From the NCBI GenBank assembly GCA_049999805.1, contig JBNGIO010006104.1, positions 62,771 through 109,393 on the forward strand: 46,623 bases of DNA, written 5' to 3'. Each line of letters starts with the position of its first letter. Position 1 is the stretch's first letter. Below are positions 1 through 46,623 of this stretch, piece after piece. The notes beneath the pieces are model-generated. The model searched no databases. It worked only from the letters and a program-made list of their open reading frames with translations, and had not been told where the DNA came from. This stretch comes from Folioceros fuciformis (Eukaryota). Made by a program: the position numbers and the translations under genes.

Positions 1-1312
1 GTAAGGTTGGATGATGGGGCGAGGTAGAGTAGAGGAATGTTCTTTAGATGCTACAACATATTTGTGTATAAAAATACATATTCCAACTAAAAAACATGAG
101 TCTATAGTCCCTGAATACATATTCCAACTAAATTTTTGTAGGTATGGAATACCTTCAGAAGGTCTTAGATGGAAGGAAAATTTTTTGTAGGTATGGAATA
201 CCTACAAAAGGTCTTAGATGGAAGGAAAACTTTCTATTGCACATCGTCGTCGTCTAGTGTTTTCTCTAGGTCATCCAAAGTTGTTCCAAGGGTTACATCT
301 CAACATAAGCAGCTTTCAACATAGACACTATTTCTTGCTTTGCCCTGGTTGGAGTGAAGGCTGTGCATGGAGTAAGGTGAGATTATGTTCATTTGTGCAC
401 CCAAGGCTTGTGTATTAGTGTGCAGAAGGGAATCAACACATGGTATCACACGTCACAGCCAACCGAAACTCGTCCGATCCAGAATAATCTGAGGCGGATT
501 GCTGAGTGTGGCCTGAACTCCCGACCTCAGCTGAGGATTTGGAATGATAGGGATGACTTGAAAGCGACACCTCCGGATTTCTCCAACGATTTAATTGACC
601 TCCGGTCTCACAGAGACCTGCCTCCAGCTTGATTTCCCAGCCAAGTCCCTGTCACAGGTGCCACAAGAAATGTGACTAGATTCCAGCATGGTCACAAGAA
701 GTCCAAGGTGATATTTGCAACCGCTAGCTTAGACCTACACTTCAGACATTCGTTCCAATGTGCTGCAGCACACTGCACACAAGCTTTTCTGAAATCTGTG
801 TGGCCATGCACCCATGACCCAGCCCTATCTGCAAAACAAATCAAGAGCGTCAGTCACAGGAGCAGACATGAGTTTCCAGCCGTCATGGCATCAAGAAGGA
901 AACAGTACTCCGAAATTGGGTTTCCACGCCGGCTGCAGCCCAGCATTGACGAGAAACTGATACCACTCTCACCACAGTTTCCTTTGCTCCGGTCATCCCA
1001 GGACGGTTCTGAGTGAGACTGAAGCCGGAAAACGGTCAGATGTGGTCAAGTGCAGACGACCTTGCAGATACCAAAATTGCACCCCTTCACCCACCAACGT
1101 ATGCACTTTTTGTTGCACATAGAGTGATAGTTGCAAGGTGTGGATCGAAAAACCTTTCACTGAGGCAATTTTCTCTTTTAGCTTGACGGCCTCATTTTGC
1201 CTGAGGCTTTCCGCCTGCTTACGTCCGGTATTTGCGAGGAGCAGGAAAAAGAGCTAGAATCGGAGAAAGACGGCTCCCCTGCCCTGTCCTGGAGGCTACT
1301 CTGAATGTTTGA

Positions 1313-1447
1313 GCTTGCGATGCGGATCCACATCCGAGGCAATGGTGGTGACTCTAGTTGCCCTTGGCCAGACTTGTGGACGATGAAGCGGCAGCACTGG
1401 CCAGACCTGCCTCTTGTTGTCGAATTCCATGACGCGGATGAAGCAGC
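1313..1447 (-). pseudogene. rbcS: Orphan 3' fragment of rbcS (end of last exon plus part of 3' UTR)
   Basis: Encodes CFIRVMEFDNKRQV versus [14 protein letters not shown] in the intact copies. A 4-nt insertion shifts the frame before CCRFIVHKSGQGQ. The flank gcttgcgatgcggatccacatccgaggcaatggtg matches the rbcS1 3' UTR at ~6507-6560. No upstream exons are present. Confidence 0.85.
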
Positions 1448-1677
1448 TCCTCCGGTTCGGGTGTGAACTGAAGGAGGAACACACAAGGACAGTTTCTTCC
1501 AAGGCCTGCTGCAGGCCGATTCTCTTGCTCTTAACATGCCCGGAGAATAAGCAGTGGATGACTGGGAAAGTAGTGTCTTGTCACCTCAAAGGCCAAAGGC
1601 TGTAACGATTAAGCGAAAAAGATTCTAATGATCCCAAAAGTTGGCGCAAGAGTGGGATAGGAGGCAAGAAATATCAG

Positions 1678-3593
<1,916 letters not shown>

Positions 3594-3944
3594 TGCCAGG
3601 CCGCCTGATGAGACGTGCACTCAAAGCAAGAAGAAAACACTTCCGCGAGATCTCGATCGCAAGGACAGCAGAGTGCAACAAGGGGGTGGATTCCCGGCGA
3701 TCAGCGCGGTACCAGGGGCAGGAACAGCAAGAAGGGAGTACCAACGTCAAGTGTTGGACAGTCAGCCGATTAATTTCCACTAATTTATTTTAGATTAATG
3801 TTCCGTAGCTACATAGTTTGCCATGGAAACAAACTACGAGAGTGGGTTGCGGGAAGGAGACGAACAGCAGACACCTGGGCTCCTGCGCTCGAGCCCCTTG
3901 GAGCATCACCTGCAGAGGGCCAGGTTTTCCCCTTCTCAGCCACC

Positions 3945-5908
3945 ATGTACGGACTCGAGGCGATGACGTTCAATGTAGAGGGCGGCTTCTTGGAAGCCAT
4001 CGTGCGAGGTTACAGATCCGGTCTGCTCACCGCTGTGGACTATAACAATCTGTGCCAGTGTGAGACTTTGGATGACATCAAATTGCATCTTTCCGCCACG
4101 GATTTCGGGCCCTATTTCCAAAACGGTTGGTCTCTTGCACTCCTGTCCTGCACAAATTTTGGTTTTCATGCTTTGCTCTGCCCGGGATGGGAGGCAGGTG
4201 GGATCACCGTGCAGATCTAACAACGTGAGAAGATGGGTCGTGTCTGCTGATCGTGGCGGCGTTGTTGTTTGCTCCAGAGCCCTCTCCTCTGCACACAACA
4301 ACTATAGTGGAGAAGTGCACTCAGAAACTGGTGGACGAGTACACGCACATGCTGGCTCACGCGACTCCGCCTCTTTCGAAGTTCTTGGAGTACACGACGT
4401 GAGTTGGTCTGTGCTTGGCATGTTTGGGAGATGTGGAACAAGTGCCTTCATTGGTTTGAGGGGAGCTGGAACAGCTGCTAAGGTGGTTCGGGCTCGTGCT
4501 CAGGTATGGCCATATGATCGACAATGTTGTGCTCATTGTCACGGGAACCCTGCATGAACGGGATGTGCGGGAGCTTCTGGAGAAGTGTCATCCGCTGGGT
4601 ATGTTTGACAGGTGAGAAGCGGGCGAGGCTGTTGGGGAAGATCAACTATTTCAGTCATTTTTTTTGTCTTGGGTGCCGAAGGTATTAAAGGGCTTGAGTG
4701 TCCCTGATGCAGTATTGGAACCCTGGCAGTTGCTCAAAACATGCGAGAACTGTACCGGTTGGTGCTTGTGGACACCCCGTTGGCTCCTTATTTTGAGGAC
4801 TGCATCACCTCGGAGGTGATTTGTTGTCTGTATTGTTGGTGTCGAAGGTGACGGGATAGTCTTGATCTTGATGTTGGTCCGTCTTGCAGGATCTGGATGA
4901 CATGAACATAGAGATCATGCGAAATACTTTGTACAAGGCGTATCTGGAGGACTTCTACAAGTTCTGCCAGGTGAGTTGGGGCAGCAGCTGGAGTAGTTGC
5001 AACTTGGCTTTTGTGAAGATCTCACGCTTGCATTTTCATCGTAGCAGAAGCTGGGTGGTGCTACAGCTGAAATAATGTGCGAGCTGCTAGAATTTGAAGC
5101 TGACCGAAGGGCTGTGAACATCACAATCAACAGGTTGGTCACTAGCATCACGTCATGTCTGCTCTATCTGACCATTGAGAAATATGAAGCCCTCATATGA
5201 ATGGAGTTGTGTTCAGCGTCCATCTGACCTGTGAATCACTGCAGCATTGGTACAGAGCTTACCCGTGATGACCGACGAAAACTGTATTCAAGTCTTGGCC
5301 TTTTGTAAGTGACTCGACTGGTGTGTACTGCAGTGCCGCTTTCTTTCTGAGAGCTTCTTTTTGTACCTGTAGGTTTTATGTTTGCTCTGCTTTCTGTACA
5401 GGTACCCGTATGGTCATGAGGACCTCGCTCTGTGTGAGGATTTTGATCAGGTGGGAAGCTTTTCTGGGTCCTACAGGAGTGCTGCCTGTTGTGTCCTCGA
5501 TCCTCTCGTATCTTTAAGTTTTTCCCCCTTGAGCAGGTTCGAGGTGCTATGGAGAAGTACCCTCCATACCACTCCATTTTTTCCAAGCTTTCGGATGGGG
5601 AGGGTCAGATGCTCGACAAGGCGTTCTGTGAAGAGGAAGTTAAAAGGCTCACCTTATCCTTTGAGCAGCAGGTATTTGTCCTCGTGCCTTTCGTCTTTAT
5701 CTCGTCGTGCAGAAGGGTTTGGGGGAAGACCCTGCAGGAGTCTGACGAAGTATGTTTGAACGTGAATTTATTGCAGTTTCACTACGCAGTATTTTTCGCC
5801 TACATGAGACTGCGAGAGCAGGAAACCCGCAATCTGATGTGGATCTCGGAGTGTGTAGCTCAAGACCAGAAGTCTCGCATTCACGACGGCATTGTGTTGA
5901 TCTTTTAA
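3945..5908 (+). CDS. VHA-d: V-type proton ATPase V0 subunit d; 10 exons
   Basis: Starts [28 protein letters not shown]. Contains [43 protein letters not shown] and the C-terminal [32 protein letters not shown]. Introns are canonical. Confidence 0.97.
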
Positions 5909-6565
5909 GCTTTATTCATCGGCATTGTGACGATGCGTTTGCACAGCAAGTTTTTTTTTTCTGGACTTTTCTGGGTTTGAAGCGATGAGAGGATTATAAG
6001 CCTCCTTCAAAGTTATGGAAGTCATTCATGTGCCGAGTGATTGTAAAGCTTGCTAATGAAGGAGCTGAGCGTGTTCTGTCACTATCCCAATGTCGTCCAA
6101 GCTTTCTTATTATCAGCAATAGACGTGGCAAGGGTCTGCTGCTAACAGCAATGTAAAGTGTTGCAATCTCCTAAGAAGATCATTTCCTCAGGAGGACGAT
6201 TTGACTACGGAATGGATCTCAAAACAAAGTTTCCCTGATCTTTGCTTCCATTAAACAGATTGGAACTTTTTACCAACTCGAACTTGTACCGAGGCTCTCT
6301 CTTCTGCCCATTTCACCTATCTTTGCCTGTGGACGCCCTCCCCAAAACTGTTCCTGTCCGTGCACTCTACTCTGCAGGGATTATGGTGGGGAACTTTCTT
6401 AAGCTTTGACTGTAGTTTGTGCGATAAATTAAAAAAAAAATAAAGGGTTGAGTCCCCAGTTCTGCAGTGATTTGCTTGAAGGATGTACATGAAAGAAACC
6501 ACAGCGGCTTGCGATGCAGCTTCAGATGCGGATCCACATCCAGTTCCAAGGCAATGGTGATGATG

Positions 6566-7338
6566 CTATTGTCTTTGGCCAGGCTTGTGGACGATGAAAG
6601 AGCAGCATTGGACCTGCCTCTTGTTGTCAAATCCCAGGACGCGGATGAAGCAGCCGGGGTAAGCCTGCTTGCAGTTGTCTATCTCCCTCAACACGGTTGC
6701 GGCATCAGTGCAGCCGAACATGGGCAGCTTCCACATGGTCCAGTACCGACCGTCGTAGTATCCAGGCTGGCCTTGCATCACGCCGATGGAACCGCTCTGC
6801 ATACAATTTCTTCAAACACCTCAGTCTCACGATCGGCGCACGAGAAGACTGTCCAGAACATGCGCATTGCATTTCAGCTCGAAACCTGGCCGGCTTACCG
6901 GGTCGAACTCGAGGCAGGGGATCCAGTTCCGGGCCAACATGTAATCTATCTCCCTCGCAATCTGGTCGGAGGTGAGCGGAGGAAGGTAAGAGAGGGTCTC
7001 GAACTTGGGGTTGCCGATGGGATTCCACACCTGCACAACGTCATGCACGGAAACCAGCCATTCGTGAGCTCAGCACATCCAACCGCACACTTGCTTCCGT
7101 ATTGGATTTCCAAGACGCCGATTCACGGCAGGCACTGCACCTGCATGCAGTTCACGCGGCTGCCGTTGCTGACGGTCCTGGAGCTGAGGCTGGCTGTTCT
7201 GACGGAGAAAGCAGCCCCGGACTTGAGGCCCAGGAAGGCCCGCACGGTGGAGGCCTCGGAGACGGAGCTGCTGGGGGAAGCAGCAAAGAATGCGGCCGGT
7301 GCCGCAACGGCGGATGTGATGGCGACCACGGAGGCCAT
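6566..7338 (-). CDS. rbcS: Rubisco small subunit copy 1 (exons 7338-7141, 7030-6899, 6796-6566)
   Basis: Ala/Ser-rich transit peptide ending [11 protein letters not shown], then [36 protein letters not shown] and [14 protein letters not shown]. Two phase-0 introns. Confidence 0.98.
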
Positions 7339-8110
7339 GGCTCAGCAAGCAGGAGGTGGAAGGCCTGTTGCAGATGAGGAGATCGAGAGGAAAGATCACT
7401 GAAGATGAACTGGATGGAGTGAACGTTGCTCGCATTGAGGCTCACTTAAGTAGTCTGGCCTGGGTATCCACAGCTGGAATTCGATCTGCTCCAGAAATGC
7501 ATATTCCGGAGGGCACTCCGGGAGTGTCGGGACTCACGATTGCACCGCCGGATCCACCGTGCCACTGGACATCACCATCCTCCGGAGCCGGAGGTGATCC
7601 ATATATTTTTGTCATCGCAACGATCACCGAGGAGCAAACGCTCTTCCCCAGTAGTGCTGGCCCATGCCGTCTGACAAGTGGTATCTTCAGTGATGCCTCG
7701 AGCATGGCCAGCGGATGTCAGTCCTGAATTCCAAGTCGCTGTTGTTGCTGAACCGGGATGATCAGCGGACGCGTGAACAAATGCAGCCCCTGTGGAATGG
7801 AATTTCTGGTTGGCCGCTGCGCAACTCATCCAAGCACTTGCTTCACCATTTAGCTAGCGCAGTCTAATGTAGGTCATCATCATATATTATTTGAAACAGT
7901 TCAAAATTTATAATAATAATAATGGTTTACTAGATGAAACACCTTTGAAATAGGTTAGGAGGTAATGTCAATCGCCAATCCATGTTCCCGAATCTGGATT
8001 GAAAACAGACGTGAACATAACAAGTATCCGGGACTCCCATAGTGTACATGTAGTGACTCGAAAGGCGAGCTTCGGAACATGTGCTGCAGCATCCGTGTTT
8101 CAATCTCGAG

Positions 8111-8937
8111 GTCAGTCTCTTCTGGACTTCAGGACGTCTCGAATTCTTGCCCTGATGACAAATTTGGCTGAGCTCGTGGAGTTCAGGCATGGTTCCTGGA
8201 ACCTGTCATTTCTTGCCTAGGGGGAATCTATCCATTGTGAAAGGGTTTTCAGTAGGCAGGGTTTCTAGGACCTGGCAACCTTGTTTTGATATTGTCAGAT
8301 TTAGATTACAAACAGATATGTTGCTTTCACCTCCATTTTGACAAGATCTTAAACTTTTGCTTGTGCACCAGCATTTCAAGAACATCTTGAGGGGAAGCTA
8401 AGCTATCTCGATCTTGAGTGTTAGGCTGCTCTTATTGGATTGCCAAGTATGTACATAGGTCTGGGAGCTCAAGCCACTTAAGTATATGCATATACTAGCT
8501 CAAGGATTGGACCTACCTCCTTACGGGAAGCTAAGCTATCTTGATCTTGAGTGTCAAGCTGCTCTTATTGGATTGCCAAGTATAAACACAGGTCTGGGAG
8601 CTCAAGCCACTTAAGTATATGCATATACTAGCTCAAGGATTGGACCTACCTCCTTAGGGGAAGCTAAGCTATCTTGATCTTGAGTGTCAAGTTGCTCTTA
8701 TTGGATTGCCAAGTATAAACACAGGTACGGGAGCTCAAGCCACTTAAGTATGTGCAAATACTAGCTCAAGGATTGGACCTACCTCCTTAGAAGAACTGTG
8801 GCCTATTGTTGCGTTCATCAATCAATTATTGTGTTCATCATCAACTTACTCATCTAGTCTCCTCCATCTCTATCCATTCTTGTGCAAATTTAGTTTAACC
8901 TCATTTACTAACAAAGAGTCTTTGGCTCCTTTCTTAG
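8111..8937 (+). other. Probable 5'-UTR intron of kinase-like gene K1 (counterparts 12952-13049, 16109-16208, 19941-20439)
   Basis: All four units have a pyrimidine-tract AG ending exactly 21 nt before the ATG. All have an aatctc.ag|gt donor in a conserved upstream block (gc in unit 3). Confidence 0.55.
8392..8789. repeat. 133-bp tandem repeat, 3 copies
   Basis: gggaagctaagctatct...ggacctacctcctta recurs at 8392, 8525 and 8658 with few mismatches. Confidence 0.95.
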
Positions 8938-8958
8938 CCCAACCTTAGCAATCAAGTG

Positions 8959-10668
8959 ATGGACATACAGATCTCTTGTGGTGGGAACCTATATGTGATA
9001 CGGAAATACATTGGCTGTGGAACATGGGCATCAGTATATGAAAGTAAGTGATATGCTTTGTTTCTACAGCAAGTGATGCATACAAAGATAAGTTATCCTC
9101 TCATTTTCGTTTTAAAGAGCAAATGTTTCATTCCCTAATTAGTATGTATTCCACATTACTAATCAACCTCTCGAAATAAATAAGTTGTACTATGAAAATA
9201 ATAATTTTTTTTATCTCTAATGAATATTACTAATTTTTTAACGTTAGATAACCTAACTATTTATAGGCAAATACATGAAATGTGATTACATTTTTTTAAA
9301 ATATTTGTAATAAAAAATATATAATTAATTTAAACTATATGATAAATAAATTGAATTGGCTGCTTACACTTGTTTTGAAGTAACATTCTTTTGGAGTTCA
9401 TGTGAACGTGATTGTAAGATACTTATTTGGTTAATCATGTGTTTTGCAGGTGTAGACTTACAGAATGGCAACACTGTGGCAATCAAATTGCAGGGTAATA
9501 AGGACAAGAATAATCAACTTGATACAGAACGATTAGCATATGAAATCTTGAAAGATGGTATTGGTATTCCAAAGTTCTATGGGTTTGAATGTAGTGTTGA
9601 TTGCGGGATGTTAGGCACACATGATGTGCTCGTAATCGATTACTTGAAGCGTTGGAGATTATCAGGGCTCCCTCTCAAAACAATCTGTCTAATAGCTTTG
9701 CAGATGGTATTACAACAATCGTATCATCATCAAGTATGTTATTCTTGAGAAATTTTCACATTAAATGTAACCTTACGACAAACATTTTTCTTGTAGTAGA
9801 TTGAGATTGTGGCATATGTGCACTCCAAGAATGTGATTCATGGTGATTTGAAACTTGAACATTTCCTTGTGGACCTCAACTTCAACCAGGTTGGTGTAGC
9901 TCTTCACTGAAATTTTGATCTCATGTTATAACAACATAGTTTCTCAACGTCTTTGTTTTCTATCTCAGTTGTACCTAATAGATTACAATGTTTCAACAAT
10001 CAACGATCCTCAAAGAAGGTATGTTAAACATAGTGACTTGTATCGGGGACTTGTGTGTGTTTTTAAAGTGATTATAATCTAGCATTGATGGTAGGTGGGT
10101 TGAGCTGCATAATTTGAACTTAGTGTTGCAAAGCCTCTGTACACCCTCGAGAGTTCCTCCTCAAACTTTGTGTGAAACTTCAAAAGATGAAGAGGAGCAA
10201 CGTGAACTTGAGATTTTGGTGTGTGCTTTCATGTTTTTCTGAAGTAACCTTCCTTCAGGCACTTTCATATTTGTCTTACTAAGTGTAGTGATATTGAAGC
10301 AAGTTTTCTTTCAACTGCATCTCATTTCCTTTCCATGATATGTGTGGCTTTCAGATCTTGAAACATATCATGGATAGATTGTGTGAGCTTGATACTTATA
10401 ACAATGGAATTGAGATTTATAAGATGATGAGACGAGCTTTTCTAAATGTTGTGGAGAGTCAAGGTAATTTATTTTGTATATTATGCCTGGGTATGAGATG
10501 AGCTGGTTATTGTATTTTGACATTTTTGTTGACCTAGTAGTGCTATAAATGAGTAGTTGAAGGGATAAAATTCACTTAATGTTGGGAACTTTGTACTCAA
10601 TGCACTTAGGTTATGATACCATCCTTGACTTGAAAGATCATGAAGATAAGGACAAGTATGAAGATTAA
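8959..10668 (+). CDS. Truncated casein kinase 1-like protein K1, ~257 aa (exons 8959-9043, 9450-9706, 9800-9889, 9969-10018, 10095-10218, 10355-10463, 10610-10668)
   Basis: IGCGTWASVYE, VAIK, LKDGIGIPK, LPLKTICLIALQM|IEIVAYVHSKNVIHGDLK, NQ|LYLIDYN and SQ|GYDTILD parallel the CK1 segments LQGGTGIP, LSLKTVLMLADQM, HSKSFLHRDIK, NQVYIIDFG and REGFQFDYVFD. The exon-5 donor is uncertain. Confidence 0.8.
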
Positions 10669-10954
10669 CAAGCATATCAATGTATATGAATTCATTGAAA
10701 CTGTTCTATTATTTGTTAGATATTAAATATTACAAATAGAACGTCATATAATCTCAGATCTAATGTGAGGAGTGCTTTAAAGACTTCTTATTGAGCATAA
10801 ATAAACATTCGCAATATACTTTAATCTAAATGCTAGGCCATGCTTTGATTCAACAGGTTGGACCATTCAACCAACTCAAAATTCGTAAGGAGTTTTTCAT
10901 ATGGCCCACTCGACCTCTTTGGCTATGGCCCAAATGAGCTCTCCAGTCCTGCAC

Positions 10955-11040
10955 GGGGTTGCTTGAAGGATGTACATATATGAAAGAACAGAGCGGGTTG
11001 CTTGAAGGATGTACATATATGAAAGACCAGAGCGGGTTGC
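10955..11040. repeat. 39-bp tandem duplication in the rbcS copy 2 3' UTR
   Basis: gggttgcttgaaggatgtacatatatgaaaga.cagagc occurs twice. The copy 1 UTR has a single counterpart. Confidence 0.85.
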
Positions 11041-11099
11041 AAAGCGGATCCACATCCAAATCCACACACATATCCAGATCCGAGGCAATGGCGATGTAT

Positions 11100-11877
11100 C
11101 TATTGTCCTTGGCCAGGCTTGTGGACGATGAAAGAGCAGCATTGGACCTGCCTCTTGTTGTCAAATCCCAGGACGCGGATGAAGCAGCCGGGGTAAGCCT
11201 GCTTGCAGTTGTCTATCTCCCTCAACACGGTTGCGGCATCAGTGCAGCCGAACATGGGCAGCTTCCACATGGTCCAGTACCGACCGTCGTAGTATCCAGG
11301 CTGGCCTTGCATCACGCCGATGGAACCGCTCTGCAGACAATTTCCACCAACTCCTCAGTCTCACGATCGGCGCACTAGGAGACTGTCCAAAACCTGCGCC
11401 TTCCTTTGCAGCGCGAAACCTGGATAGCGTACCGGGTCGAACTCGAGGCAGGGGATCCAGTTCCTGGCCAACATGTAATCTATTTCCCTCGCAATCTGGT
11501 CGGAGGTGAGCGGAGGAAGGTAGGAGAGGGTCTCGAACTTGCGGTTGCCGATGGGATTCCACACCTGCGCAACGTCATACATTGAAACCATCCCTCCGTG
11601 AGCTCAGCAATTGGAACCTCACCGTGAGCTTGCGTGTGCGTTGGATTTCTAAGACGACGATAAACAGCAGGCATTGCACCTGCATGCAATTCACACGGCT
11701 GCCGTTGCTGACGGTCCTGGAGCTGAGGCTGGCTGTGCTGACGGAGGAAGCAGCCCCGGACTTGAGGCCGACGACGGCCCGCATGGTGGAGGCCTCCGAG
11801 ACGGTGCGGCTGGGGGAACCAGCAACGAATGCGGCCGGCGCCGCAACAGCGGATGTGATGGCGACCACGGAAGCCAT
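11100..11877 (-). CDS. rbcS: Rubisco small subunit copy 2 (exons 11877-11680, 11564-11433, 11330-11100)
   Basis: Same structure as copy 1. The mature protein differs at two residues (GNRKF vs GNPKF; GQGQ vs GQRQ). Confidence 0.98.
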
Positions 11878-13070
11878 GGCTCTGCTAGCAGACGAAGAGA
11901 TCGAGAGGGAAGATCACTGAAGGTGAACTGGATGGTGTGAACGTGTCTCGCATTGAGGCTCGCTTAAGTAGTCTGGTCTGGGATTCCATACCCGGAATTC
12001 AACCTGCTCCACAGACGCATATTCCGGATGGCACTCCGGGAGTGGCGGAGTTCACGGAGTTCAGCCTGCCACTGCGCGTCACCATCCCTCGGAGCCGGAG
12101 ATGATACATGTATTTTTGCCATGGCAACGAGCTCAGATGAGCTCATGCAAGCGGTATCTTCCGTGATACCTAGGCCATGCTCCAGGCTGAGGATGTGTTG
12201 AGCTCCATTACAATGCATACAAGAGGAAGAAGACAAAATTTTCTTGAGGGAGGAAGACGGGATGGCCCATCGATATTCCCAAAGGATTGGGCTAAATTGG
12301 AGCAAACAAGCTTCGTAGTAGAGGGCCCTTACAGGGCGGCAAGCCACTCTCACCAAGAAACCAACTGGCATCAACTTGCTTCCGTGAAGATGCCCGGAGG
12401 ACTGAATCACAGGAACCGCACCAAGTCGTTGCGCGGCGATCCCAATGCATGGCCCGACAATGCGAGTCCAGAATCCTAAGCTCCTGTTGTTGCTGAACCG
12501 GGAGAAACAACTGATGCTTGCAAACAAATGCAGCTCCTACGAAATTTCTGGATCAGCGCTCCACCACTCACTCATCCAGGCCCTCGCTTCACCATTAGGG
12601 CAGTGGAAAGTAGCTCAATCATATACCCTTCCAAATTACTTTAAAACATTCTGACCTTATGCTTTACTAGAGGAAACATCTTTCAGAACGTTAGAGTTCC
12701 CTTTGATAGGAATATGAAACAGCTTTCAAAGAGCATGCCAATCACCAATCGCCCATGGATGTTCCAGAATCTCATGGATGTTCCAGAATCTCAATTGAAA
12801 GGAGACAGAGCATACCAAAATCTCAATTGAAAAGAGACAGGAGTGTGAGTATAAGTGCTTGGGGACTCATATAGAGTACAGGTTGAACCAGGACACTCTT
12901 GGCTCTTCTCATCCATCTGCCCATCTGCAGCATATGTTTTTGAATCTCCAGGTGAACAATATCATTGAATTGAACAAAATTGGTATAGAGTCATGTGCAG
13001 ATTTAGGTTTACCTTATTACTAATCGAGAGTCATGGGTTCTATCCTTAGGTCAACCAAAACAATTAAGCT

Positions 13071-14650
13071 ATGGTGATCGAGATCTTGTGCGGTAATAGG
13101 CAATACCTGATAGGGAACCGTATGGGTTCTGGATCATTCACATTAGTACATGAAGGTAATGAATATCATCCCCTTGTTTATGTGGGAAGAAAGGTTGAGA
13201 TGTGTGTCTAAAGCTTTGTACATGTTTATGAAGTCACAAGTGAGAACCTCAATAAACCAAAACCGATTGCATTTGCTATCATGATTAGTTGACTCAACTA
13301 ATCCTGTTCATTTTGCATGAACATTCACTCGAAGTTGATGCTAACACTGTTCTCCATTGCTTATGTCCTTCACCATTTCTTGCAGGTTACGACATAAAAG
13401 ATGGGAATGAGGTGGTAATCAAAATACAACATCATTCAAATGAGTACAGCCCATTCGATAGGGAACGAGAGACATATGAAATCTTACAAGACGGTATTGG
13501 TATTCCGAAGCTCCTTGGGTGGCAATCTAATGTTCAGTGCGACGACTGGGGCATGTTTGATGTGCTCATACTTGAGTACCTAAAGCGGTGGAGACCAATT
13601 GGGCTCTCTCTCAAAACAATTTGTCTGGTAGCCTTGCAAATGGTATGATCATTGTATCTTCATTCTCAGTATCATCCTTAGGATTTCACCTTAAATGTAA
13701 CCTAGCAACAAGTATTTTGCTTGTTACAGATCGACATTGTGCAGCACATGCACTCCAAAAATGTGAGTCACCGTAGTCTGAGAGTTCAAAACTTTCTAAT
13801 GAATCCTGACTTCAACCAGGTTGGTGCAGCTCCTTTCTGCAATCTTGGTTTCAATTCATAGCAACATATTTTCACAATGTTTCTCTATGTTTCATTCCAG
13901 CTATACTTAGTAGATTTTAACTATTCAACGATCAAAGATGTTCAAGGAAGGTATGTTAAACCAATTGAAGTATGAGGAACTTGACTTGAATGCGTCCTTC
14001 TCAAATTTATGATGAACTAAGTTTATGGCAGGTATACTGATCTCGAAGATTTAAGCTTAGTGCTACAAAGCTTATGTAAACCTTTAAACAACCCACCACT
14101 AAGCTCAAGCGAAAGTTCAGACAAGTCAACACAAAGCCCAAGTGAAACTTTAGAACATGAGGATGAGACTCCAAATGACCAAGAGGTTCGTAGTATGTGT
14201 TTTAGAGTTGTACTAGACTAAACTAACTGTCTTTTAAGCACTTGCTTAATATCTTTCTTGCTAGCCACAATCATATTGGAACAAACCTTCTTTCACATGC
14301 TTCTCATTTCCTTTGTATGATGTGTGTGGTTTCAGATCTTACGAAATATGGCCAAAGAATTGCGTGAACTTACTCCTTCTCTGAAGTTGGCTAAGATTTA
14401 CAGCTTGTTTAGAGAGATATTTGCACACGTTGTGGAAACGAAAGGTAATTTATTTTAAGCATTAACCCTTGGATTTGTGATGAACTAGTTGTTTTGTTTT
14501 GACATTTTAGTTAGTCTACTACTAATGCAAATGAATAGCTCAATTGATGAAGTTTGCTTAATGTTGATCATTTTATGCTTAATGCAAGTAGGTTATAATA
14601 ACGTTCTCAACTTGAAAAGTCATGAAGATTATGAAGATTATGAAGATTAA
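13071..14650 (+). CDS. Truncated CK1-like pseudokinase K2, ~267 aa (exons 13071-13155, 13386-13642, 13730-13819, 13901-13950, 14032-14185, 14336-14444, 14592-14650)
   Basis: MGSGSFTLVHEG, VVIK, LQDGIGIPK, LSLKTICLVALQM, HRSLRVQN (no catalytic Asp), LYLVDFN and RYTDLEDLSLVL. The frame is open through 7 GT-AG exons. Confidence 0.85.
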
Positions 14651-14799
14651 CTTAAAATATTGCAAGTTATGAGTGATTTACTGAAAAGAGAAACAGAAGT
14701 TTGTATATGAATATGAAAAATGTATTAAATGTTTATTTTGTAATTTAATCATAATTGAACCTTGACGCTCCACAGCTCGGCAGTAGTATGATTAGCACA

Positions 14800-15325
14800 A
14801 GCACCTCAGTCTCACAATCGGCGCACCAACAGTGGATGGGCCAGAACATTCGTGCTCATTCCATTCGTGCTCGAATCTGGCTAGCTTACCGGGTCGAATT
14901 CGAGGCAGGGGATCCAGCTCCTGACCAACATGGAAGCTATCGCTCTCGCAATCTCGTCGGGGGTGAGCCGAGGAAGGTAAGAGAGAGTCTGGAACTTGGG
15001 GTTGCCGATGGGATTCCACGGCAGGTCATGCATGGAAACCAGCCATCCCTGAGTTCAGCACGTCGAACCGCACTCGATCTTGCGCATTGGATTTCCAAGA
15101 CGCCGATCCACGGCAGGGACTGTACCTGCATGCAGCTCACACGGCTGCCGCTGCTCACGGTCCTGGAGCCAACGAGACTGGCTGTGCTGACGGAGGAAGC
15201 AGCCCCGAACTTGAGGCCCATGAGGGCCGGCACGATGGCGGCCTCTGAGACGGTGCAGAGGGGGAAGCGGCAACGAATGCGGGCGCTGCCGCAACGGAGG
15301 ACGTGATGGCGACTACGGGAGCCCT
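14800..15325 (-). pseudogene. rbcS: rbcS copy 3 pseudogene
   Basis: The start ATG has become AGG (15325-15323) and exon 1 has indels. The intron-1 acceptor is deleted. Exon 2 has drifted ([43 protein letters not shown]). Exon 3 is absent and the proximal promoter is deleted. Confidence 0.92.
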
Positions 15326-16229
15326 GGCGCAGTAAGCAGATGAAGAGATCGAGAGGAAAGATTACTGAAAGTATCGTCAATGATGCCTGTGCCGTGCTGG
15401 AGGCTGAGGATGTGTTACGCTCGATTAGTATGCATGCGAGAGGAAGATGGGAGAGGCCACCGATGTTTCCAAGGATTGGGCTACTTTGGAGGAAATAAGC
15501 TTCGTAGTAGAGGGCCCTTACAAGGCAGCAAGCCAGGATCACCATGGAAACAAATGGCTCCAACTTGGTCCCGTGAAGATGCAGGGAGGGCTGGATCGCA
15601 GAACGCCACACCAAGTCGTTGCACGGCGATGCCAATGCATGGCCAGACTATGTGAGTCCTGAATCCCTGTTGGCTGTTGTTGCTGAATCGGGAGGAACAG
15701 CTGATGCTTGCGAAGAAATGCAGCTTCTGAGGAATTTCACGTTCAGAGCTCCACCGCTCAACCGGGAACTTCAGAGCTACACCATTTAGGGCTGTGGAAG
15801 GTACCTCATCATGTATCATTTGAAATAGTTTAAAATATTACGATAATAATGGTTCGATAGAAAAGACATCTTTTGAAATATTCTAACGGTACACTTGTAT
15901 AGGAATATGAAACATATCACTAGGTCAAGAGGGAATGCCAATTGTTGTTAGCCGATGTTAGGAGGGAATGCCAATTGTTAGTTGATGTTTATAAATCTCA
16001 ATGAAGAATGGTTGGAAGTTGTTGGGGACTCCCATAATGTATGCTTAGTGTGGCTGGAAAGACTCTCTTCCGACCCATATGCTGCAGCGTCTACTTTTCA
16101 ATCTCTAGGCGAACAATATCATTGAATGTGAACAATGTGTGTATCTACTCCTATGCAGATTTAGTTTTACCTCTGTGAGTAATTGAGAGTATTGGGTTCC
16201 TTCCTTAGCTCAACCAAAACAATTAAGCT

Positions 16230-18496
16230 ATGGCTGTAGAGATATGGTGTGATAAGAAGGCATATTTGATGGGGAACCCCTTTGGTTCTGGAATATGGGC
16301 AACATTCCATGAAGGTAAGTTACATGCTCAGTTTCTACATCAAGCAATGCATAAAAAGTTGAGTCATCCATTCTACTTGTAATATGCACATGGTTTATTC
16401 CTTCGTTACTATGTATTACACATTGCTAAACAACAACCCTAAACTCTACGCTATGGAATCCATACTTCTGCACAGTTTACGAATATAGCTCCTTTGTTTA
16501 TGTGGAAAGAAAGTATGGGATATGAGTCTACAAGCTATTGATTAGTTAGTTCAGTGAGCTACAAGCTATTGACTAGTTGAACGAGCGAGTTGAGCTGCAA
16601 GTTGTTCATTAGTTGCATGAGCTGCAAGTTGTTCATTAGTTGCATGAGTTGCAAGTTGTTCATTAGTTGCATGAGCTGCAAGCTNNNNNNNNNNTTGATT
16701 AGTTGCATGAGCTACAAGCTGTTGATTAGTTGCATGAGCTACAAGCTGTTGATTAGATGCATGAGCTACAAGATGTTGATTAGGCGAATGAGTTGAACTG
16801 CAAGTTGTTGATTAGGAGAATGAATTGAACTGCAGGCTGTTGATTAGGCAAATGAGTTAAGTTGCAAGCTACAAGCTATTGATTAGTTGAGTGAGTGAGT
16901 TGCAAGCTGTTGATTAGTTGGGTGGTTAAGTTGCAAGCTATTGATTAGGTGAATGAGTTCAACTACAAGTTGATGAGTTGCATGAGCTGCAAGCTGTTGA
17001 TTAGTTGCATGAGCTACAAGCTGTGGATGAGTTGCATGAGCTGCAAGCTATTGATTAATTGAATGAGCTGAAACTTTCCTGCAGGTTTTGACTTAGAAGA
17101 AGCTGACACGGTGACAATCAAATTACATTCTACCTTAACCAATTATAACTTATTTGATATAGAAGTAGAGGCCTACCAAACCCTACAACAAGGTATCGGT
17201 ATTCCAAAGCTCCATGGGTTTGACTCTAATGTTGATTGTGGAGAGCATGGCACATTTGATATGCTCATAATTGACGACCTAAAGCGTTGGAAAGCATATA
17301 ATCTCTCTCTCAAAACAATTTGTCTGATAGCCTTGCAAATGGTATGATCATTATACCTTCATTATGAACATCATTCTAAGCATTGCACATAAAATATAAC
17401 CTTACAACAAGTGTGTCTCTTATTGCAGATTGACATTGTGCAATACATGCACTCCAAAAATGTGTATCACGGATTTTTGGTTCTTCAAAATTTTCTGGTG
17501 GATCCCAGCTTTAGCCAGGTTGGTGTAGCTCTTTTTCCTGCTTTTTCTTTTTTTTAAATATATATATATATAACAACATGAAATCTTTACGACGTTTCTA
17601 ATAATGTTTTTGTTTCAGTTGTATATAATACAATTTATTTTTTCAACAATGGAAGACACTGAAGCAAGGTATGTTAAACCAAGTGAAGGTAAGGCCTTGA
17701 CTTAAATATGTCCTCATAACATGATTTTATGGCAGGTATATTGATCTCGAAGATTTAAACTTAGCACTACAAAGGTTGTGTTTATCCTCAAAGCATGAAC
17801 AAAGCCCAAGCGGAACTTCAGAACATGAAGATGAGAAACAAGATGAACAACATGCTTCAGTAGATGAAGATGAGAAACAAGATGAACAGCAAGCGTCAGA
17901 AGATGAAGATGAGAAACAACATGAACAGCAAGCTTCACAAGACGAAGATGAGAAACAACATGAACAGCAAGCTTCACAAGACGAAGATGAGAAACAACAT
18001 GAACAACAAGCTTTGGAGCATGAAGATGAGAAACAACATGAGCAGCAGGTTTGTAGTATGGATTTTAGTGTAAGCTAATTCTCTTTCAAGCACTTTGGCA
18101 TCCTTCTTATTACCCACAATCAAATCTTCCTTCCCTTTCACCTACTTCTCACTTCCTTCCTATGATATCTTTTTGGTTTTCAGATCTTACTAGATATTGA
18201 TAACAAATTGCGTGAACTTTATACTCGTGTGGAGTCAGAAGATATTTATACGATGTTGAGGCAGACTTTTTCAGATGTTATAGAGAGCCAAGGTAATTTA
18301 TTCTAAGCAATTTTTCTTCTTGGGTATTTGATGAATTAGTTGTTTTAATTTGGCATTGTAGTTAACTTGGTAGTGTTGTAAATGAATTGTTAAATTGATA
18401 AAATTTATTTAACATTAACTATTTCATTATTACTCAATCCATGTAGGTTATGATAATGTCCTAGACTTGAAAGATCATGAAGATCGTGATAATTAA
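16230..18496 (+). CDS. Truncated CK1-like pseudokinase K3 with acidic repeat, ~317 aa (exons 16230-16314, 17085-17341, 17429-17518, 17619-17668, 17736-18048, 18184-18292, 18447-18496)
   Basis: FGSGIWATFHEG, VTIK, LQQGIGIPK, LSLKTICLIALQM, HGFLVLQN, LYIIQFI (in place of DFG) and RYIDLEDLNL. The frame is open. An N gap lies inside intron 1. Confidence 0.83.
16523..17069. repeat. 27-bp minisatellite (with longer variants) in K3 intron 1, spanning an assembly gap
   Basis: Consensus tgagctacaagctgttgattagttgca is repeated. An N run starts at 16685. Confidence 0.95.
17818..18048 (+). repeat. Coding 39-bp repeat, about 6 copies (13-aa SQDEDEKQHEQQA)
   Basis: In-frame repeats inside K3 exon 5. Confidence 0.95.
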
Positions 18497-18723
18497 CTTC
18501 AAATATTGCAACTCAAAAAAATGAAAAACATATGGATACATACAAGTTATTTAAAATGCTCTTATTAATTTAAATATTTTATTATACATAAAATATTAAA
18601 TTCTATGTATTAAGGAATAGAGTGTGATGTACTCTTATATTATTGCCTAACATTTTACATGAGTCGAAGCCCAATACTTTATATAGGTTGGTCGAGCAAG
18701 CTCAATTAGCACCTTAATCCTTC

Positions 18724-18840
18724 AGTGGGTTTAGGGTTTAGGGTTTAGCCTACTTTAGTCTACATGTTTGGCCTTCTTAAGTAGTGGGTTTAGGGTTTAG
18801 GGTTTAGCCTACTTTAGTCTACATGTTCGGCCTTGTGAAG
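18724..18840. repeat. 59-bp duplication, each copy carrying three plant telomere repeats (GGGTTTA)
   Basis: agtgggtttagggtttagggtttagcctactttagtctacatgtt occurs at 18724 and 18783. Confidence 0.92.
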
Positions 18841-19374
18841 TAAGGTATGCTAGTGCACATTGGGTTCATGAGACTTTGATATTCAGACACAGAAGAAACC
18901 CATTTATGGAAAAAACTCAAGGAAAAACCATCTCACAAAGAGACTTAGGTGGCTTCTGCCTAAACTTTCTTTTAGGAAAACCCATTGACCATGGCATCCA
19001 TGTTGCATATGGTGTGCAACAAAGGGCAAAGAAGACTCCTTAATTTCTCTTTTTACAGCAGCCACATCGAGTTCGTTGATACACCAGACGAACCAACTCT
19101 CAGCAACTACACCAAATGAACTTGTCCATCCAAAAACACATAATCCTATCATAGACATCTAGTTGCACCTCCTTCCTCACACACCCACCATAGTTTCGCA
19201 ATATGTATGCTTAAAGTGTCTTTCTTTAGTCATTTACGATTAAGGATTGTGAAAGGGAATTAGAAGTATATGCTCATATGCTCAAGTGTAGGTAGACCCA
19301 ATGGAGCTCAGCTCTTGCTTTTGAAGGTCTCATGTTGAGGGAAGCCAAGGAGCAAGCCTTAATGCGCTCAATGT

Positions 19375-19940
19375 GACCAAGAAAGCAAATCAACTTACCT
19401 TGATGAAGTTGCCATGAGGGTTGAATCATAGAAACCACATCAAAATTGGTGTGCAGTGATGCCAATGTGTGGCCAAACTATGGTAGTCCTGAATCCCAAG
19501 TGGTTGCTATCCCTAAATAGGGTGAGAGAAACAAGTTGATCAACTTGCTCCTCTCGGCTAGTTTGCTTACATCATGCATGATGTAGTATGCAAACAAATA
19601 TAGCTCTTGTGCAATTTTTGGATAGGTTCATACACGCACTCACTTCACCATTTAGGGTAGTGGAAAGTAGCTCATTATACATATCATTTGAAAATAGTTT
19701 AATATCTTATAATTATTATAATTTACTCAATGAGAAATATTTAAGAATAATATAGCGATACACTTGGATAAGAATATGAATAGGTAATGAGAGAATTGTA
19801 ATCACCAATCAACGTTCTTGAATTTAAATTGAAAAGAGATGGGAACATATCTTATAGGGGACTCCCATAGTGTATGCCTAGTGTGACACGAAAGAGATAC
19901 TTCTGATCACTTGCCGCAACATCTTCCTTTCAATCTCCAG
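19375..19940. other. Fourth, decayed copy of the rbcS-kinase intergenic spacer, with no rbcS attached
   Basis: Aligns by eye to 12352-12951 and 15541-16108 (gtcctgaatccc, caaacaaat, cttcaccatttagg, ggggactcccata). Confidence 0.8.
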
Positions 19941-20460
19941 GTCAATCTCTCTTGGACTTTAGAAATCGTTAGGGCTGCATTCATAGTAGTTGAGCTTGTG
20001 AACTGAATTCAAGCAGCCGTAGGCATTTCTCCATTCCTTTGCCTTAGAGAAATCCATGTAGTATGGCAGGGTTATTAGTATGCAAGGCTTAGCTAAGCCC
20101 TAAAAGGCAGAGCCAAGTTCTGAAAGCTTTTCATAACCTGGCCATCTCGTTTTGATATCAGTAGGGATTAAGATTGCATACAGATGAATCTATTGTTCAC
20201 TTCCATTCTAACCATTTTGTTCTCCTCCATTTTGTTCTCATCTCAAGGTTTCACTCCTACACCAGCATTTCAAGAATATCTCCAAGTAAGCACATGTTAC
20301 CTCTGTTTTGAGTGTCAAGCTGCTCTAATCCCATTGCCTAAGTTTATGCATAGGGTTTAGGAGGTGCTCCAATATCCGCATCCATTCAAATTTCATCCAT
20401 ATCCATTACAGAGAAGACAAGATTGGGTTCCTTTCTCAGCTCAACTAAACCAATTTAGCT

Positions 20461-22053
20461 ATGGCTATTGAGATCTCCTGCAATGGGAAGCAATACTTGA
20501 TAAGGAGCCCTATTGGTGCTGGATCTATAGCAGATGTATATGAAGGTAAGTGACATGCTGAATTTCTACACCAAGCTATGCATATAGACAAGTTCAGCTC
20601 AGTAGCTCATTCCTTATGTATTACACTTCGCTGAAGAACAACAAATACATTGAACAATGGAAACAATACTTGTGCAAGTCCCTCTGTTTGTGTGTCTACA
20701 AAGTAGATTGATGCACCTCTATGTACAGGTCTTAAGTAATGCTCATAGTCTTCTTGAATGAACACTCATTGTAATCTGATGCTAATGTGATTATCCATTA
20801 CTAACTTCTTTTACTATTTTTCCGCAGGTCTAGACGTAGAAACTGGCAATCAGGTGGCAATCAAAGCGCATCCTCGACGAAGGGGGGATAGAGATCTGTT
20901 TCACACCGAACAATTAGCATATCAAATCCTAAAAGATGGTACTGGTATTCCAAAGCTTTATGGGTTTCAAACTAGCTTTATGTTTGCAGACTTAGGCAAA
21001 CATGACATCCTTGTAATCGAATACTTAAAGCAATGGAGATCATCAGCGCTCTCTCTCAAAACAATATGTCTATTAGCATTACAAATGGTATGATTATCAT
21101 ATCATTATGGCTAATATTATTCTCCGTTTTCCATATCAAATGTAACATGACACAAGTATGTCTCATCTCGCAGATCGACATCGTGCAATACATGCACTCC
21201 AAAAAAGTGACTCACTGTGATCTGAAACTTGACCATTTTCTCATGGATATCAACTTCAGCCAGGTTGGTGTGAAGTCTTCCTGAAATCCTCATCTCCTAC
21301 CATAACAACATATTTTCTCTCTTTTTATGTCTTTTTTGTTTTATTTTTTCAGCTACGTGTAATAGATTTCAATTGTTCAAGAATCGACAATCTCTCACAA
21401 AAGTATGTTAAACCTCTTGATGTATATCCGACTTTTGTCTTTCCCAAATCCCTCATAAACTAATACTTGTAGCTAGCAGGTGGATTGATTTTCGTTATTT
21501 GAACTTATCCCTACAAAAATTATGTGAACACTTCGAACATCCACCAGAAAGCTTATTTGTACCTTCAAGACATGAAGAGAATAAACAGCATGACCTGAAG
21601 GTTTGCAGTCTGTGTTTTAGTGTCCTGCTTACTAATGTTCATTTAAGCAATTTCATAATCTGAGTAATCTTCCTTCAAATTCATCTGATTCATTTGATTC
21701 CCTATCTATGATCTCTGTGGTGTTCAGATCTTACAAAATGTTGTTCTTGATTTGCGAGAATATAGTTTAGAAGAGTCAGATGAACTTTACTCGATATTGA
21801 GAGAGATTTTTTTGAAAGTTATCAAGAGTGAAGGTACTTTGTTTCAAGCATGATTCTTGGGTGTGTGATGCACTAAGTTTTGATGTGTGTTTGCATTAGC
21901 TTAGTAGTTAACATAGTGCCTTAGTTTGTGTTACACATGAGTAGTTGAATTGATGAAATTCACTCAATGTTGTATCTGTTGTTGATCATCTTCTACTTGA
22001 TACATGTAGGTTATGACACCATCCTTGACTTGAAAGATGATGAAACAAATTGA
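20461..22053 (+). CDS. Truncated CK1-like protein K4, ~251 aa (exons 20461-20545, 20828-21087, 21174-21263, 21353-21402, 21480-21600, 21728-21833, 22010-22053)
   Basis: IGAGSIADVYEG, VAIK, LKDGTGIPK, LSLKTICLLALQM, HCDLKLDH, LRVIDFN and SE|GYDTILDLKD. The frame is open and the introns are canonical. Confidence 0.85.
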
Positions 22054-22699
22054 TGGGAAAGAGATTATGGAGGCAAGGCCCCCATCCATTACTTCAATCT
22101 TGATCATATAGTCAAAAGAGGAAGAAGCTTGAAAAAAATTAGGGATGTCTTGAAACCCAGAATGTCTTTTGCATGCTCAATGCTACTTAGCTTAGCTTAG
22201 CTCAGAAAAAGTGGTTATCTGTCACCAAGCTCGATTTGCTGTCAATGGAAAGCAGCCAGCCACATAATTCACTCCATGCTGCTCATGCCAACTCTTACTC
22301 ACACAGCTGGTTTCAAGCAGTCAAGTAAAAGTAATTGTAATTGTGGTAAAAGAAAAGGCTGAATAGGCAGGTATTATGGTCGGAAATTGGCTTAGACCCG
22401 ATGGGGTTACAACAGGTTAGTCGGGCACCGAATGCCACCGACAGCCGAGGGCGTACAGGATACAAAGAGACGGACGGCGTACAGTATGTACCGTAGTACG
22501 TATCGCACAGACCACAGTCGTCAAACGATTCCGATGCCGCATCTTCCTCGACAGTGCACGCAAGAGAGGCAATGCCGGGACGAGTTGGACTGTCTCTGCT
22601 TAGCCTTCCTCCCCCTTGTCGACCCCCCTCCTCCATGCGTCCTCCCTGGCCTGGCCTGCACTGCCCGCCCGCCCGCGGCCTGCGCCTTCTCGCTCTCTT

Positions 22700-25600
22700 A
22701 TGGCGGGATGTGCACACATTTGGCACGCTCTGCTCTTGCTGCTCCTCGTCTCCGCACTTGGTAGCTGCCCGGCCTTGGCTCAATCCTCCTCCGCCCCAGG
22801 TACGCCTTAACGCCATATTCCCTGCAATTCCGCTGTGCAGGCCAAGCTCCCAGACTCGCACCCTGAAGCGCTCTCTGCCCATGCACAGCTGCGGCCGATA
22901 ACATCAGCATTGCCTGCGGCAGCTCGTCTTCCTTCACCGATGACGGCGTGCTCTGGGTCCCCGACATTCCCTACGTCTTTGCCGGGAGAGCCGCTAATGT
23001 GCCCAACACCGACCCCATTCATTCCTGGAGCAGGTTGAGATACTTCCCTGATGGCCGCAAGAATTGTTTCCAGGTCCCCCTGCAAAATGGAATTCGGTAC
23101 CTCGTTCGGGCCACCTTTCTGTACGGCCGCTATGACACGCAAAACTCTCCTCCGCGCTTCGGAGTGGCCGTCGACGCCACGTATGTACGCGATATATGGC
23201 TGCAGCAGATTACAATGCCCCTCTCAGATCTGCAGGCGATGGAGCTTATTTTCACTGCTCCCCAGGCCAATGTGAGCTTCTGCTTGGTTTCCCTTCCCGG
23301 CGGGGGCTCACCTGTCATATCCAGTCTGCAATTCAGGCCGTTGCTGCCTGCCGATTACTTTGCCTTTAATGCGACTTCCACCATGTATGATCTAGTGTAT
23401 CGCCTTTCCTGCGGCGGGTACGTCTGCTTCACCGACCAACGGGATTCTAGACGTATCATCATGGTGTGGTGTGGGTTTATTAGGACTTGTTAGGTCGATG
23501 GATCACAGGTGCATATGTGTGACACGGGGTTCTGTACGATGCTCCTTGGTGGCGTTTGGTGGTGCTCTATCGCAATCGTCAGCTCGTGTATGCATGGCCT
23601 AATGGTGGGATGCTTGGTTGTAGGGATGTCTTCAACACGTCCGGTCCCACCTGGTCACCTAGCAACTCTACGAGCAGTATCGGTAACTCCACCGACTGCG
23701 GTGTATGTGTACAGGAGCGGATTGGCGTGGAATTCATTTCCATATTGTGTTACTCGAGCCGGATTGATTTCGTTATGTCAATCAGCAATAGCTCTGCCCA
23801 TCATGTTATCCTCTATTTGTCGGAGCTATACTGGTCGTCACCTCCAGCCGAGAACATAGAAATTTTTGTGAATGGCGAGCTGCAATTTCTAGGCGCCGAT
23901 TTCCCCAGCTCAAACTCCAGTGGGCCTTCAGTTACTCCTACACGAGAGCTGTGGTTGCATCAGGATGTGACAGCTGCTGGTGGTTTGCTTAACCTCTCTT
24001 TTGTGTACCAAACTGGTTCTCCGGTTACTGGGTCTCCACTGGATGCTTTCGAGGTCTACAGTACCCTGCCCATGGCTGTGCCTACTCGTCAAGATGATGG
24101 TAAAGCTGTCGTTTTCAAGAGCTAGTTCCCATTATTGCAATGGCACCGTCCTTCGTGCAATTGTGTGCTTCGTCGCTAAATAGAAGTTGGAGGTCGTGGT
24201 CATATCTGTACAAGCAGGGACATGTGGTTTTGGTCTCACTGGCCGGACGTTACGAACCTGAATCGTGATAGCGTCTTCTGACTGCGTAGAGGCATGTGTA
24301 TTTGCAGTCCTAGGCCTGCTGCAGTTCAGGAGCAGCTTCCGCATCTACCCTGGGTTAGGAGATCCATGCCTTCCGACAGGCAGTGAGTGGGATGGGGTGA
24401 CATGCTCCCTGGATACGGGTCAACCAACGGTTACCACTTTGTAAGTGTGCCCTGTCCTGTGTGCTCATTGGAATTCAAGTGGACTACTAGAGTGTCTTGG
24501 GAACTATGTTATGCAGAGGGAGTGTTGTAGGTACCGTAGCATGTCTTAGCATGAATTTCCTGACCTGATCTGTTGTGAGTTGTGCAGGAATTTGGCTGAC
24601 TCAGAACTCATAGGCCCTCTACCTAGTGATCTAAACTTACTTATCTACCTCGAAAATCTGTAAGTTATCAAGCATCTGCGCAGTGTATGTGTTAATACTA
24701 GTGGCCGGGGCTTACGTGATGTCCTGGCAGTTGGCTTGGCAATAACTTTCTCACAGGTCCTATACCAGACGCATCAAATCTGTCAAGATTGAGTTCCTTG
24801 TACGTTTCTTCTACTCGTGCTGTTGTACTTACTGTCTAGCCGTTGAGTAGAGAGCAGAGTGTTGGTGAACAGATTCCGTGGGCCATTTGCAGAGACCTTC
24901 ATGGGAATGAGTTGAGTGGCACGATCCCAGACTATATTTTCAGCCTCCCACGTCTGAGATCTGTGTAAGTTCGCTAAAGTGTGTGCATCTTCGAGTTGGA
25001 TACGGTGGGTGTACCGGGTGCCTCCTTTGTGGCGTGTGCGCTTCAGCTGTGCAGTTGTCATTTTGGATGTTGTGCAGTTCATTGCAGCAAAACAATTTGA
25101 GTGGTAGCATTTCCTCCTCCCGTTTGCGATCCCTGAATGATTTAAAGGTTCAGTACAAGTAAGTGAGATGATACTTGCAGCCTTGTGTGCCTCGCACTTT
25201 GCACATGTAGTCATTACTCACTGAATCGTCGTTTGTTGAATTTCGATGGCTTGCCAGTTTCACAGGGAACCCCTACCTTTTCCTCTCTAGTATTCCTTCA
25301 GGGAGCAAACACATGAAGATTCTCGTAGGAGCTTTAGTTGGGGGTATCGGGTTTTGTTTGCTAGTGGTAGTGGGAGGATTCGTGGTGTGCTGCATAAGTA
25401 AGCACAGTGTCGAGGTTTCTGAAAAGGGGACTTCCTTGTTGTCTCGGTCACCCCCAAACTGTAAGTATACATGTGTTCCCTGATTGTTTGGCATTGTGAA
25501 GAGTGATGTAAGAGCCTATAAGATGATTCTGTTCGTTTTGACTTCTGCAGACGTCATGAAACCTCTTAGTTTGCCAGTGGAGTTCGATTGGTTGCCGGGT

Positions 25601-27119
25601 GAGGTGCAGCAATTCTCCCTGAAGGAGGTAGAGTCGGCAACCAACAATTTTAAAAGCATGATTGGTGAAGGTGGGTTTGGTTCTGTATTCTATGGAACAC
25701 TGCCTGATGGGCAGGCTGTGGCTGTCAAAGTTCGGTCGGCATCTTCTCACCAAGGAGCACGTGAATTCTATTCAGAGGTAACATTGTCCCCGTTTGTGCA
25801 CTGCCAGCACTATAATTTGGCTTGCCAGGCAAGACACTCACCCGAACTTCGCTTTTCTGGTTGGTTGGAACTCAGATCAATCTTTTGAAGAAAGTGCGGC
25901 ATGAGAACTTAGTTCCACTCATCGGCTCTTGCTCGGATGGAGATTGCCAGATACTTGTTTATCCGTACATGTCCAACGGTTCTCTGCAGGACCGGCTGTA
26001 TGGTACGCACTTTTGAGTTTTTTGCAACGTCTGGATGGTATTTTGCCTTCTTATGGGTGTCAACTTGACCTTGACACTGAAATGTATGCAGGTGAAGCTG
26101 CTCGCCGGAAATCTCTTGACTGGCAGACTCGTCTCACCATTGCCTTGGGAGCTGCACGAGGTTGTGTGATATGTCCGCAGCATTTTCAATGTTATTTTTT
26201 GTGGTGTACATTTGTCATATTGATCATTGATTATGTATGCACTATCGTTGGCTGCTGTGGGGCATGCAGGCCTTTACTTCCTGCACACTGGAGGCGATCG
26301 TTGTATCATACACAGAGATGTTAAGTCTAGTAACATACTCCTTGACCACAGAATGGTTGCCAAAGTGGCAGATTTTGGGCTTTCAAAGTATGCTCCCCAG
26401 GAAGGGGACAGTCTGGTATCTACGGAAGTTAGAGGCACGGCAGGTTATCTTGACCCAGAGTAAGCTCTCGATATGAAAGAAATTCAGTGGTCGTTACTTG
26501 GTGCAGGAGAGCCGGGGCTAATCTTGATGGGTTGTTTCGAGTGCAGGTACTACGCTACACAACAGCTGACCGATAAGAGTGATGTGTTTAGCTTTGGTAT
26601 TGTTCTTTTAGAAATTATATGTGGTCGTGAGCCTCTGAATATTCACCGGCCACGGCCAGAATGGAGTTTGGTGGAGTGGGTACGTACCGAAGTGGTTTGC
26701 ATTTTGGTTGACGCATGACCACCTGACAGTGTGGGTGTTTGGAAGTAAGAGACTGAGGTTTGGTTGTGGACCCACAGGCAAGGCCATTCATTCGAGAGCA
26801 GAGACTGCAGGAAATAGTGGATCCTGCAATCAGCGGAAGCTACACTGCTGAGGCCATGTGGCGAGTGCTGGAGATTGCAATATGCAGTGTGGAGCCTCAT
26901 GCAATCCATCGCCCTACTATGGGTGACATAATTCGGGAGCTGGACGATGCCTTGATCATAGAGAACAACGCGTCACAATATATGGCATCGGCGCAAAGCC
27001 TGGACTCGCTGTGTTTGTCAGTAACCGACATCAGGATTCCTTCCAACTTTCCACCAGCGTTTCCGTTGGATCCATCCGCTGTGTTCTCGGATACATTAGA
27101 GTCCCCGGACCCGAGATAA
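22700..27119 (+). CDS. SYMRK: Symbiosis receptor-like kinase (SYMRK/DMI2/NORK-type malectin-like LRR receptor kinase), multi-exon
   Basis: Signal peptide, malectin-like domain ([27 protein letters not shown]), GDPC motif, LRR exons and a transmembrane segment. The kinase has SYMRK-typical segments [59 protein letters not shown] and [12 protein letters not shown]. Confidence 0.9.
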
Positions 27120-27852
27120 GATGACCGATGCCAGCCTGGCCGAGCCTAGGCCAGGCCAGCCCTGCTCAGCAGTTGCTGCTGCTGCATCGCATGAGCTGCT
27201 GTGCCGCTGGTTGGACCTTGTACAAGGTGAGATTGTGGTTTTTTTAAAACTTGATTTTGAGGGTGCTGTTGGAGAACGAGCCCTGTGTGTGTGGTTGATG
27301 GTTACGTCGGCTGTTTTTGTTGGTACGTACTGTGCAGAAGGTAAAGAAAGGTTGGTTTGTCGGGATATGAGGCTAGGCCAGCCTCATCCTTCCAGGTCGG
27401 CTCTGGACCGAGTGTAGAGGATGGCAAATGATAAAAATGGAATCCAAGCAAAAAAATCAAGCATGTAGAGAATATGCACTTAGGTCACGTAGATACTACA
27501 TGGTGAGAGGGAGCCGGGCATGAAGGAAGGAGTAGGTGAACGCTGGTGTCCTGTGCAGGACCCGCTTGATTGTGTGATATTATTCCAATCCCAAAAAAGT
27601 TCATTCGGCACATATCCCTCCCTCGCCGTCCCGGAGGTACAGTACGGCTGTATACGTAGGTAATTTGCGGGGCGTCGTTTTCGACGACGAGTGTTGTTGC
27701 TGGGGAGTGCTTGTGTCAGTTCGGTTCAGGCCCCGGGAGTGGTGGAAGACAACAACATCTTTAGGGACCATTGGCGTGTGAAGGGATGTGGATATTTAAT
27801 GACGATTGTAAAGCATTTCGATTCAGGGGTAGGTACCTATTGGTCGGTGAGA

Positions 27853-30047
27853 TCAGGTTGTTGCCGGCTGCTGCTCCAGAAATCGGTGCAGGTCCGACAG
27901 GTCGAGATCGCGAGACACAGCCGGCGGCGAGAGCAGAAAGGAATGCAGGAGGGTCTGCGCCATTTCGAGGCACGCGCCAGCCCGTGAACCCTGCAGGTTG
28001 AGCGCCAGGTTAGGGTTGTGGATGCTTTGCCGAAGATGCACCCAGCCCGTGTTCTCCACCTGTGCGCGGTACATGTGCGCGTCCAACCCGGGCGGCGGTG
28101 TATCCGCGGGCAAAGGTGAGTCTGGCTCCCAGTCCACCAGGCAACCGTCGCTAACCCAACAGTCTCCACATTCCCCCAGCTTCCAATCCCCGCCGTTCTC
28201 CTGGCTCACCACTAGGAATCTCCGGAAGGCTTCCACCAGCTCAGCGCCACGCCGCTTAACATGCTGAGGAGCCGACAGGATGTGGATTCGCAGCTCCACG
28301 CTCTCCCCGGCCGGCGGCTCCTCCAGATCCGCGATCACCTGTCCGAGCGCCGCCTGGGCATCCCGCAGCCGCAGCCGCACCAGGTGGATGATGATCTTCA
28401 CTGCGCTGTAGGCGCCGTCGTCCAGGAAGTAATTCTCCGCCATGGCGCCGTGGCCGGAGGTCTCCATCATGAGCGGCGCCGGGACGCCGCTCGCGTTCAG
28501 CTGCACTCCCTTGTTGATAACGTTGCGGTAGCCGACACGGAAGAGGCAGTGCGTACCCCCGCGCCGCTCGATGAAGGCGGAGAGGCCGTCGCTGGTGCGC
28601 GCGTCCGTCACTATCGTGGCTCTCTCCTTCTCTTCTCCGCGCTCCTCTAGCACTATGGCCGCTAGCAGGGCGATGAGGCGGTCGCCGTTGATGACCCGCC
28701 CCTCCTGATCCACCACGCCGCTGCGATCCACGTCCGTGTCGAACACCACTCCCAGATCCGCCTTGCTCCGCAGCACCGCCTCCACCGTGGCCGCCATCGC
28801 CTTCTTGTCCTCCGGATTCGGAGCGTGGTTGGGGAACAGCCCGTCCGGATCCAGGTGCAAGCTCCCGCTCACGTCCGCTCCCAACGGCGCCAGCACGTCG
28901 CGCGCGAAGAAGCCGCCTGACCCATTCCCCGCGTTCACCACCAGCTTCAGCCCCTGCAGCGGCCTGTCGCGAAGCTCTGGATCCGGATGCGCCACTCCCT
29001 TCTTGATCACTTCCCGCAGATGCGCTGCGTACGCCGCCATCACCGGCACACCCGGCAGCCCGGGCGCGAGGAAATGAGGAGACGCATTCTTGGCAGCGTC
29101 ACGACCCGCCCCGAGGCAGATGGCCTCGATGTCGGCCACGTCCAACCCGCCCCGGGGTGTGAAGAATTTCAGTCCATTCCGCGCGAAGGGGAGATGCGAG
29201 GCCGTGAGCTGATCACACACAACTCGTGCGATTTAATGAAGTGACTCGTGCTGAAGAAAGAACTTCAAAAACAGTCAATGAAATGAGACTTTGCCTCCCA
29301 ACAAGGCAAGGCATTTGTAGGATGGTCCCGCGGCAAACAAAGGACTCGCACACAGATCATGGCGTTGCAACAAGGTCATGCTCTAGGTATGTACATTGAT
29401 TGAAATGGAAGGCGGAGGTGAGCGGATACCATGATGGAGGCGTCGAAGAGGAAGCCGGGGAGCACGGTGCTCATGAAGCAGGCAGGGGTAGTGGCGAGGC
29501 CCATGTCGAAGACGACGCACCCGGAGGATTGCAGGCCGGCAGCCATGGCAGCCAGGAGAGACGGCCCGCTGAGACGCGGATCGCGACCGACCGAGACGCG
29601 CACTTGAGACGTCTCCCCGTCCCGATTCGATGCCACCCAGCGGCCGAAGGCGGCCCCGATGTGGAACACGGCAGCCGGGGTGAGCGTGACGCTGCGCCCG
29701 GGCTCCCCCTCCATGGCCACGCCGCGGATGTCCGACCCGTTCTGCAGCCGGAGGATCTCCGCGTCTACCTGCTCTTCCTCCTCCTGCAGCGCAGGGGATC
29801 TTGCCGCCGCGGAGGCAGCTCGCGGCCATCTGCTTCTTCCTCCCCCTCCTGTTCGTGCCGGCGAGGCCGCACACGACATGGAAACGGAAACAGGCGCAGA
29901 CACAGAAACAGGAGCCGGCATCGGCATCGGAATCCGCATCTGCAGCCACGGCCATGGCGTTGTCCGAGCAGGATGGGAGCAGTGAGGAAGAGGCAACGAA
30001 GGCGAGGGAGACGCTACGGCCGCGGCATTTCCGACGCCAACCGCCAT
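27853..30047 (-). CDS. Alpha-D-phosphohexomutase (phosphoglucomutase/phosphomannomutase-like) with probable plastid transit peptide; exons 30047-29430, 29208-27853
   Basis: LQNGSDIRGVA, GRDPRLSG, catalytic TASH, NGLKFFT, metal-binding FDTDVDR and ETSGH. One phase-0 intron. Confidence 0.93.
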
Positions 30048-30471
30048 CTCCTCCTCCTCGCTTGTTTCCTTCCTTGCTGGCTTTACGACCTTGACGTGCG
30101 GAGCGGAAGCGGAGCTTGAGAGGCGGGTCTGAAGGAGTGTTCTTTATATCTCTACTTCGGGACAGGACGGGGCAAGGCGGGGGAGGCGGGACCACTGCGG
30201 GGCAGACAGTCAAGCAGATATTTGTTTCACGACAGTGTGCCGACTCTCGGGACGTCTCGCCTCGGCTCCTCTTCTCGTCTCGTCGCCTGAGGAGGAGGAA
30301 GGAGGCCGTGTGTTTGGTGAATGAGAGACACTGTGAATATGTATAGGCTACAGGCTCAAGCTCATGGGACGGTGTGTTGGAGGGGGAAGGATGAGGAGGG
30401 TGTTGCTGTTGTGTGAGAGTGCAGCGTCGACTGCCGAGCAGCCGGAGCCGGCCACCAACCAATAAGATAGG

Positions 30472-33400
30472 ATGGGACGCAAGCAGCGGCGCGTGTGCCT
30501 GGGCCTGCGCTGCCTGGTTCTCGTCCCGCTTCTCATCCTGCTGCTGCCGGGGCCAGGGCCGTCGTCGGCGCCCTGGGGAACTTGGCCCTGGAATCAGAAT
30601 CCCGGCGAGAATCGGAATGCGCATCAAACGGCTGACACCATCTTCACCGATGCAAGCTTCTGGACCGGGGATCCTGCGCGGCCATGGGCCCAGGCCCTGG
30701 CTGTGCGCCGAGGCCGCGTCCTCTGCCTCGGCTCTGCTGCGCACGTCGCGGTTGGCTTGCTTTCTTTTTTTGCCTTTGCATTTTCAGCTGTGCTGCTATG
30801 CGCTTGCCTGCGGTGACCATGAGCTAATCTTCCTGCTGTTGCTGCTGGTGCATCAGGAGTGTGCAGGACCCGAGACTGAGGTGGTGCCCTTGGCTTCCGC
30901 GTTTGTCACCCCGGGCTTTATCGATTCCCATGTCCACTTCATCCTAGGCGGCCTCCAGGTCAGTGGCAGCGTGTTTTTGCTCGTGCACTGCAGGCCAAGC
31001 CAGGTTAACATGACAGGGACACTCAACTCTTTTCCTCCTTCAGATGCTGAAGCTGGACCTCCGTCACGCGCACACCCAAGAGCAGTTTGTCAACCTCGTT
31101 AAGTCGGCCCTGCAAGGTTCTGCATTCCGCCTTGCATGCCTAGTTGCTGTGTCGGATATCCCCACTCGTTCTTGGTCTCATTCCGCATGTACTTGCTCTT
31201 CCTCTCATCAGCTGCTCCCCCTCGCCACTGGCTGCTGGGCTCTGGCTGGAGCAACGACCGCTGGGGCGGGAACCTTCCTTCAGCCTCCTGGATCGATTCT
31301 GTCTCCCCGCATAATCCGGTACTAGGTTTTGCAACCATCTTTGGGCCATTTCTGCGGAGCTCTGCTGTCGCATCACTTCATGTTCATCTCTGTCTGTCCG
31401 GTGTACGAATCTTTCCAGATATGGCTGACACGAGTCGATGGCCACATGGGGTTGGCGAACACACTCGCTCTGGCCATCAGCGGAATAACTTCTGCCACGC
31501 TAGACCCCGAGGGAGGGAGGATTGCCAGGGACAAGTCTGGAGGTACCACTCTCCCTCCTCTCAGTCCCAACTCGTCACGCCCCGTATAACTGAAACCGTG
31601 CGAAATGTTCTCAGAGTTGTGTATGTTGTGACTTGGCCCGTCTCTCAGCTCCCACTGGTGTGCTCATTGATTCGGCAATGACCCTAGTCACCACCCCTTC
31701 TTCAAGTATGTCCAGGGAGGATCGCAGGGCTGCACTGACACGAGCGACTGAGGCCGCATGGGCTCGAGGAGTGACCTCAATTGTGGACTTTGGGGCTGTG
31801 CTGCCTGGTGACACATCAATGCAGGCTTGGAAAGACCTGGAAGGTGACAAGGACATTCAACGCCCCTCTTCTCGATCCTACCATACTATTGTTCCTTACA
31901 TTTCATCCTCCACCGTGATTCCTTTTTAGAGGTGTACATGTGGGCGGATTCGAAGGGAATCTTGGGAGTACGGGTGTCCGTGTTCCTCCCACTGCGCACA
32001 TGGCCTTCAGTGGTGGTAAGAGTTGGGGTGACAGGTTGCTAGTCCTATTGGCACTATGTTGGGGAACATGCTATCCTGTCCCATCTATAAACCTGGTCTC
32101 AGAACCTGTTGTTTTGTTTTGCTTGTGAAGAGCAGGCCCTGGTGAGAGACAGAGGCCACCAATTAAGTGAGTGGCTTCGTGTTGGTGGGGTTAAAGCTTT
32201 TGCAGATGGGTCCCTGGGATCTAGCAGTGCTTTGTTTCATGAGGTAAGAGAATGTTGTGTCTCCCGATATGTGAAGTCGTTTCTCCGGTCTTGGTTCTTG
32301 GTTGGTTGGCCACCATCATCAGATTGGTACTGGCTTATGCTTGTTGATGTCGTTGAATCACCTGATACTGCAGGCATATGAAGACGACCCACAAAATTTT
32401 GGACTTCGCCTCGATGAGAAGCATCAGCTCGCAGAGGCCATTTTGAATGCAGATGCCCATGGTCTTCAGGTAATGGGGTGCATACAATTTGTTCCCACCC
32501 TGTTTGCTTTCTTAACAGCATTCGTGTGGACTCTAATTCGTGAAATGCTTGTGATTGAAGGTAGCAGTGCATGCCATTGGGGATGCAGCAGTCGATGAAG
32601 TTCTGACTGCATATGAAGCTGCGATTTCAGCCAATGGACCAAGAGATCGACGCCTGAGAGTCAGTCAGTGTGTCTGCCTTTCCTGGTTGTTCAAGATGCA
32701 GTGATGCTCCAGAGGAGTCTCAAGTGGCGGGTGTATGTGGTGCAGATTGAGCACTGTCAGCATTTATCAGCAGGAGCGCCTGCCAGGTTCGGTGCCGCCG
32801 GTGTGATAGCCTCAATGCAGGTGGGGCTGTCATCCTGGTAGATGTATCGGTGGATGATGCAGTCATCCGAAGTACTGAGAGCATGGTGTTGTGCAGCCCC
32901 AGCACCTGGAGGACGACGTGGTGGTTGCCGAAAAGAAGCTAGGGCTGGATCGTGCTCGGAGGGGATCATATTTGTTTCGGTCACTGCTGGGGAACGGAAC
33001 ACGCGTCGCTTTAGGATCAGACTGGACGGTCAGTGCAGTGATTCGATAGGATATTCTGTTGTGAGGTAGTAGCACCAGTATGCGTTTGCCAGAACTGAAA
33101 TGCGTCAAATCTACCTTCCTTATCTGTCAACAGGTTGCACCGCTGGATCCTCTGGGCGGGATGCGAGCAGCCATCACAAGACGAGCGACTGGAAGCCTTG
33201 CTAAGTGGATGCCTGAAGAAAGCCTAACCGAAGAAGCTGCCTTGATCGGGTGAGGGAGCGTAACTACATGACGTCATACTACTAGTCATTCGTTATTCCA
33301 TCTATCCCCGAATGTTTTCTCAAGATCCCTCAAGCACATCCGTTCTAGCCCACCCAGGATAAGCGTACCTGGAGCTCACGATCTTGCTGTTGGCTGCTGC

Positions 33401-33586
33401 TGGCGGGCACACAGGTACACGGCTGCAGCTGCATACGCAGCTGGCACTGAGTCGGACGTGGGTTCCTTGGAGGTCGGCAAGTATGCAGACTTCGTGGTTC
33501 TATCCAGGAGCCCATTGGAAAGATCCGAGGATCCCATGTCCCTTGTGGCTACATATGTGGGAGGTAGTGCTGTCTTCAGGGCCTGA
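30472..33586 (+). CDS. LAF3: Amidohydrolase-3 family protein, LONG AFTER FAR-RED 3-like, multi-exon
   Basis: N-terminal hydrophobic anchor, then PGFIDSHVH, RVDGHMGLAN, VKAFADGSLGSSSALF, AVHAIGD, IEHCQH, ALGSDWTVAP and GSLEVGKYADFVVL. Confidence 0.88.
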
Positions 33587-36500
33587 TCGGCGTGTTGTAT
33601 ATAAAAAAAAAACTCTTACATGATATGTAATTGCCCATGTAGATCCGAAGGTACGTAGAAGATGGACATGTTCCCCCTCCCAGGCTCCAGCTACGAAGCT
33701 ATGGAGTGGGGAAAAGGGTTTTCTAACGGCAATGCTGCAGTGGCCTGCCGATTGGCGCTTCTCCTTTCCCTTGGTTTCAAAAAGGACAAAGGAGGGCACG
33801 CGACCTGAGCAGAGCCGCTCGTGCACTTGCCGGCGGTCGGGGCAGATACTGTCACTTCCTGACTGGTGAGCTCAGTCTGGCAGCGCAGCGTGCGGGAGAG
33901 GAGGAGCTCGGCATGTGCAAGGCAATTGCCTTACCGTGCCGTGTCGCCTCCAGTCGGACTTCTGCCGTCCCGACTCCAACGCGAAGCTGCTCGCCTCGTC
34001 TCTCACATTTAACGCAAAGCAGGCTGCAAGCAGCGAGCGCTCTGCCCGGCCGACCCGTTATGAGCCTAACTCCATGACCCGAACCGTGACCAGCTTCCGC
34101 GATGGAGCCATCCATTCCAGCTGCACCTTCGCCTTGCGATGACCATGACGACGCAGGTTGGGGTAGGTACACTACTACTACATGCATTGCAAAGCAAGCT
34201 GTCCCCCGTCTTGTTTTCCTCTTGCAACCTTGATGCGACTTTCTGCCTGTGGCTGTGCCTGCCTGCCTGCCTGAGGGCATCAATTTGTTGAGGATGACAG
34301 GATAAGACAGGACTAGACTGGACTGGACAGGTCAGGACAGGACAGGACGGGTGTGTTAATTTTTGGACCGCTGCTTGCAGACGCGCACGACTTCGAGATT
34401 CCCAGCCTGGACGCGGGCAAACACAGAAAATCTGGTGATTCCTCCACAAAATCGCCGCACAGGGTAGGAGTGGAAGTCGGCCGGCCATCTTTTCTGATTC
34501 AGAGTCGGTGCTGTCTTTGCCTACCAGTGCTAACAGTGTGTTCTGCTGTCAATCAATGTCGATGTGATATGTGTGTTAGGCCAGTAGCACAGGTACCGGT
34601 GAGAACCTATACCTGGGACCGCATGGAACCCCTCCCAGGCAGCAGCAGGAGACCGCATACTCAGCTGGTGGGAGCAGCAGCGGAAAAAAGCAGCGGCTCA
34701 AGAACAAGCTCAAACTCAAGGATGCCAAAAGATCAGGTGGTGGCGCTGCGCTGGGACGTTAAAACAACTTACGCTGGTCGTTTCATTCCAACCAAACTAG
34801 CGGCCCCATCCTACTTCCGACTCGGTGATTCAATAGTCTATTACACACTACTTCTATCGATTTAATGGCCTCACACTAGGCACTATGTTCGGTTCACAAC
34901 TTCACCCGGTTACTGTTTTCTTGAGGAAAATTTTATCATTTAATTCGTTCAAATGTATCTTATTTTCTGGGCGCCCAGCTTGGTAATAAACTACCCATGA
35001 TCGTGCTGCACTCATGCCTAGCAAAACAGTGTTGCCTAGCAAAATTGAAATAAAATAATTCAAGTATAAATTATATGTAAATTTATAAATATAATCTATA
35101 TAATTTATAAATTAAGGAATTTTATAATATTTAGATCTTTTAATACAGATAAATATTATACTAAGTATATTACATATTGATCCACTTACTTCAAAGAAGC
35201 TTGCAAATCTTGTCTACACTTTTTATTTTACTTGATTTAAGTAAACCCCATAACATGTTTACAATAAAAAATAATCTTGAAGATTGTGACCCAATAGTAC
35301 TTTCACCATGGTAATTAGTACTTAATAGTGACTTGATTGTAGATTAGATATTGTCACAAATGTTGTCCTTAAAACCAATGGGCCATGGTTGAGGACTTCT
35401 ACAAATTTCTCAACCCATGTGCCTAATCCTACCATTTCCATAGGCATTTCATGAGGAGGTGTCCCTATCTTCCTTAGCACTTACATGGTTTCTCTCTATG
35501 CCGGTTCTCTTTTAGGTGCATATCAACACTTTAAGAGGTGCACCTATTATAATTGTAGAGCACAATCTTTTTCCTATTCTTGAATGGTTTGGAAAACCTT
35601 TCTTAGTCTAGCTTACAATGTTTCTGAAACCAAGCATTAGGCACCTCAAGGCAAGGAGCACAGATGCTCCTTATCACCTTCCTCGTCATGTCCTTTTTAG
35701 TTGACATGTCCCCTTCCAAATGGGTTCATTCCTTATTCTCATAAGAGACTATCTTTTGTGGTAACCAACACAATAATTGAATACAATAAAAATTGAAAAA
35801 AAATAATCCACATAACAATAAAAGATAGCTAGTAAAAGAGTTAAAAATAATAGTATAGATAACTAACAATACTAAGAGATCTTTGACAAAGGTAAAAATG
35901 AAGACTCTACTATAAATTTATAAAAAGATGCATATATATAAAATAATAAAAATAAAAACTAAAACAACCAAAACGTAAACAAACGAAAAGCCCTTAGATC
36001 TATGGAGAGAACTTGATACTAAGAGGTATTGAACTATGAAGCTTAGTGCAGCCCCTTTTGAAAAAAGACAAAAAAACAAAAACAAAAATAAAAAAAAAGA
36101 GGAAGCCAAAAGGGGAAAAAGCAAACTTCATACTATCAAGCCAGAATAGAGCTGCAGCCGGGACAATGAGACAATGTGAGACAATATCCGTATATTATCC
36201 ACATTCTTGCTCGTCTTTCTAAACCATATCTTAAGTGATATCATTTCTTATTGCTCTAAATCACATTTAAAGTGCCAACAACGTGCTACTTCACGTAGCA
36301 AAGGCAAAATCGGTGAACAACTCCAACCAGAATGATGGATTGAAACAATATTCTTCAAAGAATATATCATACAAATTACACATAAAGTTCAGAGCATCGG
36401 AAGAACAGCGAAGACGCATAACAATGTTCTGACCCGGCGCACCAGGTCTTACAAACGCCCGGCTTGGGCCACCTGTGATACACAAACAGCAAACATGTTG

Positions 36501-36751
36501 AGATTCCAACCCATATCCCGCGGGCCACCAAAGCCGAATAACTACTGGTTTCCGCAAGACACCGGGAGACAGCTTTCATCTAATGCCATTTCCAGCCCAA
36601 TAATTGAAGTAAACTATCTGTACAAATGCTCCAGCTCCACAAAACTAGCTGACGCGGCTGACACAGTCCCGACTTGTGAGGCCTGGAAGGCCTTATTTCA
36701 CAGCAAATTTGGAAACCGATTTCTAGTCTAGGCTGCTGTACACACAGACTG

Positions 36752-39700
36752 CTACATGCTCGCTGCTGCATGCAAATCTGTCTCCGTTTCTGTCTCTACA
36801 TCCTCCACCCTTTGAACTCCAACCTGAACATCACAAACACATTGAGACCACCGAGGTTCACACTTGGCTCTAGCTACCAGCAACAGTAGGCAGGGAATAA
36901 CCCAGTTTCTCCGCCGTTTGCTTGCTGCTTACTGGCGATGGAACAAAGTAGCTGCCACTTCTCAAAATTCACTAAGCCTGTGCCTACCTGTACATCCTTC
37001 TGTCGTGCAGTGGAGAGAAACCGCTCGAGGGCTCCCTCGCCGCGTAAAACTTTCGCTCCCACACCTTGACTGTCTGGAGCTCCCACAGACTCCTCATCGA
37101 CCACAACTGCATCAATTTTATCTGGGCCAGACGCTACATCCGGAATCTACAGAGAAAGGACAGGGCCAATCACCAACCGAACAAGAGAGGTAGCAGTATG
37201 ATGGCCAACAGAATTTGAAAGTACACACCTCATACATAGCTTCAGTTAGGAGATTCTCCATGATGGACCGCAAGCCACGGGCCCCAGTGTTCTTTACCAT
37301 AGCCTTCTGCGCGATCTTTCTCAGAGCACCCTCTGTATAGTGAAGTTTAACCTATCAACCATTACATATTATTGCAGCCAGTCTAGGATTGAACTTTGAA
37401 CGAACTGAACAAGTTGAACGCAACACGTACAAATAACACAGTCTCCCTCACCTCGTTCATTGCGAACATTTTTTTGTACTGCTTGCCCAGTGCATTTTTT
37501 GGCTCCGTAAGGACCTGTCAAAACAACGCCACCTTTTACTGAAAGGTAGCCCATACGCGTTTGTTCAGAAACACTCCAGTCGTTTCACAATATTAATCAA
37601 TCTCTACCAATTCTGCAAATCTATCAGGCAGGCTAAACTGCAAGACCCGCAATATGCAATCCCAATATGACGATAGGCCCAGAAAAGGCAAAGTAAATCT
37701 AAATGAGTCAATGGAAACCGCAGACATAATCTCAGTTCAATTCCTCTAATCTGCAATTTTCGACACCAGCCCCTTTATCCTCTAGCTTCTGCCTCACCTG
37801 CACAAGCTGCTCCTCATTCAGAGCTGCTAAGCTTACAAGCACGGGAAACCGCCCTATGAACTCAGGGATGAGTCCATATGCAATCAGATCGCTGCTTTCT
37901 GCCTGCACAACCACGACAGAAAGTGCACGCAAAATGTCCTTCAGAGACAACAAGTCAAATCTGAAGAGATGGCTAGAACACATGATCTCAGTGAGAAGCT
38001 GTAATCATTCGTTCAAAAGATACAGGGAATTAGCAGAACAAGAATTTACCGTCTCCAGAAGGGACGAAGTTATAGCTGCATCAATCAACCTGTTACCCCT
38101 CATGTTAGCTCGCACTGGTGCCCCGAAGCCAATTGACGAATCTTGTCTCCTGAAACACATCTTATTAGAAAAAGGGGAAAAAAAAAGAAAAGAGGATACA
38201 TCTTCCAAAAAACAAGGGAAACCCTCACCTCTCTGCAATAGTTTTCTCGAGTTCCACAAATGCACCCCCACAGATAAACAAGATATCCTTCGTATCGACC
38301 TGCCAAATCAAATCCCATAAATGCATCTGAAACGAGTGGGCCCCAAGCAACCTGCAGGTAGGAAAACATATAGACCAACGGATCTTCTGACACAAATCAG
38401 TCAGCCTTCTACAGGCCTACATGGACCACATTCTGAGCTGATGTTTCCTGAGGGTACGGCCGCTTCAACTGCTGGATTAAGCACTGAACGAATACAGAAC
38501 TATAACATACAGAAGTCTACACAACCACATAAGGGACAGAAAGGCGCAACTCCCCAGCACCGGAAGCAGCCCAACTGAACACGTAATTACTGTAAGAAGA
38601 CCAAAAGCTAGTCTAAGAATACCAAAAAGCCAATTCCAGGTATCAAATACTGTACCTGAATGTGATCACCACGCGGGTGCTTTCGTGCACCCTTTTCTGG
38701 AACATTGACTACCTGCAATCATTTTACGAATAAACCAAACAAGGGTTAGAGCACAAATAAGCCAGAAAAGGGTTACAGCACATTGCAACAAAAAACTGAA
38801 GACAAGCTGCTCCTCAGATTAGCATTTTGGCACATTAATCACCATCTATGCAGCCTGGATAGGAAGTACTACCCAATGCGCAAATGTACTGCAGTGATTC
38901 ATGTGTTGGCTATCATCAATGGGGCACATTGGAAGCGAAGCTAGCGACTACAGCCAAGGACCAATTGCGGCGAAAGCTGGATGAATTTTATGTTATCCGC
39001 TGCATATTCAACTGTGCCTTAAGCACTGCTAGGGGTACACCCAAGGCCTAGGATACCTAATAGACAGGCAACACTCACCGTGCCTTCTAGCATCTTTAAT
39101 AGCGCTTGCTGGACACCTTCGCCTGATACATCCCGGCTTATGTTCAAACTTTCTGCCTGCACAATGCATCTGACGTAACAGTAAATATTCCCAACGACCA
39201 GACTGCAGTTATGCCCACCAGTTACAGGGAACAGCTTGCAGACACAATACCTTTTTAGTAATTTTGTCAACTTCATCAATATATACAATTCCCTGTTGAG
39301 CGGCAGGGACATTGAATTCGGCAGCCTGGGACGAGTGAAATGCAGCCACGTTCAGTATGAACAAACTGGCGTATGTGAAGCATCCTGAGCTACAACTACG
39401 AAGGACGAGAGCTACTATTAATCGATGGTTCTTACCATTAAGAGCTTATAAAGAATTGATTCCACATCCTCGCCCACATATCCTGCCTGCACCGAGAAAC
39501 GCCGTGTCACATACTGCTTTGACTGGACCAAGCCTAAAGGAAAGAAATGGCTCAACGTACAGTCCAGAAACCTGGGTAAGAGTCGTGGCATCTGCAATGA
39601 CAAATGGTACATTGACAAACCTAGCCAAGGTTTTAGCGAGGAGGGTCTTCCCTGCACAGCGAGAAGGTGTCATTATCTCTTGCAAGACCGAAAGCCAGTC

Positions 39701-41148
39701 GACCAAGACGCAAGAGGAATCTTTTGGCTAGACGACCTGACAGACCTGAGGACCACAACCAGTAGGGGAGGGGAGAGACTCTTAGACGGCTGTCCTCCTT
39801 TTCTACCTACACCTTGGGCAAAGTAACGAGGTGATAGGAGGTGATTAAGTCACGATAGGAGTTCGCTCTTCCGACGTGGGGCTCTTCAGAGTGGCAAGAG
39901 ATGGACTACAGCGAAATTCTTGGAATTTCAGGAAAATCGAACTGCACGCTGACGGCAATCCCTGCTTCAATACCAATCCCACTTACCAGAGCCGGTTGGT
40001 CCCATTAGCAAAACGTTGCTTTTTTCGAGCTCCACCACATCACTATCCTCAAACTCATTTTCTGGGAAGTCTGTATGAAGTCCGCCGGGCCTGCACCATC
40101 CTCTTTTCACAACACGCTCCGGTTCAGATGAGCCGGGCGCACATCAGGGATGGCATGGTTAGTGTTGTCGGAAGAAGCAACTTACCCTTCGGGCACTACG
40201 TTCTTGTAAATCCCCTTTCTCACAGATTCAAAGTAAATGCGCTTGTAGTGATTGTACACCGCAACAGATAGGATCTGCTCGAGAAGGCACACCACCCAAC
40301 ATTAAGGAAGGTTAGTCGTCGAGGCCAAATGGTCCGAGGCACAAGACAGTGGCCATGGCGAGGAGTGGTACCTTCTTGGCGCGCTCCTGACCAACCACGA
40401 ACCTGTCCAGAGCTCCACATATTTCCTTGGGAGTAGGGAGGTCCTTTCCCAGGGTAGATCCACCCCAGCCGTCCCGGGTTCCACATCCTCCCGCAGTGCC
40501 CCCAGTTCCTGGCTGTGCACGAACCAGATTGGTGCTAGGAGGAAAAGGTGGCGAGGGAGGCGCCTGAAGTGCCACTGCCGGAGGCAGCGTCAACCCAACC
40601 TGCTGCCAGTGCTGAGGAGGATCAGCATGTTTCCGAGCCGAATTCCTGGCCACAGGCCGGGCAAGAAGCTCGGAATTCTGAGCTCCCCCGGCTGCATCAT
40701 GCGTAACAGGGGACGACGTGCGCGGAGCGGAGTGGAAGGGAGACAGGGTGTAGCCTCCCCCACAACCAGGGCAAGTGAAGACGGTGTGGTGCAAGTGCAC
40801 GCTTTTCCCTCGGAAGGGCGGATCTTGCACGACGGAGACGGGGAGGATGGAGGAGAAGGAGACATTCAGGGTTGTGTTACACGTCCTGCAGCGGGAATCC
40901 GCGAGGAACAATTCCCGGCCCTCCTGGAACCTGTCAGCTGGATGGGGCGAGGACAGGGAGGGAGGGGGAGGGGGAGGAGGACCAGCAGCTAGAGGCGAGG
41001 GCCGGGAGTCGGTGCCGCCGGTGATGAAAGGGCGAGACGACGCAGACAGACTACGTTCACGGAGAGGAGTGGCAAGGGCGAGGGAGGGAGCAGCGCGGGA
41101 CAGCCTTGGGCCGAGGTCGGCCATCCTCTTAAAGCGGACTGCAGCCAT
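36752..41148 (-). CDS. CLPX: ATP-dependent Clp protease ATP-binding subunit ClpX, mitochondrial-type, multi-exon
   Basis: [30 protein letters not shown], Walker [18 protein letters not shown], Walker [23 protein letters not shown], the IGF loop and [10 protein letters not shown]-terminal CxxC...CxxC. Confidence 0.95.
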
Positions 41149-42254
41149 GGCTGTCGGGTGACACGGGACTGGCTGTGCTGTGTTGTTTTGTGGCTGTGCT
41201 TAACGGCAGCGGCAACAGTGCTGCATTTGCGAGCCCGAGTCCGAGCCCGGAAGATTGCCAGGACAGGATTCCAACTTCCTCCTCTTTATGCCTCCTCTTC
41301 TTCGCTGCTCCCGCTTCCTCCCGCTGCGATCTCCGACCTCAGCCCCGGATTCCCGCACCCCTTCCTTTCCCTTCCCTTCCGCCCGGTGCACCCTAGACTA
41401 CTTTACTTTTCAGTCCCTGGCCTCCTAAGAGAGGCAGACTCGCACGGTGTACTACACATGCCGTGAGCCACACCACTGCCACACACAAACACAACACACC
41501 TCACACCCAGACCGACTTTTGAGACTTCCGTTCACGCGCTCACTCAAACACCTTTAAAGCACAACACTCACTCCAACACCAAAACAAATCGCCCTCAAAA
41601 CCTATACCGTACTACAGGATGTGCATACATATGCACGTGGCACGAGCACGGGCCTACCGGACGTAAAGCAAGGCATGCCTTGCCGACGCTCACACCTCAC
41701 ATGAAACCGAGTGAACATCGCCCTCTTTATATAATTCTTTTTGTCAAAACTGATCTCGGAGACTTGTTCAAAACAGGATCGAAAAAACATGGCGTCGGAC
41801 AAGAGAGTTCCACTACCCTTGAGTTAGCAAATCTCGGACATCTCTTCGTAGGGGAGGTGGTGTATAAGGTAGTGTCAGCGATTCCCAAGGGGCAAAATTG
41901 TTTTCTCGTAGGGCATTGGGGTTTGAAGTTCCTAATGAGGCGTCCAAAGCTTGAGATTTGTATGGTTGTAAACACTCAGGGATGAATGCATCCAAGAAAA
42001 GGGACCTTTGCGTTAGCCCATATTGCTTCTTTATGAAATGTGCTTGAAGACTCCTTCCCTTTCTTTGAGAAAAGGGAAAAGGAGGCATGGCCTCTCAAGC
42101 CTTTAAAAGGAAAGAGTCTCTTGCTTGCCTTAGAGACATATGTAAAGGCAAAGCCCTCCTCGTCAAAGATGAAATCCTCAAGAAAAGAGAAATCATAAAG
42201 TGAACACTAAAGCCAAAATTGGAACCAAAGAGACCGAAGTAATCATCTTGAGGA

Positions 42255-42470
42255 TGCAGAGTTTTGTACATAGTTCCACAGGCTATACACCTTTTTCATT
42301 CAGATCACAGGTAACGAAGCAAATGACAGGTAACAAAGCAATGGATGCAGTTTCCATTTTGAATGCCGGCGTGTTTGAGACAGCAGCAAGAGAACCACAT
42401 AAATTTATTGAGCAGTTGAAGGCCAAACATGAGAGAGGTGCCCAACAACTTAGGAAGAATATTGGGGCCG
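42255..42470 (+). mobile_element. Degenerate Ty3/gypsy integrase C-terminal remnant
   Basis: VHSSTGYTPF followed by a helical KFIEQLKAKHE..QQL stretch resembles the end of gypsy integrase cores. No other domains are recognisable. Confidence 0.45.
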
Positions 42471-43041
42471 AAACCTCCAAGGGCAGTACTAGTACATCAG
42501 TGCCTTCGACTTAAACCTCCCTCCACAACCACAACAAATACCAATCCTAGTTCACAAATCTCATTCATCTACCCCTTGCACAAATGCATGTTCCCTAGCT
42601 AAATTGAGATCTAGAATTCGAGCCACTAATCACATCACACTAACATATGACTGTCAAGCTTCAATTCCAATGGACTTGGGAGTAGGACTAGCTGCCAAGT
42701 ATGTATGCTCACACCATTCTCCTATATTCAATACGATTACAATCTCATGCTTGTGGATGTGTGCTGGATTAGCCATTTTTACACCGGAACACCTAGGCCC
42801 AAAGTACATTCCTACTATCTTTTTATTTATGTTACAAAAACAAGCTGGAAAAACCATCTACCCTTCAAGAGAAGATAAATCATGATTGGGACACTAGAGG
42901 CTAACCCAAGCCTAATGACTACCAATAGTATCTAAAATATCATGGTCTAGAAGGAGGAAGGGTCTACTTACCACTAGAGTTGTTAACGCCTCCTCTCTTG
43001 CCAATGTCATCATCCTATATATGGCATTAGTCAACACTCGT

Positions 43042-44412
43042 TGTAGAGCAATGAAAACCCTCTACCAAGAAAACGCTACAATACATGAAAGAGAAGACTA
43101 AAGAGCTTTACTCTTTATCAAAACACTAAGATCTAATTATACGAGACCACTTGCTGTAGAGCAATGGAAACCCTTTAGTGCTATAGAGCAATAGAAACCC
43201 CTAGTGTTGTAGAGCAATGGAAACCTTTTAGTGCTATAGAGAAATAGAAACCCTCTGCCGAACAAACACTACAATACACAAAAGTCAAAGACCAAGCCTA
43301 TCTTTCTTTCCACCCAGATTAATCAAAGAGCACTACCCTTATGTAGAAACACCAAAACAACAAGATCTAATCATATGAATAGAATCATCAAAACATTGTA
43401 GAGCAATGGAAACCCTCTAGTGTTGTAGAGCAATGAAAACCCTATAGTGCTATAGAGTAATGGAAACCCTCTAGTGATGTAGAGCAATGGAAACCCTCTG
43501 GTGCTATAGAGCAATGGAAACCCTCTGGTGCTATAGAGTAATGGAAACCCTCTGGTGCTATAGAGTAATAGAAACCCTCTAGTGCTGTAGAGCAATTGAA
43601 ACCCTCTAGTATTATAGAGCAATGGAAACCCTCTAGTGCTATAGAGCAATGGAAACCCTCTAGTATTATAGAGCAATGGAAACCCTCTAGTGCTATAGAG
43701 CAATGGAAACCCTCTAATGCTATAGAGCAATGGAAACCTCTAGTGTTGTAGAGCAATGGAAACCCTCTAATGCTATAGAGCAATGGAAACCCTCTAGTGC
43801 TATAGAGCATTGGAAACCCTCTAGTGTTGTAGAGCAATGGAAAGTGCTATAGAGCATTGGAAACCCTCTAATGTTGTAGAGCAATGGAAATGGTTTAGTG
43901 CTATAGAGAAATGGAAACCCTTTGCCGAACAAACACTATAATACACGAAAGTGAAAGACCAAACCCATCTTTCATTTTACCCAGATTAATCAAAGAGTAC
44001 TACCCTTATGTAGAAACACCAAAACAACAAGATCTAATCATATGAATGAAATCATCAAAACACTGTAGAGCAATGAAAACCCTCTAATGCTATAAAACAA
44101 TGGAAACCCTCTAGTGTTGTAGAGCAATGAAAACCCTCTTGTGTTGTAGAGCAATGGAAACCCTTTAGTTCTATAAAGCAATAGAAATCCTTTGTTGAAC
44201 AAACATTATAATACACAAAAGTGAAAGACCAAGCCTACACAAAAGTGAAAGACCAAGCNNNNNNNNNNACAAAAGTGAAAGACCAAGCCTACACAAAAGT
44301 GAAAGACCAAGCCTATCTATCTTTCTACCCAGATTAATCAAAGAGCGCTACCTTTATGTAGAAACACCAAAACAACAAGATCTAATCATATGAATGGAAT
44401 CATCAAAACACT
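43042..44412. repeat. 27-bp satellite arrays alternating with a ~140-bp repeated linker (higher-order repeat), with an assembly gap
   Basis: Monomer tagagcaatggaaaccctctagtgcta. The linker gaacaaacac...ccagattaatcaaagag...gatctaatcatatgaat..aatcatcaaaaca occurs at ~43260, ~43927 and ~44197. Confidence 0.93.
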
Positions 44413-44788
44413 AGGATCTAATGATATGAATAGAATCACCAATGACACATTCGAAGATGCTAGGATATGTGATCTCTTAAGCACTTATGTAACCCATAAA
44501 AAAACCGCATTGTGTTCTTTTCTAGAGGATGGGGAGGGCAAGCTATGAGCATCAAATCAAACATGTACCATCGACATACATGTTACTGCAATTTACACTA
44601 GAAAAAGATACAATGGCTTTTATGCACAATACGTATTGGGCATAACATACACTTTTCTTTGTGCTTATACGATAGATAAACTATCACACTTGTTTGCCTG
44701 CAGAAGGGCTTTTGAGAGGAAGCGCCCTCAGCATTACACGGGTGAGTCCTTGTGCCTTTGAGGGAATCTTATAGCTCTTCCATAGCAT

Positions 44789-44973
44789 ATGCAAAAGTGT
44801 TCTTTGAAGCGGTTAGTAGAATGCTATGCAAAAGTGTTCTTTGAAGAGGTTAGTAGAATGCTATACAAAAGTGTTCTTTGAAGATGTTAGTAGAATGCTA
44901 TGCAAAAGCGTTCTTTGAAGAGGTTAGTAGAAAGCTTTGCAAAAGCATTCTTTGAAGAGGTTAGTAGAATGCT
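44789..44973. repeat. 37-bp tandem repeat, 5 copies
   Basis: atgcaaaagtgttctttgaagaggttagtagaatgct starts at 44789, 44826, 44863, 44900 and 44937. Confidence 0.95.
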
Positions 44974-46623
44974 ATTCAAAAGCAAGCCTTTAATTTCACA
45001 TCTTCGTGTTTTTGGTTGCCCTGCCTATGCTCTTGTCCCATCACAGCTTCGCGACAAGCTTGATGCTCGTGCTCGCAAGTTGGTGTTTGTCGGTTATGGC
45101 GATGACCGCAAAGCCTACAAGCTCGTGGACTTGGACTCTCAGATTCCTATCTACGCCCGCACTGTCACCTTTGATGAAGCTAAGATAGTGCCTGCTCTTG
45201 CGACGTCATTTGAGCCTCCTCTTGACGTGCAAGATGGTGCTTCCTTTGGCTCGAGCACTCCTCGCTCTTCTGGTGATACTTCTATTGATCCCTTTGCTCA
45301 GACCTTTACTTTTCTGACTGGTGGTGTTCCTCCTCCTCCTATGGCTCCTATCCCTCAAGCAGTTTTGGTGCCACCAGTTGCTAGTTCTGCTCCCCAAGTG
45401 CAGCCCACTCCTGAGTCCTCTGTTCCTGCTCGAGAGGGGGACATGGAAATAGACCACGAGGTAGTATATGAGGACCCCCGTATGGAACAAGGTGATGTTG
45501 AACATGTTGATTTTGAACACGTGGTGCCCCATGATATTCCTCAATCACCTATCACTCCTCCATCCCTACCTAGGCCCCCGGCTGCTCTTGAGCATAGATA
45601 TCCTACTCGTGTGCGCCAGCCTAGGCATCTCTGGAAGGAACAACCATTTGATATTGAGTTTAATCAAGCTAGTTTAACTATGTTGATTCTTTGGATGCTC
45701 TCTATGCCTTAAGTGTTTTTGCTGCAGAGGGAGATCCTTTAACCTTACAAGATGCATACTCGAGACCCGAGGGAGCCAAATGGAAGCTAGCTATTGATGA
45801 TGAGTACAACTCATTACTTAAAAACAACACTTAGACTTTGGTTAGTCTGCCTAAGGGTAGGACCACTGTCAAGTGCAAATGGGTTCTTAAAACTAAGTTC
45901 CAGGAAGTAGAGCCACGAATTTGCTACAGGTCGAGATTAGTAGCTAAGGGATATAGTCAAAAAGAGGGAGTGGATTATCAAGGCGATAAGGTCTACTCAC
46001 CTGTCGTCAAGGCTGCATCAGTTAGAATGCTCCTTGCTTTATGTGCTGAACTAAACTTGGAGATCTATTAGCTTGATGTGTGTACAACCTTTCTGTATGG
46101 TCATCTCAAGGAAGAGATCTACATGAATCAACCCGAGGATTACGAAGATAAGGTTTGTCCACAAAAGGTGTGTAAACTTAATCACTCAATTTATGGCCTT
46201 AAGCAAGCCCACGATTGTGGTATGAGAATGGATTCATATCTTAAGAAAATAGGTTTTGTTCAAAGTGAAGCAGATACTAATATTTATGTGCTACGCAAGG
46301 ATAGCTCACCTGTTCTAGTTGCACTCTACGTGGATGACTTAGTCATTGCAAGCAATAACGTTGAACTAGTCAACAAGATAAAAGCTGATCTCAGCAGGGA
46401 ATTCGAGATGAAGGACCTGCGAAAGGTCAAGAATATCCTTGGCATGCATGTACATAGGGATACCACAAGTGCTATCTATCTTCACCAAGGTAGATATGTA
46501 GCCGGTATGCTCAAACGCTTCAACATGGAGAATGCTAGGGCGTCAACCACCCCAGGTGCGTTTGGAGTCAAGCTCTCATCTGCCTCATGTCCCCAATCTG
46601 AAGAAGACAAGAAGGAGATGGAG
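44974..46623 (+). mobile_element. Degenerate, 5'-truncated Ty1/copia pol (post-integrase region and reverse transcriptase), running off the window
   Basis: HLRVFGCPAY, KLVFVGY, CKWVLKTK, RSRLVAKGYSQKEGVDY, IYGLKQA and LYVDD (YVDD at 46327). In-frame stops at 45832 and 46069 plus frameshifts. Confidence 0.95.

Follow-up and report, generated by a model that had tools for sequence, protein, structure and literature searches.

Results

The window, by which we mean the whole stretch of 46,623 nucleotides analysed from Folioceros fuciformis, contains between 6.4 and 22.1 kb an array of four units in tandem, each about 3.7-4.5 kb long (Table 1). Repeat finding and self-BLASTN agree on the organization that a sequence-only reading of the locus had proposed, namely four units of about 4 kb, each made up of rbcS, a spacer and a gene resembling casein kinase CK1. 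Six repeat families (D2, D5, D7, D15, D18, D20) occur in four copies with a spacing of 3.6-4.2 kb, and the rbcS repeat families occur in two to three copies spaced by 4534-4539 and 3446-3457 nt. Self-BLASTN recovered the units with E values from 1e-8 to 0, aligning the rbcS parts at 85% (6472-7635 with 10998-12142) and 80% (6813-7403 with 14798-15369) identity and the kinase parts at 66-73% across all six unit pairings. In units 1-3 the two genes lie head to head, the minus strand carrying rbcS and the plus strand the kinase-like gene; where rbcS is intact, the two ATGs are 1620 and 1193 nt apart. Survival of the kinase-like gene in all four units, and of rbcS in only two, had also been claimed, and the gene models bear out both counts: units 1 and 2 have an intact rbcS, unit 3 has a truncated pseudogene of it and unit 4 has none. 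The length of K3 intron 1, in unit 3, is uncertain because it contains a 10-N assembly gap (16685-16694).

Table 1. Features of the array and of the isolated rbcS remnant (window coordinates).
Feature	Position	Strand	Basis and details
Isolated rbcS remnant outside the array (exon 3 end and 3'UTR, frameshifted)	1312..1447	-	self-BLASTN, ORF listing
R1, rbcS copy 1, intact, 186 codons	6566..7338	-	gene model, translation, PF00101; 3 exons: 7338-7141, 7030-6899, 6796-6566
rbcS proximal upstream region (5'UTR and promoter), conserved in R1 and R2 only	7339..7635	-	self-BLASTN, 6472-7635 to 10998-12142
Unit 1 spacer block	7702..8132	+	self-BLASTN; putative K1 promoter and non-coding first exon, predicted donor 8111
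133-nt tandem repeat, about 3.2 copies, family D8	8365..8790	.	self-BLASTN, 86-95%
K1, CK1-derived pseudokinase gene	8959..10668	+	gene model, homology; 7 coding exons: 8959-9043, 9450-9706, 9800-9889, 9969-10018, 10095-10218, 10355-10463, 10610-10668
R2, rbcS copy 2, intact, 186 codons	11100..11877	-	gene model, PF00101; exons 11877-11680, 11564-11433, 11330-11100
Unit 2 spacer block	12447..12951	+	predicted donor 12952, predicted 5'UTR intron 12952-13049
K2, CK1-derived pseudokinase gene	13071..14650	+	gene model, homology; exons 13071-13155, 13386-13642, 13730-13819, 13901-13950, 14032-14185, 14336-14444, 14592-14650
R3, rbcS copy 3, pseudogene	14796..15330	-	sequence lesions; PF00101 on exon 2 remnant, E 1.1e-6
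Unit 3 spacer block	15637..16109	+	predicted GC donor 16109, predicted intron 16109-16208
K3, CK1-derived pseudokinase gene	16230..18496	+	gene model, homology; exons 16230-16314, 17085-17341, 17429-17518, 17619-17668, 17736-18048, 18184-18292, 18447-18496
Unit 4 site where rbcS would lie, unrelated sequence	18497..19368	.	self-BLASTN, Pfam
Unit 4 spacer block	19404..19962	+	predicted donor 19941, predicted intron 19941-20439
K4, CK1-derived pseudokinase gene	20461..22053	+	gene model, homology; exons 20461-20545, 20828-21087, 21174-21263, 21353-21402, 21480-21600, 21728-21833, 22010-22053

R1 and R2 are rbcS genes with three exons, a complete open reading frame, a transit-peptide-like N-terminal extension and PF00101 matches above the cut-off (E 3.8e-26 on exon 3 and 1.3e-10 on exon 2 of R1; 4.3e-26 for R2), and they are 62-84% identical to plant and algal rbcS among the 120 matches listed. 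Their upstream regions align at 82.5% over 268 columns, and the counterpart of this region is deleted in unit 3, where R3 does not qualify as an rbcS gene: its ATG is changed, it carries frameshifts, the exon-2 acceptor is deleted, and exon 3 and the proximal promoter are missing. At the corresponding site of unit 4 no trace of rbcS was detected by self-BLASTN, and no Pfam family was found in any of the three ORFs tried. The remnant outside the array, 81-84% identical to R1 and R2, is a fifth rbcS fragment that was absent from the earlier account of the locus. R1 and R2 are 99.6% identical in exon 3 and 76-82% in their introns, compared with 59-65% in the kinase introns. Intron 1 of rbcS is a mosaic, with R1 and R3 more alike (84.6%) than R1 and R2 (76.4%), in conflict with the tree of the units, ((1,4),(2,3)). 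Such mosaic similarity indicates gene conversion, and the alignments show the rbcS copies to have been homogenised by this process after the units separated. The GC content of third codon positions (GC3), 0.80 in rbcS as against 0.32-0.41 in the kinase-like genes, suggests that the two kinds of gene differ greatly in how they are expressed or converted.

The four kinase-like genes are AT-rich and have open reading frames over seven exons, with predicted products of approximately 250-320 residues. Canonical splice sites are kept at homologous positions in 47 of 48 cases, intron lengths vary freely, and all differences in exon length are multiples of three, including a 6-nt displacement of the exon 5 donor in K1 that keeps the frame; K3 has a 27-nt repeat in intron 1 and an in-frame 39-nt repeat in exon 5. 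Codon-position identity decreases from position 2 to position 1 to position 3 in all six pairs. The paralogous proteins are just 45-51% identical, with a synonymous divergence (dS) of 0.6-0.8. Pairwise NG86 omega values are 0.50-0.62 and the pooled omega is 0.54 (bootstrap 0.43-0.69), significantly below 1, in estimates that come from four paralogues of one genome and are insensitive, being pairwise, to positive selection at few sites. Open frames, splice sites, in-frame length differences and omega together indicate that these are real genes under relaxed purifying selection, and our analysis shows each of the predicted genes to have been retained by selection. It could be argued that these loci are only the exon-bearing remains of a dead CK1 gene and that their frames are open by accident, given that exon identity (66-70%) is barely above that of introns, that the catalytic motifs are lost, that relatives were not found and that the composition is AT-rich. 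However, in neutral simulations at 0.1 hits per site and lineage the probability of an open frame is at most 0.034 per gene and 2e-7 for all four, falling further at higher divergence; this, with the in-frame exon indels, the preserved splice sites and an omega below 1, makes accidental survival extremely unlikely.

The resemblance to CK1 noted in the sequence-only reading proved well founded. When a profile of exon 2 was compared with the PDB, 36 of the 39 rows bore CK1 names, two bore generic kinase names and one was a ribosomal protein (E 0.84); CK1 chains, with a best E value of 4.3e-9, were the only significant matches. Among the library matches examined, 11 of 14 were proteins with a Pkinase domain, aligned at the position typical of CK1. 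With a full-length profile, CK1 proteins align at profile positions 9-154 and, in seven of the best 25 matches, a second time at about positions 220-245. Searches of two very large protein libraries turned up no close relatives of the kinase-like proteins. In single-exon Pfam scans exon 3 of K1, K2 and K4 reached 16-20 bits against Pkinase (PF00069; cut-off 31.7), with no match for exon 3 of K3 or for exon 2. The profile comparisons show that the predicted kinase-like genes descend from CK1.

In its usual sense the label of kinase does not hold, since alignment with six CK1 domains reveals that all four copies have lost both the activation segment and the canonical residues of HRD and DFG. The catalytic loop reads HGD-LK-LEH in K1, HRS-LR-VQN in K2, HGF-LV-LQN in K3 and HCD-LK-LDH in K4, so that the Asp, Lys and Asn of HRD..K..N are found together in none of them, and the DFG position reads DYN, DFN, QFI and DFN, respectively. 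Only 11 residues separate the DFG Asp from the start of helix alpha-F, as opposed to 42 in a plant-type CK1, which leaves the activation segment about 31 residues short. The hinge is shorter by seven residues, the Gly loop lacks its third glycine, and in place of the alpha-G region there is a hypervariable insert, acidic and rich in Ser/Thr, that contains the 39-nt repeat expansion of K3. The N-lobe, helix alpha-E and the C-terminal alpha-H/I motif of CK1 are retained, and the VAIK lysine (VAIK, VVIK, VTIK and VAIK in K1-K4) and the alpha-C glutamate are invariant in the four-way alignment. The predicted proteins begin at the kinase fold itself, lacking both an N-terminal extension and a transit peptide. 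The four predicted genes are pseudokinases by ancestry in the kinase fold, loss of canonical catalytic residues and selection on the gene; K1 and K4, which keep HxD and the catalytic-loop Lys, may have atypical nucleotide binding or residual activity.

Homology of the spacer blocks in all four units, as previously suggested, is supported by self-BLASTN matches that link 7702-7952 with 12447-12683 and with 15637-15880, 7826-8132 with 19628-19962, and 15574-15667 with 19404-19497. The blocks adjoin the kinase-like gene, lying approximately 120-620 nt upstream of its ATG in units 2 and 3. A donor-like site is present in every unit (three GT, one GC), a polypyrimidine-AG acceptor lies 21 nt ahead of each kinase ATG, and an in-frame TAA is found immediately upstream of the ATG in K2-K4. 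The 133-nt repeat of unit 1 sits within the putative 5'UTR intron of K1 (8111-8937). The rbcS and kinase-like sides have a separate conserved block each. We infer that the spacer would, most simply, belong to the kinase-like gene itself, as its promoter and a non-coding first exon upstream of an intron in the 5'UTR.

The alternative put forward earlier, a light-driven bidirectional region shared by both genes, would imply that the pair was duplicated and kept for co-expression, for example because a cytosolic CK1-like protein acts on the small-subunit precursor or in Rubisco-related signalling. The head-to-head order in three units, the presence of a homologous intergenic block in all four, the separation of only about 70 nt in unit 1 between the conserved rbcS upstream region, which reaches 7635, and the spacer block, which starts at 7702, and ATG-to-ATG distances compatible with shared regulation would all fit this idea. 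However, the block and an intact kinase-like gene persist where the rbcS proximal promoter is deleted (unit 3) and where rbcS itself is gone (unit 4), and the identity of the block (57-71%) is no better than that of the introns and exons of the kinase-like genes. The four intergenic regions contain no G-box, no G-box/I-box pair and a single GATAAG I-box, in the unit without rbcS, although these motifs are of angiosperm type and the cis-elements of non-seed plants may differ. The disparity in GC3 and the start of the kinase-like proteins directly at the kinase fold, without a transit peptide, also speak against coupling, which we consider distinctly unlikely.

The unit tree has a short inner branch, with a support of 77 for gene regions and 100 for spacers, and the kinase-like genes diverged long ago in a nearly star-like pattern, recent copies being absent from the array. 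These data bear on a further proposal, that selection for differing pseudokinase variants, such as decoys or binding modules of diverging specificity, drove the duplications with rbcS as a passenger that is now being lost. The survival of four intact kinase-like genes against two of rbcS, the low identity of the paralogues, catalytic-site residues that vary from copy to copy, the hypervariable insert with its repeat expansion in K3 and an omega that is high for a kinase fold are what such a process could leave behind. Selection for kinase diversification, as it had been formulated, is nevertheless not borne out by omega, which is 0.30-0.67 by region and nowhere exceeds 1, and the old, near-star-like divergence is unlike that of an arms-race family evolving by birth and death. 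Moreover, rbcS arrays are common on their own, so that rbcS dosage is an equally good driver. On balance, expansion driven by the kinase-like genes seems unlikely.

Discussion

Our results are probably best explained by an old tandem segmental duplication of two neighbours, in which the linkage to rbcS is positional, not functional, and the kinase-like products are non-catalytic pseudokinases. The ancestral block would have consisted of rbcS and a divergently transcribed, lineage-specific CK1-derived gene, and its tandem duplication would have produced the four units of the assembly, which, to judge from dS and the short inner branch, would have parted long ago and about simultaneously. Gene conversion has since homogenised the rbcS parts, one copy has become a pseudogene and another has been deleted. 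Relaxed purifying selection has maintained an open reading frame and a spliceable structure in every kinase-like paralogue. The association of the two genes is most likely a co-duplication of neighbours without functional coupling.

The losses in HRD and DFG, in the hinge and in the activation segment mean that the proteins most likely carry out no phosphotransfer. A non-catalytic role is the most likely one for the predicted proteins, which would bind partners, serve as scaffolds or mimic substrates in the cytosol or nucleus. A more specific scenario, which we consider very unlikely, is that of a lineage-restricted, miniaturised family of CK1-derived pseudokinases whose transcription is linked to that of rbcS by a divergent control region. 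Its members would influence, from the cytosol, the supply of the Rubisco small subunit or signalling by light and carbon, and the pairing itself would have been selected. If this were the case, the family could be a pseudo-substrate or a sponge for true CK1, and would represent a previously undescribed type of pseudokinase that lacks the activation segment and carries an acidic, Ser/Thr-rich insert at the site of the substrate-binding alpha-G region.

Tandem multigene arrays of rbcS that evolve in concert are well known in seed plants. The array described here resembles them in its near-identical coding exons, more diverged introns and flanks, mosaic similarity and decayed copies, and is unlike them in that each unit adds an unrelated head-to-head gene that has stayed outside homogenisation, as the dS of the kinase-like genes indicates. 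In the part of the literature covered by our search there is no published description of a repeat unit that pairs rbcS with a second head-to-head gene. With the CK1 family (CK1 delta, epsilon and alpha, and plant CK1-like proteins such as PDB 3sv0) the kinase-like proteins share the sequence of the N-lobe and alpha-E, the GIGIP and LSLKT blocks and a C-terminal motif that matches the alpha-H/I region; they differ from it in their degenerate HRD and DFG motifs, in the deletions of hinge and activation segment, in the acidic insert that stands for alpha-G and in the branch of 1.98 that separates them from canonical CK1. An animal pseudokinase of the CK1 group, VRK3, has also lost the canonical catalytic residues within a CK1-group fold and is reported to be mainly a scaffold or modulator (PMC13030254). 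Its sequence relationship to the kinase-like proteins is limited to the kinase fold, and its domain is full-length, whereas the plant proteins have large internal deletions and form a four-copy tandem family.

Results

Organisation of the array

Four tandem units, each combining an rbcS position, a spacer and a CK1-like gene, lie between the gene for V-ATPase subunit d and that for a malectin-like receptor kinase. The sequence-only reading had described such an array with spacers homologous in all units, and this description stands: self-BLASTN places the four spacer blocks at the positions stated there, with E values of 1e-8 to 1e-26, and their homology is also confirmed by an alignment of the four spacers. 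Repeat finding returned six families of direct repeats, all of four copies spaced 3.6-4.2 kb apart, together with several further families of two or three copies spaced by 4534-4539 and 3446-3457 nt. By self-BLASTN, identity between units is 80-85% in the rbcS parts and 66-73% in the kinase-like parts, and a tblastn search of the window using the four kinase-like proteins as queries revealed no additional copy. Copy number is that of the assembly, which may be inexact for tandem repeats, and unit 3 contains an assembly gap.

Other genes of the window include one resembling phosphoglucomutase/phosphomannomutase (PF02879, PF02880), as well as amidohydrolase-like and ClpX-like genes (ORF translations judged by eye only). 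A Ty1/copia-type polymerase (PF25597, PF07727) adjoins the long tandem array listed at the end of the table.

Features of the rbcS/CK1-like array and its surroundings in the window
Feature	Position (nt)	Strand	Remarks
Isolated rbcS remnant, 136 nt	1312-1447	-	frameshifted; end of exon 3 and 3'UTR
V-ATPase subunit d gene	~3.9-5.9 kb		PF01992
R1 (rbcS, unit 1)	6566-7338	-	intact, 3 exons, 186 codons; PF00101, E ~4e-26
Spacer, unit 1	7700-8110
133-nt repeat, unit 1	8365-8790		~3.2 copies
K1 (kinase-like gene, unit 1)	8959-10668	+	seven exons
R2 (rbcS, unit 2)	11100-11877	-	intact, 3 exons, 186 codons; PF00101, E ~4e-26
Spacer, unit 2	12450-12950
R3 (rbcS, unit 3)	14796-15330		pseudogene: ATG changed, frameshifts, exon 2 acceptor deleted, exon 3 gone
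Spacer, unit 3	15640-16108
27-nt tandem repeat, K3 intron 1	16522-17100
Assembly gap, unit 3	16685-16694		10 N
39-nt tandem repeat, K3 exon 5	17777-18088		~6 copies, in frame
rbcS position, unit 4	18497-19368		~870 nt of unrelated sequence
Spacer, unit 4	19470-19940
133-nt sequence, unit 4	20220-20354		one copy
Malectin-like receptor kinase gene	from ~22.9 kb		PF12819
Other gene	27853-30143	-
Other gene	30800-33586	+
Other gene	37700-41200	-
Long tandem array, 27-nt period	43150-44410 and 44894-46623
Second assembly gap	44259-44268		10 N

The grouping ((1,4),(2,3)) is obtained in unrooted trees both from the kinase gene regions (support 77) and from the spacers (support 100). Their terminal branches are long and the inner branch is short, which indicates that the units arose within a short period long ago.

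The rbcS copies

Among the 120 matches listed, plant and algal small subunits share 62-84% identity with the intact copies R1 and R2. Besides its other lesions, R3 lacks ~230 nt that match the proximal upstream region of R2, and the sequence at the rbcS position of unit 4 has no match elsewhere in the window and returned no Pfam family for the three ORFs tried. The isolated remnant, 81-84% identical to R1 and R2, lies directly downstream of the gene for succinyl-CoA ligase alpha; two housekeeping genes, this one and V-ATPase d, separate it from the array.

Identity between R1 and R2 reaches 99.6% in exon 3, 97.0% in exon 2 and 91.9% in exon 1, and 76-82% in the introns, above the 59-65% found for the kinase-gene introns of the array units. 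Across intron 1, R1 shares more identity with R3 (84.6%) than with R2 (76.4%). Because this mosaic similarity conflicts with the unit tree, it indicates that the rbcS copies have been homogenised by gene conversion, for which rbcS arrays are well known. Within each 4-kb unit, GC3 is 0.80-0.81 in rbcS against 0.32-0.41 in the kinase-like genes, a difference that could stem from expression level or from GC-biased gene conversion.

The spacer

The spacer common to the four units adjoins the kinase-like gene. In units 2 and 3, ~120 nt separate its end from the ATG, and in units 1 and 4 an insertion containing the 133-nt tandem repeat places it farther away. A donor-like site closes the last conserved island (GT in three of the four units, GC in the other), a polypyrimidine-AG acceptor stands 21 nt before the ATG in all four kinase-like genes, and an in-frame TAA shortly precedes the ATG in K2-K4, the genes of units 2-4. 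From these signals we infer that the kinase-like gene starts with a non-coding exon followed by an intron in the 5'UTR, an intron that would include the 133-nt repeat. An upstream ORF starting at a conserved spacer ATG was considered and rejected as not conserved (50, 64, 1 and 19 codons in the four units).

Pairwise identity of the spacers is 57-71% over 535 shared columns, no higher than in the rest of the unit, and near-invariant parts amount to three short islands. The whole window gave no Rfam match and no tRNA gene, so the spacer is not a known RNA gene. The conserved upstream block of rbcS itself, ~300 nt long, is common to R1 and R2 only. None of the four intergenic regions contains a G-box, their sole GATAAG is in unit 4, and the G-box, I-box, GT-1, evening-element and CCA1 motifs form no pattern common to the rbcS-bearing units. 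The spacer is kept in units 3 and 4, which both lack a working rbcS. The proposal that a light-driven bidirectional region serves the rbcS/kinase pair is therefore not supported and would be an unlikely alternative: a shared motif pattern is absent and the spacer persists without its supposed partner.

Intactness and selection of the kinase-like genes

A seven-exon model, derived by eye from the sequence of K2 and transferred to the other units by alignment, gives open frames of 257, 267, 317 and 251 codons in K1 to K4, the genes of units 1 to 4. Splice sites are at homologous positions and 47 of 48 are GT/AG; the remaining one, the donor of K1 exon 5, has a GT 6 nt downstream and in frame. 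Exon length differences are all multiples of three, intron lengths are free to vary, and codon position 2 is the best conserved in all six pairs. When each coding sequence was mutated in a neutrality simulation with intron base composition, the probability that the frame remains open at 0.1 hits per site was at most 0.034 per gene and 2e-7 for all four, dropping further at higher rates. That the four are dead relics is effectively excluded.

Nei-Gojobori estimates for the pairs give dS of 0.62-0.81, at which the NG86 method is near saturation, and omega of 0.50-0.62; the pooled omega is 0.54 (bootstrap interval 0.43-0.69), and regional values range from 0.30 to 0.67 with the minimum over helix alpha-E and the catalytic loop. 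K1-K4 are real genes under relaxed purifying selection. The suggestion that selection for kinase diversification had carried rbcS along agrees with the counts (four of four kinase genes intact against two of four rbcS) and with the high protein divergence, but no omega exceeds 1 among the four paralogues, whether pooled, pairwise or by region.

Most of K3 intron 1 is filled by a 27-nt tandem repeat, whose length is uncertain owing to the assembly gap.

A CK1-derived pseudokinase family

Single exons are too short for Pfam: exon 2 alone has no match, and exon 3 alone reaches Pkinase scores of 16-20 bits in K1, K2 and K4, short of the 31.7 cut-off, with no match in K3. Searching the PDB with a profile built from the exon 2 translations of all four genes retrieved 39 rows (best E 4.3e-9, over the whole exon), of which 36 are named casein kinase 1 (delta, epsilon, alpha, gamma, HRR25, YCK2, Gilgamesh and plant CK1-like), two are generic kinases and one is a ribosomal protein (E 0.84). 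A profile of the full spliced proteins matches the kinases of the representative library over a stretch that begins at the N-terminus and reaches the DFG region, with a second match at the C-terminal alpha-H/I motif in seven of the top 25.

Alignment with six CK1 domains shows that the VAIK lysine and the alpha-C glutamate are kept in all four proteins, and that the Gly loop lacks its third glycine. HRD has become HGD, HRS, HGF and HCD, and DFG has become DYN, DFN, QFI and DFN; His replaces the catalytic Asn in K1 and K4, and K2 and K3 have lost the Asp and Lys. Seven residues are deleted at the hinge and ~31 from the activation segment, and the place of alpha-G is taken by an acidic, Ser/Thr-rich variable insert, expanded in K3 by the 39-nt repeat, which encodes acidic 13-residue repeats. 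The kinase fold begins right at the N-terminus of the proteins, leaving no apparent transit peptide, and a long branch separates them from canonical CK1. With these kept and lost residues, the deletions and the CK1 profile matches, they fail the sequence tests of an active CK1 and fit the definition of pseudokinases.

Word-index protein searches returned no match with K1 exon 2 among longer proteins, and none with the four-exon alignment among proteins of similar length. Against 1.84 billion representatives, the exon 2 profile gave 114 matches at E ≤0.001, two at ≤1e-10 and none at ≤1e-30. Fourteen were examined: the top three, proteins with Ig, fn3 or HYR repeats, are spurious, and the other 11 are ordinary CK1-type kinase-domain proteins. 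The protein P0067, considered as a relative for its two matching halves, is actually a tandem pair of full-length CK1 domains carrying HRD, DFG or DFS and the activation segment. In the ESM Atlas, K1 exon 2 matched unnamed short eukaryotic clusters (0.94-0.96) and kinase-bearing clusters (0.88-0.90), all of which serve as leads only.

The protein collection includes Marchantia, Physcomitrium, Selaginella, Closterium, Klebsormidium, conifers and many angiosperms, and the libraries with liverwort, moss, lycophyte, charophyte and angiosperm proteins yielded generic CK1 only, with no recognisable relative of the family. Since only generic CK1 was found despite this plant coverage, the family is either restricted to a lineage absent from the collection or evolving too fast for recognition.

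Discussion

The history best supported for the array is one in which a segment with two adjacent genes was duplicated long ago. After duplication, rbcS was homogenised by conversion and partly decayed, and the CK1-derived pseudokinase gene diverged with all its copies kept by selection. The linkage to rbcS is probably mere adjacency. Because the catalytic residues and the activation segment are missing, the most likely role of the encoded proteins would be non-catalytic, as binding, scaffold or substrate-mimic proteins.

The locus offers a clean internal contrast, in which rbcS is converted and GC3-rich and the neighbouring kinase-like gene diverges freely. If expressed, K1-K4 would provide a compact natural example of how small a selected kinase fold can become, and their proteins would be candidates for a modulator role in the CK1 signalling of a non-seed plant lineage. 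In the full-text literature searched, which is largely open access, neither an rbcS/CK1 unit nor a plant CK1-derived pseudokinase came up. Neither a tandem rbcS array nor a pseudokinase is remarkable by itself, but it is unusual for an offshoot of plant CK1 to have large internal deletions and still be retained as four intact paralogues.

Follow-up and report, generated by a model that had tools for sequence, protein, structure and literature searches.

Four neighbouring CK1-derived genes of Folioceros fuciformis encode shortened pseudokinases without an activation segment

The 46,623-nucleotide stretch of Folioceros fuciformis DNA analysed here (the window) contains four neighbouring genes on the plus strand (K1-K4, 8959-22053) that descend from casein kinase 1 (CK1), are real, transcribed and correctly spliced, and have lost both the activation segment and the integrity of the catalytic motifs. 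On balance, we favour the view that they form an expressed, selected and non-catalytic family with a CK1 fold, probably working by binding and not by phosphorylation. According to this view, K1-K4 would have arisen by tandem duplication of a unit that pairs a minus-strand Rubisco small-subunit gene (RbcS) with a plus-strand K gene; the K proteins, of 251-317 aa, descend from a canonical casein kinase 1 domain. The features discussed below are as follows (window coordinates).

RbcS0, 6566..7338, minus strand: intact gene of 3 exons for a Rubisco small subunit of 186 aa; paired with K1 in the RbcS + K unit that was duplicated
K1, 8959..10668, plus strand: 7 coding exons, 257 aa (coordinate-built gene model); exons 8959-9043, 9450-9706, 9800-9889, 9969-10018, 10095-10218, 10355-10463, 10610-10668
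RbcS1, 11100..11877, minus strand: intact gene of 3 exons for a Rubisco small subunit of 186 aa; between K1 and K2
K2, 12952..14650 including the 5'-UTR intron, plus strand: 7 coding exons, ATG at 13071, 267 aa; exons 13071-13155, 13386-13642, 13730-13819, 13901-13950, 14032-14185, 14336-14444, 14592-14650
K2 5'-UTR intron, 12952-13049, plus strand: joint in X1 contigs
RbcS2, 14890..15323, minus strand: decayed RbcS copy between K2 and K3
K3, 16230..18496, plus strand: 7 coding exons, 317 aa (coordinate-built gene model); exons 16230-16314, 17085-17341, 17429-17518, 17619-17668, 17736-18048, 18184-18292, 18447-18496
Acidic tandem repeat in K3 exon 5, 17816..18047, plus strand: in-frame 39-nt (13-aa) unit, 5.9 copies (TRF, 90% matches)
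K4, 20286..22053 including the 5'-UTR intron, plus strand: 7 coding exons, ATG at 20461, 251 aa; exons 20461-20545, 20828-21087, 21174-21263, 21353-21402, 21480-21600, 21728-21833, 22010-22053
K4 5'-UTR intron, 20286-20411, plus strand: joint in X1 contigs

The gene models of K1-K4 were built from coordinates only. All four have 7 coding exons and an intact ORF without internal stops, their introns are invariably GT-AG (24 of 24, with all 48 splice dinucleotides intact), and the intron phases are identical, exons 2-7 being entered at 1, 0, 0, 2, 0 and 1. Differences in exon length are all multiples of 3: exons 1, 3 and 4 have the same length in every copy, whereas the lengths in K1, K2, K3 and K4 are 257, 257, 257 and 260 for exon 2, 124, 154, 313 and 121 for exon 5, and 109, 109, 109 and 106 for exon 6. 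Intron lengths, unlike these in-frame exon indels, vary freely. A preliminary description of the locus, which reported four seven-exon genes with stop-free frames, shared phases and exclusively in-frame indels, was therefore accurate, and the K2 junction quoted in it, DFNYSTIKDVQGR followed by YTDLEDL, is reproduced exactly by the spliced model. With no stops, frameshifts or broken splice sites in any of the four, none has the hallmarks of a decaying pseudogene. In K3, the 13-aa repeat extends an acidic linker behind the alphaF-like helix, and the 770-nt intron 1 contains a minisatellite as well as an assembly gap of 10 N at 16685-16694. A tblastn search of the window with the four proteins revealed no K loci beyond K1-K4.

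Transcript evidence comes from spliced contigs of one public run (X1), which we guess to be RNA. These contigs bridge introns 1-5 of K2 and introns 1-5 of K4 at the predicted bases with 0 differing letters. For K2 the joints are 13155>13386, 13642>13730, 13819>13901, 13950>14032 and 14185>14336 plus a UTR joint, all GT..AG; for K4 a single 1163-nt contig contains the joints 20545>20828, 21087>21174, 21263>21353, 21402>21480 and 21600>21728 plus a UTR joint. Counting the 5'-UTR intron seen in these contigs, transcripts of K2 and K4 have at least 8 exons. The joints among the X1 matches listed are those of K2 and K4 introns 1-5 and the UTR; K1 joints and intron 6 of K2 and K4 fall outside them. 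For K1, a contig piece matches exon 2 (9450-9705), with 138 and 118 extra letters on its two sides, and for K3 a contig over exon 5 has a loose end of 8 letters identical to the end of exon 4, a weak indication. Contig cover is absent over the K1 bin 10223-10663 and the K3 bins 16397-17719, which is uninformative either way. At the junction of exons 4 and 5, singled out earlier for a check, exon 4 is joined directly to exon 5 in the K2 and K4 contigs, and therefore these contigs contain no hidden exon that would restore the activation loop.

The CK1 ancestry proposed in the preliminary description is well supported, and the homology covers the whole length of the catalytic domain. An hhalign comparison of the K alignment with 21 CK1 domains gave a probability of 100 and an E-value of 6.1e-50 over 246 aligned columns (30% identity), leaving 7, 30 and 13 template residues unmatched. 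When the K exon-2 profile was compared with PDB, CK1-family chains filled the 38 top places among 42 rows, including CK1 delta (E 4.3e-9) and a rice CK1-like chain (E 5.4e-9), and blastp of the spliced K proteins against 114 library matches gave 27-39% identity with E 1e-18 to 2e-25. The [ST]LKT motif is present in 95 of these 114 matches, and the exon-2 motifs SLKT, QM and HSK of the K proteins agree with the canonical ones. The Pfam scan covered single-exon translations only; with these, Pkinase (PF00069) had no match to exon 2 in any of the four copies at E up to 1, and scored 20.0 and 16.2 bits on exon 3 against a cut-off of 31.7. A Kdo match to the 30-aa exon 3 (E 0.014-0.028) was under its cut-off and weaker than the Pkinase match. 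Apart from this sub-threshold match, the significant K matches were all to CK1, and no homology specific to the RIO or Bud32 families was encountered. When 21 CK1 domains were included in a tree, the four K proteins formed a clade with support of 100/100, a long stem and long branches; it joins neither the plant-like nor the animal-like CK1 group, and with so long a stem the tree did not place it within CK1.

Compared with CK1, all four K proteins lack, according to both MAFFT and hhalign, about 7 residues of the alphaD stretch (GPSLEDL), 30-33 residues of the activation/P+1 segment and the LPWQG loop, just as had been claimed for the LGPSLEDLF region, the activation/P+1 segment and LPWQG; about 13 further residues are missing from the alphaH region. 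The activation-segment deletion adjoins the exon 4/5 junction, and exon loss has been proposed as its candidate origin. All four copies retain the beta-3 Lys and the alphaC Glu, again in line with the earlier claim. Elsewhere the motifs are degenerate, and each copy deviates from the CK1 set differently: HRD is replaced by HGD in K1, HRS in K2, HGF in K3 and HCD in K4, DIKPDN by DLKLEH, SLRVQN, FLVLQN and DLKLDH, and DFG by DYN, DFN, QFI and DFN, respectively. HRD is found in 46 of the 47 library CK1 matches whose loop can be recognised. No K copy possesses the complete set of HRD Asp, catalytic-loop Lys and Asn, and DFG Asp. In K1 and K4 the Asn is replaced by His, with the HxD Asp, catalytic-loop Lys, DFG-position Asp, beta-3 Lys and alphaC Glu kept; K2 is without the catalytic Asp and Lys, and K3 is missing the DFG Asp in addition to these two. 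In other words, K1-K4 are pseudokinases by the sequence definition, namely kinase-fold homologs with at least one canonical catalytic residue missing. A total of 54 columns with at least 80% conservation in CK1 differ between K copies, whereas 74 columns are identical in all four K proteins, and at 49 of these the residue is not that of the CK1 consensus.

The K genes evolve rapidly, as the preliminary description held: neighbours share 45-51% amino-acid identity, the stem and branches of the tree are long, and exon p-distances between pairs are 0.26-0.32. Nonetheless, pairwise dN/dS is 0.50-0.62 in 6 of 6 pairs, with 0-0.3% of 1000 bootstraps reaching 1, and values of 0.5-0.6 represent weak constraint. 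Under simulated neutral change, a stop-free ORF survives in 0.8-2.3% of trials per gene at p=0.10 and in 0.07-0.5% per gene at p=0.15. Taken together, bootstrap intervals below 1, neutral ORF survival of at most 2.3% per gene and the exclusively in-frame indels uphold the earlier suggestion of selection, and the intact ORFs of K1-K4 are kept by it. Constraint peaks at K1 residues 91-140 (pN/pS 0.32-0.37) and is absent at K1 residues 11-50 (0.98-1.03; about 1 in the glycine-loop region), no 30-codon window being above 1.03. Exon identity is 0.68-0.74, compared with 0.72-0.77 for introns 2-6 in gap-optimised alignments; the latter are inflated (shuffled control 0.63-0.66), and the comparison was rejected as a test of selection. 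Since exon identity is no higher than the gap-optimised intron identity, much of each K protein may evolve near-neutrally.

The RbcS copies provide a useful reference. RbcS1 is intact, as indicated by a Pfam RuBisCO_small match, the gene model and spliced X1 contigs. RbcS2 has AGG in place of the start codon, a 1-nt deletion (frameshift) in exon 1 and no counterpart of exon 3, and it may be taken as an internal control indicating that unselected copies in the K array do decay. Immediately downstream of the array is a gene for a malectin-like receptor kinase, and the neighbourhood also includes RbcS, PGM-like and CoA-ligase-like genes.

If K1-K4 were transcribed but functionless duplicates heading to decay, their open frames would simply be left over. 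It would fit with dN/dS being only moderately below 1, with exons conserved no better than introns in gap-optimised alignments and with orthologs not found in protein and metagenome searches. However, all four ORFs are intact at exon p-distances for which neutral survival is at most 2.3% per gene, the 48 splice dinucleotides and the reading frame across exon indels have been preserved, 74 columns are invariant, and RbcS2 in the same array did decay, all of which makes this explanation very improbable. A different alternative is that some or all copies, most likely K1 and K4, are atypical active enzymes (protein kinases or ATPases) that do without a conventional activation loop. Kinase folds of the RIO and Bud32 type, which have no activation loop, hydrolyse ATP, and some kinases without Mg-binding residues still function. 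Retention of the beta-3 Lys and alphaC Glu in every copy, and of the HxD Asp, catalytic-loop Lys and DFG-position Asp in K1 and K4, is compatible with this, and the latter two may have residual or atypical activity. Yet we consider the enzymatic explanation unlikely: the full residue set is found in none of the four, K2 and K3 are devoid of the catalytic Asp and Lys (K3 also of the DFG Asp), pN/pS of the glycine-loop region is about 1, the peptide-binding P+1 region is missing throughout, and motif differences from copy to copy would be unexpected under conserved chemistry.

It could also be argued that the K family represents immune decoys, CK1 look-alikes that bait effectors aimed at host CK1 and diversify in an arms race. 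The tandem array with rapid divergence between neighbours, the loss of catalysis with the fold core kept and the downstream malectin-like receptor kinase gene would all suit such a role. We know of no effector targeting plant CK1, however, and the RbcS, PGM-like and CoA-ligase-like neighbours are not an immune cluster. Plant pseudokinase decoys are documented, in the available parts of the sources, for ZED1 (PMC6634424) and tandem kinase proteins (PMC8761531). The window showed neither an NLR nor any other guard gene, and with pN/pS nowhere exceeding 1.03 in 30-codon windows, positive selection is unsupported. We therefore doubt that the K proteins are immune decoys.

A profile search of 1.84 billion representatives produced 114 matches at E up to 1e-3 and nothing closer to K than ordinary CK1. 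P0001 and P0002 (the two with E <1e-10), P0003 and P0008 proved spurious, being repetitive proteins of >2000 aa matched in short pieces; the remaining matches score at the CK1 level (<=52 bits) and none is K-like. Best matches to an already described short kinase family, an outcome considered in the preliminary description, were thus not found among these representatives. A word-indexed search of longer proteins with K1 exon 2 yielded 60 candidates, all with E above 1e-3; a metagenome protein-pattern scan gave 224 pattern matches, none confirmed; and a metagenome scan with a 25-nt degenerate DNA motif common to K1-K4 gave 0 matches. No short plant pseudokinase derived from CK1 was encountered in the literature searched, although supplements may list such genes. 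K is accordingly a candidate for a lineage-specific family, given its absence from the libraries searched.

Canonical CK1 (plant CKL type I CKI; animal CK1 delta/epsilon/alpha) is homologous to K over the whole length and has in common with it VAIK, the alphaC Glu, GIP, SLKT..QM..HSK, NFL, the alphaF core and the C-terminal helix. K proteins differ in their shorter length without a C-terminal tail, in 3- and 6-residue N-lobe insertions and the acidic linker, and in the degenerate motifs and missing segments described above. In architecture and size they resemble, by description, RIO kinases and Bud32/PRPK, which are composed of an N-lobe and a trimmed C-lobe (~250 aa) with no activation/substrate-binding segment; catalytic residues, however, are kept in RIO and Bud32 and not in K. 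VRK3, an animal protein with a CK1-group fold, has lost catalytic residues and has a scaffold role. Compared by description, it is like K in these losses but is no close relative, and it keeps a full-size kinase domain including the activation segment. MLK/MUT9-like type II CKI are long and catalytically active and have the activation segment in full, features that by description would set them apart from K. ZED1/ZRK RLCKs and tandem kinase proteins derive from the RLK/Pelle group, in contrast to the CK1 origin of K, and keep a full-length kinase domain. Like K, they are non-catalytic folds, often in fast-evolving tandem families (available parts of PMC6634424 and PMC8761531). As far as the available part of PMC8140429 goes, plant CK1 genes are of two types only, both reported under negative selection, and type II CKI are, like K, a CK1-group lineage confined to the green lineage. 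The same part of that source gives 13-15 exons for cotton type I CKI, compared with 7 coding exons in K, and strong negative selection on CKI, in contrast to the fast evolution of K.

Under the binding hypothesis that we favour, what remains of the CK1 domain after the losses from alphaD and alphaH, of LPWQG and of the entire activation/P+1 segment would be the N-lobe, the alphaE/catalytic-loop scaffold, an alphaF-like helix and a C-terminal alphaI-like helix, with the alphaF-alphaG loop of CK1 replaced by a variable, acidic and probably disordered linker. Because the motifs differ from copy to copy and pN/pS in the glycine loop is about 1, catalysis would no longer be selected, and we infer that the K proteins have no kinase activity. 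Selection would instead act on the open frame, a compact helical core, which probably still folds despite the trimmed C-lobe, and ~49 family-specific invariant residues. The likeliest mode would be non-catalytic binding: the CK1-shaped core, perhaps together with the acidic Ser-rich linker, may bind proteins that partner or regulate true CK1, or serve as their decoy or sponge, as analogy with other pseudokinases suggests. Quick diversification of the copies would not be unusual, as binding proteins of such kind often behave in this way.

Pseudokinases are common, but to our knowledge almost every example described from plants comes from the RLK/Pelle group and retains a full-size domain. One may speculate, quite tentatively, that K constitutes a third, undescribed plant CK1-group type, a "mini-CK1" fold of ~200 structured residues that is maintained by selection and whose copies diversify quickly. 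Such proteins would influence CK1 signalling without catalysis, as partners or sponges, for instance by vying with CK1 for its binding proteins or by offering the acidic Ser-rich linker as a pseudo-substrate. If this is the case, a eukaryotic kinase domain could be reduced by secondary loss to a RIO/Bud32-like minimal architecture and still be useful. The family would be a natural experiment on the extent to which a kinase domain can be pared down with selection still acting on what is left, and it might offer a way into CK1 regulation in a plant lineage outside the usual models. Should the proteins not fold or have no phenotype, K would merely be a fast-evolving young gene family. It is worth pointing out that different stages of catalytic-motif decay are seen among the four neighbouring copies.

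The four plus-strand genes K1-K4 are an expressed and selected family derived from casein kinase 1 (CK1), probably non-catalytic and with a minimal C-lobe. Models built from window coordinates after reading the four loci have seven coding exons per gene and open frames of 257, 267, 317 and 251 aa for K1, K2, K3 and K4, respectively. All 24 introns have GT..AG borders, and the entry phases of exons 2-7 (1,0,0,2,0,1) are the same in the four genes. Exons 1, 3 and 4 are of unchanged length (85, 90 and 50 nt) and the remaining exons differ only by multiples of three, so that the four stop-free genes with shared phases and exclusively in-frame indels of the preliminary description were recovered. 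The lengths of all six introns vary among the copies, mostly not by multiples of three. An in-frame stop lies at most eight codons upstream of every ATG, and tblastn found K-like loci in the window only at K1-K4. Three repeat or gap features accompany the models:

8390-8790: tandem repeat of a 133-bp unit (3.0 copies, 95% matches), some 170 bp before the K1 ATG
16591-17070: degenerate minisatellite of a 27-32-bp unit, about 17 copies, filling most of K3 intron 1
16685-16694: 10-N assembly gap inside this minisatellite

Since the minisatellite contains the gap, the real length of K3 intron 1 is uncertain.

Descent from CK1 is a point on which several comparisons agree. Pfam needs more sequence than a single translated exon provides: exon 2 matched in none of the four copies, and exon 3 matched Pkinase at 20.0 and 16.2 bits, under the cut-off. 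A profile from the four exon-2 translations, searched against the PDB, had CK1 delta (E 4.3e-9) and a rice CK1-like chain (E 5.4e-9) among its matches. CK1-family entries made up the best 38 of 42 rows, two of them bearing only the name 'serine/threonine protein kinase'; the final four were unrelated, with E of 0.84 and above. When the spliced proteins were compared with 114 library matches, they aligned to CK1 domains at 27-39% identity (E 1e-18 to 2e-25), and in hhalign the K alignment matched 21 full CK1 domains with a probability of 100, E 6.1e-50 and 30% identity over 246 aligned columns. The motifs of exon 2 also fit canonical CK1, with [ST]LKT present in 95 of the 114 matches and HRD in 46 of the 47 having a recognisable catalytic loop.

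These 114 proteins (E <= 1e-3) came from an exhaustive profile search over 1.84 billion representatives. Its top scorers were repetitive giant proteins, rejected as spurious, and the remaining matches were ordinary CK1 at no more than 52 bits; a better match to some already described short kinase family was not among them. No K-like protein was found among the representatives, nor by a word-indexed search or two metagenome scans, and because the K proteins of the window are not themselves in these libraries, this absence holds for other sequenced organisms rather than for close relatives of this plant. In a maximum-likelihood tree of K proteins and CK1 domains, the K clade has 100/100 support and the topology (K1,(K4,(K2,K3))). 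Its stem is long (2.03 + 1.36 changes per column) and lies outside the plant-like and animal-like CK1 groups, so labelled by us from their likeness to typical sequences; the tree gives the clade no firm position within CK1. Terminal branches measure 0.28-0.57 in the K clade versus 0-0.16 in those two groups.

Losses and retentions were read from alignments of the K proteins with CK1. A stretch of 30-33 residues is gone from just past the DFG position up to the SRRDD..ESL helix, which amounts to the entire activation and P+1 segment. Also absent are the seven residues of GPSLEDL and the LPWQG loop together with about 13 residues of the next helix region. All four copies retain the beta-3 Lys and alphaC Glu, and here, as on the loss of GPSLEDL, the activation/P+1 segment and LPWQG, the original reading was accurate. 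The N-lobe carries insertions of 3 and 6 residues, and an acidic linker of variable length, which in K3 is extended by 5.9 copies of an in-frame 39-nt repeat, separates the alphaF-like helix from the next one. In K1 to K4, the HRD position reads HGD, HRS, HGF and HCD, the DIKPDN position DLKLEH, SLRVQN, FLVLQN and DLKLDH, and the DFG position DYN, DFN, QFI and DFN. Thus, the catalytic set is incomplete in every copy, and in different ways from copy to copy; judging from these motifs, K1 and K4 may have residual activity. Altogether, 54 columns with at least 80% conservation in CK1 are variable among the K proteins. Of their 74 invariant columns, 25 hold the CK1 consensus residue, 11 are unlike it and 38 fall where CK1 varies or is gapped.

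Because the activation-segment gap abuts the exon 4/5 junction, it might plausibly have arisen by exon loss. Contigs of X1, a public sequencing run whose RNA status is guessed, cover part of the region and were aligned to 8900-22100. Their joints are 13155>13386, 13642>13730, 13819>13901, 13950>14032 and 14185>14336 in K2, and 20545>20828, 21087>21174, 21263>21353, 21402>21480 and 21600>21728 in K4. Each of the skipped stretches has GT..AG borders, and no mismatched letters occur in the pieces listed. The joints coincide exactly with the predicted exon borders, so intron-less contigs exist, and we take them as cDNA-derived. They also reveal a 5'-UTR intron in both genes. Exon 4 is joined directly to exon 5, and therefore no extra exon restores the activation loop in these K2 and K4 molecules. 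In K1, exon 2 lies in a 512-nt contig that has 138 and 118 more letters to either side of it; in K3, a contig covering exon 5 starts with eight letters identical to the end of exon 4, which is weak evidence. Contig depth does not rank the genes, nor can expression level be inferred from it.

The four genes were also described as fast-evolving yet under selection, and the substitution patterns bear this out. Between K pairs, amino-acid identity is 45-51%, dS 0.62-0.81 and dN/dS 0.50-0.62 (pairwise Nei-Gojobori), with 0-0.3% of 1000 codon bootstraps per pair reaching 1. With the per-lineage p set to 0.10, 0.15 and 0.20, a stop-free frame survived simulated neutral substitution (3000 trials per gene) in 0.8-2.3%, 0.07-0.5% and 0-0.17% of trials, respectively; the observed exon p-distance between pairs is 0.26-0.32. 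Constraint varies along the proteins, with pN/pS values of 0.98-1.03 in the region of the glycine loop and strands beta-1 to beta-3 (windows 11-40 and 21-50), 0.32-0.37 over alphaE and the catalytic-loop scaffold (windows 91-140) and 0.8-0.9 over the linker and the helix after it. Exons, with an identity of 0.68-0.74, are not more alike between copies than introns 2-6 (0.72-0.77), which speaks against strong constraint; the intron values are inflated, however, since shuffled introns score 0.63-0.66.

The history of the array adds to this picture. Self-comparison gave a repeated unit of one K gene on the plus strand and one Rubisco small-subunit (RbcS) gene on the minus strand. The RbcS copies, which encode transit peptides and match Pfam RuBisCO_small, are:

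6566-7338, minus: RbcS0, intact, 186 aa
11100-11877, minus: RbcS1, intact, 186 aa
14890-15323, minus: RbcS2, pseudogene with ATG changed to AGG at the start, exon 1 frameshifted by a 1-nt deletion, and exon 3 missing

The K3-K4 spacer (18500-20400) lacks an RbcS copy, which was apparently deleted from that unit. Array copies thus do decay, as the state of RbcS2 and this missing copy indicate, whereas all four K genes are intact. RbcS0 and RbcS1 differ by a dS of 0.082 and a dN of 0.026 with introns only 78-82% identical, a disparity suggesting gene conversion or strong codon constraint, and RbcS divergence is consequently ill suited to dating the duplications of K. GC3 is 0.80-0.81 in RbcS versus 0.32-0.41 in the K genes. 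Similarity of the K3-K4 spacer to intergenic DNA elsewhere in the array is limited to short stretches (about 19628-19962). The spacer also contains, at 18724-18842, two copies of a 59-bp unit with three tandem GGGTTTA/TTTAGGG heptamers, which resemble a plant telomere repeat at an interstitial position.

Taken together, the preliminary finding is real and its interpretation essentially right. The K family is a pseudokinase, a known kind, in a new form, and as such bears on kinase evolution. By analogy, its members would act by binding, as scaffold, decoy, sponge or regulator of CK1 partners. In the main-text literature searched, we found no description of a short CK1-derived plant pseudokinase. 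A survey of 18 species recognises two types of plant CKI, canonical and MLK, and reports negative selection for them; it gives 13-15 exons for cotton type I CKI genes, in contrast to the seven coding exons of the K genes (PMC8140429).

Judged by gene content, we infer that the window is nuclear green-plant DNA. Its other features are:

2231-3620, minus: frames with CoA-ligase and CoA-binding domains, succinyl-CoA ligase or ATP-citrate-lyase-like
22867-27200, plus: receptor-like kinase gene with malectin-like domain (Pfam E 1.3e-29), directly downstream of K4
27853-29232, minus: long, GC-rich open frame carrying domains II and III of phosphoglucomutase/phosphomannomutase
29383-30783, minus: next long frame, 466 aa, zero Pfam matches
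43152-44412: tandem-repeat array, self-similar at many offsets
44259-44268: second 10-N gap, in this array
44894-46623: Ty1-copia fragment with retroviral SH3-like and RVT_2 domains, beyond the array and continuing past the window end

The kinase domain of the malectin-like receptor gene has no similarity to the K proteins at tblastn E <= 1e-2.
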